NCBI GenBank assembly: GCA_001776935.1
Contig: MFDN01000014.1
Span: 65,464 to 129,463, forward strand
From: Candidatus Daviesbacteria bacterium RIFCSPLOWO2_01_FULL_39_23
Lineage (GTDB): Bacteria; Patescibacteriota; Microgenomatia; Daviesbacterales; UBA10151
Reading direction: 5' to 3'
Length of the DNA stretch: 64,000 nucleotides
Shown here: positions 1-64,000 of the stretch, in pieces
How positions within the stretch are numbered: the stretch's first letter is position 1
Layout of the letters: each line of letters starts with the position of its first letter
Made by a program: the position numbers and the translations under genes
The notes under the pieces: model-generated
What the model was told of the DNA's origin: nothing
What the model saw: only the letters and a program-made list of their open reading frames with translations
Database searches by the model: none

Positions 1-293
1 TTGGTGGTAACAGGAGCGGGAGCAGAGGGGACCGCAGAAGCTACTACTGTAGGAATCGGGGAGGGGGTTGGCTTAGGGATTGGTGTAGGAATTGGAGATG
101 GGGATGGAGTCGGAACAGGGGAAGGGCTTGGTGTTTCGGAAGGAGTTGGAGTCGGAATTACAATGACGGCTGGGGATAAGCTTGTCTGAGAAATTACCGG
201 GGGCTTTTCCAGAAACAATACTGCGGAAGATATAACGGTTATAAAAAGTACAATAAAAATCGGGGCAAGTCCTTTTTGATTTGTTAATTTCAT
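1..293 (-). CDS. Partial CDS (N-terminal part; continues past window start): membrane-anchored protein with Pro/Thr/Ser-rich linker
   Basis: Minus-strand ATG at 293-291 gives MKLTNQKGLAPIFIVLFITVISSAVLFLEKPP... (TM/signal anchor) followed by a PTPTPSETPSPSPVPTPSPSPIPTP low-complexity linker. The plus-strand Gly/Val-rich ORF in the track (1..189) is its antisense shadow. Co-directional with and immediately upstream of gmk. Confidence 0.45.
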   Translation of the reverse strand, partial: MKLTNQKGLAPIFIVLFITVISSAVLFLEKPPVISQTSLSPAVIVIPTPTPSETPSPSPVPTPSPSPIPTPIPKPTPSPIPTVVASAVPSAPAPVTT

Positions 294-309
294 ACAGGCA
301 GTTTTGCGA

Positions 310-909
310 TTATAAAATGTGATTTTCAAGTATCTTAACTATTTTGTCAACTGTTTCTTTCAATTTACCCGGTATATTTTCTATTACAAAGTCATAATTA
401 TCTTGATACTGTTCCCAAAACAGCTTGTCTTCCTGCATTCTGTGATTTATCTCTGCTTGGCTTATTCCGCGCTTCTTTAGTCTTTCCAGTACAACCTCAT
501 CGCTTACCGTTAAGTAAATAACCACGATCCTTTTTAATAAATCATCAGCCCTGCTTTGATCAAAAGAGTCTTTAATAAATTCCCGAACCTTACCGGCGCG
601 GGACGGATCTATCCTCCAAATTAAATCATGTCCCAAATTATTCGCAATCTGACATTTTTGGGTGCCGTATAAGTTCCCTCCATATTCCACATGCTCAATA
701 AAATCGCCTTCAGTAATTTTTTGTTTAAATTTGTCTTCTGATAAAAAATCGTAGTCTATACCGTTTGTTTCAGAGTTTCTGGGAGGTCTTGAAGTTGTGG
801 TAAGGATTTTTTTTAAATTGGGAAATTTTTGCTGCAGCTTTGATGCAACCGTATCTTTTCCCGAAGTGGTTTTTCCCGTGAGAACAATTAGTGATTTAGC
901 AGATTTCAT
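310..909 (-). CDS. gmk: Guanylate kinase
   Basis: P-loop GKTTSGKDT near N-terminus; TTTSRPPR...E.NG.DY.F. guanylate-kinase signature; 199 aa typical size. Confidence 0.85.
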   Translation of the reverse strand: MKSAKSLIVLTGKTTSGKDTVASKLQQKFPNLKKILTTTSRPPRNSETNGIDYDFLSEDKFKQKITEGDFIEHVEYGGNLYGTQKCQIANNLGHDLIWRIDPSRAGKVREFIKDSFDQSRADDLLKRIVVIYLTVSDEVVLERLKKRGISQAEINHRMQEDKLFWEQYQDNYDFVIENIPGKLKETVDKIVKILENHIL

Positions 910-912
910 CTC

Positions 913-1320
913 CTAATTATTGTCTATCGTGGTTAATCTTTCAAGTGAGAAATCCTTATAAATAATCCTTCGGTGTTCTTTAGGCAAAGTTAAACCGTGT
1001 ATGATGCCGCCCAAAAGTATGCCTTTGGTTATCATAAAATCCAATATGCCTACCGAAAGAAAAAAAGAAAGTACTAAAATCACTGAAAAAGAAAACCAAT
1101 GATGCAGGTGAAACACCCTGCCAAACAGCTTAAAACGGATCACAGGAAAAACCTGCAATCTTTTAGTTTTTATATTCGGAAGTTTTTTTCTAATACGGGA
1201 TGTCGGGTGGGTGGTGACCCTAAAAGTTAAATACCCGAGCGCTGTCGCCGGGATAATAGATAAGTATTCCATAAATGAAAAGCCTGAATTCATTGTATTA
1301 GACCCAGCCATAAAAAGCAA
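913..1320 (-). CDS. Hypothetical membrane protein
   Basis: 135-aa ORF with several hydrophobic helices; no recognisable motif. Confidence 0.35.
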   Translation of the reverse strand: MLFMAGSNTMNSGFSFMEYLSIIPATALGYLTFRVTTHPTSRIRKKLPNIKTKRLQVFPVIRFKLFGRVFHLHHWFSFSVILVLSFFLSVGILDFMITKGILLGGIIHGLTLPKEHRRIIYKDFSLERLTTIDNN

Positions 1321-1377
1321 ATCTGTCCACTAATTATTTAAGATTGGTATATTCACAAAACAGCCTAGAATGATATA

Positions 1378-1593
1378 ATGGAGGCCATGGATCTAACCAC
1401 TATTTTGCTTATTATTTTGGGAGTGGAATTTTTTATAATAGCAGTTTGCACCCTCATTATTACCTACCTTTTAGTGAGGACCTTAAAAACCGTTGCCAAT
1501 TTTACAAATTCCTTAGGAAAAATGAGAGCGCTCTTGACTGTTCCCGCTTTAGTATTGGCATTACTTAGTAAAATAATTAAAAAAAGGGGGTGA
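1378..1593 (+). CDS. Small hypothetical membrane protein
   Basis: 71-aa ORF with two hydrophobic segments immediately upstream of the YtxH-like gene. Confidence 0.3.
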   Translation: MEAMDLTTILLIILGVEFFIIAVCTLIITYLLVRTLKTVANFTNSLGKMRALLTVPALVLALLSKIIKKRG

Positions 1594-1598
1594 AAATT

Positions 1599-1868
1599 AT
1601 GAGCGATGAGAAAAAAGGGACAAATCCTTTGGCAACAGGTGTGGCCGGTGCCATGATTGGCGCAGCCGCAGCTGCAGCAGCAATGTTTTTATCTGATGAA
1701 AAAAACAGAAAAAAAGCAGAAAAAGCCCTGGGAGATTTACAAAAACAAGGAGATAAAGTTTTAAAAGAAATCAGCAAAAGGGCAATGGAAATAAAAGACG
1801 CTGTCAGTAGAAAAACCCAAGATAAAAAAGAAAGCAAAAAAATTACCAAAAAGTCTAAAGGGAAATAA
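1599..1868 (+). CDS. YtxH-like (DUF948-type) small membrane/coiled-coil protein
   Basis: MSDEKK, Gly/Ala-zipper TM helix (ATGVAGAMIGAAAAAAAMFL), then Lys/Glu-rich helix. Strong RBS AAAGGGGGTG before ATG at 1599. Paralogue of the 38527 gene (shared KIMSDxKK...AxxAGAxxGA pattern). Confidence 0.5.
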   Translation: MSDEKKGTNPLATGVAGAMIGAAAAAAAMFLSDEKNRKKAEKALGDLQKQGDKVLKEISKRAMEIKDAVSRKTQDKKESKKITKKSKGK

Positions 1869-2204
1869 GCAACTTCAAAATTTGAAGGATTGATTTTTTT
1901 AGGTTTTCTGATAGAGTATTCTGCAACCCAAATATGAGTTTCAGAAGAAATAATCCAGAGCACGGATCAGGAGATCCCGGAAAGCAACCAAAAAAAGGGA
2001 AGATAGGCGTGAATTTTATAGTTCTTACAAACAGCAAAGGACGCAAGGATAAGGTGCGAATCGGGCGTGGTGACCCACCTGTCGGTACTTCAGATCGTGT
2101 CAGCGCGGAATCTCTTGATGCTATCCTTGAAATAATACATAATCCTTCAGGATTAAAACCAAGACACCGCCGCTAAGTGGAATCGTTCAGGAGTTTTCAA
2201 AACT

Positions 2205-2283
2205 GCGTCATCGCGAGATCGCCGCGGCGACCGTGGCGATCTCTTGAGATTGCTTCTCCGCCGGCTGGCGGATCGCAATGACG
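2205..2283. repeat. GC-rich palindromic (MITE-like) element, intergenic
   Basis: cgtcatcgcgagatcgcc...ggcggatcgcaatgacg imperfect inverted termini; contains ccgccggctggcgga core shared with the element at 39449-39529. Markedly GC-rich relative to flanks. Confidence 0.5.
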
Positions 2284-2521
2284 AATCCTTTGTCAAATCC
2301 TGAAGGGGTACGCCAAGTGTATTTGCTTTATTTAGGACAGTGTGGTATACTGGTTATCAGTTGATTTAGAATTTGAGCTATCAGATATTTTTTCCTCACG
2401 GATTTAACCTTCTTAAGTAGCTCCCTACTAACTTTAAAAATTAGTTTTTTTTAAATTCAATTATTTTAATTATTCTTCTTCATCCTCTTTTTTAAGATGT
2501 GATGAAGAAGAATCCATTTTT

Positions 2522-3793
2522 ATGTATAACAACAGCAGGTACAGACAGCGGACATCGATCCGCCATAACGGTTTTAGTAATGGATTTTCCAGATCTCCTC
2601 AAAGAGGCTCTTTCGCGAGGCCCGGATTTTCCGCAAACAAAAGGGGCGGAGGCCAAAGAAGAAGTCAGCTTGAAGGAGCAGACATTAATATGTTCATACG
2701 CAAAGCCGCTCAGAATGCTCCTGATGAATCCCAAACAGAATCTCACACCTTTGACAGCTTTAATCTGCACGAAAATATAAGACAAAATATTTCCGCTCTT
2801 GGCTATATAAATCCTACCCCTGTGCAGGCACAGGCAATCGGTCCTATTTTAGAAGGCCGCGATGTTATTGGCTTGGCCTCTACAGGTACAGGTAAAACCG
2901 CAGCCTTTTTAATTCCGCTTATTCAAAAAATTTATCTTAATAGGGATCAAAAAGCATTAATTATTGTCCCGACAAGAGAACTGGCTTTGCAAATTAACGA
3001 AGAATTTAAAAATTTAACCCGGAATATGAAGCTGTTTTCTGCTTTTATAATCGGCGGAACAAATATGTACAGGCAAATTCAGGATTTAAGAAGAAATCCC
3101 CACATAGTAATCGCCACACCCGGCCGCTTAAAAGACCTTATTGAAAGAAAAAATATTTATATGGAAGATTATTCAAATATTGTTTTAGACGAAGTGGATT
3201 TAATGGTGGATATAGGATTTATAAATGATATTAAATTTTTTGTTTCACGGATGCCAAAGGTGCGGCAGTCTCTTTTTTTCTCAGCCACAATTTCACCAAA
3301 AATACAGGATGTTTTACGTTATTTTGTAACAAATCCGGTAACGGTTTCTGTTAAAACGCAGGACACCTCAGAAAACGTTGAACAGGATGTTGTGAAAGTA
3401 GAAAACCCGGAGAAAAAAATAGACACTTTGCATGATTTATTGATTAAAGACGGTTTTGATAAGGTTTTAATATTTGGCAGGACAAAGCACGGGATTGAAA
3501 AACTTAATAAAGAACTCGAATTCCGGGGTTTTAAAGTTGGGTCGATTCATGGCAATAAAAGACAGAGCCAACGCATGCGGGTTTTACAAAGCTTCAAGCA
3601 AAATCAAATTCAAATCCTTCTGGCAACAGATGTGGCCTCAAGGGGTTTGGATATAGATAATGTCACCCACGTTATAAATTATGATCTTCCGCAAACTTAT
3701 GATGATTATATTCACAGAATCGGCAGGACAGGCAGAGCCGGAAAAACAGGCATTGCTTTAACATTTGTAGGAAATTCATATGTTAATAGATGA
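2522..3793 (+). CDS. DEAD-box ATP-dependent RNA helicase with Arg/Gly-rich N-terminal extension
   Basis: Q-motif region, motif I ASTGTGKTAAF, Ia PTRELA, II DEVD (DEAD variant), III SAT, V ATDVASRGLD, VI HRIGRTGRAG. Confidence 0.85.
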   Translation: MYNNSRYRQRTSIRHNGFSNGFSRSPQRGSFARPGFSANKRGGGQRRSQLEGADINMFIRKAAQNAPDESQTESHTFDSFNLHENIRQNISALGYINPTPVQAQAIGPILEGRDVIGLASTGTGKTAAFLIPLIQKIYLNRDQKALIIVPTRELALQINEEFKNLTRNMKLFSAFIIGGTNMYRQIQDLRRNPHIVIATPGRLKDLIERKNIYMEDYSNIVLDEVDLMVDIGFINDIKFFVSRMPKVRQSLFFSATISPKIQDVLRYFVTNPVTVSVKTQDTSENVEQDVVKVENPEKKIDTLHDLLIKDGFDKVLIFGRTKHGIEKLNKELEFRGFKVGSIHGNKRQSQRMRVLQSFKQNQIQILLATDVASRGLDIDNVTHVINYDLPQTYDDYIHRIGRTGRAGKTGIALTFVGNSYVNR

Positions 3794-4727
3794 GGCGGAA
3801 ATTATTATAAAAGGCGGGCACGGAGGAGCAGGACGGGTTTCTTTCCGGGGTAAAAGGGGCGGGGGACCTGACGGGGGAGACGGAGGTAGGGGCGGAGATG
3901 TTTTTGTTAAAGCTACTTCTGATATATATGCTTTGCAGCAGTTTGTTTCCAAAAAAGTTTGTGAGGCCGGGAACGGAGAAATGGGAGGGCATGAGATGAG
4001 ATCAGGGGCAAATGGGAAAGACCTTATCTTAACAATGCCTGTCGGAACTTTCATTACGCCAGTAACAAACTTGTTTATAACTGATGCTAGTGGTGAAGAA
4101 GTTGAGTTAACAAAAGAAGGTCAGGAAATCCTGCTTGCAAAAGGCGGACTTGGGGGAAGAGGAAATGAATCCTTTAAATCTCCAAGTAACACGACCCCGC
4201 GGTATGCTCAAAGAGGCCTTAAGGGACAGGAAAAGAAATTATCCCTTAAACTCAAACTGATTGCAGATTTTGGTCTTATTGGGCTTCCGAATGCCGGCAA
4301 AAGCTCGCTTTTGAATGAAATTACCAATGCTAATGCAAAAATCGGCGATTATCCGTTTACCACCCTTGAACCGAACCTGGGAGTTTTAAACGGCAGGGTT
4401 TTGGCAGATATTCCCGGTTTAATAGAAGGGGCTTCAGAAGGCAAAGGCTTGGGACATAAATTCCTAAAACACATTGAAAAAGTGAAACTTTTACTTCATT
4501 GCATATCTTCCGAGTCAGATAATCCTTTAAGCGATTACAAAATCATCAGGGAAGAGCTTAAGAAATTTAACCCGGAACTTCTAAATAAAAAAGAAATTAT
4601 CCTGCTGACAAAATCAGACCTGGAAAATTCAAAGGTGAAAAATATCGGTATGCAAAAAGTTATCCCTATTTCAATTCACGACTGGAACAGTATACAAGAC
4701 CTTATCGAAATTCTTACAGAAAATTAA
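3780..4727 (+). CDS. obg: GTPase Obg (short form without C-terminal TGS/OCT domain)
   Basis: Obg-fold Gly-rich N-domain (KGGHGGAGRVSFRGKRGGGPDGGDGGRGGDV), G1 GLPNAGKSSLLN, G3 DIPGLIEGA. Overlaps helicase stop by 14 nt. Confidence 0.85.
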   Translation: MLIDEAEIIIKGGHGGAGRVSFRGKRGGGPDGGDGGRGGDVFVKATSDIYALQQFVSKKVCEAGNGEMGGHEMRSGANGKDLILTMPVGTFITPVTNLFITDASGEEVELTKEGQEILLAKGGLGGRGNESFKSPSNTTPRYAQRGLKGQEKKLSLKLKLIADFGLIGLPNAGKSSLLNEITNANAKIGDYPFTTLEPNLGVLNGRVLADIPGLIEGASEGKGLGHKFLKHIEKVKLLLHCISSESDNPLSDYKIIREELKKFNPELLNKKEIILLTKSDLENSKVKNIGMQKVIPISIHDWNSIQDLIEILTEN

Positions 4728-4874
4728 AATCAAAACGCAGCTATAGGTAACCCGAGATATTAATGCTATAATATGATTATATTTTGATCTGGTTTTCTAA
4801 AAGATAAAGATACCGTATTTCCCACTTGTATCTTATGCTCACGCTAAACGATTTCACTGTTGAATAAAATTATT

Positions 4875-6086
4875 ATGAAAGTCCTATTTATCAGTCCAAA
4901 TTCACCATTTGAGAGTATTGGTGGAGTTGAACGCTATGTTATAAATCTCATAAATTATTTTAAGGCCAGGGGAGATATAAAAACCTTTCTTATACTTCCC
5001 ACAACCCAAAAAAGTCATACGGTTAAAGACGGAAACATGACTATTTACTATGACAGCAACCTTTGTATTCCCCGTAAAAAACGTTCGGCTTCTGACATAG
5101 CCAGTAAAGCAGAGGGATTTTCAGATTTGTTGGAAGATATTATAAAAAAGCAGGATATTGACGTAATTTGTGCAGAAAACATTCTTTTTGGCCCGCCTGC
5201 TTCTTACAGCCTTAGATTAAATATGATTGCTGCACTTTATAAGATACCGCTTATGCTGCGTCTTCATATGTATCCTGAAACCCCTCTTCAGATAGCTCTT
5301 ACCAACGAGCTTATGTGGGATCACGTAAGCTGCGTCAGTAAAAGCGTAGCCGGAGACTGCTTCCAAAAAGGAACTGATATAAACAAACTTTCAACTGATT
5401 ACTTGGGAGTGAATACTTTTGATTTCAAACCTATTAGCGATTCTAAATTTAACCTGAAAAAAGAGCTTGGGCTTGAAAGTGACGTAAAAATCGTGCTGAC
5501 TGCAGGAAGAATAATTACCGGAACTAAAAACATGCTTAGAGAAAAAGGCATGATAAACCTTATCGAAGCATTCTCCAGGATTTCTCCACGCTTTCCAAAA
5601 ATCCGTCTCCTGATTGGTGTTGCAAAAGCCTCTGCTAATTTAAAGGATGAGTTTGATAATGTTTATGAGATGCTTCTTGGCTACATCAAAATTAACAATA
5701 TTGAAGATAAAACGATTGTAAAGATGTTTGAGCTGGATCAAATGCCGAATATATATAGAGGCTCTGATGTTTTGGTTCTTCCTGCAGAAAAAAATGAAAC
5801 ACTTGGCCAAATATTCATAGAGGCAATGGCTTGCGGTACTCCGGTAATCGGCGCCAAAACCGGGGGAATGCCGGAAATCATCAGTGACGGAAATAGCGGC
5901 TATCTTGTTCAGCCTAATGATCCAATCATTCTGGCTCAAAAAATTGAAAAAATTCTTAATGATAAGAAAGAACGAAATATGTTTATAAAAAACGGACACA
6001 AAACAGTGGAGGAAAAATTTACAGCAGAAAAGCAATTTTCAGACTTTCATAAATTGCTAAAAAGCATCATGGCCGATAATGATTAA
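4875..6086 (+). CDS. Glycosyltransferase family 4 (GT-B, retaining)
   Basis: C-terminal EAMACGTPVIGAKTGGMPEII...GNSGYLV GT4 signature; N-terminal Rossmann-like half. Start chosen at ATG 4875 (MKVLFIS). Confidence 0.8.
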   Translation: MKVLFISPNSPFESIGGVERYVINLINYFKARGDIKTFLILPTTQKSHTVKDGNMTIYYDSNLCIPRKKRSASDIASKAEGFSDLLEDIIKKQDIDVICAENILFGPPASYSLRLNMIAALYKIPLMLRLHMYPETPLQIALTNELMWDHVSCVSKSVAGDCFQKGTDINKLSTDYLGVNTFDFKPISDSKFNLKKELGLESDVKIVLTAGRIITGTKNMLREKGMINLIEAFSRISPRFPKIRLLIGVAKASANLKDEFDNVYEMLLGYIKINNIEDKTIVKMFELDQMPNIYRGSDVLVLPAEKNETLGQIFIEAMACGTPVIGAKTGGMPEIISDGNSGYLVQPNDPIILAQKIEKILNDKKERNMFIKNGHKTVEEKFTAEKQFSDFHKLLKSIMADND

Positions 6087-6094
6087 TTTGTAAT

Positions 6095-7678
6095 ATGGCT
6101 GACAATAAATGGGGTAAAAGAATTATCTATCAAATCTACCCGCGGAGTTTTAAAGACAGCAACGGAGACGGAATAGGCGACTTAAACGGAATAGCTGATA
6201 AATTGGACTACTTAAAAGACTTAGGTGTTGATGCAATATGGCTTTCTCCTGTTTACCGGTCGCCAATGCGTGACTTCGGCTATGATATCTCAGATTATTA
6301 TGACATTGATCCAATATTCGGAAGCCTTTCTGACTTTGATAATTTAATAAAAAAAACACACAGCAGGGACATGAAAGTGCTTATGGATTTTGTTCCCAAT
6401 CACACTTCTTCCGAACATCCATGGTTTATAGAGTCAAGCTCTTCTAAAAATAATCCCAAAAGAGACTGGTATATCTGGAAATCTCCCAAAAAAGAGGGGA
6501 TTGTACCCAACAATTGGCTGTCTCAATTTGGCGGACCTGCCTGGGAACTGGATAAAAAAACAGGCGAATATTATTTGCATACTTTTGATGTAAGCCAGCC
6601 TGACCTGAATTGGAGAAATCCGCAGGTCGTTGAGGAAATATTAAATGTCATGCGGTATTGGATAAAAAGGGGCGTAGATGGGTTCCGGGTAGACGTTGCA
6701 TACTACCTTTTTAAGGACCCCTTTTTTCGGGACGAACCGCATAATCCTGTATTTGCTGAACATCATACGCATTATGACAGTCTATTGCATATTTACACCA
6801 TTGCGCTGCCTGAAACTCTGAATATGCTTAAAAAGCTTAATGCCATTGTAAACGAATTTGATGATAAGTTTATGATCTGCGAGATCTATACTTTTCTTCA
6901 TGAAATAATCAATCTTTACAGGATAGTAGACCATCAAAGCTTTGCTCCTTTTAATTTTTCATTTATTTCTCTTCCGTGGAATGCAACAGTTCAAAAAGAA
7001 TTTATTGATGAATTTGATGAATTGGTAGGCCATAATTATTTCCCCACATATGTTCTTGGTAATCACGATCAGCCAAGAGTGGCTACAAAACTGGGAGAAG
7101 GTTCTGCGCGGACAGCTGCGCTGCTTCAGCTTACGCTCCGGGGGATCCCGTTTATTTATTATGGAGAAGAGCTGGGAATGAAGAATGTAGAAATTCCAGA
7201 AGAGGAAGCAAAGGATCCGATGGCCGTGAATATGAAGGGTTTCAATCTCGGACGCGATCCTGAGCGTACACCCATGCAATGGGATGGATCCAGGTTCGGC
7301 GGCTTTTCAAACACAGAACCCTGGCTTCCTTTAGAGAAGGAATTTCAGGAAAGAAATGTAGCATCCGAAGTAAAAGATAAAAAATCCTTTTTGAACTTGT
7401 ATAAGTCCGTTATCAATCTTAGGAAAACCAGGAAAAGTTTGGCAGGAGGTAGGCTTATTCCTTTAGACTTCAAAAATCCTAATGTGCTGGGATTTCTTAG
7501 GCAGGAAGCGGATGAGGAAACTTTTATACTGGCTAATTTTTCAGAAGAGGAACAAGAAGTTGAATTGCCCGAAGGTAAATGGAAAACCATACTGTCTACA
7601 AAAATGGATGTAGAAAACAGAAAAGAAAATAGTCTCCTTCGTTTGCGTCCCGCTGAAGGAATAATACTTTGCAACTAA
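6095..7678 (+). CDS. GH13 alpha-glucosidase / oligo-1,6-glucosidase-like (alpha-amylase family)
   Basis: YQIYPRSFKDSNGDGIGDLNG...GVDAIWLSP, catalytic region GVDGFRVDVA, NHTS, YGEELGM; 527 aa. Confidence 0.85.
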   Translation: MADNKWGKRIIYQIYPRSFKDSNGDGIGDLNGIADKLDYLKDLGVDAIWLSPVYRSPMRDFGYDISDYYDIDPIFGSLSDFDNLIKKTHSRDMKVLMDFVPNHTSSEHPWFIESSSSKNNPKRDWYIWKSPKKEGIVPNNWLSQFGGPAWELDKKTGEYYLHTFDVSQPDLNWRNPQVVEEILNVMRYWIKRGVDGFRVDVAYYLFKDPFFRDEPHNPVFAEHHTHYDSLLHIYTIALPETLNMLKKLNAIVNEFDDKFMICEIYTFLHEIINLYRIVDHQSFAPFNFSFISLPWNATVQKEFIDEFDELVGHNYFPTYVLGNHDQPRVATKLGEGSARTAALLQLTLRGIPFIYYGEELGMKNVEIPEEEAKDPMAVNMKGFNLGRDPERTPMQWDGSRFGGFSNTEPWLPLEKEFQERNVASEVKDKKSFLNLYKSVINLRKTRKSLAGGRLIPLDFKNPNVLGFLRQEADEETFILANFSEEEQEVELPEGKWKTILSTKMDVENRKENSLLRLRPAEGIILCN

Positions 7679-7688
7679 GTTAAATACT

Positions 7689-8687
7689 TTAAATAGTCTG
7701 CAATTGTTTACTGGCTTGGATCAGTTCATCTAGAGTTTTAGTTTTCATAAGCTTTACCCTGCTATCCGATGATCTTTCAAAATTGTTTACGTAACATTTG
7801 ACAAATTTTTTCATAAGTTCAAAGTGCTTCCTGCCTTCATACGTTTTTTTAAAAAGCTCCAAATGTTTTACAAGTAAGCGTATTCTTTGTCCTGATGCTC
7901 TATTTTGAACATCAATATCCTCATTAAAAAGCCAAACATTTTCAAAAATTCCCTGTCCGATCATAACTCCATCAATCCCATACCTTTCACATTTCTCCCG
8001 GGCTTCTTTAAGGCTTTTTACATCCCCGTTTCCTATAACTAAGGCTTTGGATTTAAACTTATTTTTAATCTTCACAGCCTTGCTAACTTCTTCCCAATGA
8101 GCTGGAACCTTCGACATCTCAGGAACTATCCTAAGATGCAGAGTCAGGGCGGAAATTTGTGTCTGCAAAAGATGAGTAACCCAATTTTCAATATCAATCC
8201 TGTCAAAACCTATTCTTGTTTTAACGCTTACGGGCAGACCCTCGGCGCCGCTTATTGTGGCTTCTATAATTTCTTTTGCAAGCTTTGGGTTTTTAATTAA
8301 AGCTGAACCTGCTCCTTTTTTAATAACGTTCTTATCTGGGCATCCCATATTAATATCAATCCCGTCAAATCCCAGCTTTTTGATAAGTCCTGCTGCTTTG
8401 TAAAAATTTTCCGGGTTAGACCCCCAAATTTGCGCAACAATCGGTTGTTCTTTTTTTGTAAATTTTAAAGTTTCTAAAACTTTTTCATATCCTTTGGAAA
8501 ACAAGCCGTCAACCGGTATAAACTCCGTAAAAAATACATCCGGTTTTCCCCGCCCGCCGCGCAAGCCAGCTTGCTGGCGTTGCGGGCAGGCCACAGACAC
8601 TAAAATTTGCCGAAAAACTGTATCCGTAACCCCGTCCATCGGAGCCAGTATAAAAATGGGTTTTTTTAACTTTTCCCAAAAATGCAT
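7689..8687 (-). CDS. dus: tRNA-dihydrouridine synthase (Dus family) carrying an in-frame GC-rich insertion
   Basis: ILAPMDGVTD...FR N-terminal motif and GFDGIDINMGCP FMN/catalytic Cys motif. The peptide ACPQRQQAGLRGGRGKPD near the N-terminus is encoded by a GC-rich palindrome. Confidence 0.8.
   Translation of the reverse strand: MHFWEKLKKPIFILAPMDGVTDTVFRQILVSVACPQRQQAGLRGGRGKPDVFFTEFIPVDGLFSKGYEKVLETLKFTKKEQPIVAQIWGSNPENFYKAAGLIKKLGFDGIDINMGCPDKNVIKKGAGSALIKNPKLAKEIIEATISGAEGLPVSVKTRIGFDRIDIENWVTHLLQTQISALTLHLRIVPEMSKVPAHWEEVSKAVKIKNKFKSKALVIGNGDVKSLKEAREKCERYGIDGVMIGQGIFENVWLFNEDIDVQNRASGQRIRLLVKHLELFKKTYEGRKHFELMKKFVKCYVNNFERSSDSRVKLMKTKTLDELIQASKQLQTI
8547..8598. repeat. GC-rich palindromic element inserted in-frame in dus
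   Basis: ccccgcccgccgcgcaagccagcttgctggcgttgcgggcaggcc: near-perfect hairpin (cgcaagccagc / gctggcgttgcg) in an otherwise AT-rich gene. Confidence 0.5.
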
Positions 8688-8725
8688 AGTTGTAAATTAT
8701 ATACCAATGGATAAAATAATAATTC

Positions 8726-9022
8726 ATGGCTGCAAAATACCAAGTCCTTTTTCAACAGATGTTAAAAGAAAACGAAACCCTTTTGTCCGGCTTTAAATTG
8801 CTTCATGATAAATACGAAACTGATCCAAATACATATCAGGATCAATATAATAAAGTAGGGGAGGCGGTTATGAAGCTTATCCAAGAATATGAAAACATGC
8901 TAACCTCAAGCACTGAAAAGTCAGGGTACGGTAAATATGCCGCTAATTTGTCTGATAAATTTCGCTCTGCTGTAAAAACAATATTTCCGAAAATAGACTT
9001 TATCGGAGTGCAGAGAGTCTGA
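8726..9022 (+). CDS. Hypothetical protein
   Basis: 98-aa ORF, helical/charged composition, no motif recognised. Confidence 0.35.
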   Translation: MAAKYQVLFQQMLKENETLLSGFKLLHDKYETDPNTYQDQYNKVGEAVMKLIQEYENMLTSSTEKSGYGKYAANLSDKFRSAVKTIFPKIDFIGVQRV

Positions 9023-9209
9023 ATTAGGAGTGGGTGGGCAGATTATAATCCTGAGCAAAGTCGAAGGACTTACTTCGTACCCAACTAAAAGAGTTCAGGC
9101 ACCCTTTTACGATTCCTGACTATTCCAAAAAGTATAAATTAGCTATTAATAAATGCTAAGCAGATTAAGACTTTAATAAATCAAAAGCTTGGTCTACAAT
9201 TAGGCTAAA

Positions 9210-9992
9210 ATGCAAAAGACACAGGATAGTATAAGTTACTTCTTTGTTGATGAATCAGGCGATCCAACTTTTTATGATAGACACGGAAATTTAGTTGTAG
9301 GAACAGAAGGTATATCTAAGATACTAATATTGGGATTTATCCATACAAAAGATCCTAAATCCATTCGTCAGGCATTACAAAAGCTTCAGCAAGAAATTAC
9401 CCAGGATAAATACCTGGAAGGTATTCCCTCGCTGCAGAAAACCTTAGTTGCCTTTCACGCCAAAGATGATAGTCCAGAGATTAGAGAAAAAGTATTTAAA
9501 ACTATAGTAGATTTAACTTTTACCGCAGAGCTTTTTGTGGCAAGAAAAATTCAAAATATCTTTAATGCTAGACATCATAGAAATGAAAATGAATTTTACG
9601 ATGATTTAATAAGCAAATTATTTGAGAATAAACTGCATTTAGCAAAACATAATGAAATATTCTTTGCTGTAAGAGGAAATAAAACTCGTCAAATTCCGTT
9701 AGAACAAGCAATACAAAGAGCTATTAGCACATTTGAGAGTAAGTGGAAGAAGAAGATTGATTCAATTGTAAAAGTTAATCCCCATAGCCCTTCTGGGGAA
9801 CCATGCCTTCAAGTTATAGATTATGTTAATTGGGCGGTTCAAAGAGCTTTTATAAAACAAGATATGAGATTTTATAAATTTATAGAAGAGAAAATTAAAT
9901 ATCTGGTTGATATTTATGATAATGATAAATACCCCAAGAATTTTTATACCTCAAGAAACAAATTTGATGTATCAAAAATAAGCCCCCTGTAA
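9210..9992 (+). CDS. DUF3800-family protein
   Basis: N-terminal YFFVDESGDP (the DUF3800 hallmark hhhDESG), C-terminal LQVIDYVNWAVQRAF resembling the conserved Q..D motif of that family. Confidence 0.5.
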   Translation: MQKTQDSISYFFVDESGDPTFYDRHGNLVVGTEGISKILILGFIHTKDPKSIRQALQKLQQEITQDKYLEGIPSLQKTLVAFHAKDDSPEIREKVFKTIVDLTFTAELFVARKIQNIFNARHHRNENEFYDDLISKLFENKLHLAKHNEIFFAVRGNKTRQIPLEQAIQRAISTFESKWKKKIDSIVKVNPHSPSGEPCLQVIDYVNWAVQRAFIKQDMRFYKFIEEKIKYLVDIYDNDKYPKNFYTSRNKFDVSKISPL

Positions 9993-10136
9993 ACTAGATG
10001 GGTGTAACCCATGCAAGGCATGAAGCCTACTTTTATTTACAGAGAGCTTACTCTATATCCTTACTATAATAACCAGAAAAGTGAAAGTCAATAACAATAA
10101 AAGGTAAGAAAACTGTAAGAACGATATACTTTTTCT

Positions 10137-10673
10137 ATGAAATTAATATTGATTGATGGAGGGCCAGCTTCAGGGAAAAATACATTAGGAAAATTACTGG
10201 TAGATCAATTTAATAAAAATGGAGAAAAAGCAATTCTTTTAGATCTAGATTCATATGTTGAGGAGTTCAATCCTAAATGGATTTGGGAGAGTAAAGAACA
10301 AGAGGAAAAAGATCATTTAAATGCCAGAGTAAATTTTGTAAAAGATATAAATAAGTATTTACAAGAAGATCTTACTGTCGTTGCTATCGGGGAAAGATTT
10401 CTAACACATTCAGATGTTTCTCGTTACACAGAAAAATTAGGAATAAATTATCCAATATACCTTTTTCATCTAACAGTTCCAAGGGCTTTACGTCAACAAA
10501 GATTAGATCAAAGAGGACCCCATTCGCTTATTAATCTAGATAAGGATCAAAAAGATCGCGACGCTATTAAAGATTGGCCAGGATATGTTTATGAGAATAT
10601 TAATTCTCCAGAAGAAGACGCTAAGAATTTATATGATTTAATCCGGAGTAACAAAGGATTAATAAATCTATGA
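10137..10673 (+). CDS. P-loop nucleotide/nucleoside kinase-like protein (AAA_33-like)
   Basis: Walker A ILIDGGPASGKNTLGK at residues 4-19, DLD Walker-B-like, 178 aa small kinase fold. Confidence 0.55.
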   Translation: MKLILIDGGPASGKNTLGKLLVDQFNKNGEKAILLDLDSYVEEFNPKWIWESKEQEEKDHLNARVNFVKDINKYLQEDLTVVAIGERFLTHSDVSRYTEKLGINYPIYLFHLTVPRALRQQRLDQRGPHSLINLDKDQKDRDAIKDWPGYVYENINSPEEDAKNLYDLIRSNKGLINL

Positions 10674-10797
10674 AGTATTTCTTGGGTACGAACTTCCCCT
10701 CAGTGGTAGTTAAAATTGAGGCTAAAAATGCTTGGGTCGAAATCTTAATTTCGACACCTCAAAACAATTTTCTAGGTTGAAGATTTATGAAAATTAT

Positions 10798-10885
10798 TTT
10801 TCGGGGTGGCTGACGGGTAATGCTCCCGCTTCCTTCCGCTCCACAGGCGGACGTTCTACTTTTGAACTACAGCCACCATAAAGAA
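10798..10885 (-). ncRNA. ffs: Candidate SRP RNA (4.5S/ffs-like) or other structured small RNA
   Basis: Minus-strand transcript contains CGGAAGGAAGC, identical to the E. coli 4.5S domain-IV core (GGUCCGGAAGGAAGCAGCC, from memory). It is enclosed by an 8-bp terminal helix GGUGGCUG/CAGCCACC with internal hairpins. Intergenic; strand could be wrong. Confidence 0.3.
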
Positions 10886-11034
10886 CCATTTTATCAGATT
10901 CTTGAATTTAAAGCACTAAAAAAGCCCCTTGCGGGACTTTCTTAGAGAACTTGTATATCTTGCGATTTACAAGTCTTTTTATAATACTCTATATATTTAA
11001 ATTGGTCAATTAGGACAAAGTAGCTCAGAATATA

Positions 11035-12798
11035 TCAATTAGAAAACGGCAGTAGTTTCCAAAGCTCCTTTGGGTTTAGCAAAACAGAGAATATATCAGG
11101 TTTTAAGCTTCCAAAATTCAGTGTATTCTCACCTGCCGATACTGTCTGGGTAATCTTTGAGGGTTTATAAAAAGGCTTTTCCAAAGAAAATTCAAAAGAA
11201 TAATCCGGCAACAAATACCTTGCCTCAATTGCATCCGACATCCCCCTTCCATCCAGTTTTATATTTTGTATATTACTGCCTGTTGCGCCTTTGATAGTTA
11301 GAATATAGTTTCCGGCAAAATTATTTTTCCACCCCAAAGAGCTTTTAATTTTTAAAATCACCGGCGACTTCACTTCGGTTTCCGATTCCAGAGGTTTTGA
11401 ATCAAATTGCCTGTTTCCTTCAAACAAGTTAAGGGTGGTTTTATAAACATTATTCTGGCGGGCGCTCATCTCAAGCGGCGCCTTTAAGTTCAGTCTGAAA
11501 GTATATTCCTGACCGGGTTCAACTTTTATGTTTTTAGGCAGCTCAAGGTTTGTAATCCCAAAGTTTTGTCCTCCCTCGGTGGCAACCAGCCTGACTTGCT
11601 CCCTGTCGTTCCATATTGACTGGCCTATGTTTTTAAATGTTAAGTCAATCATATAGGCCTCGCCTGCAACAATAGAAGTGAATATTTCCCCCTTTAGAAG
11701 TTCTGCTTTTACTTCCTGTACAGGTCTTCCTGAAGCTTTTGGAAAATCCTGCAAAACCCGGTAGGCAGGGAAATATGGGTCATCAATAGATTGAGTTTCG
11801 CTTTTGGCAAGCTTTGTTTCATGCTTTTTAAAAGAAAACTGGTCAAAAGGAGGTTCCTGATAATTTAGTAAAAACGGTGTGACAGCTACAATTTGCGGAT
11901 TATTCCAGCATTGGGTAAATGCTTTTTGGTAATAGGAGGCAACTTTTTCTACTGAAGGATAAGACTTGTTTGGCTTTAAGCCTTCCGCATGTTTCCAGCC
12001 TGTTTCCGTAATAAAAATCGGCAGTTTCTTTTTCGCCCCAAAAGATTCCAATATTTCCTGTTCCCATTCCCATGTCCAGACAGTTCCTTTACCGTAATCA
12101 TCAGGCGAGCCGGTAAAGTTAGGATTAGGATAGGAATGAGATACCCAGCCGTCCAGCCTGTTTAATATTCCGGGAACTGCCTGCTCCATTTGTTTTAAAA
12201 AGCTTACTTCATCCATGTACAGGGGAGGCTGGTAGGGAGTAGAAGCATCAAGTCCTGCATTGAGTACAAAAAAGTCTCCATTTTTATTTTTTAGCGCTGT
12301 AATAGTCTTATCTAATACTTTTGCGTAAGATGTGGCGTCAACTTTATTTCCCCATTCTGCTGCATGATTTGGTTCATTGTAAATAATAATGTAGCGGTTT
12401 TTAGTTGGCCAATTAAGTTTATCTAAAAAGTCTGCCCAGGCAATTTCTTCGCCTTCGTAAGGCAGCTTCCAGTGGCCGTTCTCAGGCTGGGTTGCCAGTC
12501 TCACCAAAGGAATTAAATGCCTTCGCCGTAAGTCGTTAAAAAATTCCTGCCATTTATTATGATTTCTGTCTTTGCTTTCAACTAAAACCGTTATATATCC
12601 CCAGTCGCCGTTGGTGTTTACAAGATCTGCGGCAGGGGAGGATTCCTGAGGAGTTGCCTGGATAATGTGTATCCCAAAACGATTATTGGGAACAAGCAGG
12701 GGATCAACGATAGCAAAGGTGGTTGAAATGTAAAATGTAAAATGTACAATGTAAAATGTAAAAAACAGGAAAACTAACTTAATTGTAAATTTCCTCAT
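11035..12798 (-). CDS. Secreted clan GH-A (GH5-like) glycoside hydrolase with C-terminal beta-sandwich-like domain
   Basis: N-terminal signal/TM; NEP acid/base motif (IIIYNEPNHAAEWG) and nucleophile motif IFITETGW about 110 aa later; C-terminal ~200 aa Ig/CARDB-like. Confidence 0.6.
   Translation of the reverse strand: MRKFTIKLVFLFFTFYIVHFTFYISTTFAIVDPLLVPNNRFGIHIIQATPQESSPAADLVNTNGDWGYITVLVESKDRNHNKWQEFFNDLRRRHLIPLVRLATQPENGHWKLPYEGEEIAWADFLDKLNWPTKNRYIIIYNEPNHAAEWGNKVDATSYAKVLDKTITALKNKNGDFFVLNAGLDASTPYQPPLYMDEVSFLKQMEQAVPGILNRLDGWVSHSYPNPNFTGSPDDYGKGTVWTWEWEQEILESFGAKKKLPIFITETGWKHAEGLKPNKSYPSVEKVASYYQKAFTQCWNNPQIVAVTPFLLNYQEPPFDQFSFKKHETKLAKSETQSIDDPYFPAYRVLQDFPKASGRPVQEVKAELLKGEIFTSIVAGEAYMIDLTFKNIGQSIWNDREQVRLVATEGGQNFGITNLELPKNIKVEPGQEYTFRLNLKAPLEMSARQNNVYKTTLNLFEGNRQFDSKPLESETEVKSPVILKIKSSLGWKNNFAGNYILTIKGATGSNIQNIKLDGRGMSDAIEARYLLPDYSFEFSLEKPFYKPSKITQTVSAGENTLNFGSLKPDIFSVLLNPKELWKLLPFSN
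12727..12763. repeat. Tandem heptamer-like repeat (atgtaaa)n inside GH signal-peptide codons
   Basis: aatgtaaaatgtaaaatgtacaatgtaaaatgtaaaa; encodes FTFYIVHFTFYI on the minus strand. Confidence 0.6.
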
Positions 12799-13179
12799 AA
12801 ATTACCTCTTGACGTTCGGGTTTTCTTTGCCTATATTAATTAACGTGATACAAATCCTTGAATCTGTTAATGTGTGGGTGTTTTTTAAAGGTAATCTCAT
12901 ACAGCCTTATTCCTTTTTCTGGCATGGCAGGCAAATTAAAATAGATAAGATTAATTTAATCCATACCTCAAAAAACGGGATTTGGGTATTCTACCATTTT
13001 TCCGTAAGTTGCGGAGGAAATTTTTACAGACTCAAATTTGATACGAATAAATTAAGTTGGATGCTGGAAGCAGTGGAGGCAGAAGAGGAATAGCTATCAG
13101 TCATCAGTCATCAGTCTTCAGCTTTCAGACTAAAATCTGACGACTGACAGCGAAGCGATACTGACAGCTGACGACTACT

Positions 13180-14595
13180 ATGAAAGTTATTTTACATATC
13201 GACTTTAACTCATACTTTGCAACAGTTGAACAGCAGGCAAACCCCAGACTTCGGGGTAAGCCGGTTGGTGTTACAGGAGGAGACCGCCTGAAAAGAACAG
13301 TTTTGGGTGCAGCTTCAGTTGAGGCAAAAAGATTTGGTGTTAAAACAGGCATGCAGATTTGGGAAGCCCGAAAACTTTGTCCGCAAATAATTTTGGTGCC
13401 GGGGGACTCTGATAAGTATTTAGAGACTACAAAGCGTTTTTTAGGCATCCTGAAGGACTACACGCCATATCTGGAAGTCTTTTCAATAGACGAATGCTTT
13501 TTGGAATTGTATAAAACTCGGGGTCCTGCCAGCCAGGTTTCCCGTCGTGCATCCTCGCTCGCCTTCGCTCGCTGCGGCTACGCGCCGGGACCCCCTCCTG
13601 GCTGTCACCCCTCATTTTGTGATGCAGAGCAGATTGCTTTATATATTAAACAAAGGATCAAAGCTGAAATAGGCGAGTGGATCACCTGCTCTATTGGTAT
13701 TTCCTACAATAAATTAATGGCCAAGCTGGCCGGCTCTTTACAAAAACCTGATGGTTTGGTGGTTATTGCCAATCAGGAAGAAACCATGAAAGTTTTAGAC
13801 CAAATTGCCTTGGATGAAATTTGCGGCATTGGTCCGCGGATCAAAAAAAGGCTGAATAACCTGGGCATTTTTGATTTTAAGACTTTAAGAAAAGCCCCGC
13901 TTGAGGCTTTGCTGGCCTCCTTTAAATCCTATGGGCAAACTCTTTACAATATGGCGCGGGGCATTGACCATTCCCCCCTGATTCCCTTTTATGAAAAAGG
14001 AGAAGTTAAAAGTATTGGTCACCGCCACACCATTGATCATGATACTAACCAGGAAGCAGAAATCAAACAAATTTTGCTGAAACTGTCTGAAATGGTAGCA
14101 GCAAGGCTTAGGGCTAAAAATTTAGTCGGTAAAACTATCCACCTTTGGTACCGCGAAGCATTTAATTTAGCTTCCCACTCGTCAAGTGGGAATGTATTTT
14201 TTGGAGATGGAATGCAAAATACTATCCACTATACTCATGATGGATTGGAAATTTTTCAGGCAGCCTGGAAAATCTTTCATCTGATTTGGCCTGCCCGCAA
14301 CGCTACCGCTTGTGAGACAGGCGGGCCTGCCCGCAACGCTACCGCTTGCAAGGCGGGCGGGAACAAGAACAAAATCCGGATGGTTGGCCTTTCTGTCTCC
14401 AGCTTAAAACCTGTGCTGCCGCAAAATTTAAGCCTGCTGCCGGAAACTGCAAAACAGGAAAAAATTATTAAAACCCTGGATAAAGTTAATGATAAATTCG
14501 GTGAATTCACCCTGCAAAGGGGGATACTTTTGGATTCTACCGTCATCCGACGTAAACCAAATCCCTTTCTTTCCGAGCGGAGGTTTAAACTTTAA
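13180..14595 (+). CDS. dinB: DNA polymerase IV (Y-family, DinB) with two in-frame GC-rich insertions
   Basis: ILHIDFNSYFATVEQ, SIDECFLEL, CSIGISYNKLMAKLAG, ICGIGP Y-family motifs. Extra peptides SQVSRRASSLAFARCGYAPGPPPGCHPS and PARNATACETGGPARNATACKAGG are absent from canonical DinB. Confidence 0.85.
   Translation: MKVILHIDFNSYFATVEQQANPRLRGKPVGVTGGDRLKRTVLGAASVEAKRFGVKTGMQIWEARKLCPQIILVPGDSDKYLETTKRFLGILKDYTPYLEVFSIDECFLELYKTRGPASQVSRRASSLAFARCGYAPGPPPGCHPSFCDAEQIALYIKQRIKAEIGEWITCSIGISYNKLMAKLAGSLQKPDGLVVIANQEETMKVLDQIALDEICGIGPRIKKRLNNLGIFDFKTLRKAPLEALLASFKSYGQTLYNMARGIDHSPLIPFYEKGEVKSIGHRHTIDHDTNQEAEIKQILLKLSEMVAARLRAKNLVGKTIHLWYREAFNLASHSSSGNVFFGDGMQNTIHYTHDGLEIFQAAWKIFHLIWPARNATACETGGPARNATACKAGGNKNKIRMVGLSVSSLKPVLPQNLSLLPETAKQEKIIKTLDKVNDKFGEFTLQRGILLDSTVIRRKPNPFLSERRFKL
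13520..13613. repeat. GC-rich palindromic element inserted in-frame in dinB (palm/thumb linker)
   Basis: cagccagg...cctggctg inverted ends; encodes ~27 extra residues between SIDE motif and thumb. Confidence 0.5.
14290..14361. repeat. Tandem duplicated 36-nt GC-rich palindromic unit inside dinB 3' region
   Basis: cctgcccgcaacgctaccgcttg(tgagac/caaggc)aggcggg x2; each unit has gcccgc...gcgggc inverted ends. Confidence 0.6.
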
Positions 14596-14599
14596 CTTC

Positions 14600-14676
14600 C
14601 TTCCGTCATCCTGAGATTCTTCACTTCACTTCGCCAAGTCTAACCTGGCTTCGCTCCGTTCAGAATGACAATGAGG
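14600..14676. repeat. MITE-like element (gtcatcc...gaatgac family), intergenic
   Basis: ccgtcatcctgag...ttcacttcacttcg...cagaatgacaatgagg; terminal inverted repeats and ttcacttc core shared with element at 39449-39529. Confidence 0.45.
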
Positions 14677-14696
14677 AATTATGCTATCATTAAATC

Positions 14697-15659
14697 ATGA
14701 TAAATATTGTGACCGGAGGGGCCGGATTTTTGGGATCTCACCTCTCTGACAAATTAATCGAAAGAGGGGATCAGGTCATTTGTATAGACAATCTTTTAAC
14801 AGGCAATATAGAAAATATTGCCCACCTGCAAAACAGCCCTGATTTTCAATTTGTACAGGCTGATGCTTTGGATGAGTTTCCCCAGGATTTGGATTTTGAC
14901 TGCCTTTACCACCTGGCTTCCCCTGCTTCGCCCAATAAAAACAACCCGAAAAGCTATATGGCCCTGCCTTTTGAAACTATGCAGGTGAATTCCTTCGGAA
15001 CCTGGAATTTATGTAATGAGGCCTTAAACCGTGGAGCCAAATTTTTATTTGCATCTACTTCTGAAATTTACGGAGACCCGCTGGAACACCCGCAAAAAGA
15101 AACCTACAGAGGCAATGTTTCAACAATTGGTCCCAGAGCGGTCTACGATGAAGCAAAAAGGTTTGGTGAGACAATAGTCTCTGCGTTTATACGCTATAAC
15201 AAGCTGGACGGTCGGGCAGTCCGCATTTTTAATACTTACGGGCCGCGGATGTCCCAGGACGGCAGGGTAGTTATTGAATTTGTAATGGCAGCTTTACAAA
15301 ATAAGCCCTTGCCTGTTTTTGGAGATGGTACCCAAACCCGTTCTTTTTGTTACGTATCAGATTTGGTTGACGGAATTATAGCGGCAATGGATAAAGGTGA
15401 AAAAGGGGAAATTTTCAATCTTGGAAATCCCGATGAATTTACGGTGTTGCAGCTTGCTGAAATTGTTAAAAAACTTACCGGCACCACATCTGAAATAGCA
15501 ATTGCGGAAAAATTGCCGGAAGATGAGCCCTTAAGGCGCTGTCCGGATATCTCAAAAGCCAAAGCAGCTTTGGGCTGGGAGCCAAAAGTAGAGCTGGAAG
15601 AAGGGCTAAGCAAGCTTATTGTTCACCTAAAAAACGCACAGTCACCAAAAACCCCATGA
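14697..15659 (+). CDS. NAD-dependent epimerase/dehydratase (UDP-glucuronate decarboxylase/UXS-like)
   Basis: VTGGAGFLGSHL Rossmann motif, ICIDNLLTG (UXS-like NFFTG region), catalytic YxxxK (YDEAK). Confidence 0.75.
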   Translation: MINIVTGGAGFLGSHLSDKLIERGDQVICIDNLLTGNIENIAHLQNSPDFQFVQADALDEFPQDLDFDCLYHLASPASPNKNNPKSYMALPFETMQVNSFGTWNLCNEALNRGAKFLFASTSEIYGDPLEHPQKETYRGNVSTIGPRAVYDEAKRFGETIVSAFIRYNKLDGRAVRIFNTYGPRMSQDGRVVIEFVMAALQNKPLPVFGDGTQTRSFCYVSDLVDGIIAAMDKGEKGEIFNLGNPDEFTVLQLAEIVKKLTGTTSEIAIAEKLPEDEPLRRCPDISKAKAALGWEPKVELEEGLSKLIVHLKNAQSPKTP

Positions 15660-15707
15660 ACTCCCCAACTGTATATATTTAGTATATAATAGTCCTTGTA
15701 ATTTTAA

Positions 15708-15780
15708 GCGCCTGTAGCTCAGTGGATAGAGCAGGACGGTTCTAACGTCAAGGCCGGGGGTTCGAATCCCTCCAGGCGTA
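15708..15780 (+). tRNA. tRNA-Arg (anticodon TCT)
   Basis: Cloverleaf: acceptor GCGCCTG/CAGGCGT (G1-U72 wobble), D-arm GCTC/GAGC, anticodon stem GGACG/CGTCA with loop GTTCTAA, T-arm GGGGG-TTCGAAT-CCCTC; 73 nt, CCA not encoded. Confidence 0.75.
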
Positions 15781-16036
15781 CAGAAAAATGGAAATTCCAA
15801 AGGGTGTATCTGTTAGTGAAACTGACGGATCGCTAAAAAGGCGGCAAGACTTTAAAATAGTTTTTGCTACAACCAAAAGATTCTGGCTTGGGTGCTGATT
15901 ATATATATGCAAAAAATTTTCCGGGACGTTATAGCCCTTATCGCCGGCACTGCTCTTGTAATTTCCGGAGGAAAATTAAATTCTGTTCCCGATAAAAACA
16001 GTTGACATCCTTAATCTATTTTGGTAAATTAAAAAA

Positions 16037-16720
16037 GTGAGATTAAAAACTGCCGTCCTCCTTACTTTTTCTGCATTTGTAATCATAACTAGTCCTGTTT
16101 TTGCAGTTAATCCTTCTGCTGAAAAAACCATAGACATTAAAAAAAGGCTGGATGACCGGCTGGAAAAACTTGATAAAAGGGTTGCTTCCAAAGAAGCAAT
16201 AGCAGCTGAAAAGATAGAAAATATAAAAGAAAGAATTGCCTCAAAAGAGGCGATTTTGAGGCTGAAGCTGGAAAAGTTTAAAAATCAGGAAAAAGCGCAG
16301 ATTGCTCAGAGGGTGAATGCCAATTTAAATATAATAAATCAAAACCAGATAGAGAAAATGCTGATACACCTTTCAACTATGTCAACAATCCTTGACCGAC
16401 TCGAAGCAAGAGTGACAGGAAACACTCCTGATATAAAAGACCCTGCAAAGGCAAAAGAAGCAATTGCTGCTGCGCGGGAAGCTATTTCTTCTGCGTCTGC
16501 GGCAGTAAAGGATCAAAAGGAGAACGATTACACTATACAAATCTCATCAGAATCTAAAATAAAGGCAGATGCAAAAAAACAAAGAGATCAACTGCACAAA
16601 GACTTAACTGCTATAAGAAAAAGAGTAATTGATGCAAAGCAAGCTGTTTCAAATGCAATAAGGGTTGCAAAATCAGGCTCTGAATCTTCAAAGGAAGGAA
16701 CCCCGAGTGGACAACAATAA
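16037..16720 (+). CDS. Secreted coiled-coil protein (hypothetical)
   Basis: Signal peptide MRLKTAVLLTFSAFVIITSPVFA, then long Lys/Glu/Ala-rich heptad-like helices. Confidence 0.45.
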   Translation: MRLKTAVLLTFSAFVIITSPVFAVNPSAEKTIDIKKRLDDRLEKLDKRVASKEAIAAEKIENIKERIASKEAILRLKLEKFKNQEKAQIAQRVNANLNIINQNQIEKMLIHLSTMSTILDRLEARVTGNTPDIKDPAKAKEAIAAAREAISSASAAVKDQKENDYTIQISSESKIKADAKKQRDQLHKDLTAIRKRVIDAKQAVSNAIRVAKSGSESSKEGTPSGQQ

Positions 16721-16736
16721 CAAGCAGCCGGCGAAT

Positions 16737-17051
16737 ATGCCGCAGACCACCCAGCCTCAGGATCCTCCAACCACTGAGCCCGTAGCTCCTCAGCCGACAA
16801 CTGCTCCCTCAGGAGATTCCAATAAACTGATTATTTTCCTGCTTGCAGGAATAGTGTTTATCGCAATTTTAGTCGGAGGCATTTATTTCTTCTTAAGCAA
16901 TCAAAAAACACAGCCCGCTCAAACCCCTATTTCTCAAAAACCCACAACTCTCCCTCAGGAGAATCTTGAGCAGGAATTAAGTAATATTGTATTAGACCCG
17001 CAGCCTGATGCAGATCTTTCAACTGTAGATGGCGATCTTAACCAGCTTTAA
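16737..17051 (+). CDS. Small single-TM protein with Pro/Thr/Gln-rich N-terminus
   Basis: ATG at 16737 (MPQTTQPQDPPTTEPVAPQPTT...) then TM LIIFLLAGIVFIAILVGGIYFFL; the longer 16665 start overlaps the upstream gene. Confidence 0.4.
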   Translation: MPQTTQPQDPPTTEPVAPQPTTAPSGDSNKLIIFLLAGIVFIAILVGGIYFFLSNQKTQPAQTPISQKPTTLPQENLEQELSNIVLDPQPDADLSTVDGDLNQL

Positions 17052-17431
17052 GCCGCTTGACCTGTATATAATTCAGCCTTGACTTCCTGCGGGCTTTGGT
17101 AAGTTTTATCGGGCAATCTATCGCTCACCCATTTTTTTTCTTCCTCAGGCACTTCCGTCATTTCGTTGCACGCCGCCAGAATATCACCCTTTGAAGCAGG
17201 ATACATCACATGCTCATCAATATGTTTTACTGCCTCTTCTGCTTTTTTCCCCATATCAGAAACAGCGCCGGAGACTCCGCCTTTTACACCCTCCAATGTC
17301 TCGTCTAAAGTTCCCTCAACTCCTGATACTGTATCACCGACTTTTCCCGCCACTCCTGAGACCACATCGCCCAGAGCTCCTCCCAAGCCGGAAACTGCCT
17401 CGCCAATTTTTGGCTTTCCTTTATTTATCAT
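17048..17431 (-). CDS. DUF2795-domain protein with N-terminal Gly/Val-rich repeats
   Basis: C-terminus YPASKGDILAACNEMTEVPEEEKKWVSDRLPDKTYQSPQEV matches the DUF2795 pattern (YPAsK..l...A...gA...V...L..LPd..Y.sp.ev); N-terminal VSGxxGxxGDxVSG repeats. Confidence 0.55.
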   Translation of the reverse strand: MINKGKPKIGEAVSGLGGALGDVVSGVAGKVGDTVSGVEGTLDETLEGVKGGVSGAVSDMGKKAEEAVKHIDEHVMYPASKGDILAACNEMTEVPEEEKKWVSDRLPDKTYQSPQEVKAELYTGQAA

Positions 17432-17594
17432 TTATCTCACCTCCTTAATCATGTTAATTTTAAACACCAATATATATATTCCCTTATGAATTAAGTAAGT
17501 ATTCGGCAAGAAAATGAAAACACTTGCTTGTACAGCTCTTACTATAAATTTACTGAAAAATTACTTTATGTCCATATAATTTGAATGATGGGAG

Positions 17595-17789
17595 GTGATA
17601 AAAATGGTATCCAGAAGAAAAAGTGCGGCCTCAAAAAGCAACATCAAAAAAGCTCAGGCTGTTTGGGAAATGATGTCGCCGGAACACAGAGTCACGATGA
17701 GAAGGAAAAGTGAGCCTGTTTTGAAAAAAATGGGTCGTAAGGCAAAAGAGGCTGTTGAAGGCATAAAAGAAAAAATGCCGGGGGATTAG
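17595..17789 (+). CDS. Small basic hypothetical protein
   Basis: 64 aa, strong RBS GGGAGGTGA, Lys/Arg-rich. Confidence 0.4.
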   Translation: MIKMVSRRKSAASKSNIKKAQAVWEMMSPEHRVTMRRKSEPVLKKMGRKAKEAVEGIKEKMPGD

Positions 17790-17827
17790 GTAGAGAAATT
17801 TGGTTTAAAATATGCTATACTGCGCAC

Positions 17828-18256
17828 ATGCATAAACCATTTTATGCGAGCGGATTTCTTTATAGTTTAAAAACAAATCAAATTCTGCTTTTTCAAACCC
17901 CGGGCAAAGAAAATGAAAAAACTACCCTGACCACCATCGGCGGAGAAGGCAAACAAAAAGAGGATCCGCAAGCGGCATTTCAACGGATAATAAAAAAGCT
18001 GTTAAATCTTGACCTCAAAACAAAAGATATTTATCCTATTTATGATTACTTTCAGGATGACCTGAAAAAGGATAATTTTGTGTTTTATGCAGAATTAAAG
18101 AGAAAACCCGCAATCGGTTCTTCTGAAAATGGCGCCTTTGTCTGGGTTACGTTTGAGGAAGCCTTAAAGGTCCTTTTTCCGGCACACAGCAAACAGGATG
18201 TAATTGTCGGCCAGCGTGTCATTAATGCCAAATGGCGTGAGTCTCAGGGCATGTAA
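17828..18256 (+). CDS. Hypothetical protein
   Basis: 142-aa ORF, no motif recognised. Confidence 0.35.
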   Translation: MHKPFYASGFLYSLKTNQILLFQTPGKENEKTTLTTIGGEGKQKEDPQAAFQRIIKKLLNLDLKTKDIYPIYDYFQDDLKKDNFVFYAELKRKPAIGSSENGAFVWVTFEEALKVLFPAHSKQDVIVGQRVINAKWRESQGM

Positions 18257-18282
18257 CCCCACACAAATAATACCTCAAGGAA

Positions 18283-18861
18283 TTATTTCTTTTTTGGAGA
18301 TTTTTTCTTGGGTGTTTTTGCTACTTCCTCTGTAATTTCTGCTTGCTCTTCCTCAGCAGCCTGCATAAAAGAGTTAGGAGTAAGCATTTGTAATATTTTA
18401 TCCAATTTAGTGTTTAGCAATTCAAATTGCGCGTTTTGCTGTGGCTGAGCAGGAGCTTGTTCCCTGTTTCTTTCTCCGTTGCCTTTTTTATCACCAAAAC
18501 AATTACTGCAAAAAATGGGTTTTTCGCCGCTTGGACGAAAAGGCACTTTACAGTCATTTCCGCAATCATCGCAAACCGCATCAAACATTTGACGCTCATC
18601 AGATCTTTGGAACCTTGACTCATCCCTGCCTTCAAATCTTCCCGCACCAGGACCTTTTTTGTTCTCAAAACAATCACTGCAGAAAATAGGTTTGCCGCTT
18701 GTCGGCCGAAAAGGCACTTCGCAGTTTTTATTGCAATTGTCGCAGACAGCCGGATGCATCTGAGCAGGGCTTCGCACATCTCTTCCGTTAAAGCCTCTTC
18801 TTGCAAAACCTCTTCCTCCGCTAGGTCTTGAGCCGCGGTTAAAATTTCCCATAGCAAGCAT
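18283..18861 (-). CDS. Tandem CxxC...CxxC zinc-ribbon protein with RGG-rich N-terminus and Lys-rich tail (putative nucleic-acid binding)
   Basis: Two repeats of C-x2-C-x3-C-x-VPFRP-x3-KPIFC-x2-CF; N-terminal RGFARRGFNGR; C-terminal KTPKKKSPKKK. Confidence 0.55.
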   Translation of the reverse strand: MLAMGNFNRGSRPSGGRGFARRGFNGRDVRSPAQMHPAVCDNCNKNCEVPFRPTSGKPIFCSDCFENKKGPGAGRFEGRDESRFQRSDERQMFDAVCDDCGNDCKVPFRPSGEKPIFCSNCFGDKKGNGERNREQAPAQPQQNAQFELLNTKLDKILQMLTPNSFMQAAEEEQAEITEEVAKTPKKKSPKKK

Positions 18862-18897
18862 TGTATCATTTAATTAGTAAAAATGTATGACTAAAAT

Positions 18898-19755
18898 ATG
18901 GCATGGTATAGTACATCAATATCTAATTTTTTCCGCCTGAAATTTCTGCTTATCTTTTGTATTGCGCTTTTGGGGCTGGGTATTTTCTATTTTGCCAATA
19001 TGCAAAAACAAAAAACCCGGCCTGATTTCGGCCCACCCAAAACTATCAAAGTTCTAGGCAAGGAAAAAGTAAAATATCCTCAGGATTACACAATTGTTAT
19101 GGTTGGTGATTCCATGACAGAAACTTTGGGCAACAGCGATGAACTTAAAAAGTTTTTATCTGATTACTATCCCGGTAAGTCTTTTGAGATTTTAAATTAC
19201 GGATTTGGCGCAACAAATATCCTGTCGGTCATGGACAGAATCACTAAAGATACTGAGCGTGGCCGAAAATTCAGGTCCATTGAAAGCATTGCTTATGAGC
19301 TGATACTGCTTGAATCCTTTGGCGAAAATCCTCTTTCGCAATATCCATTAAATGAAGGACTGCAGCGGCAAACACAAGAGCTGGATAAAATTGTGGGTGT
19401 ACTCAAAGAGACAAATCCCAAAGGGAAAATTGCTTTTGTTGCAAGTATTTCCCCAAACAAGTTAATCTTTGCCCAAAATCAGGTTAATTTATCATCAGAA
19501 AAAAAGGCGCAGTGGGTAGAAGAAAGAATTGCCTACATTAAAAATCATATTCTTTATGCCCAAAGCCATAATATCCCTATTATTAATGTTTTTGAAAAGT
19601 CGCTTTCGGAAAACGGAGACGGAGATCCTGAATATATCAGTACGGATGATTACATTCACCCCTCACCAAAAGGGATTATTTTTATCAGTAAAGAAATAGC
19701 AGACTATATTTACAAAAACAATTTATTGGGAAGCGGTTTATTTAACAGCAATTAA
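18898..19755 (+). CDS. SGNH/GDSL-family hydrolase, membrane-anchored
   Basis: N-terminal TM; block I VMVGDSMTE (GDS), C-terminal DDYIHPSPKG (DxxH). Confidence 0.65.
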   Translation: MAWYSTSISNFFRLKFLLIFCIALLGLGIFYFANMQKQKTRPDFGPPKTIKVLGKEKVKYPQDYTIVMVGDSMTETLGNSDELKKFLSDYYPGKSFEILNYGFGATNILSVMDRITKDTERGRKFRSIESIAYELILLESFGENPLSQYPLNEGLQRQTQELDKIVGVLKETNPKGKIAFVASISPNKLIFAQNQVNLSSEKKAQWVEERIAYIKNHILYAQSHNIPIINVFEKSLSENGDGDPEYISTDDYIHPSPKGIIFISKEIADYIYKNNLLGSGLFNSN

Positions 19756-19868
19756 TTCAACTTCAAAAATTAAAGTAGAACTCGGGGGGATTATGCCAAT
19801 TTGGTTTACTTTATATAATCTTGTATGATAATTTCGTATCCGGAATTTTTGTCTACAACTTAATCAAA

Positions 19869-21284
19869 ATGCCTGAAATTGAAAAATTGAAAATAGTGAT
19901 TGTCATGCCGGCTTATAACGCCGCAAAAACAGTCCGTAATACCTATTTAGAAATCCCTCCTTATTTAAGGGAAAATATCATACTGGTAGATGACGGCAGC
20001 AAAGATAATACAGTGCAGATTGCCAAAGAATTGGGAATAAAAGTTATAGAACATTCTAAGAATGTAGGCTATGGGGGAAACCAGAAAACCTGTTATGCGG
20101 AAGCTCTAAAACTTGATCCTGATATCGTTGTGATGCTTCACCCGGATTACCAATACGATGCTTCGATGATCGAGGATTTAGTTTATCCTATTGCGCGGGG
20201 AAGATATGATTTTATGTTCGGGAGCCGCATTGCCAATAAAAAGGGTGCGCTTGCCGGGGGAATGCCGCCCTTAAAATATTACGTTAACAGATTTGTATGC
20301 CTTATACAAAACATCCTGTTGGGCGTTAACTTCACTGAGCACTTTTCCGGACTCCGTGCTTATTCTAAAAAGCTTCTTCAAACAGTGCCCTGGCAAAATT
20401 TTTCAAACGATTTTGTTTTTGACCAGGAAATGACCATCTCGGCATTGGCACATGGCTTTACTATCAGCGAGGTCGCAATCCCTACCCGCTATCATGAAAA
20501 AGCCTCTTCAATAGGATTCATCCGCGGTACAAAATTTATTCTTGAGGGTTTCTTAGTTATCACAGCTTTATACTTGCATAAATTAAATCTTATACAAGAT
20601 AAAAGATTTGAGCCGGTAAAATCAACTAATATTGGCAAATATTTTATTGCCCTGCCGGTAATTATTTTTATAAATTTATTCCTATACGGTATCTTCCAAA
20701 AAGATCTGTTGTTTGGATTATTTCTCTTTGCTGAAAGTGTTTTAATATACTTTAGTTTTGTAAGCAGAGCTTTTTTTATCAGGCTGTTGGCTTGCATGGT
20801 ATTGGTATTTCTAATCCTGATTTCTTTTTATAAGGATTTTGACCGAACTTTTTTCTATCCGACTCAGCTTGAGATAAGCACTCAGGCTTTCAGGCATGAG
20901 TATTTTGCCCTGGAGTTGGGTAAATTATATAAAAACAGGATTGGTATAACCTATATGCAGTCTGCCTTGCCTCTTGCTTCAAAATTTAACAGGAATATGT
21001 TTTCTCATCTTGCTTTTGATTCTTTATTGAATGCCCAAAGCATCTTATCTTTAATATCAATACCTTTATTCCTGCTGGGTATTTATAAACTTCCGCGGCT
21101 TTTAAGCCGCGGTTTTCTTTATTCTGAGTTTACAATTTTTTATCTTTCTGTTGTTTTTGCTGCAGGGGGATTCTTAACTTTTGAAGGACAATATGGGTTA
21201 TTGTTATATGCGCCCATAGTTAACTTCTTAATTTACCTTGGCCTATTGCAGGCAATTCATAAAATTTTTTATGCTAAAGCTTAA
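19869..21284 (+). CDS. Family-2 glycosyltransferase (polyprenyl-phosphate sugar synthase, ArnC/DPM1-like) with C-terminal TM domain
   Basis: VIVMPAYNAAKT, VDDGSKDNT, DxD-type MLHPDYQYD; ~250 aa catalytic domain then 4-5 TM helices. ATG at 19869. Confidence 0.8.
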   Translation: MPEIEKLKIVIVMPAYNAAKTVRNTYLEIPPYLRENIILVDDGSKDNTVQIAKELGIKVIEHSKNVGYGGNQKTCYAEALKLDPDIVVMLHPDYQYDASMIEDLVYPIARGRYDFMFGSRIANKKGALAGGMPPLKYYVNRFVCLIQNILLGVNFTEHFSGLRAYSKKLLQTVPWQNFSNDFVFDQEMTISALAHGFTISEVAIPTRYHEKASSIGFIRGTKFILEGFLVITALYLHKLNLIQDKRFEPVKSTNIGKYFIALPVIIFINLFLYGIFQKDLLFGLFLFAESVLIYFSFVSRAFFIRLLACMVLVFLILISFYKDFDRTFFYPTQLEISTQAFRHEYFALELGKLYKNRIGITYMQSALPLASKFNRNMFSHLAFDSLLNAQSILSLISIPLFLLGIYKLPRLLSRGFLYSEFTIFYLSVVFAAGGFLTFEGQYGLLLYAPIVNFLIYLGLLQAIHKIFYAKA

Positions 21285-22869
21285 GAAGACAAGCTTGATT
21301 TTAATATTAATTATCTGCTTATCGGTTTTTTTGCGTTTTTACAAATTGAACGAAATACCAACAGGTTTCCATCATGATGAGGTTTCCCAGGCATATAACG
21401 CTTTTGCCCTGGGAACAACAGGACATGACCGCTACAGTCAATCTTTTCCTTTACTTTTCCGAGCCTTTGGGTCATACCAGCCTCCGCTTTATACCTATTT
21501 ATCAATTATCCCAATCAAAATTTTTGGAAACACTATGTTTGCCGCACGGTTTGTATCTGCATTTTTCGGAGTGTTGATTGTGATTTTCACCTATTTAATA
21601 ATTGCTGAACTTGCAAAAGAAAAATTTAAGCATTCTTTTGCACTTCTGGCAGCTTTAATGGTGGGCATTTCTCCATGGGCGATTCATTTTAGCAGACGGA
21701 TTGCTGAGGCTAATTTAGGTCTTGCGCTTTTTGCAGCTGCCTTCTATTTTTTTATTCGTTCATTAAGGTCGCCCCGGATATTCCCTTTGGCTATGCTTTT
21801 AAGCGGCATTTCCACTCATGCATACTATAGCGAAAGAATTATCGCGATTTTTTTTATCCCAATTTATTTATTCATATTCAGACAACACTACTTCAAGCAT
21901 ATAAAATCAGTCATTTTCGGACTCGTTGTATTTGGCCTGACTCAACTTCCCCATCTTTATCTGTTTGCAAACGGGGCTTTTTCCACCAGATTTAATCAGG
22001 TAAGTTATTTAGGAAACATACCAGAAGGCTTTGCAGGGGTTATTTATATTGTGCAGCAATTTTTAAGACATATTTTAATTTATATTTCCCCGCATCATCT
22101 TTTTGCAGATACCGGAAGCAATCTTGCAAATGCTGCCCCTGAGCTGGGTGTATTTTATGGCTGGTTTTTTATACCCTTTGTAATTGGAATCATCGCCTTT
22201 ATCAGGCGGTTTCATATTCCTTTTTTTAAACTTATTCTGCTTGCTCTTCCGGTTTTTTTGATATCTGCAAGCTTAACAGGAGATGAGTTCTATACCCTAA
22301 GGATTTTGGAATATTTGTGGGCTTTAACAATTATCATATCTTTCGGGGCTTTCCTGATATTAGAAAAAATTAATAGTAAGCAGGTCAGGCTCATACTGCC
22401 GGTTATGCTGACCGTTTTTTCCCTTGTTCTTTTCTATCTCTCATACGGAATTCTTTATAAATATGAGGCTGAAGGATATGCAGGGAAAGTATATATTGAG
22501 CTGAAAGATAAACTGGCGCCCTATAGCGGCAAACAGATTATAGTAGATTCATGGAGGGATATTGCCATAGGTCTTAGGATTGCTTATTTTGAAAAATATG
22601 ATGCAAATAAATTATCTGCAATTTTGGGGCCGCAGATCTTTGCTGATTATTATAAAGCGGAAGGGGACATACAGGAAGTTTATAAGGTGAACAATATGGA
22701 ATTCCGGCCCTTTGTATGGAAAGAAGACAGCGGTCTAAAAAATACCATATTAGTCGGCGATAGCCTGGCGATCTCTGAAGATCAAGTCTATTCTAATAAA
22801 TTAACACCGCTATTTGAAATTAAAAATTTAAACGGGAGTACAGCTATAAAAGCTTACACTACTGAATAG
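21271..22869 (+). CDS. ArnT/PMT-family (GT83/GT39-like) membrane glycosyltransferase
   Basis: Multi-TM with first-loop GFHHDEVSQAYNA (DE motif typical of polyprenyl-phosphate-sugar-dependent GT-C enzymes); sits directly downstream of the GT2 synthase. Confidence 0.55.
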   Translation: MLKLKKTSLILILIICLSVFLRFYKLNEIPTGFHHDEVSQAYNAFALGTTGHDRYSQSFPLLFRAFGSYQPPLYTYLSIIPIKIFGNTMFAARFVSAFFGVLIVIFTYLIIAELAKEKFKHSFALLAALMVGISPWAIHFSRRIAEANLGLALFAAAFYFFIRSLRSPRIFPLAMLLSGISTHAYYSERIIAIFFIPIYLFIFRQHYFKHIKSVIFGLVVFGLTQLPHLYLFANGAFSTRFNQVSYLGNIPEGFAGVIYIVQQFLRHILIYISPHHLFADTGSNLANAAPELGVFYGWFFIPFVIGIIAFIRRFHIPFFKLILLALPVFLISASLTGDEFYTLRILEYLWALTIIISFGAFLILEKINSKQVRLILPVMLTVFSLVLFYLSYGILYKYEAEGYAGKVYIELKDKLAPYSGKQIIVDSWRDIAIGLRIAYFEKYDANKLSAILGPQIFADYYKAEGDIQEVYKVNNMEFRPFVWKEDSGLKNTILVGDSLAISEDQVYSNKLTPLFEIKNLNGSTAIKAYTTE

Positions 22870-22890
22870 TTTTTGTTAATCAAGAGCAGA

Positions 22891-22920
22891 AGACGCAAAT
22901 TTAGACGAAGTCGCAAGCTC
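22891..22920. repeat. 30-nt repeat (copy 1 of 2)
   Basis: agacgcaaatttagacgaagtcgcaagctc, identical at 24387-24416; a related gagcgggagacgca stretch is at ~63836. Confidence 0.7.
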
Positions 22921-22929
22921 TGCTTCTTT

Positions 22930-22943
22930 TGAACTAATCCCGC
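22930..22943. repeat. 14-nt copy of the 5' end of tRNA-Gly (possible att remnant)
   Basis: tgaactaatcccgc = reverse complement of GCGGGATTAGTTCA, the first 14 nt of the tRNA at 25642-25713. Confidence 0.6.
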
Positions 22944-23017
22944 TTAACTACTACCCTATTTAACTAGCTGATAGAGCTGTATCAAGCTAAGGAGGTAGTT
23001 AATTGATATAATCTATA

Positions 23018-23542
23018 TTGTTGAAATATTTTATTTTAAAATTATTTGTATTATTTTTTGTATTCCTTTTAGGAAACATTATGATTGGGACTGACTCTGT
23101 ACGAAAGTTTGATTGTGATATGTTCTTTCCTGATCTTGAATATGAAAGATACTGCTTACCACTGAAAAGTTTTGGATTTAATGCTTGGGTAGTATTTTTA
23201 TCCATCCCAGTACTTACTTTTCTATCTGGATTCCTGTATAAAAGTGTAAAAATATTCTTGTTGGTTGATATTATTTGGATATTGCTCACAGAATCTCTGG
23301 TAAGGATATTTGAAATTCCTGCTATCTATAGCAGTCTTGAACATAGCTATCTTGAATATTCAATTTTTGCTGCCCAAGTCCCTGTAGTTATTTATCCAAA
23401 AGGAATTATTATTAGTGATCAAATGAAAGTTCTTGCAATTTTAGTTATCCTAAGTTTAGGGAGTGGTTACTTAGGAAGTTTATTAAAAACAATCATTTCA
23501 AGAATTTTATCTTCAAAATTAGTTCGATTCCATTCTCTATGA
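23018..23542 (+). CDS. Hypothetical membrane protein
   Basis: 174 aa, 4-5 hydrophobic helices, very AT-rich. Confidence 0.4.
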   Translation: MLKYFILKLFVLFFVFLLGNIMIGTDSVRKFDCDMFFPDLEYERYCLPLKSFGFNAWVVFLSIPVLTFLSGFLYKSVKIFLLVDIIWILLTESLVRIFEIPAIYSSLEHSYLEYSIFAAQVPVVIYPKGIIISDQMKVLAILVILSLGSGYLGSLLKTIISRILSSKLVRFHSL

Positions 23543-23704
23543 GGTGTTTAAACCAGGAGATTAGAGGGCTTATAAAAAATCTGCTGACTAGCCCGTTGTA
23601 TCAATATATTCAGGGCTTTTCTGGGGACACTGCCCCGTCTTTCCTACGGCAAGTTTACATGAGTTTATCGAAGTGCTCAAGATTGAAATTAAATTGCTAG
23701 CAAC

Positions 23705-24055
23705 TCAGAAAGAATGGGATTCAGCTATATCTGTTCTAACTATGGTGAGTGACTTTTCTAGAATCTCCCTTTTTTGATTATTGAGCAACTGATTTAGGTA
23801 ATTTACAATATTTTTTGGATTTTGGTCTTTTAATCTAATAACTATGCAAGCTACATGGTATTTAGGAAATTGCGTTAAACCAATAAAATCTTTATCCAGC
23901 GTTAGGACAATCCTTCCTTCTCTCTGAGCTATTTTGATGATTTCAGTATCTTTAGCTAATAAATTAATTTTCTTAAGATCTAAAACATCATGCCCGTTTT
24001 GGACTAAATATAAAACAACTGATTGGGGGATATTAATATCAGCGAGAAATTTCAT
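23705..24055 (-). CDS. DUF5615-type PIN-like putative toxin
   Basis: MKFLADINIP...VLTLDKDF; ~115 aa; overlaps the upstream DUF433 gene by 17 nt (classic DUF433-DUF5615 pairing). Confidence 0.55.
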   Translation of the reverse strand: MKFLADINIPQSVVLYLVQNGHDVLDLKKINLLAKDTEIIKIAQREGRIVLTLDKDFIGLTQFPKYHVACIVIRLKDQNPKNIVNYLNQLLNNQKREILEKSLTIVRTDIAESHSF

Positions 24056-24317
24056 GAGCTACAACTTGAGCTTTATCAAAAATATAGCTCTCTTCTTTAC
24101 CCACCAGCTTAGCTGCATAATTAACTGCTGCTTGGATTTGTTTTTTAGTCAGAAATGGATATTCTTTAAGAATCTCATTTTTTTCCATACCAGAGGAGAT
24201 AAGCTCTAAAATAGTTTCAACAGATATTCTAGTTCCGGCAATAATAGGCTTACCACCAAGTATTTTTGGATCTTGTGTAATAAGGCTTTTCATTAACGAT
24301 ATTATACCATGAATCAC
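24039..24317 (-). CDS. DUF433-domain protein (putative antitoxin partner)
   Basis: GGKPIIAGTRISVETILELISSGMEKNEILKEYPFLTKKQIQAAVNYA matches DUF433 consensus (ggkPvi.gTRi.V..il..l..G.s.eeI...yP.Lt...i.aAl.ya). Confidence 0.65.
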   Translation of the reverse strand: MIHGIISLMKSLITQDPKILGGKPIIAGTRISVETILELISSGMEKNEILKEYPFLTKKQIQAAVNYAAKLVGKEESYIFDKAQVVAHEISR

Positions 24318-24386
24318 CGCTAATCTTTCAAATGAATGAAGCCTGGTATAGCTTGTTTTAACAGCCTAAATTCCTTTCGGAGCGGG

Positions 24387-24416
24387 AGACGCAAATTTAG
24401 ACGAAGTCGCAAGCTC
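24387..24416. repeat. 30-nt repeat (copy 2 of 2)
   Basis: Identical to 22891-22920. Confidence 0.7.
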
Positions 24417-24509
24417 GTGCAGGCTCCTCTGGTATTTTCTCACTTCGTTCGAAAATCGTACAGGGTCGCTAATCGCTCGCCATGTCACGACTCCCTGCCT
24501 ACCCAATCT

Positions 24510-24540
24510 AACAAAAATCGGCCACAGGGACCGATTTTTG
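24510..24540 (-). terminator. Hairpin terminator candidate for the 24663-25532 gene
   Basis: aaaatcgg-ccacaggga-ccgatttt 8-bp stem followed on the minus strand by a U-rich stretch. Confidence 0.4.
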
Positions 24541-24662
24541 TTGTGAGCTGGAGACGGTATTAGAGTTGGACTTCAAAAGTTATTTAACGATACCTCCGAA
24601 GAGGCAAAACTTTTAGCCTATCAGCTAGAAATACTTGGGAACTTGGATAAAAGTTTTTAGAG

Positions 24663-25532
24663 TTATTCAATTACCGGTGTAGCTGGAGTTTGCCCTTGTG
24701 ATTCATTTTGAAATTCTGGTATTGTCCGTAATACTTTTTCAAAACCAAGTAAATCCTTCTTGCCTTCTACTGGAACTTCAGCAAGATACGAATGCCAGTA
24801 AGGTAATAGTTTGTCCATTAATGGAAACAAATTTTTATGTCCAACAAAAGGGGGATAAGTTTCTCCTTCATTGAGCCTGACTCGTAATTCATTGTCTGCA
24901 ATTAACTGTATGAGTGCATGACTCAAGTCTGTATAGTCTAGGTATGAATGGAGAACTTCATGCCACAGATAGACAGTAGCGTAATTATCCCACTCCGGAG
25001 AGTGTCCCCAAGCTATATCATTATTCCCCAGATACTGTCCATTTTTTAAGCTAGGGTGAGTTACCCAGATTGTTACTTGTTTATTCAAATCCACTCCTGC
25101 CATTTCCTGTACTACTTGAGATGTTTGTGGGTAATTTCTTTCCCATTCTGCTTTAAGACTTGCTATATATATTTCCGTTTGCTGCCTGATTTTTCCAAAC
25201 TCACTTCCCTGTTCAATATTTGTCAAAAATCCCGTTACTTCCTCCAATGTTCCTCCAGATGCAGTAAATTGTTTGAGAGATGCTCTCCCAGCGATAAAGT
25301 CATAACATCTTTTTGATAATGCCCGTGCAGAATCTTGAAATACCACAAGATCTTCTCTATGCTCTTGTGAAGAAAATCGATTATCATCCATACATGCGAT
25401 TGTATGTTTGATAAGATGTCTGTTATCAATTCTAAAATCCATCCTCAAACCTTCAGATTCTTTTCGCTCTGTATTGTTAAGTTTCGCTACTGGCGGTTGT
25501 GGAACACCCAATCCCTCTCCTGCTTCTGACAT
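24663..25532 (-). CDS. Hypothetical protein with HExxH motif (possible zincin-like metallopeptidase)
   Basis: 289 aa; LWHEVLHSY contains HEVLH; no other family assignment possible by eye. Confidence 0.4.
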   Translation of the reverse strand: MSEAGEGLGVPQPPVAKLNNTERKESEGLRMDFRIDNRHLIKHTIACMDDNRFSSQEHREDLVVFQDSARALSKRCYDFIAGRASLKQFTASGGTLEEVTGFLTNIEQGSEFGKIRQQTEIYIASLKAEWERNYPQTSQVVQEMAGVDLNKQVTIWVTHPSLKNGQYLGNNDIAWGHSPEWDNYATVYLWHEVLHSYLDYTDLSHALIQLIADNELRVRLNEGETYPPFVGHKNLFPLMDKLLPYWHSYLAEVPVEGKKDLLGFEKVLRTIPEFQNESQGQTPATPVIE

Positions 25533-25641
25533 GTTTTCATATTAATGGAATGGAGCTCTATAAACAAGATTCCTTGCTTTATAGCCAGTCTTTAAACTAA
25601 TTTGATTGTTTAGCTTGTCCTAACAATCTAAATTCCTTATG

Positions 25642-25713
25642 AGCGGGATAGGGGAATTGAACCCCTTACATACTGCTTGGAAAGCAGTCGTTCTACCGGT
25701 GAACTAATCCCGC
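25642..25713 (-). tRNA. tRNA-Gly (anticodon TCC)
   Basis: Minus strand: GCGGGAT-TA-GTTC-ACCGGTA-GAAC-G-ACTGC-TTTCCAA-GCAGT-ATGTA-AGGGG-TTCAATT-CCCCT-ATCCCGC-T; U33, A37, U73 discriminator. Confidence 0.8.
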
Positions 25714-25826
25714 ACGAAATTACATTTTACCCTAAATAATTGATTTATTTCAAGGTAAATTTGCATATTGACAAAAATTAAGAAATATTGTTAAATATTC
25801 TCATAACCTGAAAGGTTAAAACTAAT

Positions 25827-26090
25827 ATGTCTACTATAACTATCTCGCTTCCCAGCCAAATAACCAAAAGAATTGACGATGAGGCAAAAAGACGAGGTTT
25901 TGCTACACGCTCTGAATTTATTAGAAGCTTACTAAGAAGATACCTGACTCAGGATCCGGAATTGGAAACATTTGAAAAAGCTCCTCTTAGTGAAGTAAAA
26001 ATGGAATTGGCAAGAACCGGTAAATATAGTGAAAAATTTATTGAGAGCGTAATTGAAGGATTGGCAAAATCCTCACAATATGAGGGTTAA
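25827..26090 (+). CDS. Ribbon-helix-helix (CopG/ParD-like) antitoxin
   Basis: ITISLPSQITKRIDDEAKRRGFATRSEFIRSLLRRYL RHH signature; overlaps downstream toxin by 11 nt (ATGAGGGTTAA). Confidence 0.6.
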   Translation: MSTITISLPSQITKRIDDEAKRRGFATRSEFIRSLLRRYLTQDPELETFEKAPLSEVKMELARTGKYSEKFIESVIEGLAKSSQYEG

Positions 26091-26328
26091 ACCATTACGT
26101 CAGGATCTCCAAAAATACCTTACTAAACGAAGTCTAATCAGAAAATTCGATAAACAACTCCAACTATTTAAACATAATCCTAAGCATCCTTCCCTGAACA
26201 CAGAAAGGCTGGAACCAAAAAGCCTGAAGATTTACTCCTTTCGGATAGACAGAAAATATCGTGCTGTTTTTATTCTGGTAAGCCCATTTGAAGCAGAGGT
26301 TATCGATATAAACGACCACTATCAATAA
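26080..26328 (+). CDS. RelE/ParE-superfamily toxin
   Basis: 82 aa; KIYSFRIDRKYRAVFILVSPFEAEVIDINDH resembles the RelE/ParE core (yRi...yRiiy.i......i..i.hR). Confidence 0.5.
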   Translation: MRVKPLRQDLQKYLTKRSLIRKFDKQLQLFKHNPKHPSLNTERLEPKSLKIYSFRIDRKYRAVFILVSPFEAEVIDINDHYQ

Positions 26329-26491
26329 ACTTCCGCTCCGCCTTTGGCGCGAGCGGTTTTCTTTAAAAGTTTACAAGAAACTACAGAAAACCTTAGCTCA
26401 TTTATACCCACAATCCCGCGGAAGACTGTAATCACTTAAGCATTCATCCCTCCGTCAATGGCGGAGGGTTTTCTGCTAGTGATTATAAATA

Positions 26492-27250
26492 TTAGCGGAT
26501 TTCGTAGCTTAGGGTAACCGTAACCTTAATTTCAGATGAACCTGGCTGTATAGAAGTATCAGAAACTTTGGCAGCAGATTCTACGGCATTTAACCCTACC
26601 GGCAGAGGTCTGGGACCCCCATTAAAACCTTCTGAATAATTAACCAATCTGCCTAAACTAAATCCGGCAATTTTGGCAGCATTTTCAGCCTTTCTTTTGG
26701 CAGATTCCACTGCCTTTTTTCTTGCTTCATCTTGCACTTTGCTTTTATCATCCACATCAAACCTAATCCCGCCCACCTGGTTAGCCCCGTTTGCAGTTGC
26801 TGCATCAATCACCTCATTTGCAAGGTCAATTTTTCGCACCTTTATAGTCAGATTTGTTGAAGCATTGTAGCCGGTTATCCTTTGTGTGCCGCTTTGAAAA
26901 TCTATATCCGGGTTTATATTATAGTTTGTCGTCTGAATATCTTTACCCTCAATTCCTAATTTCTTTATAGCTTCCGAAACTTTATTTATAGACGTATTCA
27001 ACTGGTCCTGAGCTGCTTTGACAGTTGGCCCTTGGGAGGTAACACCGGCATTAATTATGGCTATATCAGGCTTTACTGTTGCCGTACCTTCACCGGTTAC
27101 ATTAAAAGTCTCGGATTTGGCAGTTATCACACTGTCAACAGAAAAAGGAATAGGGCCTGCTATTTTTGTATAGAGGAACAAAATTGCAAAAAACACCAAA
27201 ATCGGCCCGGCTACTCTAAGTAAATCATTCGCAGCGGGAACCTTATTCAT
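26492..27250 (-). CDS. SIMPL-domain (DUF541) secreted protein
   Basis: N-terminal TM/signal; TATVKPDIAIINAGV...NYNINP...KAENAAKIAGFSLGRLVNYSE pattern typical of SIMPL/26-kDa periplasmic immunogenic protein. Confidence 0.7.
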   Translation of the reverse strand: MNKVPAANDLLRVAGPILVFFAILFLYTKIAGPIPFSVDSVITAKSETFNVTGEGTATVKPDIAIINAGVTSQGPTVKAAQDQLNTSINKVSEAIKKLGIEGKDIQTTNYNINPDIDFQSGTQRITGYNASTNLTIKVRKIDLANEVIDAATANGANQVGGIRFDVDDKSKVQDEARKKAVESAKRKAENAAKIAGFSLGRLVNYSEGFNGGPRPLPVGLNAVESAAKVSDTSIQPGSSEIKVTVTLSYEIR

Positions 27251-27295
27251 ACACCTATTTTACCACCATTCAGCAAGTTATATAATAAGCATGAA

Positions 27296-28414
27296 ATGAT
27301 TTTCATCCGGAATTATATTCTTCATCTTCTTTACAAAAATTTCCTCAAGCCAATCCTTTTTTTACTTGATCCGGAATTTATACATGACCGGATGACTATA
27401 TCCGGACGCTTGCTTGGCAGTAATGCTTTTACCCGCTTCCTGACATCAATATTTTTTTCTTACACTCATCCTGCTTTGGAGCAGGAAATTTTGGGAATTA
27501 AATTTAAAAACCCGATAGGCCTGGCAGCAGGATTTGATAAAGATGCTTACCTTCCTGGTATTTTACCTTCTGTTGGGTTTGGATTCACGGAGGTGGGAAC
27601 AATCACAGGCAAACCTTGTGAGGGCAACCCAAAGCCACGGCTTTGGAGGCTTAAAAATTCTAAAAGTTTGGTGGTTTATTACGGCTTAAAAAATGATGGC
27701 TGTGAAGAAATCTCCAAAAGGCTTAAAAATCAAAAATTCTCTATTCCGGTTATCACAAGCATTGGCAAAACAAACAGTAAGGAAACCATGGAAGAAAAGA
27801 AGGGTATTGCAGACTACTTAAAGGCCTACAAAGCTTTTTTGGATATCGGCCAAGTCTTTGATATTAATATCAGCTGTCCAAACGCTTTCGGCGGCTTGCC
27901 TTTTTCAGATCCTAAAAAGTTAGACAATCTGCTTTCTCAAATAGACAAAATTCCCTCCAAAAAACCCATTCTTTTGAAAATGCCTCCTGATTTAAAAGAT
28001 GGGGAACTTGATGAAATATTAAAAGTTGTCTCAAAACACAAAGTTTCCGGCTTTATTTGTTCCAATTTAACCAAAGACCGGAAAAAATCTGAAAGGAAAA
28101 TAACCGATAAATTTATTCCGGATCATGGGGGATTAAGCGGCAAGTTAGTAGAGGATTTGGCAAACGAACAGATTGCCAAAATTTATCAAAAAACCAAAGG
28201 GAAATATGTAATTATTGGTTTAGGAGGCGTTTTTAGCGCCGAAGATGCATATAAAAAAATCAAGCTTGGCGCATCTTTAATACAACTAATCACCGGCATG
28301 ATTTTTGAAGGACCTCAACTGATCAGTGAAATAAATTTTGGTTTGGTCAGATTGTTAAAAAAAGACGGCTTTAAAAATATTTCCCGAGCTATCGGTACAG
28401 CTTTTTCTTCTTAA
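27296..28414 (+). CDS. pyrD: Dihydroorotate dehydrogenase (quinone), class 2
   Basis: N-terminal membrane-associated helix, GLAAGFDKD, GFGFTEVGTIT, KPRLWRL, catalytic ISCPNAF, GGV...GASLIQ. Confidence 0.85.
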   Translation: MIFIRNYILHLLYKNFLKPILFLLDPEFIHDRMTISGRLLGSNAFTRFLTSIFFSYTHPALEQEILGIKFKNPIGLAAGFDKDAYLPGILPSVGFGFTEVGTITGKPCEGNPKPRLWRLKNSKSLVVYYGLKNDGCEEISKRLKNQKFSIPVITSIGKTNSKETMEEKKGIADYLKAYKAFLDIGQVFDINISCPNAFGGLPFSDPKKLDNLLSQIDKIPSKKPILLKMPPDLKDGELDEILKVVSKHKVSGFICSNLTKDRKKSERKITDKFIPDHGGLSGKLVEDLANEQIAKIYQKTKGKYVIIGLGGVFSAEDAYKKIKLGASLIQLITGMIFEGPQLISEINFGLVRLLKKDGFKNISRAIGTAFSS

Positions 28415-28450
28415 TCTGTCGCAAAAGTTGTATACTAATAAAGTATCAAT

Positions 28451-29911
28451 ATGGAAGAGTTTAACAAATCTACTTCTGCACCCGCGCCTGAAACTGCGCC
28501 TATACCTGCAGAACAAAAGATGGTTCCAACTCACAATAAGTTCAAACTTTCAAAAAAAATAATAATTTTGACAGGTATTTTACTAGTTATTTTAGCTGGT
28601 GTAACTGCTTATCTCATCTTTGTAAAAAATGCTAAGGAACCTCAAAGCCTTTCTCAAGCAAGTAATAACCAGCCGGTAACTTCTCCTAGCTCAATGCCTT
28701 CAACAGTAAACGCAAATTTACCTGAGACAAAATCAATTGACATTCTAAACCCATTAGCTTTAATTAGAGCTGCATTTGTTAGAAATGGCAGCATCTACCT
28801 ATACGAGGACGGCAAAGAAAAACTAGTCGCTAAAGCAGCACAAAAAACAACCCAACAGGCTTGTTATAATCTCACATACCCATTCTTATCACCCAGCGGC
28901 AAGTACCTGGCTTACATTGAACAAATAGGTGAGCAGCCTGGTTATGGAGGGTGTTTAGAAGGTTTTTTGCGTATTGTAGACACCTCAACCGGAGTTAATA
29001 AACCTACTAGCTACAAAGTAGTTTTTTTCAATTGGACTCCTTCCAACCTGCTTAACTTTTCCCCCGGTCGAGAAGCATCACAAGCACCGCGAAAATATAC
29101 TGTAAAGAATATCTATTTTGACCCTACTGCACAAAAGGAAACAGTATTTGAAACAGTTATAGACCAAGATAAAAACACATGGGCTGATACTATGCTTTCA
29201 GCAGATTACCCATCTGATGATTTAAATAAGCTTGTAAGATTTAAGGATAGTAAGTATTACTTTGTTGATAATGGTTCTAATAAAGAAATTTTACTTTTTG
29301 ATAAAACCCAAATTACAGGTTTCCTTCATTGGTCACCCAGTGGCAGGTATGCAGTTTTTGAAAGTATAAAGAAGCCAACAAAGGCTTTTAATACTATAGA
29401 ATTAATAGTAGACACACAAAACCTTTCTGCAACACCTAAAGAGATTACAGTTGGTCTAGGCTCAGCTGGCGGTGATTTTTCAACAGGCCGTAAATGGTAT
29501 TTTGAAAAAGGGTTTGTAACCTATTGCAGGCAAGACTTATATTTTGTAGACGGAAGTCAACCATTAGAATTAACTAATGACGGTGGCGGAGGTTGTCATA
29601 ATGAAGAAGGTTTTGTAGCCACTTCACCTGGTGGGGAATACGCTTTTGTGAAGTTTAAAGATAGGTTTGAGGTTCATACAAAAGATGGGAATAAAACAGC
29701 AATCAAAGAAACAACTGCATTAACCAAGGCAAGAGGCGAGCCTAAAAATCTTATCTGGTTGAATGATGATTATATGGTAATTTTTGAAAGTACATATGGC
29801 GGGTATTCTGGTTCAGATAAAAAACCGAATGTTCACCTTTTTGACCGCAAAGCAAACATTATAAAACCTTTGATTGAAAATGCGTATCTTATTGATAGCC
29901 TGCCAAATTAA
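28451..29911 (+). CDS. Membrane-anchored extracytoplasmic protein with TolB-like beta-propeller repeats (hypothetical)
   Basis: N-terminal TM; repeated SPSGKYLAY / WSPSGRYAVFES motifs. Confidence 0.4.
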   Translation: MEEFNKSTSAPAPETAPIPAEQKMVPTHNKFKLSKKIIILTGILLVILAGVTAYLIFVKNAKEPQSLSQASNNQPVTSPSSMPSTVNANLPETKSIDILNPLALIRAAFVRNGSIYLYEDGKEKLVAKAAQKTTQQACYNLTYPFLSPSGKYLAYIEQIGEQPGYGGCLEGFLRIVDTSTGVNKPTSYKVVFFNWTPSNLLNFSPGREASQAPRKYTVKNIYFDPTAQKETVFETVIDQDKNTWADTMLSADYPSDDLNKLVRFKDSKYYFVDNGSNKEILLFDKTQITGFLHWSPSGRYAVFESIKKPTKAFNTIELIVDTQNLSATPKEITVGLGSAGGDFSTGRKWYFEKGFVTYCRQDLYFVDGSQPLELTNDGGGGCHNEEGFVATSPGGEYAFVKFKDRFEVHTKDGNKTAIKETTALTKARGEPKNLIWLNDDYMVIFESTYGGYSGSDKKPNVHLFDRKANIIKPLIENAYLIDSLPN

Positions 29912-30080
29912 TTCCTAGGTGCTAATACCTTCAGTAGTTTGTCTTTTAAGGTAATACATTTGTTAGTGTCCTTCGGCAGGCTCAGGGCCTTTCGATTCTT
30001 TTAATCATTATATCAGTAGGATCTTAAGTTACGGGAGTCGAAGACCTTGAGTGAGGTCGATTTATCGACCGAATCGAAAG

Positions 30081-30097
30081 GTCGGGGTGGAGAGAAT
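30081..30097. repeat. 17-nt copy of tRNA-Pro 3' end (T-arm/acceptor 3' half)
   Basis: gtcggggtggagagaat identical to 30226-30242 at the 3' end of the tRNA-Pro gene 130 bp away; immediately preceded by an element with inverted repeats ggcctttcgattc...gaatcgaaaggtc (29988-30083). Confidence 0.6.
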
Positions 30098-30226
30098 AAG
30101 AACCTTTCGCTACGCTCAAGAACCTTGCGACCTTCGGTCTTTGAACCGCACTTCGTGCTGGACTTAAATTCTCATTCCACAAATTTGCTTCAGAACCTCC
30201 ACCTTTGGCGGAGAACCTGAATCAAG

Positions 30227-30298
30227 TCGGGGTGGAGAGAATTGAACTCTCTACATCTGCGTCCCAAACGCAGCGGTCTACCGATGACCTACACCCCG
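30227..30298 (-). tRNA. tRNA-Pro (anticodon TGG)
   Basis: Minus strand: CGGGGTG-TA-GGTC-ATCGGTA-GACC-G-CTGCG-TTTGGGA-CGCAG-ATGTA-GAGAG-TTCAATT-CTCTC-CACCCCG-A. Confidence 0.85.
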
Positions 30299-30366
30299 GA
30301 ACAGGTCTTAATCAAACCTGAGTTAGTATTGTACCAGAACTTTGGCCTTGTTAGAATACTAATTAG

Positions 30367-32046
30367 GTGAAAATTGAAAGATCTGTCCTTTTTTTAATCA
30401 TCATAGGCTTCCTGATATATTTTAACGGCTTATTCGGGTCTTTTGTCTGGGATGATGAGGAGCAAATAGTTGCAAACGGAATAATTCACTCAATTAAAAA
30501 TATCCCACACCTTTTTTTAGGCAGCACTTTTAACCCGGGTGGGGCAAGCTCTTTAGGAGGAATGTACTACAAACCCTTAATGAGTGTTTCTTTCTCTTTT
30601 CTTTATTCTGTTTTTGGTTCTAATCCTTTTTTCTTTCATCTGTTCCAACTACTTATTCACATCGCAAACGCCTTGTTGGTATTTTATTTTTTTAAATATT
30701 TTTTTAATCAAAAGGCCGCTTTTTTTGCATCTTTATTTTTTCTAATCCATCCTGTAAATAGCGAAGCCGTGCTGTATGTTTCCGCTCTTCAGGACACCCT
30801 GTTTTTCTTCTTTGGAATGCTGGTGATGAATTTGTTAAAAAAAGGATCAGGAAAAATCTCCACTGTTTTTTTATCCGCATTTTTCCTTTTGTTGTCTTTG
30901 CTTTCAAAAGAAACAGGATCATTATTTTTTGTTGTTGCAATAGTTTTTAAATTTTTCTTTGAAAAAAATAAACGCTTTTTATATCTTTTTTCATTTTTTA
31001 TTGCCGGAGCAATTTATCTTTTCTTGCGTTTTGCGGTAGCCGGCATGTCTGTTGGTAAATTCGGACCTTCACCGATTATGATGGCAACTTTTTACGAAAG
31101 GCTGATAAATATGCCGCAAATTGCCTTCTTTTATTTAAAAACTTTTTTCTGGCCTGCTTCTTTGGCAATAGACAGACAGGAAATTATCAGGGAAGTTAGT
31201 TTTTATAATTTCTATCTTCCCCTGATTTTTGTTTTATTATTCCTGTCTGTAACCGGCACTGCCCTATTTTTGATTTACAAAAGAAATGGGAACAATTTTA
31301 AGATCTGTCTTTTCTTTTTATTATGGTTTGGCTTAGGGATGGGATTGCATCTTCAGATTTTTCCTTTGGATATGGCGCTTGCGGAGAGGTGGTTTTATTT
31401 TCCTATAGCCGGCCTTTTAGGACTTGTATTAATTTCAGGCAGTCAATTTAACTTATTTAACCAAAAAAAACTTTTGTATTTTTTTGTAATTTTGATAATT
31501 TTTGCCTTATCAATCCGGACATTCATAAGAACCTTTGACTGGAGAAACGGGCTTACCCTTTTCAGTCATGATATAAAATTATCCGGCAAAAGCTTTAACC
31601 TTGAAAACAACTTAGGAGTGGGGCTTTTCAGGACCGGCAGAGTAGAGGAGGCAGCTATTCATTTTGAAAATTCAACCAAGCTCGCCCCTTATTGGTGGAC
31701 TAATTGGAATAATTTGGGGGTGATTTATGAGCGGCAAAAGGATTTTGAGAGAGCAGGGAAATCTTATCAAAAAGCAATTGATAACGGAAAGTATTACCTT
31801 GCCTACGAGAATTTAGCAGGCTTGTTTTTGAACCATAAAAAGTCCCCGAAAGAAGCCAAAGAATTTATTGAAAAATCCCTTATTGATTTACCCAACAATT
31901 GGAAGCTGCATTATATACTGGCCTTATCAGAGCTTCAGCTGGAAAACCGCGAACCTGCAATTCAATCAGCCCGAAAAGCTTACCAGCTTTCTCCAAATGA
32001 ACAAACCTACCGGTTACTAAAAAATATGGCAACTAATTCCCCCTAG
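30367..32046 (+). CDS. TMTC-like polytopic membrane protein with C-terminal TPR repeats (putative protein O-mannosyltransferase family)
   Basis: First loop [13 protein letters not shown] (DUF1736/TMTC DD motif), ~11 TM helices, C-terminal TPR-like repeats. Confidence 0.55.
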
Positions 32047-32129
32047 TGCCCAGGGTGGGAGTCGAACCCACACGACCTTGCGGCCATTGGATTTTAAGTC
32101 CAACGTGTATGCCATTCCACCACCTGGGC
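32047..32129 (-). tRNA. tRNA-Leu (anticodon TAA)
   Basis: Minus strand 83 nt with long variable arm: GCCCAGG...TTGGA-CTTAAAA-TCCAA-TGGCCGCAAGGTCGT-GTGGG-TTCGACT-CCCAC-CCTGGGC-A. Confidence 0.85.
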
Positions 32130-32241
32130 ATTAATTGAACTATTTTACCAAAAAGGTATTGATACTTCGAGTCTCAGTATTAATACTGTGCCAAACCGAA
32201 GTATTGACAATTGGAAGGATGTCTATTATTCTAGGTTTTCT

Positions 32242-32913
32242 ATGTTAAAGATACGCAAACAACTTCTTTTCTTAGCACTCTTTTCAATTGTCGGATTTAT
32301 TACCCTACAAATTCCTTTTAATAAAGTCATGGGGTCAAATGTTTCATTCACCCTTTTTGACTTCTTCGGTCCAATTGCCGGAGGATTTTTAGGCCCTGTT
32401 TTAGGCATTGTTTCCGTTTTAGGAGTGGAGCTATTCAATTTATTTGTTAAACAAACCCCCCTGACAACAGGATCCATAATCAGACTTTTCCCGATCCTTT
32501 TTGCAGTCTTATACTTTGCCCTAATTCACAAAAAAGCTGCGCAGGGAAAATGGCTTCTTATAGTGCCCCTGTTTTGCATCGCAGCTTTTATCGCTCATCC
32601 AATCGGCAGACAGGTTCCTTATTACGCTTTAATGTTTTGGCTGATTCCTGTTATTGCATATTTTAAGAAAGATAATTTATTTGTAAAAAGCTTAGGCTCT
32701 ACCTTTACTGCGCATTCAGTGGGTGGAGCAGCCTGGATTTGGGCATTTAATTTACCGGCATCAGTCTGGAACAACCTTATCCCTGTGGTTATAGCCGAAA
32801 GAATCCTGTTTGCAGCAGGCATTGCTGCTTCCTACATTTTAGTAAAATACACCCTGACTTTTTTAATTTCAAAGAAAATTTTGCCCAAGCCGGAATTTAA
32901 TGCTTTATTCTGA
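32242..32913 (+). CDS. Hypothetical polytopic membrane protein
   Basis: ATG at 32242 (MLKIRKQLLF); 6-7 hydrophobic helices. Confidence 0.4.
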   Translation: MLKIRKQLLFLALFSIVGFITLQIPFNKVMGSNVSFTLFDFFGPIAGGFLGPVLGIVSVLGVELFNLFVKQTPLTTGSIIRLFPILFAVLYFALIHKKAAQGKWLLIVPLFCIAAFIAHPIGRQVPYYALMFWLIPVIAYFKKDNLFVKSLGSTFTAHSVGGAAWIWAFNLPASVWNNLIPVVIAERILFAAGIAASYILVKYTLTFLISKKILPKPEFNALF

Positions 32914-33526
32914 TTTAAAATTTCCCAAAAAAGTTGGCAGGCCTTTTTTCTATACAAACTTTGTTGCCACCCTTGACGGCAAGGTAGCGGTAAAAAAGCC
33001 CGGGTACTTTCCCATAGGCAGCAAAACAGACTACCAAACTTTAGTACAGTTAAGATCATATGCGGACTGTTTAATCCACGGCAAAAATTTAGCCGGAGAA
33101 TTTGGGGAAATCACGCTTCAAAGCTTAAATAAAATTTCCTTTAAAAAACTGCGCCGGAAACTGGGAAAACAGGAAAATTTGCCATACCTGATACTGACAA
33201 AACATATCGGTTCCTTACCAAAATCCCTGGGTGCCAACGTAATCCACCCTCCAGGTCGGATTTTCGGCCTGGCAAAATATCTTTATAGCAAAGGTTACAA
33301 AAATATTCTTGTAGAAGGAGGGCCAACACTACTGGGATCCTTTTTAAAAGAAAATTTAATTGATGAGTTTTTTTTAACAATAGCACCTAAAATCTTTGGA
33401 AGCGGAAAAGATACTTTAACTTTAGTAGAGGGCGTTTTATTTCCTCCCACAAAGATTAAAAGGCTTAAGCTGATATCGTTTAAGCAAATACATAATGAAA
33501 TATATTTGCGCTACCGCACAATTTAA
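32900..33526 (+). CDS. RibD C-terminal domain / dihydrofolate-reductase-family reductase
   Basis: FYTNFVATLDGKVA (substrate/NADPH N-terminal beta-strand), ILVEGGPTLLGSFL and EFFLTIAPKIFGSG typical of RibD_C/DHFR-like fold. Confidence 0.7.
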   Translation: MLYSDLKFPKKVGRPFFYTNFVATLDGKVAVKKPGYFPIGSKTDYQTLVQLRSYADCLIHGKNLAGEFGEITLQSLNKISFKKLRRKLGKQENLPYLILTKHIGSLPKSLGANVIHPPGRIFGLAKYLYSKGYKNILVEGGPTLLGSFLKENLIDEFFLTIAPKIFGSGKDTLTLVEGVLFPPTKIKRLKLISFKQIHNEIYLRYRTI

Positions 33527-33547
33527 GCCATTTTAACCTTTTCGCTT

Positions 33548-33808
33548 TTAACGATCTTCTCTGGGACGAGCAATGTTAACAACGATCTTGCGACCTTCAA
33601 CATCTGCACCATTAAGATTTTTGACTGCGTTTTGAGCTTCTTCATCAGTAGACATCTCGACGAAACCAAATCCTCTGGATCTGCCTGTCTCACGGTCTTT
33701 AACAACCTGTGCTGAGACAACATTACCAGCCTGAGCAAAAATCTCACCAAGCTTGGCATCATCAACAGCCCAAGGTAAAGAACCTACGAACAATTTTCTG
33801 TTATTCAA
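33548..33808 (-). CDS. RRM-domain RNA-binding protein
   Basis: RNP2 KLFVGSL and RNP1 RGFGFVEM; 86 aa. Confidence 0.85.
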   Translation of the reverse strand: MNNRKLFVGSLPWAVDDAKLGEIFAQAGNVVSAQVVKDRETGRSRGFGFVEMSTDEEAQNAVKNLNGADVEGRKIVVNIARPREDR

Positions 33809-34009
33809 TTCAACTCACCTCCCTTTCTTTTCAATTTACTGTGGAGGTGAATTACTGTAAAAACACTAAATACACTTTAACCACTGTGTATATTATCCCA
33901 AATTTATCATAAAATAGCAAATATGGCTAAGCGCCCGGTGTATTTGACGCGCGCAGACTGCGTGCCGAAAACAGAAGACGGGGATTGTTACACAAAGGAT
34001 GACTGAGCA

Positions 34010-34042
34010 CGCAAAAAGCGCGCAAGTAATCGCGCAACCTAT
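34010..34042 (-). terminator. Rho-independent terminator of fic (33-nt repeat copy 1)
   Basis: On minus strand GCGCGATTACTTGCGCGC + UUUUU immediately after the fic stop codon. Confidence 0.6.
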
Positions 34043-35091
34043 GATTTAAGCGTATAATAAATTGCAACCCCTGCGCCTTCCTGTTTAATCAACCCCTTCT
34101 CAATCAGTCTTTTTAATTTAAGCTGAGCGGTGCGTTTGGCAACTTTTAAAATATCCACCACGTCATCAGATGTAATCCTGCCTACGGTGGTAAGGAATTC
34201 TATAAGAGGAATCTCGTCTTTATCGACAAAAATCTGTTCGCCTTTTCCGGGGACCTTATCCAAACCGGTGCTTTGGATATCATCTCTCACCCGCATTGCT
34301 TCCACCAAAAAGCCTTCAGTGAAATATTCCAACCATGAAGTAATATCATGTCCAATTCTTTCCCGATAGGTTTTCTCAATTTGAAGGGCGTTATAATACT
34401 CCAAACGGTCCTGATTATAGTATTCATCTAAAACCAAGATCTTCCGGAAATCCCAACTATTTTGCATAAGGTGCAATTGGGTGAGCAATCGGGTGGTCCT
34501 GCCGTTTCCATCTGTGAACGGGTGAATAGAGGCAAATTCCAAATGCAAAATCCCTGCACTAATAACCGGATGAAGCCCTTCGCGGCTAGCCTTTTTCAGC
34601 CAGGCTATCAAATCGAAAACCAACGCAGGCACTTTTTTAGCAGAAGGCGGCCGGTACATGATTTTATCAATATTGCCGACAGTATTTACCACATATACGG
34701 TAGAGGGGCGGAAATAACCGCTTTTGCGCGGCTCCAAAACACCTTTCGTAACTTCTTTTTGGATCACCAGTACATCTTCAATGTCAAAAGCCTTTTCTTC
34801 TGCCAGTTTGTCCACTAAAAGAAGAGCATCCTGATAATTTTTCACCTCATCAATAGATTTAGGGTCTGCCATAACTTTTTCACCACCCAAAACCTTATTC
34901 ACCTGGAATTGAGCCAGTTTGTTTCCTTCAATTGAAGTTGAAGTGTGAACCATTTTCACTATTGCCTGACGCCGAAGTTCTATTTCCCTTTGAGGCAGTA
35001 CACGCGAGCGTTCAACAATAGTTTTAATCTCGGAAATTTTACTGATTTTATCTAAAATTGATGTAGTAATTGTATATTTTGGATCGAACAT
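34039..35091 (-). CDS. fic: Fic-family protein (AMPylase/phosphocholine-transferase-type fold) with C-terminal winged helix
   Basis: Canonical Fic motif HPFTDGNGRTTR; C-terminal DVVDILKVAKRTAQLKLKRLIEKGLI HTH. Confidence 0.85.
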   Translation of the reverse strand: MFDPKYTITTSILDKISKISEIKTIVERSRVLPQREIELRRQAIVKMVHTSTSIEGNKLAQFQVNKVLGGEKVMADPKSIDEVKNYQDALLLVDKLAEEKAFDIEDVLVIQKEVTKGVLEPRKSGYFRPSTVYVVNTVGNIDKIMYRPPSAKKVPALVFDLIAWLKKASREGLHPVISAGILHLEFASIHPFTDGNGRTTRLLTQLHLMQNSWDFRKILVLDEYYNQDRLEYYNALQIEKTYRERIGHDITSWLEYFTEGFLVEAMRVRDDIQSTGLDKVPGKGEQIFVDKDEIPLIEFLTTVGRITSDDVVDILKVAKRTAQLKLKRLIEKGLIKQEGAGVAIYYTLKS

Positions 35092-35115
35092 AAGCCTATT
35101 ATATCATAAATATCG

Positions 35116-35148
35116 CGCAAAAAGCGCGCAAGAAATCGCGCAACCTAC
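35116..35148 (-). terminator. Rho-independent terminator of the TerC-like gene (33-nt repeat copy 2)
   Basis: Same sequence as 34010-34042 with one mismatch (cgcaaaaagcgcgcaag[a/t]aatcgcgcaaccta). Confidence 0.6.
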
Positions 35149-36053
35149 ACCACAACTTTTCTTGATTTTAGGAAAAAGTATCCCACAATCAAAGCTGTTG
35201 CTATTGGGGAAAGCCAGGTGGGGATATGCAAGCCGAAACTATCCATAAGCATGATGGTGCCTAAAATTAAAATAGAATACATGGCGCCGTTTTTTAGGAA
35301 AACATATTTTTTAATTCTTTCAATATTGCCAAGCGTCAATTCCCTGACCACAAATGCTCCGATCCCATTACCCAATAAAATCAACGGTACAGAAAGGGTA
35401 AAGGCAAAGGCCCCAATTACACCGTCTATGGAAAATGTGGCATCAATCACCTCAAGGTACAAAATTTTGCTAAAGTCACTTTTGGTGGAAGAAAACAGTT
35501 TCTCCTCTGCTTTCTTGGCGTTTTCCTTAAAACCGTGGGTGATAAAAAACGCTGTTGACCCGACAACCGCCCCGAAAGCCATCATCGGATTAATTTTTAG
35601 CGCAAACCAAACTATTACTGCAAGGATTACGGAGACTACCGCATAAAACCAAACGCCCTGCGAATAGAAAAACTTTTCTCCACGAAGACCAAACTGTTTC
35701 GGCTCCAGGAATAACCAGTGAAAAAAGAGAAATATTAAAAAAATGCCCCCGCCGGATAATAAAATAGGCGCAGAAGCCTCTATGGCCGCAATTACAGCCG
35801 GGTCAGAGCTTAAAGCCGCGGTGAATGCACCTATCGGTCCAAGCGAAGGATTTGTTGCCCAAACAATTGCCCACGGAAGCAAACCCCGAAGCAAGAAAAC
35901 CGCAATTAAAAGGCCCCAAAGCAAAAACCACTTACGGGCTTTTTGCGCCATGGTGGATAAAACTTCCGCATTGATAATTGCATTATCAATGGAAGATATC
36001 GTCTCAAATAAAATAAGCCCTGAAACTACCAGTACAATTGATAAAATATCCAT
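35145..36053 (-). CDS. TerC/DUF475-family integral membrane protein
   Basis: N-terminal ETISSIDNAIINA (SIDNA motif of TerC/YkoY-type proteins), 7-8 TM helices. Confidence 0.5.
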   Translation of the reverse strand: MDILSIVLVVSGLILFETISSIDNAIINAEVLSTMAQKARKWFLLWGLLIAVFLLRGLLPWAIVWATNPSLGPIGAFTAALSSDPAVIAAIEASAPILLSGGGIFLIFLFFHWLFLEPKQFGLRGEKFFYSQGVWFYAVVSVILAVIVWFALKINPMMAFGAVVGSTAFFITHGFKENAKKAEEKLFSSTKSDFSKILYLEVIDATFSIDGVIGAFAFTLSVPLILLGNGIGAFVVRELTLGNIERIKKYVFLKNGAMYSILILGTIMLMDSFGLHIPTWLSPIATALIVGYFFLKSRKVVV

Positions 36054-36087
36054 TTATGATTAAAATACTTTAATACAAATCATCGGT

Positions 36088-37434
36088 ATGGGCAATATAT
36101 TGAAAAAAATCGACCAAAAGGTGTTTGGGAAACTATTTATTATACTTGCAGTTTTTCTTATCGGACTTGGACTTGGTAGGGAGTATCTTTCTAAAAATCA
36201 AAATCCTAACTCTTACACGCAAAATACCCTGAATGCTTTTATCTCTGAAATTTATGACAAAGTCAAAGAAAATTACTGGAATAATATTTCAGATGCAGAG
36301 CTTTTGGAGCTTTTCAAATTATCCATTGAAAAAAATAACGGCAATATAAACGTATCTAAATTCGAAGATAAGAATAATCTTTTAACTGGGTTTTCAAATG
36401 CAACGTCCGGCATGAATGATGAAGAAAAAAATAAGTTTACAGCTTTAGTAGCCGCATCAGTATTATCATCACTAACCCCTGTTGGAAGATCAGGTTTGTA
36501 TACCCAGGCTTTGGAACAGCAGCTAAAAAACAAGGTGGAGAACGTAAATCCGGGAAAAGATTTGTATAAGGATCTGGGTCTGCAAAAAGGCGCCTCGGAA
36601 GCAGCTGTAAAACAGGCATATCAAAACAAAGCAAATGAGCTTTCAGGAGATAAGTCCCCAAAATCACAGGAAAAATTGAAAAGCCTAAGTTATGCCAGGG
36701 ATACTTTGACTCAAAAAGACACCAAAGAAAAATATGATCAAAAAGGTGTGGAGCCGACTATTTTCTCCCGCATTGAAGGGTCCGGAATTTTGTATGTCCA
36801 ATTTAAAAAATTTTCCCCCACATCTTTGGAAGAATTTAAGAAAACTTTTGAAAAGTATAAAGATAATACAGCCCTTACAGCTTTAATTTTCGATCTTCGC
36901 GGAAACATCGGCGGAGCAATAGATTCCTCAGCTTACTTTTTAGGATATTTTCTGGGTAAAGGCCAGTATGCTTTTGATTTCTACCATAAAGGTGAATATA
37001 TCCCTTTTAAAACTCAAACAGACAAGCTTCCTTCCGCTGCAAAATTTAAACAAGTTGTTGTACTTATTGATCAAAATACGCAGTCTTCCGCAGAAATGAT
37101 GGCCGCATCTTTTAAGAGATATCATTTGGGGGCAGTTTTAGGAGTCCCTTCCAAAGGCTGGGGAACTGTGGAGCGGGTTTTCCCTTTGGAAAACCAAATA
37201 AGGGGCAGCGAGAAATATTCGCTGTTTTTAGTTCATTCGCTTACCTTGCGTGATGACAATCAGCCGATTGAAGGCAGGGGAGTGGAACCGGATATAAATA
37301 TTAATGATCAAAACTGGCCGCAAAAACTGTTTCTATATTTTAATAATCCGGATTTGGTTGAGACAATTAAAAAAGTAATGAGCTACAAAGATTCAGGCTT
37401 TTCAGGGTCATATTCTTTAGAAAACCCGAAGTGA
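36088..37434 (+). CDS. S41-family (C-terminal processing/tail-specific) peptidase-like protein, membrane-anchored
   Basis: N-terminal TM; LIFDLRGNIGGAID matches S41 DLRxNxGG active-site region; later SSAEMMA resembles the catalytic Ser block. Confidence 0.65.
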   Translation: MGNILKKIDQKVFGKLFIILAVFLIGLGLGREYLSKNQNPNSYTQNTLNAFISEIYDKVKENYWNNISDAELLELFKLSIEKNNGNINVSKFEDKNNLLTGFSNATSGMNDEEKNKFTALVAASVLSSLTPVGRSGLYTQALEQQLKNKVENVNPGKDLYKDLGLQKGASEAAVKQAYQNKANELSGDKSPKSQEKLKSLSYARDTLTQKDTKEKYDQKGVEPTIFSRIEGSGILYVQFKKFSPTSLEEFKKTFEKYKDNTALTALIFDLRGNIGGAIDSSAYFLGYFLGKGQYAFDFYHKGEYIPFKTQTDKLPSAAKFKQVVVLIDQNTQSSAEMMAASFKRYHLGAVLGVPSKGWGTVERVFPLENQIRGSEKYSLFLVHSLTLRDDNQPIEGRGVEPDININDQNWPQKLFLYFNNPDLVETIKKVMSYKDSGFSGSYSLENPK

Positions 37435-37784
37435 GATCTAACTCCGTATGGGCTTACGGTTCGCACCTGTGATCCGAATACACCTCCTTCATTATCATAA
37501 ACAACAGTCCATGAACTTCCCTCCATAGACTGAATAGTCCAACCATCCGGCAAACTGGTTATGTTATGATAAGAAGTACCGGGAGGAGCTGGTTCGATAC
37601 ATATACCATGTTTTGCAAATATATCCAGGGGATACTTTCGACCTGCATTATCACGGGTTGCAATTTCAAAAACCGGTTTATCAGTTTGGGGTGCAACTTG
37701 GGCAGCGACAACCGGAACTAAAGGGGGTTTACCTCTTTCTTGGACAAGTCCGTTAAGATCAAAAAATTCCGGCTTTACTGCCAT
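37383..37784 (-). CDS. Hypothetical protein
   Basis: 133-aa ORF; no motif. Confidence 0.3.
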   Translation of the reverse strand: MAVKPEFFDLNGLVQERGKPPLVPVVAAQVAPQTDKPVFEIATRDNAGRKYPLDIFAKHGICIEPAPPGTSYHNITSLPDGWTIQSMEGSSWTVVYDNEGGVFGSQVRTVSPYGVRSHFGFSKEYDPEKPESL

Positions 37785-37873
37785 ATTTGTGCAAAAGACA
37801 GCGCAAATGAATATTAATTTAATAATGCAGAATTAACCGTGAAAATGTCAAGCATTAGATTATTATGGGGTAA

Positions 37874-38353
37874 TTAAGGCATTATTTTTTCCACTTTTTC
37901 CTCTGCTTCTTTTGGATCAATCGGTTTTTTAAGCCTGTAAAATCTTGAAATTACAAAAATCAAGATCGCATAAAAAAGCATGGCAAACAAGGTTGACCAC
38001 TCAATTTCCTGTCTGCCTGTTAAACTTACGGTTGAAGGAAAAAGCCCGATAAAAAGAATGGTAAAAGGTATTGAAATTATATTTATAATAATGCTGAATA
38101 TATTTAACGGATTTGCGCCAAACAGCTTTAGTAAAAACCTTATCAAAAGCAGGGCCTCTATAACCAGCAATATGTACCAAAGAATTTCCTTATATCTGAC
38201 GATTTTTTTCTTTTTTTCATAGTCTATCTGCGGTGACTCCACCTTAATTACAGGTTTCTCTCCGCTTCTTGGCTCAACAACTATTGGTTCTTTAAGAATA
38301 GGTGTATCAATCTGCATACTGTAATTATGCACAAAGAAGCATAATAGACCCAT
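37874..38353 (-). CDS. Hypothetical membrane protein (possibly YggT-like)
   Basis: Two to three TM helices plus charged N- and C-termini. Confidence 0.3.
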   Translation of the reverse strand: MGLLCFFVHNYSMQIDTPILKEPIVVEPRSGEKPVIKVESPQIDYEKKKKIVRYKEILWYILLVIEALLLIRFLLKLFGANPLNIFSIIINIISIPFTILFIGLFPSTVSLTGRQEIEWSTLFAMLFYAILIFVISRFYRLKKPIDPKEAEEKVEKIMP

Positions 38354-38526
38354 AAAAATAGGGTAAGAATCTTGACAGATTTCTTACGCTAATTTGACCT
38401 TTATCTTATGCATCAGGGATATATTAGAAAATAGTTATTCGCTTTTCGCTACTCGCTATTGGCAATTTCTTGCTAAAAGCTAACAGCTAATTGCTAAAGA
38501 CTTATTTTAAAAAGGAGGTGATATAA

Positions 38527-38763
38527 ATGGCAGAGCAAAATATGCAGGACCCATTATCCGCTATATCTAAAGTCAAACACTTAAATCCAATTGCAGCAGC
38601 AGTTGCGGGAGCAGTGGTTGGTGCAGGAGTAGCGATGGCCGGATCAAAAATCATGTCCGATAAAAAAACCAGGGATAAAGTCAGAGATACTTTCCATGAT
38701 GTCAGGGAAAAAATAGCGGACTCGATGGAAAAAGCCGGGCGCAACCTGAAAAAACATCAATAG
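38527..38763 (+). CDS. YtxH-like (DUF948-type) small protein, paralogue of 1599-1868
   Basis: RBS AAAGGAGGTG; AAAVAGAVVGAGVAMAGSKIMSDKKTRDKVRD...; shares KIMSD-KK and Gly/Ala zipper with the other copy. Confidence 0.5.
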   Translation: MAEQNMQDPLSAISKVKHLNPIAAAVAGAVVGAGVAMAGSKIMSDKKTRDKVRDTFHDVREKIADSMEKAGRNLKKHQ

Positions 38764-38809
38764 TCTGATATAGAAGCATTCCGCCGGCTGAATTGCTAAA
38801 AGATTATAT

Positions 38810-39439
38810 TTAAATTTTCCCTTTATACAAGCCACTATTTTTAGTTTGGCTGCCTGTTATATTCCCATCTTTATCAAATTCAAAGATATGGATTTCGCCG
38901 AAATTTAATTCAAGCTTTGAGATATCCTCATCTGAGATATTTTTTAAATACTTTATTAAAGCCCTTAAGCTGTTGCCTGATGAAACTATCAAGACATTTT
39001 TTCCTGATTTTAAATCTTCCAATATTTTTTCCCGAAAAAAGGGGATAACCCGCCCGTATACCTGTTTTAATGATTCGCCTCCGGGAATAAGTTTATCCCA
39101 CTTGCGCCTGATGCTGTTAAACTCCTCCGGACCGACTTCTTTTTCCACTTCCCATTTGTTTTTGCCTGTATAAATTCCATAATCACGCTCATTTAATGCA
39201 GGATCTTTTATAAGGGGAATGGTTAAGCTTAATTCCTTTGCTATCTCATCAAAGGTCTGCGTCACCCTGTCCAAAACAGAAGTATAGGCAGCATCTATTT
39301 TTATACCCTGCAAAGCCACAGCAGCCTCTTTTGCCTGTTTTCTGCCTTCCTCATTTAAAGGAATATTTGTGAGACCATGCCACCTGCCGTTAACATTCCA
39401 GTCTGTTACTCCGTGTCTTACTAAAATTAAAAATGCCAT
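38810..39439 (-). CDS. gpmA: 2,3-bisphosphoglycerate-dependent phosphoglycerate mutase
   Basis: LILVRHGVTDWN (catalytic His in RHG), SGNSLRALIKYL block characteristic of dPGM. Confidence 0.8.
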   Translation of the reverse strand: MAFLILVRHGVTDWNVNGRWHGLTNIPLNEEGRKQAKEAAVALQGIKIDAAYTSVLDRVTQTFDEIAKELSLTIPLIKDPALNERDYGIYTGKNKWEVEKEVGPEEFNSIRRKWDKLIPGGESLKQVYGRVIPFFREKILEDLKSGKNVLIVSSGNSLRALIKYLKNISDEDISKLELNFGEIHIFEFDKDGNITGSQTKNSGLYKGKI

Positions 39440-39448
39440 ATTTTTTAT

Positions 39449-39529
39449 ATGTCATTCCGATCCGCCAGCTGGCGGAGAGGAATCTCTCAACTTGTTTGAG
39501 ATACATTCACTTACGTATCAGGATGACAT
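39449..39529. repeat. MITE-like GC-rich palindromic element abutting the eno stop codon
   Basis: atgtcattccgatccgccagctggcggagagg...ttcacttacg...atcaggatgacat; terminal inverted repeats atgtcat / atgacat; shares ccgccRgctggcgga with 2205-2283 and ttcacttc + termini with 14600-14676. Confidence 0.55.
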
Positions 39530-40704
39530 TAAAAGTTTCTTTCTATCTCTATCAGCCTATTATACTTCGCCAGCCTGACTTCCTGAGTCGGCGCTCCGCT
39601 TTTTAAACCATCTGCCTCCACACCATATGCCAGATCTGCAATAAAACTATCCATAGTTTCGCCTGACCTGTGGGAGATTATCACTTTCCAATTATAACTT
39701 TGCGCAAGCTTGATTGCCTCCAAAGTCTCTGTTACAGATCCAATCTGATTGGGCTTTATTATCACACCTGTTGCGGCTTTTTCTTTCTGAGCCTTATTTA
39801 TAAGATCCGGATTTGTCACGGTTAAATCATCTGCAATTATCCAAATCTTTTCTCCTAAATTTGCGACTATTTTAATAAAGCCGTCTTTATCATCTTCCGA
39901 AAAAGGATCTTCAATGGACAATAGGGGGTAGGAAGTAGCGAGTAGGTTGTAGTAAGACAATAAATCGTCACTGCTTTTAATTTTCCCCCTAAGATTATAT
40001 ATTCTGTTTTCAAAAAATGTAGAGGCAGCCACATCCAAAGCCAAACTGACTTCCGGACCGGTTGCGTTGCGGTTTAGAACCTGCAAACCCACCCTCGGAT
40101 CATCGCTTTTTATAGTTAATGCCCCTTCATCGCCAAGCCTAACCTCCCCAAAGTTTTTTTCAATATCTTCCTGCAGCTTTTCAAAACAATTTTTTGCATA
40201 CTCCAGGCCTTTGGCAGGGGAGGGGAATTTGGTTACTAAAATATACTCCTGAAAAGGCAGGCTGTCCTTGGCATGCAATCCTCCTCCTATTAAATTAAAG
40301 TAAAGATAGGGAAATTTCCGGGGGGTTTTACCCAGTATTTTTGATATTAATTGAAAGCACTGTAAATTCTCAGATTTTGCCAATAGCTTTGTGAAGGCAA
40401 TTGATAAAACTAAAATTAAATTTCCGCCTAAATTGGATTTTTCTTTTGTGCCGTCTGTGCTTATTAAGAAGCCATCAAACTCCCAAACTGTTGGAAAATC
40501 TTTATTTAAGATCTGGTTTTTGATAGTTTCAAATTTAGAAAGCACAAGGCTTGGCTCAAGGGTTGTAGTTTCAAATTTTCCTTTGCTTTTGCCGGCAGGC
40601 ACAGATGCAGATGCCTCAAAATCCCCGGATCTTAAAACAGCTTCCAGTGTATCCTTGTTTCTGGAATCTTTTACTATTCTGATGTTTATATCTGAAATTT
40701 TCAT
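39529..40704 (-). CDS. eno: Enolase (short, divergent)
   Basis: N-terminal DSRNKDTLEAVL...ASVPAGKSKGKFE; C-terminal IIADDLTVTNP, KPNQIGSVTETLEAIKLA, ISHRSGETMDSFIADLA, AKYNRLIEIE all align to canonical enolase blocks. Confidence 0.85.
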   Translation of the reverse strand: MKISDINIRIVKDSRNKDTLEAVLRSGDFEASASVPAGKSKGKFETTTLEPSLVLSKFETIKNQILNKDFPTVWEFDGFLISTDGTKEKSNLGGNLILVLSIAFTKLLAKSENLQCFQLISKILGKTPRKFPYLYFNLIGGGLHAKDSLPFQEYILVTKFPSPAKGLEYAKNCFEKLQEDIEKNFGEVRLGDEGALTIKSDDPRVGLQVLNRNATGPEVSLALDVAASTFFENRIYNLRGKIKSSDDLLSYYNLLATSYPLLSIEDPFSEDDKDGFIKIVANLGEKIWIIADDLTVTNPDLINKAQKEKAATGVIIKPNQIGSVTETLEAIKLAQSYNWKVIISHRSGETMDSFIADLAYGVEADGLKSGAPTQEVRLAKYNRLIEIERNF

Positions 40705-43061
40705 TCTTGTGAACGGATCGCCTGCATGGTGGAAATCACCGAGTCCGGATTAAGGGACATGCTTTCAATGCCAATGCTTACTAAAAATTTTGCAAAATCC
40801 GGATAATCAGAAGGCGCCTGCCCGCAGATTCCGATATATTTGCCTCTTTTTTTGCAGACTTTAACAACTTCACTTATCAGCTGTTTAACAGATTCATCAT
40901 TTTCATTGGCAATGCCTTTTACTTTTTCGTTTCCGTCCCGGTCAATCCCAAGCGCCAGCTGAGTTAAGTCATTTGACCCGATACTCATGCCGTCAAAAAT
41001 ATCTAAAAACTTATCAGCAAGAATTACATTAGCAGGAATTTCACACATCACATAGACTTTTAACCCATCATCTCTTTTAAGTCCATTTTGCTCCATAATC
41101 TTAATAACTTTTTCTCCCTCCTGCGGAGTCCTGCAAAAAGGAATCATAACAACTAAATTCTTAAGCCCCATTTCATTTCTCACATTTTTAACCGCCTCAA
41201 CTTCCAGTTTAAAAGCCGGCAAAAAAGCTTCATTGTAGTAGCGGGACGCGCCTCTCCAGCCGATCATCGGATTTTCCTCTGACGGTTCAAACAAATAACC
41301 CCCAAGCAAAGAGCGGTACTCATTAGTTTTAAAATCCGAAAACCGCAAAATCACCGGTTTTGGATAAAAAGCTGCAGCGATTTTTGCAATGCCGTAGGAT
41401 AACTTATCAATATAAAACTTCGTTTTGTTTTTATACCCTAGTGTTTTACGGTCCACAGCTTCTTTTACCGCTTTTGGAAGTTTGTCATAATTTATTAAAG
41501 ACAGCGGATGAATCCCGATATCAGAGGCGATTATAAATTCTTCCCTTGCAAGACCAACTCCACTGTTTGGCAGGAATGATTTTTCAAAGGCGGTTTCCGG
41601 TGTGGCAATGTTCATCATTATGTGAGTTTTCACCGGTCTGATATTGCGGATATCATGTTCTGTTACTTTAAATTTCAATTGTCCTTTAAAAACTATCCCT
41701 TCTTCGCCTGTACAATCCACAGTTATCATTTCGCCTTTTTTAATTTTAGATGTTGCATTTTTGCAGCCGACAATTGCGGGGATTCCCAGCTCACGGGAAA
41801 CTATGGCTGCATGAGAGGTTCTTCCGCCCTGATCAGTTACAATGGCAGAGGCAATTTTCATAATCGGTTCCCAATCAGGGTCTGTCATTTTGGTTATTAA
41901 CACCTCACCGGCTCCAAAGGTGGAAATATCTTTCGGATCAATGATAATTTTTGCTTTGCCGGTTGAGATTTTATTTCCAACTGATGCGCCTTTTACTATT
42001 TCCTGGCCGTTTTCCAGCCTGACATACTCTTTTATGACCGAGAAATTTCTTTCTGCATGAATGGTTTCCGGTCTAGCCTGCACAATGTACAATTTTCCGT
42101 CCAGTCCGTCTTTGGCCCACTCCGTATCCATCGGCGTCCACTTTTTACTAACCTTACTGTAATGCTCCTCAATTTGCATTCCCCAGCCGGCAAGTTCTTT
42201 GATTTCCTTATCAGAAAGCGTAAATGTTTGTTTTTCCTGTTTTGAGGTTTCAACAATACGGGTTGGCTTATCCTCGCCATAAATCATTTTCTCATCTTTC
42301 ACACCCAGCTTTTTTTCTATAATGGCAGAAGTTTGTTTAAAAACTAAAAATTCATCAGGCGTCACTTTTCCCTGCACTATCATCTCCCCCAAGCCCCATG
42401 AAGAATTTATCAAAACCAAGTCTTTAAAACCTGATTCCGTATCCAAAGTAAACATTACTCCGGAGCATGCCAAATCAGAACGGATCATTTTTTGCACACC
42501 CACAGAAAGATATACCTTAAGATGATCAAAACCTTTATCCTCCCTATATGAAATTGCCCGGGCAGTAAACAGAGAAGCCATCGCCTTTCTAATTGCTGCT
42601 AAGATATTATCCACACCCCTGATGTTTAAATAAGTCTCATGTTCGCCGGCAAAAGACGCTCCGGGTAAGTCTTCTGCTGTTGCAGAAGACCGCACCGCAA
42701 AACTTACACCAGTACCGTATCTTTTTTCGTAAATTTTATGAGCAGCTTTAATTTCTTCTTCAAGTTCTTTGGGGAAAGGAGTTTGTAAAAACTTATTTAT
42801 TATATTTTTGGAGATTTGAGCCAACCCTTCCAGGTGTCCTTTTACAAATTTGTCTATCTGCTCCTTAATATAACTTTCTAAACCTGTTTCTGATAAGAAA
42901 AATCTATACGCTGTAGCAGTTACCGCATAACCTGAGGGGACCAGAATTCCACTACCTGCTAAAGATCCTATCATCTCACCCAAAGAAGCATTTTTGCCTC
43001 CAACTTCGGTAACATCTTCTATGGAAATCTGCTCAAAGGGGATTATAAACTTACCGGCCAT
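40701..43061 (-). CDS. ppsA: Phosphoenolpyruvate synthase (PEP-utilising enzyme)
   Basis: N-terminal VGGKNASLGEM, phospho-His domain ITKMTDPDWEPIM...TDQGGRTSHAAIVSRELGIPAIVGC, C-terminal PEP/pyruvate TIM-barrel; ~785 aa from ATG at 43061. Confidence 0.85.
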   Translation of the reverse strand: MAGKFIIPFEQISIEDVTEVGGKNASLGEMIGSLAGSGILVPSGYAVTATAYRFFLSETGLESYIKEQIDKFVKGHLEGLAQISKNIINKFLQTPFPKELEEEIKAAHKIYEKRYGTGVSFAVRSSATAEDLPGASFAGEHETYLNIRGVDNILAAIRKAMASLFTARAISYREDKGFDHLKVYLSVGVQKMIRSDLACSGVMFTLDTESGFKDLVLINSSWGLGEMIVQGKVTPDEFLVFKQTSAIIEKKLGVKDEKMIYGEDKPTRIVETSKQEKQTFTLSDKEIKELAGWGMQIEEHYSKVSKKWTPMDTEWAKDGLDGKLYIVQARPETIHAERNFSVIKEYVRLENGQEIVKGASVGNKISTGKAKIIIDPKDISTFGAGEVLITKMTDPDWEPIMKIASAIVTDQGGRTSHAAIVSRELGIPAIVGCKNATSKIKKGEMITVDCTGEEGIVFKGQLKFKVTEHDIRNIRPVKTHIMMNIATPETAFEKSFLPNSGVGLAREEFIIASDIGIHPLSLINYDKLPKAVKEAVDRKTLGYKNKTKFYIDKLSYGIAKIAAAFYPKPVILRFSDFKTNEYRSLLGGYLFEPSEENPMIGWRGASRYYNEAFLPAFKLEVEAVKNVRNEMGLKNLVVMIPFCRTPQEGEKVIKIMEQNGLKRDDGLKVYVMCEIPANVILADKFLDIFDGMSIGSNDLTQLALGIDRDGNEKVKGIANENDESVKQLISEVVKVCKKRGKYIGICGQAPSDYPDFAKFLVSIGIESMSLNPDSVISTMQAIRSQE

Positions 43062-43092
43062 TAATTTATATTCTACTAAACAGCTGTGAAAA

Positions 43093-46000
43093 TCAATAAG
43101 ACATCTTTTCCTCTGCAAATAGTTCAGCCTGTCTTAATATATTTTCTGCAGCATAAGGGCGCAAACCTTCCGGATACCCGTACTGCCTTATGGTTCTTCT
43201 TATTATTAACCATAGATTGGATTTGGCGCTTACTTTAATTGGCCAATTTTCTACCGCATTGGCTTTTATGCGCGCTGTAATCAGTTTAGCCAATTCCTGA
43301 ATTTTTTCTACTCCCAGCTGTTCTCTTGCGTTCTTATTGATGGCAAGAATATCAAAATAAGCAAGCTCTTCTTCTGATAAACCTAAATTACTATATTTAA
43401 ACTGCTTACCGATTTTCTCTTTTGAATTTATTAAATCCGCTATGATTTTATCCACTTTCAAATTATACTCCCTGTGTTTTTGCAGGCCCTTTTTAAGGGT
43501 ATCTGACAAATCCGTTTCCGCTCTTTTTACTTTGATAAATTCTTCAATAATCTCGTTCTCAATTGAACGGTTCTGAAGCTTTTCTATCAGACTTTGTATT
43601 TTCCTTGCCAAAAACTCCGGAGATTCATCCTTCTTTTCTATTAAAGTAGCAAGCTCTTCAATAATTTCGTTGGTGATAAGATTATGCTCTTTGAGTTTTG
43701 GAATAATATCTTCATATATTTGGGACAATTCTTCATTTGATTTTTCATCAAATATAAACTTTAGAACACTCACTCCTTCTGACCCGCGAAGCTCTTTGGC
43801 AAACGAAGCCAACGAATCAACAGCCGGACCGGGCGCCAAAATCTTATCATTATATTTCCTTATAATATCCTCAAGAATTTCTGCCAATTTTTTGCCGCGG
43901 GTGAGATTTTTCTTAGCTTTTGCGCGCAGTGCATCTATAAGAATTTTTTTTAATAACTCAAAAGCGGTTTTTTCCCGCACCATACCTTTTGCTTCTCCTA
44001 AAAACTCGTCCGAGAGAAGTATTATGTCGGTACCTCTTATCCTGACATCTGTGTGTCCCCCATGCTGCGTTGTTTCCACTTCTCCTCCTATAGACTTATT
44101 TTGATACCATTTTAGTTCTATTTGCCGGAAATCTAACCCGGCAGCCTCTGTTGCATCCAAAACATCAGGAACCTCTTCATCTGCTATTTGCCTAATAACA
44201 GTTTCTTCTCCAATTTCCAAAATATCACTATCCTTGGGCTCAAATTTCAGCATTCTCATCTTAAGGGCCTGGAAAAATCTTAATTTACCTTTTATATCTA
44301 AGGCTTTAGGATGCGGGTAAGACATTACAAACCAGCCGGATAAAAGGTCAACTTCTTTTATAAACCTATTCTTGCCGTCTTTAAGGCCAAAAATATGCTC
44401 CTGCGCATCCAGCAGAATGTTAAGCTTTTGTGATTCTGCGGAAAAATACGGCTGGTAATCAAACGGGTCAAACATTGAATGGACAATTTGAAATTTTTCT
44501 ATCATTTTTAAAACTGCTTCTCCCAAGTCATCTACCGGATCTCCTTCGCCACCGCTTGCAATATATTCCTGTTGAGCTTTCTTGAATTGGGATAAAAGAC
44601 CAATATAATCAACAATTAACCCGCCTGGTTTATCTTTAAAAATCTGATTAACCCGTGCTGTGATTTGCATAAGTTTATGTCCGTGCATAGGTTTATCAAT
44701 ATATAAAGTATGCAGGGCAAGAGCATCAAAACAAGTCAGCCAAACATCGCAAACAATCACTATTTTTAAACTGTCGCCCGGATCATTAAGACGCTCACCC
44801 AATTTCTTTCTTTCCTCCAGGGAGTAAATTGAACTTAAAACAGCCTTAATTGCACCCTTATTTAAATCTTCATCATGCCAGGATGGACGAAGTTTGATAA
44901 TTTCATCATAAAGTCTCAAAGCAAGCGGCGGATGCAAAGCAACTATCATGCCTTTGCCTTCAAAAAAGCGGGTGCGGTTTTCAAAATGAGCCACAATATC
45001 AGCCGCCGCCTGCCGGACTCTGTCAGTATTTCCCAGGGCTTTCTCAAGCTGTTCTAAAGCGTTTTTAACCTTTTGAGAAGGAGCATTTTGCCCCTCCATC
45101 AATGATTCAACATTTTCATCATATTTAAGCAACTCTTCCTGTTTTAGGTGAAATTTCGGAAGTCCTGAGTGATAATAGACCCTGACGGTAGTACCATCTT
45201 CAACCGATCTTGCAACATCATAAATATCGATATAGCTCCCAAAAACTTTTAAGGTTAAATAGTCTTCTTTTTCAGCCGGTGTACCTGTAAATCCAATAAA
45301 ACAGGCATTCGGCAAAGCAGGGCGGATAAATTTATCAAAAACCTGTGCGCTTTTTTTTATTTCTTCCGCAATAACAATAATATTATTCCTTACCGATAAA
45401 ATGCCGTGATTTTTTTCAGAAAAATTATCTATCGGGCTAAAAATAATGCCGCCGCCTAAAGCAGCAAGAAGTCCTGTTAAATGCGCCTGGTTTTGCGCAA
45501 CTTTAACTTCCTGATGTAGGAGTTGATTACAGGAAGTTAAAGTTTCAAGCAGATGGAAATCCGGATCACCCGGATCAGGAATAACCAGGATTGTGGGCTT
45601 ATTTAAGAATAGGGAAACTTTACCGATATAAAACACTATGGAATAAGATTTACCGCTGCCCTGGGTATGCCATACTAAACCTGCTTTTTTGTTATCCATA
45701 AACCGACGGTTGGAAGAAAACTGCTCACTTGTTGACTCAACTGCTTTATTAACGCCGTTATACTGATGATAAAAAGCTACTTTTTTAGTTGATTTTTCAA
45801 AGACAATAAAGTGCTTGATTAAGTCCAGTAAAACTTCTCTATTTAGCATCTCGCAGATCATTGTCTCAAGCGAAGAAACAGACAAATTTTGACGCCTGTA
45901 TCCATGTCTGGATTTCCAAGCTAAGAATCTCGAGTAAGTAGATGTTATCGTTCCTGCTCTTGCATCTTTCCCGTCAGATATAACAAGAAGACTATTATAG

Positions 46001-46551
46001 TAAAAAATTGAGGGTATAGTCTTTTTGAAATCATGCATTCTGCTAAAGGTACACAAAAAAGCCGCCTCGCCTCCCGGACTGCCAAGTTCTATCACAATAA
46101 GAGGCAGCCCGTTAATAAAGAGAATAATGTTTACTCTTTTCTTATTATGTTTCTCAAATACGCTAAACTGGTTAGTAACAATAAATTCGTTATTTTCAGG
46201 ATTGCCAAAATCCACAATTTGCAAATTTCCAAAGCCAGGCATCTCAATACCGTTTGTTAGAATCTTATGAAAGGCTTCATTAATCCCTTCTGTCTGCAGA
46301 TTAAAAATTTCTTTAGCGGCTTTAACTTTCACTTCCTCAGGAACGCTTGGGTTTAAACGGTCTATTGCTATATGAAGTCTGTTTTTAAGTATTACTTCTT
46401 CTAAGTTTTCCCTTTCAAACTCAGCATCATCAGGCGACAGGTAACTAAATCCCTGAATTTTTAAAAGTTCCACAAGGTTTTTTTCTTCTTCTGATTCAAA
46501 AATTGCCGGCATAAAATATTGGCAGTTTTCAGGGTAGCCCAAATAGATCAA
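43093..46551 (-). CDS. hsdR: Solitary type I restriction enzyme HsdR-like helicase-nuclease homologue (apparently degenerate catalytic motifs)
   Basis: HsdR N-terminal block (FSYLSPDDAEFERENLEEVILKNRLHIAIDRLNP), nuclease block NIILFINGLPLIVIELGS, SF2 motif I WHTQGSGKSYS, motif III GFTGTP, C-terminal DUF3387-like region with YFDILA and QYGYPEG. No hsdM/hsdS within the window. Confidence 0.65.
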   Translation of the reverse strand: MIYLGYPENCQYFMPAIFESEEEKNLVELLKIQGFSYLSPDDAEFERENLEEVILKNRLHIAIDRLNPSVPEEVKVKAAKEIFNLQTEGINEAFHKILTNGIEMPGFGNLQIVDFGNPENNEFIVTNQFSVFEKHNKKRVNIILFINGLPLIVIELGSPGGEAAFLCTFSRMHDFKKTIPSIFYYNSLLVISDGKDARAGTITSTYSRFLAWKSRHGYRRQNLSVSSLETMICEMLNREVLLDLIKHFIVFEKSTKKVAFYHQYNGVNKAVESTSEQFSSNRRFMDNKKAGLVWHTQGSGKSYSIVFYIGKVSLFLNKPTILVIPDPGDPDFHLLETLTSCNQLLHQEVKVAQNQAHLTGLLAALGGGIIFSPIDNFSEKNHGILSVRNNIIVIAEEIKKSAQVFDKFIRPALPNACFIGFTGTPAEKEDYLTLKVFGSYIDIYDVARSVEDGTTVRVYYHSGLPKFHLKQEELLKYDENVESLMEGQNAPSQKVKNALEQLEKALGNTDRVRQAAADIVAHFENRTRFFEGKGMIVALHPPLALRLYDEIIKLRPSWHDEDLNKGAIKAVLSSIYSLEERKKLGERLNDPGDSLKIVIVCDVWLTCFDALALHTLYIDKPMHGHKLMQITARVNQIFKDKPGGLIVDYIGLLSQFKKAQQEYIASGGEGDPVDDLGEAVLKMIEKFQIVHSMFDPFDYQPYFSAESQKLNILLDAQEHIFGLKDGKNRFIKEVDLLSGWFVMSYPHPKALDIKGKLRFFQALKMRMLKFEPKDSDILEIGEETVIRQIADEEVPDVLDATEAAGLDFRQIELKWYQNKSIGGEVETTQHGGHTDVRIRGTDIILLSDEFLGEAKGMVREKTAFELLKKILIDALRAKAKKNLTRGKKLAEILEDIIRKYNDKILAPGPAVDSLASFAKELRGSEGVSVLKFIFDEKSNEELSQIYEDIIPKLKEHNLITNEIIEELATLIEKKDESPEFLARKIQSLIEKLQNRSIENEIIEEFIKVKRAETDLSDTLKKGLQKHREYNLKVDKIIADLINSKEKIGKQFKYSNLGLSEEELAYFDILAINKNAREQLGVEKIQELAKLITARIKANAVENWPIKVSAKSNLWLIIRRTIRQYGYPEGLRPYAAENILRQAELFAEEKMSY

Positions 46552-46680
46552 CCCTTAGTAAATATTGTGTAAGAGAAGGGATAAAGCCGCATATGTTCGT
46601 TTAAGTTTCTTACCTTAAATTTATTTTCTTCTCATAATTTCATGTTAAATTATTCTCATATTATTGGAGGTGATAAAAAA

Positions 46681-46827
46681 ATGGGACTTTTAGAACTGCT
46701 CGCATTAATATTGGTTATTGCCTGGATTGCAGGCTTTAGCTTTAACATAGCCGGCCCGCTAATTCATATTTTATTGGTACTGGCAATAATAACTTTTTTA
46801 CTAAGGTTTATCCGAAGACAGGTATGA
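46681..46827 (+). CDS. lmo0937-family small membrane protein
   Basis: MGLLELLALILVIAWIAGFSFNIAGPLIHILLVLAIITFLLRFIR, 48 aa, RBS GGAGGTGA. Confidence 0.5.
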   Translation: MGLLELLALILVIAWIAGFSFNIAGPLIHILLVLAIITFLLRFIRRQV

Positions 46828-47940
46828 TTTTCGGGTTACATACCAAGCCGCAAGAACTGTAACCAACGGTACGGCTAAAATTAGGCCGACGCTGCCTGAA
46901 ATAGTCCTGACAATTTCATCAAAAATTGTCTCGCTGTTTAGGATCACCCAGTAAGGGTGTTTTGCCGGATTTAGTATGAAGAAAATTAAAACCACCAAAG
47001 AAGCTCCGGCGTAGGCCAAAACTAAAGTATTAACCAAAGAAACAATATGCTCCCTTCCTATTAAAAAGCCTTTTTTTATAAGTTTTGAGAATTTAATTCT
47101 TGCATCATCTTTGGCCATTTCAAAAATCGTTGCCGATTGGGTGGTGGTGATGTCATTAAGCGCACCCAGAGTACCGATGATTATTCCCCCTAAGAGTAAT
47201 CCCTGTAGATTAATTCCTGCTGTTGCAGGACCAAGCTGTAAAGAGTACGCATCCTCACTTCCCAGACCCGAAAGCCTTGTCAGATTAACCATAAATATAG
47301 AAAGAAATGCCGTAACCATCAGAGAAAAGAAGGTGCAAATTAAAGCGACAGTTGTTTGCTTAGAAACTCCATGAGCCAGGTATGTTGTAACAAATAAGAT
47401 AACCAAAGATCCTGTAATGCTTATAAAAAGCGGATCCCTGCCATGCAGAATATTGGGAACAATCCAAATAAAAATTACAAGCAAACTAATTATCAACCCA
47501 AGCAGGGAGCCAATGCCTTTTTTGCCGGCTATGAGAATTATCAATATACAAAAAGCAATGAGTAAAAAGGGGAGAGTGTCCAATCTGTATTTATCGGCAA
47601 TAAAATATTTTTCCTCAGGCCCGGAGTTTGTGATTTTACTCAAAATCACAGTATCTCCCTTTGCAACTTTCTGCGAAACAGTAATATTCACCATTCCGCC
47701 GTTTGTCATACTGATGATTTTTCCGGGTTCAGCTCCATCAAGGAATTGCACCTTAATATCCTGAAAAATACTTTTAAAACCAAACTCCTCTTTTTCTCCT
47801 TCGTTGTCAATGCTGATGACCTCTGCTTTAAAAAATTCCTGCTTGGGTGGCTCCTGAAGCTCCTGGGCATTAACCCTATGCGGCAAAACCAGCAAAAATA
47901 GTATAAAAAGAGTTAATGTGAGGATTTTTTGCATGCTCAA
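46801..47940 (-). CDS. Polytopic membrane protein with N-terminal extracytoplasmic domain (YibE/F-like)
   Basis: Signal peptide, ~130-aa soluble domain, then 7-8 TM helices. Confidence 0.35.
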   Translation of the reverse strand: MSMQKILTLTLFILFLLVLPHRVNAQELQEPPKQEFFKAEVISIDNEGEKEEFGFKSIFQDIKVQFLDGAEPGKIISMTNGGMVNITVSQKVAKGDTVILSKITNSGPEEKYFIADKYRLDTLPFLLIAFCILIILIAGKKGIGSLLGLIISLLVIFIWIVPNILHGRDPLFISITGSLVILFVTTYLAHGVSKQTTVALICTFFSLMVTAFLSIFMVNLTRLSGLGSEDAYSLQLGPATAGINLQGLLLGGIIIGTLGALNDITTTQSATIFEMAKDDARIKFSKLIKKGFLIGREHIVSLVNTLVLAYAGASLVVLIFFILNPAKHPYWVILNSETIFDEIVRTISGSVGLILAVPLVTVLAAWYVTRKSYLSSDKP

Positions 47941-48032
47941 AAGCTTACCCCAAAACAGTGATTAGTATAGCATAAGCCTATAAATTTATACTGTTTTTGG
48001 ATATACACTCCTTATTAAATTATAGGATATCC

Positions 48033-49433
48033 TTAGATAAATAACTGCTTTAGCAGCCTGTCATACAAAACATACAAACTAAATCCACCATAAAAAAGAA
48101 AGGCAAAAATCATAATGGTAATTCTAAAAAACGAAGGCTGAAGAATTTTTTCCAAACTCGTTAAATTCAACCAGAGAGTTAATCCCACATGTACAAACAT
48201 GGCAAAAGCATTTAATACAGCTGCTATCAAAAGAAGCTGCAAAGGTTCTGCAAATCCTAACAAAAGGATAGTTACCCCTCCCAGAATCTGTACCCATAAA
48301 ACAGTGTAATAAATTGCAGGGATTTTCTTCTCACTTAGCTTTGAGGGTGCGGATAAAATTAAATTCTCACTCAAAATCCGGCTGGTGGCATCCAAAACAG
48401 TCAGCTGCGTCCCGAAAAGCGTTGATCCGGCGATAAAAAGGAAAAAGATTCCGGCAAAAGGAAATATATTTTGACCAATTACCAAGGCCTCCTGCAGAAC
48501 AAAATTAATATTTGCTGCCTGTCCGGTCAAACCAAATGTGGTAACGTAAGCCAGCAGTCCCAGCAGTAAAATTGTAACCGAACCGGTCAGCCAAAAGATT
48601 ATAAAATGCTCAATATTAATGTTTTTCCACCACTGTTTAAAGTTTTGAATATTTTCATGGGTTAATTCAAACTTAGTCCCGGTTATGGAAATTTCTTCTT
48701 TTTTCCCTGTGAGAACACTTGTTATCCTGCCGGAATATTTTCCCATCCCATATCCTTTTTCTTTAATGTAAAAAGCCTGAGCCAAATTCAAATTCCCTCC
48801 TGCTCCTGCATAAGCCAAAGCTGCCAAAAAAGATGCAATGGAAATGCCTGCAGGAAGTAAATAATAATCCTTCCCAATGCCGACTGAACCCTTAATAAGA
48901 TCTACCCAGTGAGATTGTTGGGCTAAAATAACACTTAAAAGAAAAATTGCAGGAACACCTATTAAAATTAAGGTCTTTTGCAGGTTTTCCACTGTTTTAT
49001 AAAGAATCGGGCCCATGGATAATATCAAACCGATAACTACCAAAAATATAATAGCCAAATATTTTGTTTCCCCGACTCCCAAAACAGTCCCAAAAAGCTT
49101 AGCTGAGGAAGCTATTATGCCTGGCCAGACCCAGGGAATAAAAGTGGAAAGTAAAAACCAAAATGAAATCCAGCGCAGTTCCCGGGCAAGCCCGACAAAC
49201 ACGCTTTCTCCGTGAGCCAGAGCATATCTTTCTATCTCCATATTCATAAAAAACTGAAAAGTAATACCAAGAAGAGCTCCCCAGATAATTCCCATTCCAT
49301 AATTTGAAGTAAGGTAGGGCCAAAGAATGATTTCGCCGCTGCCTAAACCTAGTCCTAAAATAATAAAACTGGGGCCCAAAAGTTTCAAAAGAGGAGGACA
49401 AGGAGGTAAAATGTTGACTTTTAAAGGTCTCAA
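48033..49433 (-). CDS. Nramp-related family membrane transporter (putative)
   Basis: 11-12 TM helices; N-terminal LGPSFIILGLGLGSGEIILWPYL resembles the Nramp TM1 region but lacks DPGN. Confidence 0.35.
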   Translation of the reverse strand: MRPLKVNILPPCPPLLKLLGPSFIILGLGLGSGEIILWPYLTSNYGMGIIWGALLGITFQFFMNMEIERYALAHGESVFVGLARELRWISFWFLLSTFIPWVWPGIIASSAKLFGTVLGVGETKYLAIIFLVVIGLILSMGPILYKTVENLQKTLILIGVPAIFLLSVILAQQSHWVDLIKGSVGIGKDYYLLPAGISIASFLAALAYAGAGGNLNLAQAFYIKEKGYGMGKYSGRITSVLTGKKEEISITGTKFELTHENIQNFKQWWKNINIEHFIIFWLTGSVTILLLGLLAYVTTFGLTGQAANINFVLQEALVIGQNIFPFAGIFFLFIAGSTLFGTQLTVLDATSRILSENLILSAPSKLSEKKIPAIYYTVLWVQILGGVTILLLGFAEPLQLLLIAAVLNAFAMFVHVGLTLWLNLTSLEKILQPSFFRITIMIFAFLFYGGFSLYVLYDRLLKQLFI

Positions 49434-49440
49434 GCTTTAA

Positions 49441-50025
49441 TTAATCCTTCTTGCCTGTAAGAAGAGCGTCTATAACATCATGTGGCAAGGCGGCAGCATT
49501 AAGAAGGGCTTTTCGGACCAACGAACCTGTTTCACTGCCGATTTCATCTGCGGCTTCAATTGACCCTAATACGGCTTTTTTAGCAAGCTCGCCTGAATCT
49601 TCGCCAATAACGCCTGCAGATTTTATGGCACCCTGGACGGCTGAAACAGCTGCTTCTCCCACATCTCCGCCAATACTGTCTACGCTCATAATTGTTCCGC
49701 GGGCAGCTTCGGTGGCAGTAGTGCGGACATCTCCGCCAACTTCTTTCACTCCTTCAATAGCGCCTGAAACCAAACCTGAAACTGCTTCCGTAGCTGAAAC
49801 TCCTGTTTCAGAAGCTGCATCGATTCCTTCGGAAATTACCTGACCAACTGTGTCAACCGTAGTGCTGGCTACATCGCCGCCTGCCTGAAGAGTTTTAACA
49901 ATAGTATTTTTCGCCACATCCCTGGTTGTAGCAACAACATCACCTGCACCGGAAACTATAGAAGAAAGAGCGTTTTTTAAATCGTCTGTTAAATTTGTCA
50001 TTAATGTAACCTTACCACAATCCAA
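49441..50025 (-). CDS. Gly/Val/Ala-rich repeat protein (GGDV repeats) of unknown function
   Basis: Repeats of ~11 residues (xIGGDVxxxAVxG...); C-terminal LVRKALLNAAALPHDVIDALLTGKKD is duplicated in a pseudogene fragment at 53530-53734. Confidence 0.45.
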   Translation of the reverse strand: MDCGKVTLMTNLTDDLKNALSSIVSGAGDVVATTRDVAKNTIVKTLQAGGDVASTTVDTVGQVISEGIDAASETGVSATEAVSGLVSGAIEGVKEVGGDVRTTATEAARGTIMSVDSIGGDVGEAAVSAVQGAIKSAGVIGEDSGELAKKAVLGSIEAADEIGSETGSLVRKALLNAAALPHDVIDALLTGKKD

Positions 50026-50038
50026 AAATCCCTGTCAA

Positions 50039-50440
50039 CTATTCCGAGGTTTTTCCGTCAAAGTGTTCTTCTTTTTCATCTGCTTTTGTGGGCTGCAAAG
50101 TATCTTTCTGATGCTCAGGAGGGGAGTAAAGGGTATAAAGCTTTAAATCATTGTTCCCTGTATTGATGACGTTGTGATAAGTACCGGCAGGAATAACAAT
50201 TGCCCAATCACCGTGCACGTCATATTCTGTTTCGCCGTTTTCTAAAATTACTTTTGCTTTGCCCTGCTCAATGCGGATAAATTGGTCCAACCCGTGCACT
50301 TCATTTCCGATTTCCTCTCCTGGACTAACACACATTAAAACAAGCTGGGTATAACGGGCAGTGTAAAGCACCCGCCTGTAATCGGTATTTTCTAAAGTCT
50401 CCTTTTCAATATTTAGAGCAAATCCCTTCATTAAAACCAA
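50039..50440 (-). CDS. Cupin-domain protein
   Basis: GEEIGNEVHGLDQFIRIEQGKAKV...DWAIVIPAGTYHNVINTG two-motif cupin signature. Confidence 0.7.
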   Translation of the reverse strand: MVLMKGFALNIEKETLENTDYRRVLYTARYTQLVLMCVSPGEEIGNEVHGLDQFIRIEQGKAKVILENGETEYDVHGDWAIVIPAGTYHNVINTGNNDLKLYTLYSPPEHQKDTLQPTKADEKEEHFDGKTSE

Positions 50441-50442
50441 TC

Positions 50443-50964
50443 TTACTTCCTGTATAGAATTTTTTCAAATATTTTACTCACAATAAAACCTGCAAAACCG
50501 GAAAATACCGCTACTGCAAAAGAAACTATTAAGATAACCTCAGGAAATAAAGGAACAAATTTATAATGCAGGCTTTGCCGGCCTTCCATAAAATGTGTAT
50601 ATAAAACAGGAACCTTAAACAAACTTGTAATAATTTCTACTGTTGCTAACCAAACCAACACGTAAATAATACTTACATGAAGACTTTGAAATAAGCTCTT
50701 CTTAATATTCATTCCATTAATTAAGAAAGCAAGAAATGATACCGGAATTAATGAAAATATGAGTAAATAAATATCAAAGCCATATTTTTTTTGGCATATT
50801 TCAAAAATATACACACATGATTGACAAGCACCACATCTTCCACCATTAAAATTATCATTAAATGCAGACTGAATTTTTTCTGTGCCCAATAAAAAATTTA
50901 TATACAGCAATAATATAAACAGAAGAACACTAAATGCTATCTGATATTTGCCTATTTTTTTCAT
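50443..50964 (-). CDS. Hypothetical membrane protein
   Basis: 173 aa, 4 TM helices, Cys-rich loop GGRCGACQSC. Confidence 0.4.
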   Translation of the reverse strand: MKKIGKYQIAFSVLLFILLLYINFLLGTEKIQSAFNDNFNGGRCGACQSCVYIFEICQKKYGFDIYLLIFSLIPVSFLAFLINGMNIKKSLFQSLHVSIIYVLVWLATVEIITSLFKVPVLYTHFMEGRQSLHYKFVPLFPEVILIVSFAVAVFSGFAGFIVSKIFEKILYRK

Positions 50965-51308
50965 CAGCTTTTATTGGTTAAAGGAAATAATTCTCTAACG
51001 GTCTTTAAAATCTTGTTTCTGATCTTAAGGGTTAACCGGCCGACGGTTTTTTTAATAATAGTTGTATCTGCCGTAAAGACTTTATCCGGCCTTACAAAAC
51101 TTTCAACCGGTAATTTACCTTTAGCAAAATCTTTTGATTTAATACAAATTGCTATTTTGCTTGTATAAGGCTTTGAGGTAATTTGACACAGGATAATATT
51201 TCCGAATTCAACATTAGCCAAAACCAAAGCAGGGCGGATCTTTTGACCCTTTAAATTGGAAAAAGGGAATGCAACTAAAACAATACTGCCTACTGTAAAC
51301 TTGCCCAT
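50964..51308 (-). CDS. mazF: MazF/PemK-family mRNA interferase toxin
   Basis: GSIVLVAFPFSNLKGQKIRPALVL matches PemK/MazF N-terminal consensus (GdivlvdFpfsd.sg.K.RPalVl). Confidence 0.7.
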   Translation of the reverse strand: MGKFTVGSIVLVAFPFSNLKGQKIRPALVLANVEFGNIILCQITSKPYTSKIAICIKSKDFAKGKLPVESFVRPDKVFTADTTIIKKTVGRLTLKIRNKILKTVRELFPLTNKS

Positions 51309-51526
51309 GCTTCATCCTCTTCCGGTCGATTCCAGTCGGTTGCGAGTGTTTTTTCTGATAATAACGTGCTTGCTGTTGAGGTATTTTTTACAGGCGCTGA
51401 AACAATTCTTATCTCGCCCCTTTTTACCTGTAATTCAACCTGCTCGCCAAGACCGCTTTCGGTCAAAACAGGTTTTGGAATACGTATTCCGCGGGAATTT
51501 CCTATCGCAATAATTGTTGTTATCAT
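51290..51526 (-). CDS. mazE: MazE/AbrB-type antitoxin
   Basis: IGNSRGIRIPKPVL swapped-hairpin SpoVT/AbrB motif; overlaps mazF start. Confidence 0.7.
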   Translation of the reverse strand: MITTIIAIGNSRGIRIPKPVLTESGLGEQVELQVKRGEIRIVSAPVKNTSTASTLLSEKTLATDWNRPEEDEAWASLQ

Positions 51527-51560
51527 AGTAATTACATTGTAGTTACATATTTAATAATTG

Positions 51561-52121
51561 TCAAGAGGTTGTTATCAGATGTTCAAGCAGGATCTTCAAT
51601 CCGATAATTATTAAAACCACTCCTCCTGCTATTTCTACTTTTTTCCCAAAAAATGATCCTATTTTATTGCCAAATATAAATCCCAAAAAGCTAAACACAA
51701 AAGTGACAATACCGATTATGGCGACAGATACCAAAAGCGGTATCTTAATTAAACTTAAACTTATCCCGACAATAAGGGCATCTATGCTTGTAGCTATGGA
51801 AAGTATTAAAAGCGTTCTGATATTTAAAATATCTTTTTTTTCATCATTTTCTTTTAGTGCTTCATAAATCATTTTTACACCAATTATCGCAAGGAGAAAA
51901 AATGCAATCCAGTGATCGATAGATGAAATAAAACTGCTTAAGGCCTCACCAATCAGCCAGCCTAAAAGAGGCATCATTGCCTGAAACCCGCCAAAAAAAG
52001 CAGCCACCTTTAAGCCGTGGGCAATTTTTGCTTTTTGATTCAGGCCGCCTGCAATACTGACGCTGACGCAATCAATTGCCAAACTAAAAGATATAAAAAG
52101 AATCTGTAAAATAAGCGCCAT
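51561..52121 (-). CDS. mntP: Manganese efflux pump MntP (DUF204)
   Basis: Two-repeat 6-TM architecture with SLAIDCVSVSIAGG and SIATSIDALIVGIS motifs. Confidence 0.75.
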   Translation of the reverse strand: MALILQILFISFSLAIDCVSVSIAGGLNQKAKIAHGLKVAAFFGGFQAMMPLLGWLIGEALSSFISSIDHWIAFFLLAIIGVKMIYEALKENDEKKDILNIRTLLILSIATSIDALIVGISLSLIKIPLLVSVAIIGIVTFVFSFLGFIFGNKIGSFFGKKVEIAGGVVLIIIGLKILLEHLITTS

Positions 52122-52125
52122 TTTG

Positions 52126-52392
52126 TCAGTATAACAAAACAGAATTTGCTATCAATTCTTCTTTTTCGGGTTTGGTTAACTGCTTTAATTGATATTCCCT
52201 TTTTAAGGCTTCAGATCTTGTTGCAAATTTTTCCAAATACACAAGGGAAAAGAAAGGAAAGGAACGGAGGTATTTGGCAGATTTGCCATTTTTACTTTTA
52301 TGCTCATTTAACCTTTTTTCTAAATTATTAGTTTGCCCAATATAAAGGGTGTTTGAGAAAGTACGCAGAATATAAACAATATATTGCACCAA
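52126..52392 (-). CDS. GIY-YIG nuclease-domain small protein (UPF0213-like), copy A
   Basis: YIVYILRT (GIY), LYIGQTNNLEKRLNEH (YIG + Arg/Glu), 88 aa. Confidence 0.75.
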   Translation of the reverse strand: MVQYIVYILRTFSNTLYIGQTNNLEKRLNEHKSKNGKSAKYLRSFPFFSLVYLEKFATRSEALKREYQLKQLTKPEKEELIANSVLLY

Positions 52393-52535
52393 ACTATTAT
52401 ATAACCTCAGAGGTTCAAAGTTGCTTTAATTTACTGTAGTTACTGATGCTTTGCAAATGTCGCTTTCATCGCCGGATAATCCAATAATCTTGGTATTGCT
52501 AGCACAGGTTCCCGATAAACTGAACAACTTTAAAC

Positions 52536-53300
52536 CTATCTATTAACCGATAATATACAGTTACTGGCTTTGTTTTCGGCTACAGCTATCGAAGTAATAA
52601 AATGATCCACTAAGAAAGAATTCTGTCCGCCCCGTGTTTCGTCAGGATCGTTGATGTAGACTTTTTCCTCATCTATTCCCGTGACCACTACGGCATGGTT
52701 TATGGTTTTTCCCTCAATATCATCCGGCTCGTATTTTTTTGTTTCTGCGTTGTATTTGTCCCTTGGCGCATCATAGATATAATTATAGCTAACAATCGAA
52801 AGAAATGGTCCTTTTTTAATCAAGTCCCGGAGATAGTCTTCACTAAGTCTTGAGATATTAAATTTTACACCGCTGCCGAGCATATTAATATAAGAATCGA
52901 TCATTATGTTACGTATGTCAAAGGAAACCACTGTTTGATTATTGCTTCCTTTCAATTTTTGTAATTTTCCCAAAATCTCATTAGTTGAAATATTTTTCCA
53001 TGACCTGTCTATGATCTCGCAGTCAAAAGAATCCAAAGTTGCCTCAAATCCTAAAGACTTTATCCATGCTGCGATATCCATAAGTAAAGTACCATAAGGC
53101 TTTCCTTGAGAATCAAAGCGTACGGGAATTTTTGATTGTATCTGCCCTATAGTTAAACTCAACCCGTAATAGCTTAGCAGCATGGCAACCGATGCTTGAA
53201 CACAGTTTGATGATTCAGTTTGTGTTAAAAAAGGTATTTCGTAAAAAATTTTATTTCCCATACTAATTCCATGATAGCAGTTTCGCAGGAAAACACGCAA
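52536..53300 (-). CDS. Papain-like cysteine peptidase, C39-like domain protein
   Basis: QTESSNCVQASVAMLLSYYG (Gln-Cys of the C39 oxyanion/nucleophile) and downstream INHAVVVTGIDEE (His). Confidence 0.5.
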   Translation of the reverse strand: MRVFLRNCYHGISMGNKIFYEIPFLTQTESSNCVQASVAMLLSYYGLSLTIGQIQSKIPVRFDSQGKPYGTLLMDIAAWIKSLGFEATLDSFDCEIIDRSWKNISTNEILGKLQKLKGSNNQTVVSFDIRNIMIDSYINMLGSGVKFNISRLSEDYLRDLIKKGPFLSIVSYNYIYDAPRDKYNAETKKYEPDDIEGKTINHAVVVTGIDEEKVYINDPDETRGGQNSFLVDHFITSIAVAENKASNCILSVNR

Positions 53301-53529
53301 CCTTTAAGTATTTATCTCTATTTTTTACAGCCAGTTGAAAACAACATACTTATCGATATATCCTTTCTATAACCTGTTGCAAGTCCGGCTAAAATCATTG
53401 CAACTACTCCTTTTTCATAAAAAGCCTTACCAGAACCATTGTGTCCGGTTAGAACGTGCAGTCTACTACATCCAAATGGAACTGATATTTTTTTCTCCTT
53501 TACTGCTTTTGCTTTTATATTCCATTAAA

Positions 53530-53734
53530 CAGGTTAATCAATACGAGCGCGGGGTTAAATTTAGGTTTGGTAAGAGGAGTAATTGATGGAGCAAAAGACA
53601 CAGGAGTAAATGTAACAGAAGCAGCAGATGAAATCGGTTCAGAAGCAGGCAGTATTGTCAGGAAAGCACTTCTTAATGCGGAAGCACTACCTCATGGTAT
53701 TATCGATGCTCTCTTAACTGGTAAAACAGAGTAA
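53530..53734 (+). pseudogene. C-terminal fragment of a paralogue of the 49441-50025 repeat protein (no start codon)
   Basis: Translates to ...DGAKDTGVNVTEAADEIGSEAGSIVRKALLNAEALPHGIIDALLTGKTE*, ~75% identical to the last 40 residues of the 49441-50025 product; no in-frame ATG with RBS. Confidence 0.45.
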
Positions 53735-53765
53735 TTTTAACTTTCCTATGCTATACTAGGCATTA

Positions 53766-56555
53766 GTGAACATCACTAAATTTTTTTCCTTGACATTCTT
53801 AGGTCTGGCTTTTGTTACTTTTATTTTCTTCTCAAGCATTATTTCCTTGATTACCGACTGGTGGTGGTACCAAGAAGTAGGATTTACCGAAATCTTTATA
53901 AAATCCCTAAGCACTAAAATCATTGTAGGTTTAGTAGCAGGAATTACCGCTGCCATTTTTCTTCTTACGAACTTATCTCTTGCCATCCGTTCGAAAATAC
54001 CCTGGATGGCAGCCATTCCTGAAGTTATCATCGGTGCCAATCAACCAATTAGCTTAAATAGTAGAATAATTGGGAAGCTCGGCATTATTCTAAGCTGTAT
54101 CATTGCCATCTTTATTGGTCTTATCGCCGCAAGCAGTTGGCATGACGTCTTAAAGTTTATATCAGGTGTACCGTTTGGGCAAAAAGACCCGATATTTGCT
54201 GCTGATGTATCTTTTTACGTGTTTTCCCTGCCTGTTTTTTCTTTGGGCCTTGGTCTTATAAAAACCGTTATCCTGATATCGCTTATCGGTTGCGGCGTAA
54301 TTTACATTTTACGAGGCAGCCTCAATTTATCAAGCCTTTTTCCTAAAATTGACCTCTCTAAATTGACCGGAAAACCTGAAAGTTTGATTATCAGACCTGC
54401 GAGAGATTCGAGTACTGATCCTAAAGCCAGACTGCATATCGGCATTCTACTATCTCTCTTTTTGGCAACAATTGCCACAAGCACATATCTTTCTCTCTAT
54501 AATTTGCTTACCAGTCAGAGCGGTCCGGTGTTTGGTGCGGCCTTCACCGATGCCAATGTTATGATACCAATTCTTCGTGTATCTGTTTTTGTTTACGGCC
54601 TGGCTGTGATTTTAGCGCTATTTTACGGGATTAGCGGGAGAATCGCGCCTCTTTTTGTAGCAATTTTTTTGACTGTAATCGTCGGGTTTACCTCTTTAAT
54701 TATCCCTTCTATTTTCCAGAAACTGGTGGTTGCGCCCAATGAGCTTACCAAAGAAACACCGTTTATCAAACACAACATTGAATTAACCCGCAAGGCTTAT
54801 GATTTGGATAAGGTAGAAGAGCGGGAAATAGAAGCCAGTAAACCGGTTACAGCTTCCGATATTGCAACTAATAATCTCACCATCAAAAATGTCAGACTGT
54901 GGGACAAGGCGCCGCTTTTGTCTACTTTTTCGCAAATTCAGGAGATTAGAACTTACTACGAGTTTGCCTCTGTTGATAATGACCGTTATACAATTAACGA
55001 AGAATTGCGCCAGATTATGCTTTCTCCCAGAGAGCTGGATTCGGATAGCCTGCCCAACAAAAACTGGATTAATGAACGGTTAACCTTTACTCATGGCTAT
55101 GGGGTAACCGGCGGACCGGTAAATCAGGTTACTCCTGAAGGATTGCCTGTACTATTCGTCAAAGACTTACCTCCAAAATCCGAAGTCAAAGAACTTGAAG
55201 TCACAAGGCCGGAAGTTTACTACGGGGAAATCCCTAACGAGTATGTAATTGTCAAAACCAAATCTAAGGAGTTTGATTATCCCAAAGGCGAAGAAAATGT
55301 CTATACCACATATGACGGGAAAGGCGGAGTAGAAATCAACTCTCCTTTGCGCCGGTTCCTGTATGCTTTGCGATTTGGCTCCCTCAAATTATTTTTATCA
55401 AGCGATGTTACAGCTGAGAGCCGTATCCTTTATTACCGCAATATAAAGGAGAGAGTTGCTAAAATTGCTCCGTTTCTTACACTTGACCGCGACCCGTATC
55501 TGGTTATCGCTGAAGGCAAACTGTATTGGATCCTTGATGCCTATACATCAACCGACCGTTATCCCTATTCCCAACAGCTGCCATTAAATGGAGGTAAGGT
55601 AAATTATATTAGAAATTCCGTTAAAGCAATGGTAGATGCTTACGACGGAACAGTCAAGCTTTATCAAAGCGATGCTGATGATCCGATTATCAAAACCTAT
55701 GCCAAAATTTTTCCCAAAACTTTTCTTCCGCTTTCTGAAATGCCCAAAAGCTTGACTCCCCACCTCCGTTATCCCGAAGATATTTTTACTTTGCAAACTG
55801 CAATCTACACCACCTACCATATGGATGACCCGCAGATTTTCTACAACAAAGAGGACCAGTGGGAAATCCCTGCTATTGCTTCAGGCGGCGAGACGCAAGC
55901 CGGCGGCAGAGTATCGGCAATGGATCCGCGGCACATGATTATGAAGCTCCCGGGTGAGAAAAAAGAGGAGTATATTCTTATGCTGCCCTTTACCCCGCGG
56001 GCAAAAGACAATCTGTCTGCCTGGATGGTAGCCAGAAATGACGGAGAACAGTATGGTAAACTGGTTGTCTACCGTTTCCCCAAAGATAAACTGGTGTTTG
56101 GTCCCAAACAGGTTATAGGCAGAATTAATCAGGACGCAGAAGTCAGTCGGCAGATCTCTTTATGGGATCAGCGCGGGTCGCAGGTTATCCAGGGGCCGCT
56201 GCTGGTTATTCCTATTGAGGAGTCTTTAGTATATGTCCGTCCGCTCTATCTTAAGGCAGAGGCAGGGAAAATTCCGGAACTCAAACGGGTCATCGTCGCA
56301 TACGAGAATAAAATTGCCATGGAAGAGACACTGGAAGCAGGCCTGGCTAAAATCTTCGGCACTGCCGAAGGCCAAACCAAACCATCCGGAGAATCACCGG
56401 TTAGAGCAGCGCCTGCCGACCCGACCAAAGAAAACCTTCTTCAGCAGGCAAACCAGGCATATCAGTCTGCCATCAATGCGCAACGGGAGGGAGACTGGGG
56501 CAGGTACGGAGAGGAGATAAAAAAGCTGGGTGAAATATTAAGTAAACTACGCTGA
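53766..56555 (+). CDS. UPF0182-family large membrane protein
   Basis: N-terminal 7-TM block beginning LITDWWWYQEVGFTEIF (UPF0182 hallmark WWxxE/Q-VG-Y/F) followed by ~650-aa extracytoplasmic domain; 929 aa. Confidence 0.7.
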   Translation: MNITKFFSLTFLGLAFVTFIFFSSIISLITDWWWYQEVGFTEIFIKSLSTKIIVGLVAGITAAIFLLTNLSLAIRSKIPWMAAIPEVIIGANQPISLNSRIIGKLGIILSCIIAIFIGLIAASSWHDVLKFISGVPFGQKDPIFAADVSFYVFSLPVFSLGLGLIKTVILISLIGCGVIYILRGSLNLSSLFPKIDLSKLTGKPESLIIRPARDSSTDPKARLHIGILLSLFLATIATSTYLSLYNLLTSQSGPVFGAAFTDANVMIPILRVSVFVYGLAVILALFYGISGRIAPLFVAIFLTVIVGFTSLIIPSIFQKLVVAPNELTKETPFIKHNIELTRKAYDLDKVEEREIEASKPVTASDIATNNLTIKNVRLWDKAPLLSTFSQIQEIRTYYEFASVDNDRYTINEELRQIMLSPRELDSDSLPNKNWINERLTFTHGYGVTGGPVNQVTPEGLPVLFVKDLPPKSEVKELEVTRPEVYYGEIPNEYVIVKTKSKEFDYPKGEENVYTTYDGKGGVEINSPLRRFLYALRFGSLKLFLSSDVTAESRILYYRNIKERVAKIAPFLTLDRDPYLVIAEGKLYWILDAYTSTDRYPYSQQLPLNGGKVNYIRNSVKAMVDAYDGTVKLYQSDADDPIIKTYAKIFPKTFLPLSEMPKSLTPHLRYPEDIFTLQTAIYTTYHMDDPQIFYNKEDQWEIPAIASGGETQAGGRVSAMDPRHMIMKLPGEKKEEYILMLPFTPRAKDNLSAWMVARNDGEQYGKLVVYRFPKDKLVFGPKQVIGRINQDAEVSRQISLWDQRGSQVIQGPLLVIPIEESLVYVRPLYLKAEAGKIPELKRVIVAYENKIAMEETLEAGLAKIFGTAEGQTKPSGESPVRAAPADPTKENLLQQANQAYQSAINAQREGDWGRYGEEIKKLGEILSKLR

Positions 56556-56711
56556 TGATTCAGTTTATTATCATCAAAAAGATATTTTTATTCCTGATAC
56601 CTCTTTTCCTTTTTTATCTTTTGAAAAAAAAGGGTAACAATCAGCAGCCTAAAAGAAAATCATATCTGTCCGAATTTGACAAAGAAATGATTGTGGAAGG
56701 AGAAATTGTAG

Positions 56712-57155
56712 ACGAAAGCAGCAGTAACCGCTGACATCCCGTCTCATCCCTTTTATTACGGCGAATTTGAGCAACAGATATATGAGCTAAAAACCAAAGC
56801 CAAGATTGATTATCGTTTAATAGATGAGGTTTTGTCTCTGACCACAAACATTTATCAAACTTATATGGAAGCCCCTGATTTTCTAAAGAGACATTACCTG
56901 AGGTTATTCTTTGACAAGATATACGTAAAGGATAAAAAGCTATGGAAAGTGGTTGAAAATCCAGTGTTTTCAGTACTAAGAAAACAGGAGAAACTTATAA
57001 TAGACGGGCACTGGTTGGCGGATATAGATGCTATTCGAACTTTTTGGGCAGCTGCCCAAAAAAGATACTTAAAAAAAGATGAGAATTGGGTACAAAAACC
57101 TTGGGACAAGGAAGTGTTAGATTGGCTAGTCACATTAATAACAATAACAGCTTAA
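56712..57155 (+). pseudogene. Possible C-terminal remnant of a recombinase-like gene (open frame without ATG start; TTG at 56832)
   Basis: Frame is open from the stop at 56709; YYGEFEQQIYELK...LKRHYLRLFFDKIYV resembles C-terminal regions (DUF4368-like) of large serine recombinases, from memory only. Confidence 0.2.
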
Positions 57156-57445
57156 TTTCCAGCAATTAATGCTTCCTTTTTTGCTTTAGTCCACTGTTTT
57201 AATTGATATTCTCTCCTCATAGCCTCAATTCTAGTAAGATATTGTTCTGAATAAACTAACTTAAACGAATCAAAGTATCTAATATATTTAGCAGATTTGC
57301 CATTTTTACTTTTATGTTCATTTAACCTTTTTTCTAAATTATTTGTCTGGCCGATATAAAGGGTGTTTGAGGAAGTACGAAGAATGTAAACATAGTAGCA
57401 ATCCTTTGACTCCCTTTGGTCACTCAGGGCATTCAACCTAATCAT
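57152..57445 (-). CDS. GIY-YIG nuclease-domain small protein, copy B
   Basis: YYVYILRTSSNTLYIGQTNNLEKRLNEHKSKNGKSAKY identical over ~35 residues to copy A; 5' ~170 nt ~90% identical at DNA level, 3' part diverged. Confidence 0.75.
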   Translation of the reverse strand: MIRLNALSDQRESKDCYYVYILRTSSNTLYIGQTNNLEKRLNEHKSKNGKSAKYIRYFDSFKLVYSEQYLTRIEAMRREYQLKQWTKAKKEALIAGN

Positions 57446-57524
57446 AATCTTAATATATTAAGATTAGTTTGATGCATATTCAATAATTGAAAAGTGCAAA
57501 CAAACCGAATATACTTTTTATACT

Positions 57525-57824
57525 ATGGATGATACCAAGAAAATGCTTCAGGCTATAATTTCTGGACAAAATGCTCTCAAGCAGGAATTAGTAGTAAAAA
57601 TCGATAAGTTAGGTGAAAAACTGGACGGCAGAATAGATGGATTAGAGGGTAGAATAGACACTCTTGAGGAAAGGGTTGTGAAAGTTGGAAATAATTTAAC
57701 AAAAAGGATCGACAAAATTGGTAAACAACTTGCATATCTCGAAGATGATTCTCCAACCAGAGAAGAATATGATGAATTAGAAAAAAGAGTACATAAAATT
57801 GAACAAAAAGTCATCTCAGTATAG
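57525..57824 (+). CDS. Small coiled-coil protein (hypothetical)
   Basis: 99 aa, continuous heptad pattern (KIDKLGEKLDGRIDGLEGRIDTLEERV). Confidence 0.45.
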   Translation: MDDTKKMLQAIISGQNALKQELVVKIDKLGEKLDGRIDGLEGRIDTLEERVVKVGNNLTKRIDKIGKQLAYLEDDSPTREEYDELEKRVHKIEQKVISV

Positions 57825-57830
57825 GTTCAA

Positions 57831-57847
57831 AGTTGCGGGACATGGAT
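57831..57847. repeat. 17-nt copy of tRNA-Gln 3' end
   Basis: agttgcgggacatggat identical to 57958-57974 at the 3' end of tRNA-Gln, 127 bp away. Confidence 0.6.
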
Positions 57848-57916
57848 AATCCCGTATCCTTCGATGACTCAGGATTAACGAACCTCGTAAACGGATTCAA
57901 ATCCCATTATCCACTT

Positions 57917-57959
57917 CTAGATACAAAAAGACCCTCACAAGGAGGGTTTTTGTATCTAG
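57917..57959. terminator. Strong bidirectional hairpin between coiled-coil gene and tRNA-Gln
   Basis: ctagatacaaaaagaccctc-acaag-gagggtttttgtatctag, ~18 bp stem with internal A/T run. Confidence 0.55.
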
Positions 57960-58030
57960 TTGCGGGACATGGATTCGAACCATGATAGATAGCTCCAAAG
58001 GCTATCGTCCTACCATTAGACGATCCCGCA
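57960..58030 (-). tRNA. tRNA-Gln (anticodon TTG)
   Basis: Minus strand: TGCGGGA-TC-GTCT-AATGGTA-GGAC-G-ATAGC-CTTTGGA-GCTAT-CTAT-CATGG-TTCGAAT-CCATG-TCCCGCA-A; U1-A72 as in bacterial tRNA-Gln. Confidence 0.8.
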
Positions 58031-58155
58031 GCGCCTGCAGGTATTATACCTCGTAGCATGCCAAGAATCGAGATCTAAGCACTATCTTGACTCTTATCAA
58101 AGAGTATGCCAACAATGGTATTAAGGGATCTTTCCTAAAGGAGGTGATTAACAGA

Positions 58156-58347
58156 ATGGATACAAAACAATTAATAGCTTGGATTTTGGTGATCGGTGCT
58201 GTTAACTGGGGTTTAGTCGGACTTGTAAACATGAATATTGTTGAGACAATCTTTGGTGCATCAATAATCACCAAAATTGTTTACATAATCATTGGTTTGG
58301 CCGGTGTGTATAAAGCTTACATGATGGTTGGCGGAAAGAAAAAATAG
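58156..58347 (+). CDS. DUF378-family small membrane protein
   Basis: RBS AAGGAGGTGA; IAWILVIGAVNWGLVGL...IVYIIIGLAGVY matches DUF378 (NWGLiG). Confidence 0.65.
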   Translation: MDTKQLIAWILVIGAVNWGLVGLVNMNIVETIFGASIITKIVYIIIGLAGVYKAYMMVGGKKK

Positions 58348-58449
58348 TTTCCTGCCAAATTTAGGTAATTATTTCCGCAGGAAATAATCCTACGGTTTAT
58401 TAAAATCCGGCTGCTTTAATGCGGCCGGATTTTTTTGGATAAAATATAT

Positions 58450-61400
58450 TTACAAATACCTCAAATACCGACCAATTGTTTCTACTAAAGCAGCATAGCC
58501 ATTAGGTTTTAGTACCTGAATAAAGTTATCATGCCTATTAAATTTAATATTTAAGCCTGCATCAAATATCTTATATCTTTTAGCAAATTCTTCGTAGGGT
58601 AACACTCCTCCTTGTCCGTCATGAGATGCCTGCCAAAAACTTTGAAAGGCATCAAGCATATTTCCGTTATGAAGCAAGATCCAGTTCTCAACACCAATTC
58701 CTCCCATTCCTCCATCTTCAAGCTTTTTGTATGCATGCCCTGCTTTAAGAATCTTTTTGGTCAGCACAATATTTGCAAGAGCATCTAAATATGCCCCGTC
58801 ACCGTGAGTTGCCCTAATTGACTCAAGCTTTTGCGCAATAGAATCACTGGAAGCAAAAATTCCCTCATCAGAACGCTTGCCGATTCCAATATCAATATCT
58901 AGAATTTCACCTTCAATTATTTGTGATCCCTTACCCCGGACTTGAATATAATCAGTCTCTGTATGAGAAGCATCTTGTTGCAGTTTAAGTACGCCTTTAA
59001 CAATTTCGGCAATTTCACCTAGACGCTTACTGTTGTTCGGATCCAATTGAAGTGACATATCAAAATCATAATCTCCGGGAACATTACTGCCTCTTGCAGT
59101 TGATCCTGTATCAACAAGTTCGGCGCCATAGATGCTTGTATCAAACTCCCCACGCAACGCCACTCCGTTTGCATCAAGTACGTCTCCTATTCTTTTCCTG
59201 ATTTCGTTTGATAATCCTACAACTTTCTTTCTGTCTGAAGAGATCTCCTGTGCTAATTTATCCAGTGCTCCTCTGGTAGAATCTACAACCTCTCTGCTGT
59301 TCGGGAACGGATATAGAGCTTCATCAATACCGACTCTTCTTACGGCAGATGGGCTTTCGCTATATTCACTTACCCCATCAAAAGTTTTTCTATATTCATC
59401 AAACTGTTTCGGAGTAAAAATAATATTTCCGTTTCTATCAGCAACCGGGATATAGACGCCATTTTGTGCAATTGTCATAAACAGGTCATCAAACTTTCCG
59501 GCGGAGGAAGAATCCTTTTGCAAAACCATCGCATCTATTTCTGTTGAAGCAAATCCTGTACGTATGCCAAAATGTCTACCTCCAAGGGATAAAAATGATT
59601 CGTATTGATTTGCTCCTGTACCAAACTGTCCTCTATCGCGAACCAATAAATAAATATCCCCATAAGCTTTAGCTAAAGACGCATTTAAAGCACTGGTTAC
59701 ACCATTTGAAAGATCTCCATCAAGTATTAAACTGGTATCAGAATCATAAGGTGTTAAGTCTGAACCCGCAGAAACGCCGAGATATTCCCTTGCCACTGAA
59801 CCACGTTCTAAAATCTTCCCGATATTTATTGAATTTAAACCCTTAAATCTATCTCCGGCCTTTAAAGCAATCTTCCCCGCACCGGACTCTGCAAATTTTC
59901 TGTTTCTTGCATCTGCTTCTGCTTTCGATTTTGCCATCGCTTTTAAAACATCTTCAATATTGGTAAATCCTAAAGGCTTTAGAAACATTTCAGAAATCCT
60001 ATCTGTAAGTTTTTGGTCAGGACGGACATGAAAATTTCTTTTTAAAGCTTCTGCCCTTTTTTCTAAACTAAATTGAGAAGTAGTAGGGGATGAGTCTATA
60101 TGTTTCGCCCTTCGCCTGCTTTCAATAGTCCTGCCAAATAGTGATGAAGTATACAGCATATCCATCTTTTCGAAAAAGTGTTCAAGCTGCAACTTTTCTC
60201 TTTCACTAAGCGCGCCAACTCCTTCATCCTCCATTTTGGTAATTACACTTTCCCCATCCCTGATTGTTTGTAAATAATTACGCAATTGGGGATTGCCGGA
60301 ATGAATGTTAATAGAAAGAAGATCCCTATAAATTATTTCCCTGCGCTCCCTGGGGGTTGCTGATCTTAATACCGGGCTTAAGTTAGATCTTGATGATAAA
60401 TCCATTTCAAGAATAGATTTTCCGGAAGTTCCGGGATTATCATAAATAGTCTCAAAAACCCTATAGATTTTACCTACCAAAGGTAAATTATTTTTTTCAA
60501 ACACCCCAATAATTTCCTCCAGAGCTGCTTGTGGATTTTCAAGTTTCCAAAGCTGTCCAATAAGTTCCTTCTCAATTCTTTTTATTTCTGCTGAAGGTGA
60601 ATTTCTAATTCTATCTATTATTTCCTTTGCAACTCTATATTTTTCTGCTTTGTCAGGAGCAACGCGCGGAAAACCAGCTTCATTAATAACCTCCATTCTT
60701 AAATCTCCAGGAAGACTTTTCCAGATAGAAAGCACTGATCTCTCGAAATCATCATATTGTGATAATGCTTCATCAGAAAGATATGTCGCAAGAGCATCCG
60801 GATATTTTTGTCTAATTATTTCATCTGTGAAAACCCTTGTCGGTTTCCCATTTTTAATAAAATCCTTATAGCCGGGCGCAAGAGTGATTATTTTAATTAA
60901 CTTATCGCTTAATACAGTTATGTCTGCAAAATGCATAAGAGCTGATACTGTTTTGTATCTATCGAGAAGATCAGCGCTTAAGACGGGGAAGTGTTGTTCG
61001 GAAGCAGATAAAATCTGAAGTTGTTGGGGGAAACTTATCCAAATTTCTAGTGTTCTGCGTTCGTCTCCAAAAAATTCAAGCATATTATTTTTAAGAATCA
61101 TGGATAACGCACTAGGTCTTTTAAGTTCTATTAAGAATTTTGCGAGTTCCGCGTTAGGCTGACCTTCAGTAAACAGAGAACGGACATCACCGCTGTATTG
61201 TCCGAGGGCAGAAAATAGTTCTCGTGTTGGCCATTCATTTGCAGGGTAATCTCTAGGAGAAAAATCAGGAGAATTAAACAAATTTGCTAAATTTTTAACT
61301 CTTTTTACATCTTTTATTGTCAGATTCGGTGCTTTTATCCCGCTTCGCCACCTCTGACCAATTAATTCAGAAATACCATCCTGAACATCACGAGGAAGCA

Positions 61401-63342
61401 AAAGAACGCTTTTAAGCCATTCGTTCATTTTGTCTGGAGGAACTATTTGTCTAATACTATAGCCCATAAGAGGCATACTGTTAACACTGGCTATCCATTT
61501 TGCGTCTTTAAAATTATCAGTCGAAAATGGAATTCCTGCTTCCCGAAGAAGCAAAATAGTAGGTATATAATTGATAAATTCACCCAAACGGGACATATCC
61601 ACACTAGCCACATCCCTTTCTTCACTTGAACATTGCCTTCTGGAACCCTCTATTATTCTTTTTGTCATCCCAGGATCCAATAAATCAATGAGATCTTTTG
61701 CCTTATATAACTGAACCAATACAGATTGACTTGGATAATTTATATGTGAATATTCTCCGTGATCAAATTGGTCTAACCGATATGTAAAATAATCCTGGGG
61801 TTGTAAAATAATTTCTTCTTTTTGTAAATTCTGGACAAATTTTAAAAAATCCGGACTTAGTAATATCTGTCTTCTTTCGTCGCTAGACATCAAACTTTTA
61901 ATTTCTTCAACCCTGGTCCTTACACTTTCATCATAATCCTGATTTTCTATACCAAGTTTACCAAATATTAGGCTATTTAGGACAATTAGATCCTGACGAT
62001 CTTCATATAATTCGCTTACTTGCTTTGGCGAAACAGGGCTTCCTTTCATCAGCCTAAGAATTTGTGCAAATTCCAATTTATCCGGATCAGCTAAAATTGC
62101 CTGAACAGATGGATCTGCTACCAAATTCGATAAATCCTGATTAATTTCAGCCTGTGTCTGGTTTAAATAATTAAAGTGGTCATCATTAGAATCCGGTATA
62201 TCCAAGCTGATTCCTGATTGAATTAACGCTGTAAGAGGAGCAATCAAACCATCTTTATCTAAAGAATCTAAAGTATCAAATACGGTCGTTTTCCTTGAAA
62301 AACAACGATCGTAATACCCCCTTCTCAAAGCAACTGATAAAAATTGAAGTTTGTCTTGATTACCGATTAGAGTTTCATAAGCAGGAAGATCTTCTATTTC
62401 GACTTCCGGAAAAACATGGAAGAATGTTTTAAAGACGCGGGCAAGGATTCCGACTTTATCAAAAAATTCGGGAGGATAATTGGGGATATTTCCCGTTTCA
62501 GCAAGGCTTATTAATGTGTCAACTTGCGTGATATCACTACCGTATGATGTAACTCGCCAAGGATTATGCGGAACTTGGGACATTCCTTGTATTAAGGGTA
62601 ACAACTCCTGCGCATTTGGGGTTTTCAACAGCCTCATAATTGTGGTTATATCAGTTTTTCCAGTATAACTGCGCGGGTGAACAAATGAATCGAATAAATT
62701 TACATTAGGCTCAAGAGCTTTAATGAAAGGCATAGGGTCAACTCTTGTCTCAAGCAGTGCCTTTATTACAGGTATACTATCGATACCCAAATTAAGCCGG
62801 TTTGAACCACTCTTAAGATCAGTTTCCAGGCATACCACAAGACGCCTAAATTCTTCTATTTTAGAAACTCCCTGTCTGCGTGCTTCAAGAGCTAGTACCT
62901 GATGGCGGAGCATATCTTTAAGTTTAAATATTCTTACAGAATCTTCTTTAGGTATTGAGGGTTTATTTTCTTTTACTAATTCTTTAAATATGCTAAATGG
63001 ATCGGAACCGCCTATTTCTTTTGTTCTTACTTCAGCAAGAGTTTTTTGGTATTCAATTTCCGGATCAAGTGGAATTTGAGGATTTATTTCCGGTATGGTT
63101 TGACTTTTATCCACACTTACAACAACAATTGAATCATCTAATTTTTGATCCGGAGCTTCAACAATATCCGATAAAGCCGCATCAGGGTCAGGATGCGGTC
63201 TGGTAATTCTACCCCTTATTTTTTCAATCACGCGTTTTGCCGCTTCTGCAATTTTTCTGGTGGGACCGGATTTATTTTCTGCGGAAGATACTTTTTCAGA
63301 TGCAGGTACTATTGACTGATCAGGTGATGCTAATCCCGGCAT
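58450..63342 (-). CDS. Giant (1630 aa) mostly alpha-helical protein with C-terminal Pol-beta-superfamily nucleotidyltransferase-like domain
   Basis: Last ~250 aa contain LVDTGSTARGSNVPGDYDFDMSL (hG[GS]x9-13 DxD NTase signature) and a downstream third acidic motif EILDIDIGIG; rest has no recognisable domain; no signal peptide. Confidence 0.55.
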   Translation of the reverse strand: MPGLASPDQSIVPASEKVSSAENKSGPTRKIAEAAKRVIEKIRGRITRPHPDPDAALSDIVEAPDQKLDDSIVVVSVDKSQTIPEINPQIPLDPEIEYQKTLAEVRTKEIGGSDPFSIFKELVKENKPSIPKEDSVRIFKLKDMLRHQVLALEARRQGVSKIEEFRRLVVCLETDLKSGSNRLNLGIDSIPVIKALLETRVDPMPFIKALEPNVNLFDSFVHPRSYTGKTDITTIMRLLKTPNAQELLPLIQGMSQVPHNPWRVTSYGSDITQVDTLISLAETGNIPNYPPEFFDKVGILARVFKTFFHVFPEVEIEDLPAYETLIGNQDKLQFLSVALRRGYYDRCFSRKTTVFDTLDSLDKDGLIAPLTALIQSGISLDIPDSNDDHFNYLNQTQAEINQDLSNLVADPSVQAILADPDKLEFAQILRLMKGSPVSPKQVSELYEDRQDLIVLNSLIFGKLGIENQDYDESVRTRVEEIKSLMSSDERRQILLSPDFLKFVQNLQKEEIILQPQDYFTYRLDQFDHGEYSHINYPSQSVLVQLYKAKDLIDLLDPGMTKRIIEGSRRQCSSEERDVASVDMSRLGEFINYIPTILLLREAGIPFSTDNFKDAKWIASVNSMPLMGYSIRQIVPPDKMNEWLKSVLLLPRDVQDGISELIGQRWRSGIKAPNLTIKDVKRVKNLANLFNSPDFSPRDYPANEWPTRELFSALGQYSGDVRSLFTEGQPNAELAKFLIELKRPSALSMILKNNMLEFFGDERRTLEIWISFPQQLQILSASEQHFPVLSADLLDRYKTVSALMHFADITVLSDKLIKIITLAPGYKDFIKNGKPTRVFTDEIIRQKYPDALATYLSDEALSQYDDFERSVLSIWKSLPGDLRMEVINEAGFPRVAPDKAEKYRVAKEIIDRIRNSPSAEIKRIEKELIGQLWKLENPQAALEEIIGVFEKNNLPLVGKIYRVFETIYDNPGTSGKSILEMDLSSRSNLSPVLRSATPRERREIIYRDLLSINIHSGNPQLRNYLQTIRDGESVITKMEDEGVGALSEREKLQLEHFFEKMDMLYTSSLFGRTIESRRRAKHIDSSPTTSQFSLEKRAEALKRNFHVRPDQKLTDRISEMFLKPLGFTNIEDVLKAMAKSKAEADARNRKFAESGAGKIALKAGDRFKGLNSINIGKILERGSVAREYLGVSAGSDLTPYDSDTSLILDGDLSNGVTSALNASLAKAYGDIYLLVRDRGQFGTGANQYESFLSLGGRHFGIRTGFASTEIDAMVLQKDSSSAGKFDDLFMTIAQNGVYIPVADRNGNIIFTPKQFDEYRKTFDGVSEYSESPSAVRRVGIDEALYPFPNSREVVDSTRGALDKLAQEISSDRKKVVGLSNEIRKRIGDVLDANGVALRGEFDTSIYGAELVDTGSTARGSNVPGDYDFDMSLQLDPNNSKRLGEIAEIVKGVLKLQQDASHTETDYIQVRGKGSQIIEGEILDIDIGIGKRSDEGIFASSDSIAQKLESIRATHGDGAYLDALANIVLTKKILKAGHAYKKLEDGGMGGIGVENWILLHNGNMLDAFQSFWQASHDGQGGVLPYEEFAKRYKIFDAGLNIKFNRHDNFIQVLKPNGYAALVETIGRYLRYL

Positions 63343-63345
63343 ATT

Positions 63346-63687
63346 TTAATGGCTTGGTTCGTTTGCTTCCTTCAAAATCTTTGTTGCCTCATTTATTTTA
63401 CCTGACTTAATAAGCATTTGTGCGTGTTCAGTAACAATCTTTGTAATTTCTTCTTCGTGATCTTTTAAAACCGGCGCTATAGCCGCTGTTAGCTCTTGAA
63501 ACTCATCATCAAGAGTTGGGGCAATTTTGTATATTTGTTCAAGAGTTAAAGGAGGGTGAAGTTTATCCAAAACCATCCTGGCGATTGCCTTTGCCCGATC
63601 AATATCCATTTGCCCGTTAGTCAATTTTTCCTCTATAATTTTGAGTATGTCTAATTCAATCTTTTTTCTATATTCTTCGGCATTCAT
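63346..63687 (-). CDS. Small acidic alpha-helical protein translationally coupled to the giant ORF
   Basis: 113 aa from ATG at 63687; stop 3 nt before the giant ORF start codon. Confidence 0.45.
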   Translation of the reverse strand: MNAEEYRKKIELDILKIIEEKLTNGQMDIDRAKAIARMVLDKLHPPLTLEQIYKIAPTLDDEFQELTAAIAPVLKDHEEEITKIVTEHAQMLIKSGKINEATKILKEANEPSH

Positions 63688-63775
63688 AACATCTGACTTA
63701 ATTATTATGAATTCAGCAGTAAATTGCAAATTCAAAATGAAAAAAATTTGAAGGATTGCGCACCTGAAACCGTAG

Positions 63776-63828
63776 GTTTGATTTGTGAGCGGGTCGCACT
63801 TTGGGCGAACCTCGCTCAAAAATCAAAG
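63776..63828. repeat. GC-rich long hairpin upstream of the small/giant gene pair
   Basis: gtttgatttgtgagcgggtcgc...gcgaacctcgctcaaaaatcaaag near-perfect inverted repeat; followed at ~63836 by gagcgggagacgca shared with the 24375 repeat region. Confidence 0.45.
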
Positions 63829-64000
63829 AATTTTGAGCGGGAGACGCATTTTATTTGGAACCGCTCCTCCCTCAAATTCTAAGTAATTTTACCAGCTTGA
63901 TGGAGGCATATCAAGCTGAGGAGGAAGAAAAATGAGCTCAACCCTGAGATACCATTCCGTATAACGTGTTTCCCTTGGTCCAAGTCCGCCTTTTGGTAGT

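Follow-up and report, generated by a model that had tools for sequence, protein, structure and literature searches.

GC-rich hairpin repeats in frame in dinB of a groundwater Candidatus Daviesbacteria: candidate selfish insertions in protein loops

Introduction

That palindromic repeats can colonise genes in frame is textbook knowledge for Rickettsia. The palindromic elements RPE-1 to RPE-10 are described as in-frame insertions in housekeeping genes that are unrelated to one another, at places that the protein fold can accommodate (Ogata et al. 2000; PMC10969869, PMC3733652). They are further described as ~100-150 bp long, found inside and between genes and only in Rickettsia and relatives, with a CGTC end and a conserved peptide per family (fixed frame), and are regarded as selfish DNA that adds peptide segments (PMC10969869, PMC3733652).

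REPs are GC-rich imperfect palindromes of 20-40 nt that mostly lie between genes; some copies occur within genes, particularly those for replication and repair (Di Nocera et al. 2013, PMC3733652; Bertels and Rainey 2011, PMC3116915; Nunvar et al. 2010, PMC2817692); copies inside genes of Proteobacteria have already been noted (PMC3733652). They occur as singletons, dimers and arrays, and an HUH-tyrosine (RAYT) mechanism, from which no target-site duplication is expected, has been proposed for them. Classical REPs carry a RAYT-cleaved terminal GTAG or CGTC tag, are usually species- or genus-specific and lie beside a REP-flanked RAYT gene (PMC3733652, PMC3116915, PMC2817692). Two further systems are comparable. 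The GC clusters of yeast mitochondria (e.g. GC42) are GC-rich hairpins of ~40 bp scattered through a genome that is very rich in AT (Wu and Hao 2015, PMC4478555). Bacterial MITEs such as QMITE1/2 of Coxiella are non-autonomous, IS-derived elements of 100-500 bp, usually AT-rich, with terminal inverted repeats and target-site duplications, and they occasionally form in-frame fusions with host ORFs (PMC5896051; review PMC10969869). A full-text literature search found no description of in-frame colonisation by palindromic repeats in the Candidate Phyla Radiation (CPR).

Here we analyse a 64-kb stretch of DNA (the window; 38.5% GC) from a groundwater Candidatus Daviesbacteria, a member of the CPR. 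An initial annotation had proposed that its dinB gene contains two GC-rich inserts similar to the Rickettsia elements, a reading to be examined by orthologue alignment, folding, a search for further copies and placement on the protein structure.

Results

Two GC-rich islands in a conserved polymerase gene

The dinB product matches Pfam IMS (4.9e-40, 137 bits), IMS_HHH_1 (37 bits) and IMS_C (2.2e-15, 57 bits), as well as solved Pol IV structures in the PDB (best 6e-54). It has the IMS palm/fingers, HhH thumb, IMS_C little finger and catalytic Asp and Asp-Glu of Y-family Pol IV; the orthologue alignment shows little or no variation at these catalytic residues (D8, D104 and E105). Outside the inserts the gene is under strong purifying selection (dN 0.14, dS ~3.3 and omega ~0.04 relative to orthologue L007).

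As the initial annotation had noted, two GC-rich segments stand out in this AT-rich gene, namely 13517-13621 (69% GC) and 14286-14368 (67% GC). We designate the repeat in the first E1 and that in the second E2 (Table 1). The repeat and inverted-repeat patterns of the inserts found 0 matches in 100 shuffles.

Table 1. Hairpin repeats and their host genes in the window.
Feature	Position	Strand	Basis
dus, tRNA-dihydrouridine synthase, second host gene	7689..8687	-	Pfam Dus 7.1e-51
E2, third copy, 42-nt form CCTGCCCGCAACGCCAGCAAGCTGGCTTGCGCGGCGGGCGGG, in frame in dus, read ACPQRQQAGLRGGR	8549..8590	-	fold z -3.5
dinB, Y-family DNA polymerase IV, 471 aa	13180..14595	+	Pfam and PDB matches
E1, GC-rich imperfect hairpin, ~92 nt, GC 70%	13517..13614	+	inverted repeats, fold, dispersed copies
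E2 unit 1, 36-nt hairpin, degraded, read PARNATACETGG (aa 371-382)	14290..14325	+	tandem repeat, fold
E2 unit 2, 36-nt hairpin CCTGCCCGCAACGCTACCGCTTGCAAGGCGGGCGGG, read PARNATACKAGG (aa 383-394)	14326..14361	+	repeat, fold
Putative insert-junction peptides IFHLIWPARNATAC, ELYKTRGPASQVSR, VSVACPQRQQAGLR			

The core of E1 (GGGGTCC...GTCACCCC) spans 13520-13611. Both inserts have inverted-repeat ends, as described earlier: TGCCAGCCAGG/CCTGGCTGTCA (13527-37/13597-607) and GGGGTCC/GGACCCC in E1, and CCTGCCCGC/GCGGGCGGG in E2. Folding gives E1 a z of -2.9 as RNA and -3.1 as minus-strand DNA. In its inner helix, pairing is 97% and 6 pairs are compensatory, values that 0 of 500 shuffles reach, and the outer pairs are near-invariant across copies. 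In the protein, E1 is read in frame as amino acids 113-145 (TRGPASQVSRRASSLAFARCGYAPGPPPGCHPS), after the catalytic strand SIDECFLE and before the next helix, and adds ~31-38 residues relative to orthologues without the insert; the earlier estimate of ~27 was too low.

The second insert is a tandem repeat of 36 nt (2.1 copies, 14288-14361) whose two E2 units add exactly 24 residues, in agreement with the initial count. The tandem arrangement of a 36-nt unit was likewise recognised correctly, but the duplication is not perfect: the units are identical at 32 of 36 positions (89%), and all 4 differences are transitions. The repeated peptide had been misread as GPARNATAC; it is PARNATAC, preceded by W in the first unit and by G in the second. 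Unit 1 carries 3 private transitions, all in the 3' arm, unit 2 departs at 3 positions from the consensus across phyla, and the two have two derived bases in common relative to that consensus. Fold z was -3.5 (RNA) for unit 2 and -1.7 for unit 1, and E2 otherwise gave values of -2.8 to -4.7, with an outer stem of 9-10 bp. Both inserts are hairpins with moderate folding support, to which E1 adds its compensatory changes. Across copies, the right end of E2 (GCGGGCGGG) is fixed and its flanks are random; the left end is (GG)CCTGCCCGC.

Altogether the window holds 3 E2 units at 2 loci and 1 E1 copy. The E2 copy in dus has the same orientation to the coding strand as those in dinB and a different reading frame (ACPQR.. 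vs PARNA..). Of 25 Dus orthologues, 4 have its 14-aa insert and 21 lack it.

Empty and filled sites among orthologues

As had been supposed, both inserts sit where solved Pol IV structures and most orthologues have short loops, and most orthologues lack the segments. Of 121 DinB orthologues, 105 have a loop of 3 aa at the E2 position (site C), and many have one of 4-11 aa at the E1 position (site A). Homologous E1 copies occupy the identical dinB site in L007 and L008, and the site is empty in L009. These copies stay in frame despite internal indels, and in L008 the right half is in another reading frame. Relative to L007, E1 shows a dS of 0.25 and an omega of ~0.6, against the far higher dS and lower omega of the remaining dinB given above.

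E2 lies between TGG and AAC, a point that is empty in L007 and L009 and filled in L168, L169 and L170, the last with one nested copy inside the hairpin loop. At least 7 orthologues carry E2 at the window's dinB site. In L168 and L169 the element is identical at 36/36 positions, in host genes that are 66.5% identical with saturated dS. In P0045 the insert has shrunk by internal deletion (TRGPASSVSPL), and one DinB loop harbours at least 8 different repeat families across the 121 orthologues. These sequence comparisons show that E1 and E2 in dinB are real insertions.

The consensus-identical copies at one nucleotide position in separate lineages suggest either that certain sites are preferred and entered repeatedly or that gene conversion has homogenised the copies. 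A single old insertion that was later lost precisely many times is also possible, because the NJ tree of DinB is star-like and poorly resolved, and thus indecisive on recurrent insertion versus vertical descent.

Strain L004 equals the window over 13.4 kb save for one missing E2 unit (exactly 14288-14323), and the one-unit allele also occurs in 3 further assemblies. Rather than transposition, deletion between direct repeats best accounts for the two alleles. We rejected a fresh tandem duplication, since the units differ by 4 transitions though the strains are otherwise identical; these transitions, together with the two derived bases in common, indicate that the duplication is old and that L004 lost a unit recently. 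Between close strains, we saw no clean case in which a whole element was present in one and absent from the other. Because the strains are otherwise identical, the one-unit and two-unit alleles offer a natural marker of change that is very recent.

Dispersal across genes and genomes

Both elements recur far beyond dinB. E1 was found at 31 metagenome loci, in copies of 86-99 nt that have common termini (CTCGGGGTCC...GTCACCCCTCG) and are read both sense and antisense. For E2 there are at least 72 distinct low-GC copies in other genomes (at least 81 matches before duplicate removal), spread over at least 13 CPR lineages and large contigs of Desulfobacterota, Gammaproteobacteria, Verrucomicrobiae and Lentisphaerae; PLSDB plasmids and GenBank phages gave no match to E2. 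The forms are stereotyped (36 nt and 42 nt). Among the matches listed, half of the copies are 36 nt, and 61 of 81 (~75%) lie outside long ORFs.

Intragenic copies were called such that the host reading frame is open through the copy by construction; convincing ones use at least 4 of the 6 possible frame/strand readings of E2. Nine of 10 E2 host ORFs tested were real genes, among them UvrC, TsaD and a Mur ligase, as were all 4 tested for E1, which occurs in PolA, a PBP and others. Further real hosts of E1 or E2 encode a PD-(D/E)XK nuclease, glycosyltransferases and a chorismate-binding enzyme. Some inserts fall between folding units, such as the exonuclease and polymerase domains of PolA or the domains of UvrC. 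The L160 copy (ribosomal protein L1) was left uncounted as it probably lies upstream of the true start codon. A peptide-motif reading is excluded because the frames of E2 differ between dinB and dus and span at least the four readings overall. By the low dS of E1 and the 36/36 identity of E2, it is the DNA of both that is conserved, not the peptide. Judged on their distribution, they are dispersed elements, most likely selfish, rather than native protein loops.

Placement on the protein

In a structure model of DinB of modest quality (mean pLDDT 62.6), confidence falls below 50 exactly at residues 113-143 and 373-395. Both inserts are modelled as low-confidence coils between conserved secondary-structure elements; they are probably translated and surface-exposed.

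Boundaries and candidate mobilisers

Neither the sites in dinB and dus nor the logo of the flanks showed a target-site duplication; with a G-rich flank at positions -1/-2, a 1-2-nt duplication at some sites is formally possible. A motif screen of 4035 ORFs from the window and the collected loci yielded no linked transposase for E1 or E2. The sole IS200-like gene in this screen (L074; Pfam Y1_Tnp, 26.3 bits) has a different hairpin of its own on both sides and gives no link to E2. We also rejected the idea that E2 is part of a larger composite element: within ±120 nt of 12 Desulfobacterota copies, only E2 and short local tandem repeats are conserved. Our best guess is that E1 and E2 spread either by a mechanism like that of IS200/RAYT (HUH-tyrosine), acting on single strands and recognising hairpins, or by template switching at hairpins, because target-site duplications are absent, the boundaries match the hairpins and one copy is nested.

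Discussion

We read E1 and E2 as two non-autonomous families of GC-rich hairpin repeats, selfish DNA of the REP type, that colonise AT-rich Patescibacteria and some other phyla and whose inserts are tolerated in loops, and we give this reading a probability of about 80%. Being so GC-rich, both contain few stop codons, and the length of E2 is mostly a multiple of three. Insertion would frequently spare the gene for these two reasons: a copy landing in a coding region would often add 12-14 or ~30 residues and leave the gene unbroken. Selection would then retain only copies in tolerant loops or inter-domain linkers. In dinB, E1 sits in the loop behind the catalytic strand and two E2 units in the 3-residue loop of the little finger. 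The inserts are most likely translated as disordered loops, and the polymerase probably remains functional.

Their likeness to the Rickettsia elements, which the initial annotation had drawn, holds as a functional analogy only. In-frame, fold-compatible insertion in unrelated ORFs is common to both (here dinB, dus, UvrC, TsaD, Mur ligase, PolA and PBP). However, E2 is only 36 or 42 nt and E1, at 86-99 nt, is just under the RPE size range; both are read in several frames and both orientations instead of encoding one peptide; and E2 is GC-rich within an AT-rich genome. Judged by the description of RPEs, the elements also lack the CGTC end, and their hosts are Patescibacteria and several other phyla. 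E2 is a short GC-rich imperfect palindrome as REPs are, and E1 is longer (~90 nt). Unlike in classical REPs, neither terminus of E1 or E2 carries GTAG or CGTC (GTAG occurs solely in one E2 variant, within its loop), E2 is shared by several phyla in nearly identical form rather than being lineage-specific, and no linked RAYT was found in the screened ORFs. The yeast GC clusters resemble E1 and E2 in having stems more conserved than loops, presence/absence polymorphism, tandem and merged (nested) arrangements and no known mobilising machinery (PMC4478555), but they belong to mitochondria, lie mostly between genes next to an AG target dinucleotide, and have no sequence relation to E1/E2. In contrast to MITEs, E1 and E2 are hairpins over their whole length, ~70% GC, with neither a duplication nor a larger conserved element around them. 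They are therefore not RPEs, classical tagged REPs or MITEs.

An assembly or sequencing artefact, by chimeric reads or collapsed or expanded repeats, has a negligible chance of being the explanation. Errors are common in short GC-rich repeats, and this genome was assembled from a metagenome; yet the exact 471-aa DinB occurs in 42 collection blocks, including independent NCBI (GCA_003516415.1), ENA and JGI assemblies, the one-unit allele was assembled several more times, and orthologues from unrelated projects hold elements at identical sites. The agreement of independent assemblies refutes this explanation. Nor is it credible, save for a trace of doubt, that the segments are ancestral, lineage-specific loops of Daviesbacteria DinB that are GC-rich by chance. 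Such loops would be compatible with E1 at an identical site in orthologues of 66-73% protein identity and with the recurrence of E2 at one site, but not with a GC of ~70% in a window of 38.5%, with synonymous divergence more than 10-fold below that of the host gene, or with the same DNA in unrelated genes, intergenic DNA, other frames, other orientations and other phyla. Dispersed copies and empty orthologous sites together refute it. A further alternative is that the inserts behave as tiny introns, being excised from the RNA or bypassed in translation, and that the mature protein lacks them. Stable GC hairpins within an AT-rich mRNA would suit such a process, and GC-rich elements of yeast mitochondria are bypassed in translation. 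We consider it very unlikely, given that elements of 36-92 nt are far below the size of group I or II introns, that the intragenic copies leave the frame open (by construction) and half of the listed E2 copies are exactly 36 nt, which fits read-through, and that the dinB E1 copies stay in frame even after internal indels. Among curated Rfam families, there was no match over 7500-15500 (E ≤ 1) or 13490-13640 (E ≤ 10), and the whole window gave only tRNAs; by this measure the elements belong to no self-splicing intron or known structured RNA. The 4.5S RNA of E. coli has CCCGCAACGCTAC in common with E2 and GCTGGCAGGxCCCC in common with the reverse complement of E1; an SRP/4.5S RNA origin was rejected, as Rfam matched neither strand even at E ≤ 10.

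The hairpins might instead serve the host at the RNA or DNA level, through mRNA stabilisation, pauses in translation from one folding unit to the next, or a recombination/slippage hotspot that tunes dinB. This is unlikely, though it deserves some weight: the DNA is conserved while the peptide is relaxed, compensatory changes preserve the E1 stem, unit number differs between identical strains, inserts tend to fall between folding units (PolA, UvrC), and RNA-level roles have been proposed in the REP literature (PMC3733652). Stem conservation would be predicted equally by a hairpin needed for mobility. Moreover, a gene-specific role is hard to reconcile with one element that occurs in either orientation, in intergenic DNA and in many genes unrelated to each other; most orthologues do without the element, and copies degenerate through internal deletions (P0045) and point changes (window unit 1). 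We therefore favour selfish hairpin repeats over a host function.

A bolder extension of the selfish-repeat reading is conceivable, and we regard it as doubtful. E2 may be an active 36-nt element, nearly unchanged in CPR, Desulfobacterota, Gammaproteobacteria and PVC, that re-enters one nucleotide position of orthologous genes, in the manner of homing into coding DNA, using machinery that relies on no known REP tag and leaves no target duplication; E2, E1 and at least 6 further DinB-loop families might then be a major, so far overlooked source of the extra protein segments that are typical of the CPR.

If in-frame colonisation by such hairpins is general, it would account for some of the insertions and differences in length that are unexplained in CPR proteins. 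It would also warn annotators and structure predictors that segments of this kind are DNA parasites and not functional motifs, and would indicate an uncharacterised hairpin-mobilising activity.

Two GC-rich palindromes are inserted in dinB

The dinB product (see table) matches Pol IV structures in the PDB (down to 6e-54), and its close homologues are named Candidatus Daviesbacteria (Patescibacteria/CPR). Since the exact 471-aa protein is found in independent records (NCBI GCA_003516415.1, contig DPCX01000016.1; ENA; JGI groundwater assemblies; 42 blocks of the collection), dinB is a genuine gene and an assembly artefact is ruled out. Around residues 8-10 (window 13201-13209) this DinB family reads HIDFNSYFA; residue 10 is a nearly invariant Asn in the alignment, where another Asp is common in Y-family polymerases.

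The window has a GC content of 38.5%, and dinB holds two islands of much higher GC with inverted-repeat ends, as the initial annotation had proposed. E1, an imperfect hairpin of about 92 nt, ends in TGCCAGCCAGG/CCTGGCTGTCA plus GGGGTCC/GGACCCC. E2 is present here as two tandem 36-nt units, both delimited by CCTGCCCGC...GCGGGCGGG. None of the window shuffles reproduced either pattern. The reading as in-frame palindromic insertions is supported, and one wrong detail is the description of the duplication as perfect: the units are identical at 32 of 36 positions and differ by four transitions.

Coordinates of features in the window
Feature	Position	Strand	Description
GC island 1 in dinB (E1)	13517-13621		~70% GC
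GC island 2 in dinB (E2)	14286-14368		~70% GC
dinB ORF	13180-14595	+	471-aa Y-family DNA polymerase; Pfam IMS 4.9e-40, IMS_HHH_1, IMS_C 2.2e-15
Third E2 copy, in dus	8549-8590	-	42 nt, in tRNA-dihydrouridine synthase gene; GC-island scan
DUF3800 gene	9210-9992		between dus and dinB
Six tRNA genes	10805-10876, 15708-15780, 25642-25713, 30227-30298, 32047-32129, 57960-58030		

Both segments are insertions. In an alignment of 121 DinB sequences, site C (the little-finger loop holding E2) has 3 residues in 105, and site A (the loop after the catalytic strand SIDECFLE) has 42 residues in the window protein versus 4-11 in many others; the segments are thus missing from most orthologues at site C, and site A is short in many. 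Empty sites are visible in the DNA of orthologous loci (slash, junction): GAA/GGCACA at site A in L009, and ATT TGG/AAC in L007 and ATG TGG/TCT in L009 at site C. Solved Pol IV structures have 6-10 residues where the window DinB has ~38. In an AlphaFold model of moderate confidence (mean pLDDT 62.6), the insert positions are predicted as two long low-confidence coils, 113-143 joining strand 105-110 to helix 144-163 and 373-395 joining helix 355-369 to strand 399-407, which would place both inserts between confidently predicted, conserved elements. Outside E1, comparison with the L007 orthologue gives dN 0.14, dS ~3.3 (saturated) and omega ~0.04; the open frames, together with this strong purifying selection on the host gene, suggest that the inserts are translated.

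E1 and E2 are dispersed DNA elements

A search for the same units elsewhere was productive, with E2 present in a second gene of the window, dus, and both E1 and E2 in many other genomes. Relative to the coding strand, the dus copy is oriented like those in dinB, yet its reading frame differs (ACPQRQQAGLRGGR versus PARNATAC); this 14-aa (42-nt) insert occurs in 4 of 25 Dus orthologues. Orthologue P0228 carries a different short GC-type insert, GPACRQA, in another loop, and across its orthologues dus therefore has more than one colonised site. The GC-island scan also picked up two of the six tRNA genes. Several GC-richer stretches (0.64-0.71) at 55867-56517, within ORF 53760-56552 (931 aa), are of neither E1 nor E2 type.

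Scanning one genome per species (GTDB) with the pattern CCTGCCCGCAACGC-N8-30-GCGGGC returned at least 120 loci. Matches in high-GC genomes have random spacers, as expected by chance; the stereotyped copies among the matches listed come from hosts whose flank GC is 0.30-0.56. The main form, CCTGCCCGCAACGCTCTCGCTTGCGAGGCGGGCGGG, is 36 nt long with a 33-nt matched core exact in at least 21 copies; alongside it occur another form of 36 nt (...TTCGCGTAGCGATGCGGGCGGG) and the Dus type of 42 nt. Low-flank-GC copies span at least 13 named CPR lineages. Other hosts include a Deltaproteobacteria chromosome (3.6 Mb), Gammaproteobacteria contigs (450-835 kb), a Verrucomicrobiae contig (563 kb) and five contigs of a single Lentisphaerae MAG; given these large non-CPR contigs, the spread across phyla is not a binning artefact. 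Canonical forms also occur in three IMG/VR viral contigs (L163, L164 and L167; flank GC 0.54-0.63), which may be vehicles of this spread. No E2 was found in annotated plasmids and phages.

Long open frames contain 20 of the 81 E2 copies among the matches listed, although some few at the high-GC end look like chance matches. The convincing intragenic copies use at least four of the six frame/strand readings, and nine of the ten host ORFs tested could be identified as genes; hosts include UvrC, Mur ligase, TsaD, a PD-(D/E)XK nuclease, glycosyltransferases, PMT_2 and an LTD/PKD protein. The E1 termini matched 31 metagenome loci with common ends CTCGGGGTCCTGCCAGC...GCTGTCACCCCTCG and, for the most part, the same interior. 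These copies are intergenic or in-frame in genes, sense or antisense; in DNA polymerase I the insert separates the exonuclease from the polymerase domain, and other hosts include a class A PBP and a chorismate-binding enzyme. What is dispersed in both families is the DNA unit and not a protein motif.

Element DNA is conserved, its peptide is not

Conservation of both elements is at the level of DNA, not peptide. Between the window and L007, E1 is 84% identical in nucleotides (74% for the rest of dinB) and 73% in amino acids (80% for the rest of DinB), with dN 0.16, dS 0.25 and omega ~0.6. The L008 copy has a 10-nt internal difference that shifts its right half to another frame, and its DNA is still recognisably E1. 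L168 and L169 carry one and the same E2 sequence in dinB, which agrees with the cross-phylum consensus at 36/36 positions and lies at exactly the nucleotide position of the window copy, directly after ATT/ATC TGG; the genes themselves are 66.5% identical with saturated dS.

The consensus E1 hairpin has 24 pairs (15 copies). Pairing in the inner helix of 12 pairs stands at 97%, and 6 of these pairs show compensatory double changes, values reached by 0 of 500 shuffles and by no register shift; the outer helices are near-invariant and give no covariation signal. The main E2 variants have a common 9-10-bp outer stem and different inner stems (z -2.8 to -4.7). The expectation that the window segments would fold as palindromes held for E2 unit 2 and the Dus copy (RNA z -3.5) and, moderately, for E1 (z ~-3); unit 1 folds poorly (z -1.7).

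Turnover at insertion hotspots

The near-identical strain L004, from another sample, shows no difference from the window over 13.4 kb other than the absence of one 36-nt unit. The two window units have two derived bases in common relative to the consensus (GCTACCGC versus GCTCTCGC) and then diverged by their four transitions. These differences are most simply explained by a tandem duplication of old date, subsequent divergence of the units and, in L004, a recent deletion through their left halves, which are identical over 25 nt. Elsewhere, E1 has decayed to TRGPASSVSPL at site A of orthologue P0045, with both ends fused, and in L170 (dinB orthologue P0068, 1001-2278) the loop of the site-C E2 contains another, nested E2-like hairpin of 36 nt, the 72-nt insert (PARNALARNASPIDASGSHSEAGG) folding as one longer hairpin (z -3.6).

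Site A is a remarkable insertion hotspot common to orthologues, with at least eight different repeat-peptide families across the 121 sequences. Further lineage-specific DinB inserts are found in P0030 (after KDYS), P0062 (DPDSIGV), P0111 and P0017 (PASPAFGVASRGE) and P0026 (PACRQAG, site C), and site B (aa ~326-341) ranges in length between 5 and 33 residues. An intergenic GC-rich palindrome (GCGTCATCGCGAGATCGCCGCGGCGACCGTGGCGATCTC) at window 2190-2260 resembles in translation the site-A insert of P0014 (..DCHGRLGDLAMT; tblastn E=0.001); one repeat family thus lies between genes in the window and, elsewhere, within the dinB reading frame. Directly after the dinB stop, one frame of 14604-14680 reads PEILHFTS...LRSVQNDNEE and looks related, by eye only, to the site-A inserts of P0050 and P0087 (EILRLTSFAQDDNF); a repeat search (seed 6) found no inverted repeat there. 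Upstream of dinB, 13093-13176 holds an imperfect, hairpin-type 25-nt inverted repeat made of ATCAGTC heptamers.

On a poorly resolved NJ tree, E2 carriers occupy at least three positions, with nearest neighbours that have no E2. The scattered carriers, taken with the consensus-identical copies, favour recurrent insertion at preferred sites or gene conversion that homogenised the copies; a single ancient insertion, later lost precisely many times, is a less favoured possibility.

Possible mechanism and relation to known repeats

The element boundaries coincide with the hairpin. The right end of E2, GCGGGCGGG, is fixed, and the flanks are random except for a G-rich -1/-2 position. No target-site duplication was found at the dinB and dus sites, no linked mobilising gene among the loci compared, and no Rfam family matching either element. 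The elements would spread by a single-strand, hairpin-dependent mode, for example through an HUH-tyrosine enzyme (IS200/RAYT type) or template switching, and selection would then keep only frame-preserving copies in tolerant loops. The one IS200-like gene among these loci, in the Saccharibacteria locus L074 (Y1_Tnp, 26.3 bits; 899-1597, minus strand) was rejected as the E2 mobiliser, as it is flanked by a different hairpin and is not E2-linked. Direct copies of ACATCGAAGTCGGACTTCGACGCAAG at 909-934 and 1609-1634 bracket this transposase gene, which appears to be inserted in a prepilin-peptidase-like gene with N-terminal coding sequence duplicated on both sides.

Palindromic repeats placed in-frame at fold-compatible sites are the Rickettsia palindromic element (RPE) phenomenon (PMC10969869), and the parallel drawn with RPEs stands in this functional sense; it does not extend to membership, as RPEs are ~100-150 bp long, have a conserved peptide and a CGTC end, and are confined to rickettsiae. 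The inserts also fit the "REP-decorated proteins", described mostly for genes of replication and repair (PMC3733652). Classical REPs carry a terminal GTAG or CGTC, are restricted to particular lineages and come with a RAYT; MITEs are AT-rich with terminal inverted repeats and target duplications. Membership in each of the three classes fails on at least one feature tested. For size, composition and behaviour, the closest parallel is a GC cluster of yeast mitochondria, GC42 (PMC4478555), although its sequence is unrelated. Full-text searches of the literature returned no description of such elements in CPR/Patescibacteria. The finding reaches past the two dinB segments to dus as another host gene of the window, two families of dispersed elements and a hotspot of insertion common to orthologues.

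What the first reader, a model, noticed from the sequence alone, without database searches (positions are those of the whole stretch)
43093..46551. Orphan HsdR-like protein with substitutions at predicted catalytic positions
Full-length HsdR architecture: N-terminal PD-(D/E)xK region, SF2 motor with GFTGTP, and a DUF3387-type C-terminus with YGYP. No HsdM or HsdS sits anywhere in the 64-kb window; the flanking genes are ppsA and small membrane proteins. Aligning from memory to the conserved HsdR blocks, the NGLPL-V-IELK nuclease block reads NGLPLIVIELGS (Lys to Gly). The expected Asp upstream reads as Asn (RVNIILF). The Walker B h4-DEAH reads IVIAEEI (Asp to Ala). A solitary, possibly catalytically dead HsdR suggests exaptation (a DNA-translocase scaffold or sensor) or an undescribed M/S-independent role.
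Basis: partly seen in the sequence, partly recalled or inferred. Interest (0 to 1): 0.55.

Follow-up and report, generated by a model that had tools for sequence, protein, structure and literature searches.

The report
Solitary, catalytically degenerate HsdR relic
A full-length relative of the cutting/motor subunit of a Type I restriction enzyme sits alone among housekeeping genes of a Daviesbacteria (CPR) genome; its nuclease and DNA-motor motifs are broken but its reading frame and fold are kept intact, so it looks like a restriction subunit kept as a non-enzyme rather than a working defence gene or a plain pseudogene.

Summary
The ORF at 43093-46551(-), probable ATG at 46512, is a genuine HsdR-family protein (TIGR00348, 421 bits; closest solved fold EcoR124I HsdR). 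Proper alignments give D141N, K157G and QxxxY changed to RxxxF in the nuclease. Motor motifs Ia, Ib, II (DEAH to EEIK: Asp to Glu and His to Lys, not Asp to Ala), IV, V and VI are also degenerate. Walker A, the Q-motif and motif III are intact. It violates 16 of 66 columns that are at least 95% conserved in 102 diverse canonical HsdRs (canonical median 1, maximum 7).

No hsdM, hsdS or remnant lies in the 64 kb, whereas canonical CPR relatives sit in hsdM-hsdS-x-hsdR islands. It is not a neutral pseudogene: drift this deep would create about 12-30 stop codons, all 13 or more indels are in frame, substitutions are conservative, and codon usage matches the host. An old tandem duplication added about 125 aa to the C-terminal helical domain.

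The protein is known from one Daviesbacteria population only. The next relatives are at most 49% identical by BLASTP. Its function is unknown. My best reading is a nuclease-dead, non-translocating, probably still nucleotide-binding pseudoenzyme. Whether hsdMS exists elsewhere in the genome could not be tested.

The parts
43093..46512 (-). HsdR-like gene, 1139 codons from the probable ATG start plus stop. The mechanical ORF extends to the TTG at 46551.
   Evidence: The family N-terminus aligns to M14. Database entries of 1139 aa (P0122, P0123) use this start.
45778..46512 (-). N-terminal PD-(D/E)xK nuclease domain (HSDR_N), with the fold kept
   Evidence: Pfam PF04313, 1.1e-31. AF2 pLDDT is mostly above 90. 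65% of family-invariant columns are retained.
46027..46137 (-). Degenerate nuclease active site: KRPD to KRVN (D141N), IELK to IELG (K157G), QLQNY to RMHDF (Q171R, Y175F). E155 is kept.
   Evidence: EcoR124I D151A and K167A give no cleavage.
45142..45777 (-). RecA-like motor lobe 1
   Evidence: PF18766 SWI2_SNF2, 4.1e-49. Foldseek to EcoR124I HsdR.
45643..45666 (-). Walker A / motif I, TQGSGKSY, intact
45553..45585 (-). Motif Ia degenerate: VITDRNDLDDQ to VIPDPGDPDFH (T325P, R327P, L330P, Q333H)
45346..45375 (-). Motif II degenerate: VIADEAHRSQ to VIAEEIKKSA (D396E, H399K, R400K, Q402A), followed by a 17-aa loop deletion
45277..45294 (-). Motif III, GFTGTP, intact
44557..45141 (-). RecA-like motor lobe 2. 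It includes a degenerate motif IV region (MSRRIA to LHPPLA) and an 11-aa deletion.
44641..44757 (-). Motifs V and VI degenerate: VRDMWLTGFDVPC to VCDVWLTCFDALA; QAIARVNR to QITARVNQ (R636Q)
43096..44556 (-). Helical and C-terminal region (T1RH-like_C, formerly DUF3387), including YGYP. This is the least conserved part.
   Evidence: PF11867, 8.5e-66, in 3 stretches. Retention of invariant columns is 0.52.
44041..44136 (-). Insertion 1 (32 aa), predicted beta-hairpin, with no family match
43390..43776 (-). Insertion 2 (about 125 aa), made of diverged tandem copies of the canonical ~40-aa helical segment that precedes it
   Evidence: c1 vs c2 z=6.5; c2 vs c3 z=4.2; family consensus vs c2 z=5.5, vs c3 z=4.7. 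No DNA repeat is left. All-helical and low pLDDT.
38810..43061 (-). Context only: ppsA-eno-gpm (His_Phos_1) run, co-directional, starting 32 nt downstream of the HsdR-like stop. Possibly co-transcribed.
   Evidence: No terminator-like site lies in the gap, and a promoter-like site sits at 43090-43063. The ppsA-eno pair is conserved in CPR without HsdR.

Best explanation
This is an HsdR-derived pseudoenzyme. Its ancestor was the R subunit of a HindI/T1RH-like Type I restriction system, and it has lost its hsdM/hsdS neighbours.

Shown by alignment:
- The nuclease active site is lost (D to N, K to G, QxxxY gone).
- The motor residues that grip and pump DNA are lost or changed (motifs Ia, Ib, IV, V; motif II DEAH to EEIK; motif VI arginine to Gln).

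Shown indirectly:
- It has been kept as an intact, fold-preserving, host-adapted gene in one Daviesbacteria lineage.

Inferred:
- It cannot restrict DNA.
- The Q-motif, Walker A, motif III, the motif II glutamate and the first motif VI arginine survive, so it most likely still binds ATP.
- It probably works as a non-cleaving, non-translocating nucleotide-binding scaffold or switch.
- Its interaction surface is probably the remodelled C-terminal helical domain, which carries a tandem-duplicated helical hairpin and a beta-hairpin insertion.

Its cellular role and partner are unknown.
For: - Family membership and fold.
- Catalytic substitutions in three independent alignments.
- Excess of violations: 198 of 547 columns invariant in 17 close relatives are broken, against 0-13 for any relative left out. 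16 of 66 columns at least 95% conserved in 102 diverse HsdRs are broken, against a median of 1 and a maximum of 7. About 90% of representatives at 27-45% identity keep every motif.
- EcoR124I D151A and K167A abolish cleavage.
- No hsdM, hsdS or remnants in 64 kb. Canonical CPR relatives are in hsdM-hsdS-x-hsdR islands.
- Selection on frame and fold. In neutral simulations only 0.3% stay stop-free at 10% divergence and 0 of 300 at 20% or more. There are 13 or more indel events and all are in frame. Substitutions at invariant sites have mean BLOSUM62 +0.03, against -0.55 +/- 0.08 expected. Codon usage is the closest to the window average, and the gene GC of 0.378 is near the window's 0.385.
- The sequence is identical in at least 5 independent assemblies.
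- An old in-frame tandem expansion of the C-terminal helices.
Against: - The protein is confined to one population, so no dN/dS or orthologue conservation test was possible.
- Retention of invariant columns is fairly even across domains (0.52-0.69). The C-terminal region is the least conserved, so no obviously protected functional surface stands out.
- There is no expression evidence.
- ATP binding is inferred from motifs only.
- The high AF2 confidence is driven by the family alignment. It does not prove that this particular sequence folds.
- Other degenerate HsdRs in the database are also singletons, which fits slow decay as well as repeated exaptation.
Confidence: 0.6

Rival explanations
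1. Functionless relic on its way to loss. The protein does nothing. The frame stays open only because of weak indirect constraints, such as avoiding toxic truncated or misfolded products, or keeping translation and transcription running into the downstream ppsA-eno-gpm genes.
For: Single-population distribution with no orthologues. Partner genes are gone. Catalytic and non-catalytic invariant positions are lost at broadly similar rates, and the C-terminus is most diverged. Other solitary degenerate HsdRs are singletons. Only 32 nt and no terminator-like site separate it from ppsA.
Against: The number of conserved-site violations implies at least 20% unconstrained divergence, at which 0 of 300 simulations stayed open. 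Substitutions are significantly conservative. An in-frame ~125-aa domain expansion was retained. A promoter-like site directly upstream of ppsA suggests that ppsA need not depend on read-through.
Confidence: 0.25
2. Regulatory decoy for a Type I system encoded elsewhere in the genome. The dead R subunit still docks on an M2S1 methyltransferase core. It competes with, or replaces, an active R subunit, so the system is biased toward modification (restriction alleviation).
For: Nuclease-dead EcoR124I HsdR mutants D151A and K167A are trans-dominant negative in r+ hosts (Table 1 of PMC2602864). Functional hsdR can be unlinked from hsdMS in S. aureus. The T1RH-like_C domain and the YGYP motif are still recognisable.
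Against: No hsdM or hsdS in 64 kb. The helical/C-terminal region is the most diverged part and carries two insertions. From my own knowledge, not tested here, this region mediates methyltransferase docking in EcoR124I. Genome-wide presence of hsdMS is unknown.
Confidence: 0.1
3. Still a working restriction subunit with unorthodox motifs. It serves a distant hsdMS pair, with catalytic residues supplied from migrated positions.
For: Walker A, the Q-motif, motif III, E155 and E397 are kept. D396E is conservative. The orphan but functional hsdR of S. aureus is a precedent.
Against: K157G leaves no compensating basic residue in the ELGSPGGEAAF segment, and D141N is also present. Alanine mutants at these positions abolish cleavage. 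Prolines replace conserved T/R/L in motif Ia and RR in motif IV, and basic residues are lost in Ib, V and VI. More divergent canonical HsdRs keep all of these.
Confidence: 0.05

Closest known systems
HindI/T1RH-like HsdR subunits of Type I restriction-modification systems (TIGR00348; PADLOC REase_I PDLC03040), e.g. the canonical CPR proteins P0002 and P0007
   Same: Same four-domain architecture and order, 50-53% identity over aligned columns in the A1 alignment (47-49% by BLASTP), and the same N- and C-terminal landmarks (MxxIFES..., FTGTP, KDKPGGLIVDYIG, YGYP).
   Different: The canonical proteins keep every catalytic motif and sit in hsdM-hsdS-(281 aa)-hsdR operons inside integrase- or recombinase-flanked islands. 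The window protein has lost the nuclease D/K/QxxxY residues and motor motifs Ia, Ib, II, IV, V and VI. It has 10 loop deletions and three insertions totalling about 160 aa, and it stands alone among housekeeping genes.
EcoR124I HsdR (PDB 2W00, 4BEB, 6H2J, 7BST)
   Same: Closest solved structure (Foldseek E = 4e-29 over about 920 columns; phmmer 2e-21). It gives residue-level equivalence of D151, E165, K167, Q179, Y183, GSGKT and DECH.
   Different: 17% identity. EcoR124I is an active nuclease and translocase. The window protein carries, naturally and together, substitutions at D151 and K167, the two residues whose alanine mutants kill EcoR124I cleavage, plus motor-motif losses.
Orphan hsdR of Staphylococcus aureus (Sau1 system)
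   Same: An hsdR gene located away from any hsdM/hsdS (PMC4447248).
   Different: The S. aureus gene is described there as part of active Type I systems, working with hsdMS pairs encoded elsewhere. The window protein has degenerate catalytic motifs, and no hsdMS is known for its genome.
Other degenerate HsdR-family representatives found here (P0167, P0201, P0248, P0260 solitary; P0137, P0144, P0156, P0162, P0193 in hsdMS operons)
   Same: Same family, with loss of nuclease motifs, motor motifs or both. Four are solitary in housekeeping neighbourhoods like the window protein.
   Different: Each is closer to canonical HsdR than to the window protein, so these look like independent events. Each is a singleton. 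P0248 has also lost Walker A. P0167 and P0201 are in 64-69% GC genes, where open frames persist by chance. None shares the window protein's insertions.

Membership tests
Type I restriction enzyme R subunit (HsdR) | Domain architecture: N-terminal PD-(D/E)xK domain, two RecA-like SF2 lobes, helical/C-terminal domain | tested here: met
   Pfam PF04313, PF18766, PF22679 and PF11867. TIGR00348 at 421 bits, above the 284.6 cutoff. AF2 model matched by Foldseek to EcoR124I HsdR.
Type I restriction enzyme R subunit (HsdR) | Intact PD-(D/E)xK catalytic residues (D...ExK) and QxxxY motif | tested here: not met
   D141N, K157G, Q171R and Y175F; only E155 is kept.
Type I restriction enzyme R subunit (HsdR) | Intact SF2 translocase motifs I, Ia, Ib, II (DEAH), III, IV, V, VI | tested here: not met
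   Motifs I and III are intact. Ia (TDRNDLDDQ to PDPGDPDFH), Ib (TTIQKF to SPIDNF), II (DEAH to EEIK), IV (MSRRIA to LHPPLA), V (LTGFD to LTCFD, R601C) and VI (R636Q) are degenerate.
Type I restriction enzyme R subunit (HsdR) | Genetic association with hsdM and hsdS | tested here: not met
   None within the 64 kb by Pfam or tblastn.
Type I restriction enzyme R subunit (HsdR) | ATP-dependent DNA translocation and cleavage in complex with M2S1 | not testable with these tools
   Needs biochemistry. The sequence predicts absence.
Pseudoenzyme (catalytically inactive homologue retained for another role) | Homologue of an enzyme family lacking conserved catalytic residues | tested here: met
Pseudoenzyme (catalytically inactive homologue retained for another role) | Maintained by purifying selection, expressed, and having a function | tested here: inconclusive
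   Indirect support comes from the open frame versus neutral simulation, in-frame indels, conservative substitutions and host-like codon usage. There are no orthologues for dN/dS and no expression data.
Pseudogene | Frame disruption (stops, frameshifts, truncation) or neutral substitution pattern | tested here: not met
   The frame is uninterrupted for 1139-1152 codons. The substitution pattern is non-neutral. The sequence is identical in several independent assemblies.

The most novel reading that the evidence does not exclude
Type I restriction R subunits that lose their M/S partners can be recruited as non-enzymatic, nucleotide-binding proteins. The window protein would be a domesticated 'pseudo-HsdR' with a new cellular role in a reduced CPR genome, possibly tied to the ppsA-eno-gpm operon it precedes. 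It would be built on a remodelled, tandem-duplicated C-terminal helical domain. The solitary doubly-degenerate HsdRs seen in other lineages (for example P0248 on a 1.09-Mb contig) would be independent instances of the same route.
Probability: 0.2. Interest if true: 0.65.

Novelty: new variant of a known kind. Interest (0 to 1): 0.45.

Why it matters
Genome annotation calls this protein a 'Type I restriction subunit', and defence-system counts would score it as such. It almost certainly cannot restrict DNA.

If it is truly maintained, it would be a clear bacterial example of a defence motor-nuclease turned pseudoenzyme. My literature searches here found no such case described. It sits in a CPR organism whose small genome leaves little room for useless 3.4-kb genes.

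The side observation gives a testable picture of how Type I systems decay or are repurposed. About 10% of HsdR-family 50%-identity representatives have lost nuclease motifs, motor motifs or both. The nuclease-only losers mostly stay in hsdMS operons, while the double losers are solitary.

The practical limit is that this particular protein is confined to one population and has no demonstrated function.

Tried and rejected
1. Within-lineage dN/dS. The 13 cluster members are one population differing by at most 2 aa, so it was not possible.
2. First AF2 model from 18 close sequences. pLDDT was 49 and the model was unusable. It was replaced by a 103-sequence alignment.
3. ppsA as a synteny anchor in GTDB genomes. 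The window's own genome was not returned and the best hit was 72% identical. It showed only that ppsA-eno is conserved without HsdR.
4. P0137 as a possible sister lineage (ELTS compared with ELGS). Rejected: it is 41% identical to the window protein but 51% to canonical P0002, and it sits in an hsdMS operon.
5. Pfam on the two insertions gave no family. A weak NCBIfam GatB hit (E = 0.06) was dismissed as insignificant.
6. TRF on the gene found no DNA-level repeat under insertion 2. The duplication is visible only at the protein level.
7. Literature searches for orphan, inactive or pseudoenzyme HsdR, and for Daviesbacteria RM, found no precedent.
8. Branch dN/dS against canonical relatives was not attempted, because at about 50% aa identity synonymous sites are saturated.
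9. A whole-genome search for hsdM/hsdS is not possible with the available tools.
Full report
**1. What is there.**
The ORF at 43093..46551 on the minus strand is real: 1152 codons from a TTG. The other five frames of the same stretch contain 41-128 stops. The family N-terminus (MTKIFES...) aligns to M14 (MPAIFES...), so the probable start is the ATG at 46512. Residue numbers below count from the TTG.

The protein scores as a full-length HsdR:
- PF04313 HSDR_N (1e-31), PF18766 SWI2_SNF2 (4e-49), PF22679 T1R_D3-like (3e-15, partial) and PF11867 T1RH-like_C (8.5e-66, in three pieces).
- TIGR00348 hsdR at 421 bits against a cutoff of 285.
- PADLOC REase_I at 1.8e-227.

A 103-sequence AlphaFold2 model (pLDDT 82, pTM 0.79) is confident everywhere except in two insertions. 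Its best structural matches are EcoR124I HsdR chains (E = 4e-29). The exact protein is on record from several independent 'Candidatus Daviesbacteria' MAG assemblies. These differ by at most two residues (L611/A612 versus S/T).

**2. The catalytic positions.**
Three independent alignments agree: phmmer to EcoR124I, 17 close relatives (A1) and 102 diverse canonical representatives.

| Element | Family | Window | Key changes |
|---|---|---|---|
| Nuclease PD | KRPD | KRVN | D141N (= EcoR124I D151) |
| Nuclease ExK | IELK | IELG | K157G (= K167); E155 kept |
| Nuclease QxxxY | QLQNY | RMHDF | Q171R, Y175F |
| Q-motif | YHQY | YHQY | intact |
| Walker A | GSGKS | GSGKS | intact |
| Motif Ia | TDRNDLDDQ | PDPGDPDFH | T325P, R327P, L330P, Q333H |
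| Motif Ib | TTIQKF | SPIDNF | T373P, Q375D, K376N |
| Motif II | ADEAHRSQ | AEEIKKSA | D396E, H399K, R400K, Q402A; 17-aa loop deletion follows |
| Motif III | FTGTP | FTGTP | intact |
| Motif IV region | MSRRIA | LHPPLA | two arginines replaced by prolines |
| Motif V | VRDMWLTGFDVPC | VCDVWLTCFDALA | R601C, G607C |
| Motif VI | QAIARVNR | QITARVNQ | R636Q |

Its Walker B call was one residue out of register: Asp becomes Glu and His becomes Lys, not Asp to Ala.

In EcoR124I, D151A and K167A each abolish DNA cleavage in vitro and restriction in vivo (PMC2602864).

**3. Is this more than ordinary divergence?**
Yes.
- Among 547 columns invariant in 17 canonical relatives (73-97% identical to each other), the window protein breaks 198. 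Any canonical sequence left out breaks 0-13.
- Against 102 diverse canonical HsdRs (27-53% identical to the window protein), it violates 21 of 94 columns conserved at 90% or more (canonical median 3, maximum 14). It violates 16 of 66 columns conserved at 95% or more (median 1, maximum 7).
- It does so although it is closer to the family core than most of those sequences.
- About 90% of 106 full-length representatives from an exhaustive search of 1.84 billion cluster representatives keep every motif.

**4. Solitary.**
No ORF of 150 aa or more in the window has a methyltransferase or HsdS domain. tblastn with HsdM, HsdS and the conserved 281-aa partner from two canonical CPR loci finds nothing (all E > 0.4).

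By contrast, the canonical relatives from CPR genomes (P0002, P0007) lie in hsdM-hsdS-(281 aa)-hsdR operons. Those operons sit in islands with integrases, recombinases and other defence genes.

The window gene is flanked by:
- upstream, a divergent DUF5670 mini-gene and a YibE/F membrane-protein gene;
- 32 nt downstream, a co-directional ppsA-eno-gpm run.

ppsA-eno is a conserved pair in many CPR genomes, and none of 80 such loci has anything HsdR-like. In two of them a cupin gene abuts ppsA. In the window, about 7 kb including the HsdR-like gene lies between the homologous cupin and ppsA.

Whether hsdMS exists elsewhere in the genome could not be tested. S. aureus shows that a functional hsdR can be unlinked from hsdMS (PMC4447248).

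**5. Relic or maintained?**
No protein between 49% and about 100% identity exists in 5.8 billion clusters or in the exhaustive representative search. Orthologue-based selection tests are therefore impossible. Indirect evidence nevertheless argues against neutral decay.

(a) Open frame. Random mutation of a canonical hsdR with the window's base composition yields on average 6.5 stops at 10% amino-acid divergence, with 0.3% of runs stop-free. It yields 12 stops at 20% and 30 at the observed ~48%, with 0 of 300 runs stop-free. The excess of conserved-site violations by itself implies at least ~20% unconstrained change.

(b) Indels. At least 13 indel events relative to the family are all in frame: deletions of 3, 7, 1, 14, 4, 17, 1, 11, 1 and 2 aa, and insertions of 4, 32 and ~125 aa.

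(c) Substitution pattern. Substitutions at family-invariant sites are much more conservative than mutation alone predicts. Mean BLOSUM62 is +0.03, against -0.55 +/- 0.08.

(d) Host adaptation. Codon usage is the closest of all window genes to the window average. Gene GC (0.378) is close to the window's 0.385, whereas a canonical CPR homologue is GC-richer than its flanks.

(e) Domain expansion. The ~125-aa C-terminal insertion consists of diverged tandem copies of the canonical ~40-aa helical segment that precedes it (c1 vs c2 z = 6.5; c2 vs c3 z = 4.2; family consensus vs c2 z = 5.5 and vs c3 z = 4.7). No DNA-level repeat is left. So this is an old, in-frame, retained elaboration.

Two observations count against a clearly protected function. 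Retention of invariant columns is fairly uniform (0.63-0.69 in the nuclease, motor and helical domains). It is lowest at the two catalytic cores (0.43-0.47) and in the C-terminal region (0.43-0.52).

**6. Mechanism.**
Shown: loss of the nuclease triad and of the DNA-contacting and coupling motifs. Many conserved basic residues were replaced, and prolines were introduced in motifs Ia and IV.

Inferred:
- The protein cannot cleave or translocate DNA.
- The adenine-binding Q-motif, the P-loop, motif III, the motif II glutamate and the first motif VI arginine survive, so ATP binding is probably retained.
- It may act as a nucleotide-dependent, non-catalytic scaffold or switch.
- Its novel surface would be the remodelled C-terminal helical domain.

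A decoy role on a distant M2S1 core is conceivable, since nuclease-dead EcoR124I HsdR is trans-dominant. That idea is weakened by the divergence of the C-terminal region and by the absence of any known hsdMS.

**7. Wider pattern (side finding).**
Ten of the 106 full-length representatives are also clearly degenerate, and two more (P0155, P0187) are marginal.
- In hsdM-hsdS-hsdR operons or defence islands:
  - P0144, P0162 and P0193 have lost only the nuclease.
  - P0156 has lost mainly motor motifs, and an SIR2_2 gene lies between its hsdS and hsdR.
  - P0137 has lost the nuclease lysine as well as motif II.
  - P0221 follows a PARIS-like AAA_15/DUF4276 pair.
- Solitary among housekeeping genes: P0167, P0201 and P0248, which have lost both activities, and P0260, which has lost only the nuclease.

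Each is closer to canonical HsdR than to the window protein, and each is a singleton. These therefore look like recurrent independent events. P0167 and P0201 are in 64-69% GC genes, where open frames persist by chance. P0248 (39% GC) is not.

**8. Verdict.**

The protein belongs to the HsdR family by descent and fold, but it fails the family's functional membership tests (catalytic residues, motor motifs, hsdMS linkage). It is best described as a solitary, degenerate HsdR-derived pseudoenzyme, or possibly a slowly decaying relic, that is specific to one Daviesbacteria population. That makes it a new variant of a known kind.

My literature searches found no described precedent. Interest is moderate. 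It is an unusual and clear case, and it matters for annotation and defence-system censuses. However, it is confined to one lineage and has no demonstrated function.

Noticed in passing
L005 4170-7355 (P0144); L090 4375-7275 (P0162); L091 2899-5727 (P0193): These HsdR-family proteins have completely lost the ExK nuclease motif (LLIFQP, VFFFQE, VMAYTA) but keep intact motor motifs. They still sit in hsdM-hsdS-hsdR operons. They may be Type I-like systems with a nuclease-less translocase subunit.
   Followed up: partly
L089 4073-11147; L004 1548-14282: Degenerate HsdRs are associated with other effector-like genes. In L089 an SIR2_2 gene lies between hsdS and a motor-degenerate HsdR (P0156). In L004 a 1200-aa PNP_UDP_1+HATPase_c_4 gene, a second PNP_UDP_1 gene and an AAA_15 gene lie directly downstream of P0137 (ELK to ELT, DEAH to TDAH).
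   Followed up: no
L006 746-3730 (P0167); L007 762-3962 (P0201); L008 8001-10991 (P0248); L092 8001-10967 (P0260): Four other degenerate HsdR-family proteins are solitary in housekeeping neighbourhoods. P0248 lies on a 1.09-Mb contig between an S8 peptidase gene and aroK, sigma70, ychF, RNase T and RNase H genes. Three of the four have lost both nuclease and motor motifs. All are singleton clusters.
   Followed up: partly
L001 9149-9994; L002 9159-10004; L003 3044-3889: A conserved 281-aa gene with no Pfam hit lies between hsdS and hsdR in canonical CPR Type I loci (56% identity between L001 and L002). L004 has a 338-aa gene with no Pfam hit in the same position.
   Followed up: no
window 44716-44721 (codons 611-612 of the HsdR-like ORF): The only variation among the independent MAG copies is a two-residue difference next to motif V: FDALALHT in the window, P0121 and P0122, against FDASTLHT in P0001 and P0123. 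The family has FDVPCLHT at this position.
   Followed up: partly
window 58450-63342 (-), 11035-12798 (-), 28451-29911 (+), 48033-49433 (-): Four large ORFs (1630, 587, 486 and 466 aa) have no Pfam or PADLOC match. The 466-aa one looks like a polytopic membrane protein from its sequence.
   Followed up: no
window 50964-51526 (-): A PemK/MazF-like toxin (114 aa) and a MazE/AbrB-like antitoxin (78 aa) form a pair about 4.5 kb upstream of the HsdR-like gene. A Fic-domain gene lies at 34039-35091. These are the only mobile- or defence-flavoured genes seen near the locus.
   Followed up: no
window 43063-43090 (-) and 43061: A promoter-like site (TTCACA-16 nt-TAAATT) lies in the 32-nt gap between the HsdR-like stop and the ppsA ATG, with its second hexamer ending 2 nt upstream of that ATG. 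ppsA may have its own, possibly leaderless, promoter rather than depending on read-through.
   Followed up: no
window 38810-43061 (-); L009-L088: ppsA followed by a short (391-aa) enolase is a widely conserved gene pair in CPR/Patescibacteria and DPANN-like MAGs. ppsA homologues of 54-72% identity are spread across very different phyla, which suggests horizontal spread.
   Followed up: partly
L002 19573-23192 compared with window 35145-36053 and 53766-56555: In L002 the canonical hsdMSR island sits next to UPF0182 and TerC/DUF475 genes. These are 58% and 71% identical to the window's UPF0182 and TerC genes, which lie 7-8 kb on either side of the HsdR-like gene. This may be coincidence, or a hint of a shared ancestral insertion region.
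   Followed up: no

Follow-up and report, generated by a model that had tools for sequence, protein, structure and literature searches.

The contig from Candidatus Daviesbacteria bacterium RIFCSPLOWO2_01_FULL_39_23 encodes a 1630 amino acid protein whose C-terminus is, as judged from predicted structures, a Pol-beta-type nucleotidyltransferase (NTase) closest to the CCA-adding-enzyme-like members, preceded by a domain with the ADP-ribosyltransferase (ART) fold. The pairing of these two modelled domains in one protein is absent from curated libraries, and we know of no report of their joint occurrence. The protein starts with a short leader and lies behind a small acidic gene. Elsewhere this adaptor and this leader accompany unrelated enzymes, so that in the present clade the ART/NTase module probably serves as a cargo within a polymorphic system of the effector type. 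We tentatively propose, with confidence somewhat short of even, a two-gene cassette comprising a leader-specific adaptor and a polymorphic cargo with a dual nucleic-acid-end module, the functions being those that we infer for the two products.

The window, i.e., the whole stretch of 64,000 nucleotides that was analysed, has a GC fraction of 0.34-0.43 across its length. The large reading frame is uninterrupted over 1630 amino acids from its ATG, the stop being included in the coordinates given in Table 1, and its translation contains both GSTARGSNVPGDYDFD and ILDIDIG. The partner frame lies upstream on the same minus strand and ends at 63346; its ATG at 63687 yields 113 amino acids and an alternative TTG at 63819 yields 157, of which the former is the supported length because homologues start at the equivalent Met. 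The junction consists of the stop TAA, AAT and ATG, a gap of 3 nucleotides. An independent ENA scaffold (L093) carries the identical 1630-residue frame and the 113-residue gene with the same gap, and the frame is therefore not split elsewhere. The preliminary description of this locus, an open 4.9-kb frame tightly coupled across 3 nucleotides to a 113 amino acid acidic partner, is borne out on both scaffolds; it had named a frameshift or split in an independent assembly as grounds for doubt, and none was seen. Directly past the stop codon of the giant gene is a candidate terminator hairpin with one stem mismatch, found by eye; a consensus scan for promoters and terminators gave nothing above shuffled background and did not call it. 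No same-strand gene follows the giant gene in the window or in a second locus (L001), and unrelated genes follow it in two others (L005 and L089). Since the 1630 amino acid protein has neither a hydrophobic stretch of membrane-span length nor a signal peptide, a membrane or Sec-secreted localisation was ruled out.

Table 1. Features of the two-gene locus and their positions in the window.
Feature	Positions	Strand	Basis
Partner ('adaptor') gene, 113 aa, acidic	63346..63687	-	ORF list; 3-nt gap; pI 5.2
Modular protein of 1630 aa, entire ORF with its stop	58450..63342	-	Identical ORF on independent scaffold
N-terminal leader, aa 1 to ~75	63118..63342	-	Aligns with N-termini of all partner-coupled proteins
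Clade-specific N-terminal region, aa ~90-889	60676..63075	-	Common to only ~13 close relatives
Family-conserved all-helical domain (predicted), aa 890-1150	59893..60675	-	AF2 model 2, pLDDT 88.5
ADP-ribosyltransferase-fold domain (predicted), aa ~1151-1335	59338..59892	-	AF2 model and structural matches
Linker and long connecting helix, aa ~1336-1394	59161..59337	-	Model 1 helix
Pol-beta NTase catalytic core (predicted), aa ~1395-1500	58843..59160	-	G1413-S1414, R1417, D1426, D1428, D1482/D1484
PAP/OAS1-type helical lobe ('neck'), aa ~1501-1630	58453..58842	-	hhalign and conservation
Possible terminator hairpin	58401..58428	-	By eye; CCGGCCGC-ATTAAA-GCAGCCGG, then ATTTTA

The leader is rich in Pro, Lys and Glu and ends in the motif E..I..RI...[DN]PD.AL.DI. 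The clade-specific region behind it has no Pfam match and recurs in two proteins (P0008 and P0009) attached to another C-terminal half. In the helical domain P954 (147/147), D1007 (149/149) and K958 (145/148) are conserved in the family alignment; a fold search with its model returned no informative match. The helical character that had been ascribed to the N-terminal region is supported, by this model, for residues 890-1150 only. The long helix that connects the two C-terminal domains spans residues 310-352 of model 1, i.e., amino acids 1349-1391.

The NTase had been described as the only recognisable feature of the protein, which is wrong at the level of structure because the ART-fold domain precedes it. 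The model of this domain (pLDDT 88.5) has the split beta-sheet of the ART fold, and in it a dozen polar positions reach 96% conservation or more. Its nearest structural matches are the nucleic-acid-directed Tpt1/KptA and DarT, and the protein-modifying toxins OspC3, CteC, LT, Scabin and CARDS are also among the matches. The alignment to Tpt1 covers the NAD lobe only (~107 residues). When hhalign was run against the single sequences of KptA and the CCA-adding enzyme discussed below, it returned short, low-probability motif stretches, which we use as pointers to residues and not as evidence of homology. One of these, of only 25 columns (E 0.035), aligns the beta1-alpha1 signature with 'LYHGT...' of KptA and sets K1167 opposite the first triad His; by sequence, therefore, Lys1167 would occupy the position where ARTs have His or Arg. 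E1268-x-D1270, which precedes a strand, is a tentative positional counterpart of [QE]-x-E. In contrast to the Tpt1/KptA RNA 2'-phosphotransferases, the protein lacks the N-terminal winged-helix RNA lobe and the Arg-His-Arg-Arg tetrad, apparently carries Lys where their first triad residue is His, and matches neither PF01885 nor any other Pfam or PDB sequence. Pfam gave nothing for this domain in 30 family members even at E<=10, and a profile search of PDB sequences likewise found no match. DarT DNA ADP-ribosyltransferase differs in having a DarG macrodomain partner, which is absent here.

The C-terminal NTase claimed in the preliminary description is genuine. Its model has a pLDDT of ~90, and its catalytic and NTP-binding residues are conserved in 163-165 of 165 homologues. 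The hG[GS] motif (G1413-S1414, 163/163) is followed within 9-13 residues by D-x-D (D1426 and D1428, both 164/164), and the predicted structure shows an alpha/beta core fold in which an adjacent strand bears the third carboxylate; neither of the two weaknesses foreseen, unconserved acidic residues or a missing Pol-beta-like core, has appeared. The neck contains K1529, Y1538, a G-rich loop, E1552 and D1594-x-G-x-N1598. In hhalign K1529, Y1538 and E1552, each conserved in 165/165, pair with K152, Y161 and E176 of the class-I (archaeal) CCA-adding enzyme of A. fulgidus (AfCCA; PDB 1r89/4x4n). As in class-I CCA enzymes there is a head and a neck with the NTP-binding Lys and Tyr. Unlike AfCCA, the protein has these two parts only: it lacks the body and tail, which bind tRNA, its chain ending ~30 residues past the neck, and the NTase sits at the end of a 1630-residue bacterial protein beside an ART fold. 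The comparison aligned 218 of 436 residues, and the protein scored 13 bits with the TIGR03671 family HMM, whose cutoff is 281. tRNA maturation in Patescibacteria employs class-II CCA enzymes (bioRxiv 10.64898/2026.05.29.728689). The non-canonical poly(A) and terminal uridylyl transferases Cid1, GLD-2, TUT4/7 and URT1, like the CD-NTases/OAS, score below CCA enzymes and have no sequence-level match, and the accessory domains typical of these families are missing here. The PAP/OAS1-type lobe and the absence of a HEPN partner distinguish the domain from MNT toxins, which consist of a small NTase core alone with HEPN, and no structural similarity to the adenylyltransferase domains of GlnE/DrrA was found.

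An exhaustive profile search showed that residues ~890-1630 define a large unannotated family, with no fewer than 1065 clusters when members are grouped at 50% identity. A first, word-indexed search had returned a tiny family of 9 proteins, which we reject as a sensitivity artefact because the exhaustive search gave 1065 clusters. Nearly all members are 1200-3000 amino acids long, with hypervariable N-terminal regions and the ART+NTase module, which is under strong purifying selection, at the extreme C-terminus; the MAFFT alignment of full-length relatives comprised 39 proteins. The hosts are Patescibacteria broadly and some gut MAGs labelled Bacilli, and the spread is patchy, with 141 matches among 185,579 species genomes in a single-pattern search. 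A phage origin was rejected, there being no relatives in 2.9 M viral contigs. Annotation by sequence alone (Pfam, NCBIfam, PHROGs, PADLOC, and PDB by phmmer and profiles) gave nothing significant, and no curated family covers the 1630 amino acid protein, in agreement with the earlier statement that no described family is known to combine a long helical N-terminal region with a C-terminal NTase. Most members are without the leader, the partner or conserved neighbours. Across 83 loci of the giant gene no conserved neighbours were found, the apparent clusters being antisense ORFs and an ABC-F ATPase (11 loci), and a jackhmmer search for the partner over 80 loci of giant-gene relatives found none.

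The partner itself is not specific to the giant-gene clade, as partner-centred searches revealed. Its homologues form 364 clusters, the best 120 of which are 65-77% identical, and at ~38 loci it lies between -8 and +12 nucleotides upstream of variable leader-bearing ORFs. These partner-coupled proteins have the leader in common and unrelated C-termini, i.e., the conserved N-terminal segment and variable C-termini of polymorphic systems; the cargos include NUDIX, PP2C-FHA, a zeta-toxin-like kinase and many of unassigned type. At one locus (L128) partner, leader and cargo are fused in frame; a ParB-like 'DGRHR' motif noticed by eye in that cargo was not confirmed by Pfam. Among the giants, a leader HMM matches only the partner-bearing proteins P0001-P0006. 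The two-gene unit is one case of a wider cassette marked by the partner and the 75-residue leader rather than by the NTase, and the occurrence of this pair before many unrelated enzymes suggests an undescribed cargo-targeting cassette. Of the chaperone, immunity and regulator roles suggested for the partner, a chaperone-like one fits best; immunity is unlikely because the partner keeps its 65-77% identity from one cargo to an entirely different one. Neither leader nor partner has a recognised secretion or trafficking domain in Pfam, NCBIfam or PADLOC, no linked secretion apparatus or known signal was found at the 1630-residue locus, and T4SS genes adjoin just one related cassette (L095).

Cassettes of an adaptor or chaperone with an effector are known from the T6SS (Eag/Tap), the T7SS (Lap-LXG) and the T3SS (a chaperone with an N-terminal chaperone-binding domain). 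The present cassette resembles them in its small acidic helper upstream, conserved N-terminal segment and swappable C-terminal enzymes, and in that some partner-leader loci have a third, cargo-specific gene which co-varies with cargo class. It differs in that neither the helper nor the N-terminal domain is homologous to theirs, in that it is found in Patescibacteria, and in that no secretion system or immunity gene lies at the locus.

In the proposed cassette, the product of gene 1 most likely binds the ~75-residue leader, as suggested by co-occurrence and the one gene fusion, and may be a targeting/export adaptor-chaperone or a holding factor. The product of gene 2 would consist of the leader, the clade-specific region and a ~740-residue C-terminal module with two catalytic-looking sites. 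In the NTase, D1426, D1428 and D1484 would hold two Mg2+ ions and G1413-S1414, R1417, K1529 and Y1538 the NTP triphosphate, for addition of a nucleotide to a 3'-OH, most likely that of an RNA end. The ART-fold domain may bind NAD+ or a related nucleotide and act on the same substrate, either by modifying or removing its terminal phosphate or base or by positioning it for the NTase. We regard as rather unlikely the more specific idea that partner and leader form an unrecognised export or targeting route in this patescibacterial clade, delivering, among other cargos, a dual ART-fold and CCA-like NTase which rewrites RNA ends. Against the proposed cassette stand the missing tRNA-holding body and tail of CCA enzymes, the lack of a known secretion apparatus or signal linked to the locus, and the absence of an immunity-like gene behind the ART/NTase giants; moreover, most family members do without leader and partner, and purifying selection suits a housekeeping role at least as well.

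Such a role would be cytoplasmic repair or maturation of tRNA or rRNA ends, in which the ART-like domain, like Tpt1, clears or marks a terminal phosphate while the NTase rebuilds the 3' end, with the partner a mere regulator or assembly factor and no export. In structure, both domains come closest to enzymes that act on RNA ends (PMC3925840, PMC9503650), and the family, broad and strongly conserved, consists mostly of single genes and is not carried by phages; the missing immunity gene also agrees with this. We nevertheless consider it unlikely, given the patchy distribution, the hypervariable N-termini, the missing RNA-binding lobe of Tpt1 and body and tail domains of CCA enzymes, and a leader and partner that are the same as those of zeta-toxin-like, NUDIX and PP2C cargos. 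The preliminary description, whose interpretation as a whole is partly supported, had offered a nucleotide second-messenger synthase, an AMPylating effector or a toxin-like NTase. An effector that modifies proteins, its NTase AMPylating or NMPylating targets which the ART domain ADP-ribosylates, would accord with the presence of such toxins in both folds, with the toxins matched by the ART-fold model and with a cassette logic resembling that of polymorphic toxins; we consider it quite improbable.

Decidedly improbable is a second-messenger or oligonucleotide synthase of the CD-NTase/OAS type in defence or signalling, with the ART-like domain as sensor or effector: this type scores below CCA and TUTase-type enzymes, no CD-NTase profile matched, the size and variable N-terminus are unlike those of known CD-NTases, whose accessory domains are missing, and neither CBASS-type effectors, Cap genes nor other conserved neighbours are present, PADLOC giving nothing significant. 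A type II toxin-antitoxin-like pair, in which the small protein directly inhibits the enzyme, could be read into the translationally coupled, acidic upstream gene, and NTase, ART, zeta-toxin and RelA/SpoT-type enzymes are known toxin classes. It is nonetheless very improbable: the partner remains 65-77% identical whatever the cargo, tracking the leader and no enzymatic domain, and so lacks a type II antitoxin's specificity for its toxin domain; ~150 of the enzyme's relatives occur without such a partner; and cargos of up to 1740 amino acids are atypical in size for toxins. It was natural to assume that the small gene supplied the NTase with immunity or an antitoxin, an assumption which is now corrected.

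Patescibacteria form a large part of bacterial diversity and live in attachment to other cells. The majority of their large proteins lack annotation, and, to our knowledge, little is understood about their action on their hosts. Here a family of giant proteins with over 1000 clusters has a predicted core that joins two nucleotide-using folds which individually repair or modify nucleic-acid ends. If this is true, the ART+NTase module would be a new class of bifunctional nucleic-acid-end-modifying enzyme. The adaptor and the 75-residue leader provide a simple, searchable signature of swappable enzymes, such as one would expect if effectors are delivered, and this signature makes the cargo and delivery route of Patescibacteria directly testable. 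On the rather unlikely reading of an export or targeting route, these episymbionts would deliver interchangeable enzymes to a partner cell or a dedicated site within the cell.

The ORF call, the 3-nt junction between the genes (TAA-AAT-ATG from partner stop to giant start) and an independent ENA metagenome scaffold (L093), which carries the identical 1630 amino acid ORF and 113 amino acid gene at equal spacing, bear out the preliminary description of a two-gene unit with an intact giant ORF. An alternative TTG start would make the partner 157 amino acids long; since all homologs start at the Met equivalent to 63687, we assign it 113. The homologous giants P0002-P0006 are likewise unsplit, with 52-58% identity to the giant across 95-100% of its length, as is P0007 (62% identity across 49%). 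One family member (L006:3487-8248) is broken into ORFs of 56, 1114 and 415 amino acids by a frameshift or a genuine split, the last junction being a 2-nt gap with a different frame. The giant is acidic overall (pI 5.5; partner 5.2), and neither a transmembrane segment nor a signal peptide was found in it. The window contains six tRNA genes, and its DUF378 gene converges on a putative hairpin (~58401-58428) that also lies 3' of the giant ORF.

Coordinates of the gene pair and of other genes in the window
Feature	Position	Strand	Remark
Giant ORF, 1630 aa	58450-63342	minus	uninterrupted; ORF call
Partner ORF	start Met at 63687, stop 63346-63348	minus	upstream of giant ORF
tRNA-Gln	57959-58030	minus	immediately downstream of giant ORF
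DUF378 membrane-protein gene	58087-58347	plus	immediately downstream of giant ORF
Pyruvate phosphate dikinase	40701-43118		
Type I restriction R subunit	43093-46551		
UPF0182 membrane protein, 929 aa	53766-56555		
GIY-YIG nuclease	57152-57445		

The nucleotidyltransferase (NTase) region of the giant has no significant match in curated sequence libraries, the sole pointer being a 13-bit match of an archaeal CCA-enzyme model at residues 1404-1473; P0020, a short standalone relative, matches PF01909 (E 9.6e-4). An AlphaFold2 model of residues 1040-1630, built from 18 sequences, reached a pLDDT of 76.5 overall and ~90 across the last 240 residues. Its structural matches include Pol lambda, Pol beta and RelA/SpoT, and neither GlnE/DrrA nor MNT occurs among the top 60. 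Within a family set of 165 members, the putative active-site residues are conserved as follows: G1413, S1414 and R1417 in 163/163, D1426 and D1428 in 164/164, D1484 in 164/165, and K1529, Y1538 and E1552 in 165/165. Both tests preset for refuting the C-terminal NTase were run and, because the catalytic residues are conserved and the predicted fold is of the Pol-beta type, the claim survived; the enzyme is very probably active. As modeled, it is of the bilobed class-I CCA/PAP/TUTase type. hhalign against AfCCA (AfCCA sequence 100% identical to PDB 1r89) aligned IVLTKKILKAGHAYKK-LEDGGMGGIGVENWIL to 33 AfCCA letters, the use of one sequence as template keeping the probability low; K1529, Y1538 and E1552 fall opposite K152, Y161 and E176, of which K152 and Y161 touch the NTP triphosphate in AfCCA structures. 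Compared with class-I CCA enzymes, the giant has the same head/neck type but ends directly after the neck, lacking the body and tail domains by which those enzymes hold tRNA (PMC3925840), and so falls outside the CCA-adding enzymes proper. CCA addition in Patescibacteria is carried out by class-II CCA enzymes (bioRxiv 10.64898/2026.05.29.728689).

Local phmmer analysis revealed that the whole stretch of residues ~890-1630, not the NTase alone, is common to ~148 of 150 representatives. A second model (residues 890-1345, 39 sequences; pLDDT 88.5, pTM 0.87) places an alpha/beta domain after a helical one. For the alpha/beta domain, PARPs, LT, CARDS, Scabin and CteC appear further down the ranking of one structural comparison. 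In an independent comparison, the Foldseek top ranks were yeast Tpt1 (probability 0.99, target TM 0.58) and DarT1 (0.84), with E values of at least 0.07 that alone are not significant. Sequence-level searches gave no link from this domain to any ART family. A weak hhalign alignment with E. coli KptA covers the beta1-alpha1 element only (GDRFKGLNSINIGKILERGSVAREY over 25 KptA letters) and sets K1167 at the first triad His position, where two family members have His. Near-invariant polar residues are R1146, D1164, K1167, E1186, D1195, T1197, P1198, D1200, D1202, R1237, Q1239, H1257, R1261 and E1268. We regard the ART fold as well supported, and NAD+ use and a catalytic triad as candidate features. 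Tpt1/KptA removes RNA 2'-phosphates in an NAD+-dependent step of RNA repair (PMC9503650), and DarT ADP-ribosylates DNA (per PDB entry titles); by these activities, both conserved domains resemble nucleic-acid end/base enzymes.

An exhaustive profile search, clustered at 50% identity, gave 1065 clusters at E <= 1e-3 and 677 at <= 1e-30. Nearly all members are 1200-3000 amino acids long with the ART+NTase module at the extreme C-terminus. Scanning one genome per species yielded 141 relatives; those in Patescibacteria fall in Saccharibacteria, Parcubacteria groups and Magasanik-, Morani-, Uhr-, Collier-, Roizman-, Peri- and Gracilibacteria. Gut MAGs labelled Bacilli, Erysipelotrichaceae or Clostridium also contain relatives, at 27-32% identity, and many family records are labelled Gammaproteobacteria, Micavibrio or Bacilli. 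None were found in 2.9 million viral contigs, no neighbor gene is conserved among 83 giant-gene loci, and Pfam recognized no domain in four of the largest members (2041-3069 aa) or in the homologs P0009, P0021 and P0073. P0008 and P0009 (loci L091 and L004; ~1555 aa) match the giant across residues ~90-700; their C-terminal half (~850 aa) is wholly different and unannotated, they have no partner gene, and their N-termini look by eye like a degenerate leader that the leader HMM does not detect. Two contigs of one MAG (L033, L051) carry one module copy each, and therefore some genomes have two paralogs. In L005 (616-2840 and 11301-13865), a P0006 homolog lies amid a serine recombinase, a LAGLIDADG-like ORF, an HTH protein and a D5-type primase, which suggests an integrated mobile element.

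Partner homologs precede P0004 (72% identity), P0005 (~65%) and P0006 (44%); none lies upstream of P0007 or P0008/P0009, or at 80 other family loci. That the partner is clade-specific was overturned by a partner profile search, which returned 364 clusters, the best 120 at 65-77% identity to the window protein. Based upon context look-ups and a metagenome scan (45 loci), an ORF of widely differing length (152 to 1740 amino acids) nearly always comes directly after it, at -8 to +12 nt. All of these downstream proteins possess an N-terminal leader of ~75 amino acids, rich in Pro, Lys and Glu with the C-terminal motif E..I..RI...[DN]PD.AL.DI, beyond which they are unrelated in sequence; among them, the ART+NTase module occurs in the window clade only. 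The identified cargo domains are NUDT9_N+NUDIX (with an adjacent RelA/SpoT gene), PP2C+FHA and a zeta-toxin-like kinase, and 15 of 20 cargos have no Pfam match. The leader HMM matches exactly the partner-bearing giants (P0001-P0006), with no match in P0007-P0009, 150 representatives or 80 genome loci. The partner thus tracks the leader and not the enzyme, which argues against an NTase-specific immunity or antitoxin role and favors a leader-binding adaptor or chaperone; a leader-specific adaptor is the probable identity. The logic is comparable, by analogy only, to T3SS chaperones, T6SS Eag/Tap adaptors and T7SS Lap-LXG pairs.

Several cassettes have further features. In L128 (4170-6785) partner, leader and a ~750-aa cargo share one frame ('...KLKVLIMAVPG...'), either because the genes fused naturally or because a stop codon disappeared; a terminal ParB-like 'DGRHR' was seen by eye, without Pfam confirmation. 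A third gene co-varies with cargo class in some: a DUF5663 protein is common to L094 and L110, and another protein, with an HD_4 domain in L114, to L114 and L119; the ART+NTase giants have no comparable third gene downstream. On a Daviesbacteria-type contig (L095:1510-12732), genes for an 841-aa RelA_SpoT protein and for HD_4 come after a NUDT9_N+NUDIX cassette, which adjoins opposite-strand T4SS-like genes (TrbL, TrbC pilin, TraC, TraG, PrgI). One 894-kb contig holds a cassette with a 1019-aa unknown cargo (L094) and, ~230 kb off, a leaderless, partnerless ART+NTase giant (L013), so the two systems can coexist independently. At the start of the giant's helical domain (window 60508-60597, aa 916-945), EIKRIEKELIGQLWKLENPQAALEEII weakly echoes the leader motif E..I..RI...NPD.AL.DIA, and the leader HMM has a secondary match there in several homologs.

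The analysis establishes the gene structure, the two folds, conservation of the putative active-site residues in each, the modular build of the giant and the co-occurrence of partner with leader. Neither fold is new in kind, nor is the logic of an adaptor with polymorphic cargo. For the ART+class-I-CCA-like module, the giant Patescibacteria family bearing it and the partner/leader cassette, however, the literature searched appears to hold no description, nor do Pfam, NCBIfam and PADLOC. The main rival to our composite explanation is an enzyme that acts solely in the cytoplasm, in RNA repair or maturation, for which strong purifying selection and the many leaderless relatives speak; export of the giant as an effector is rather unlikely. 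The composite explanation itself, an adaptor with a cargo carrying a nucleic-acid-end module, is tentative, and a nucleic-acid end is a possible substrate that we propose with equal caution. Under this explanation the NTase would add nucleotides to an RNA 3' end via two-metal catalysis, and the ART-like domain would bind NAD+ or a related nucleotide and act on the same substrate. The partner would bind the leader, and the cassette would serve targeting or export.
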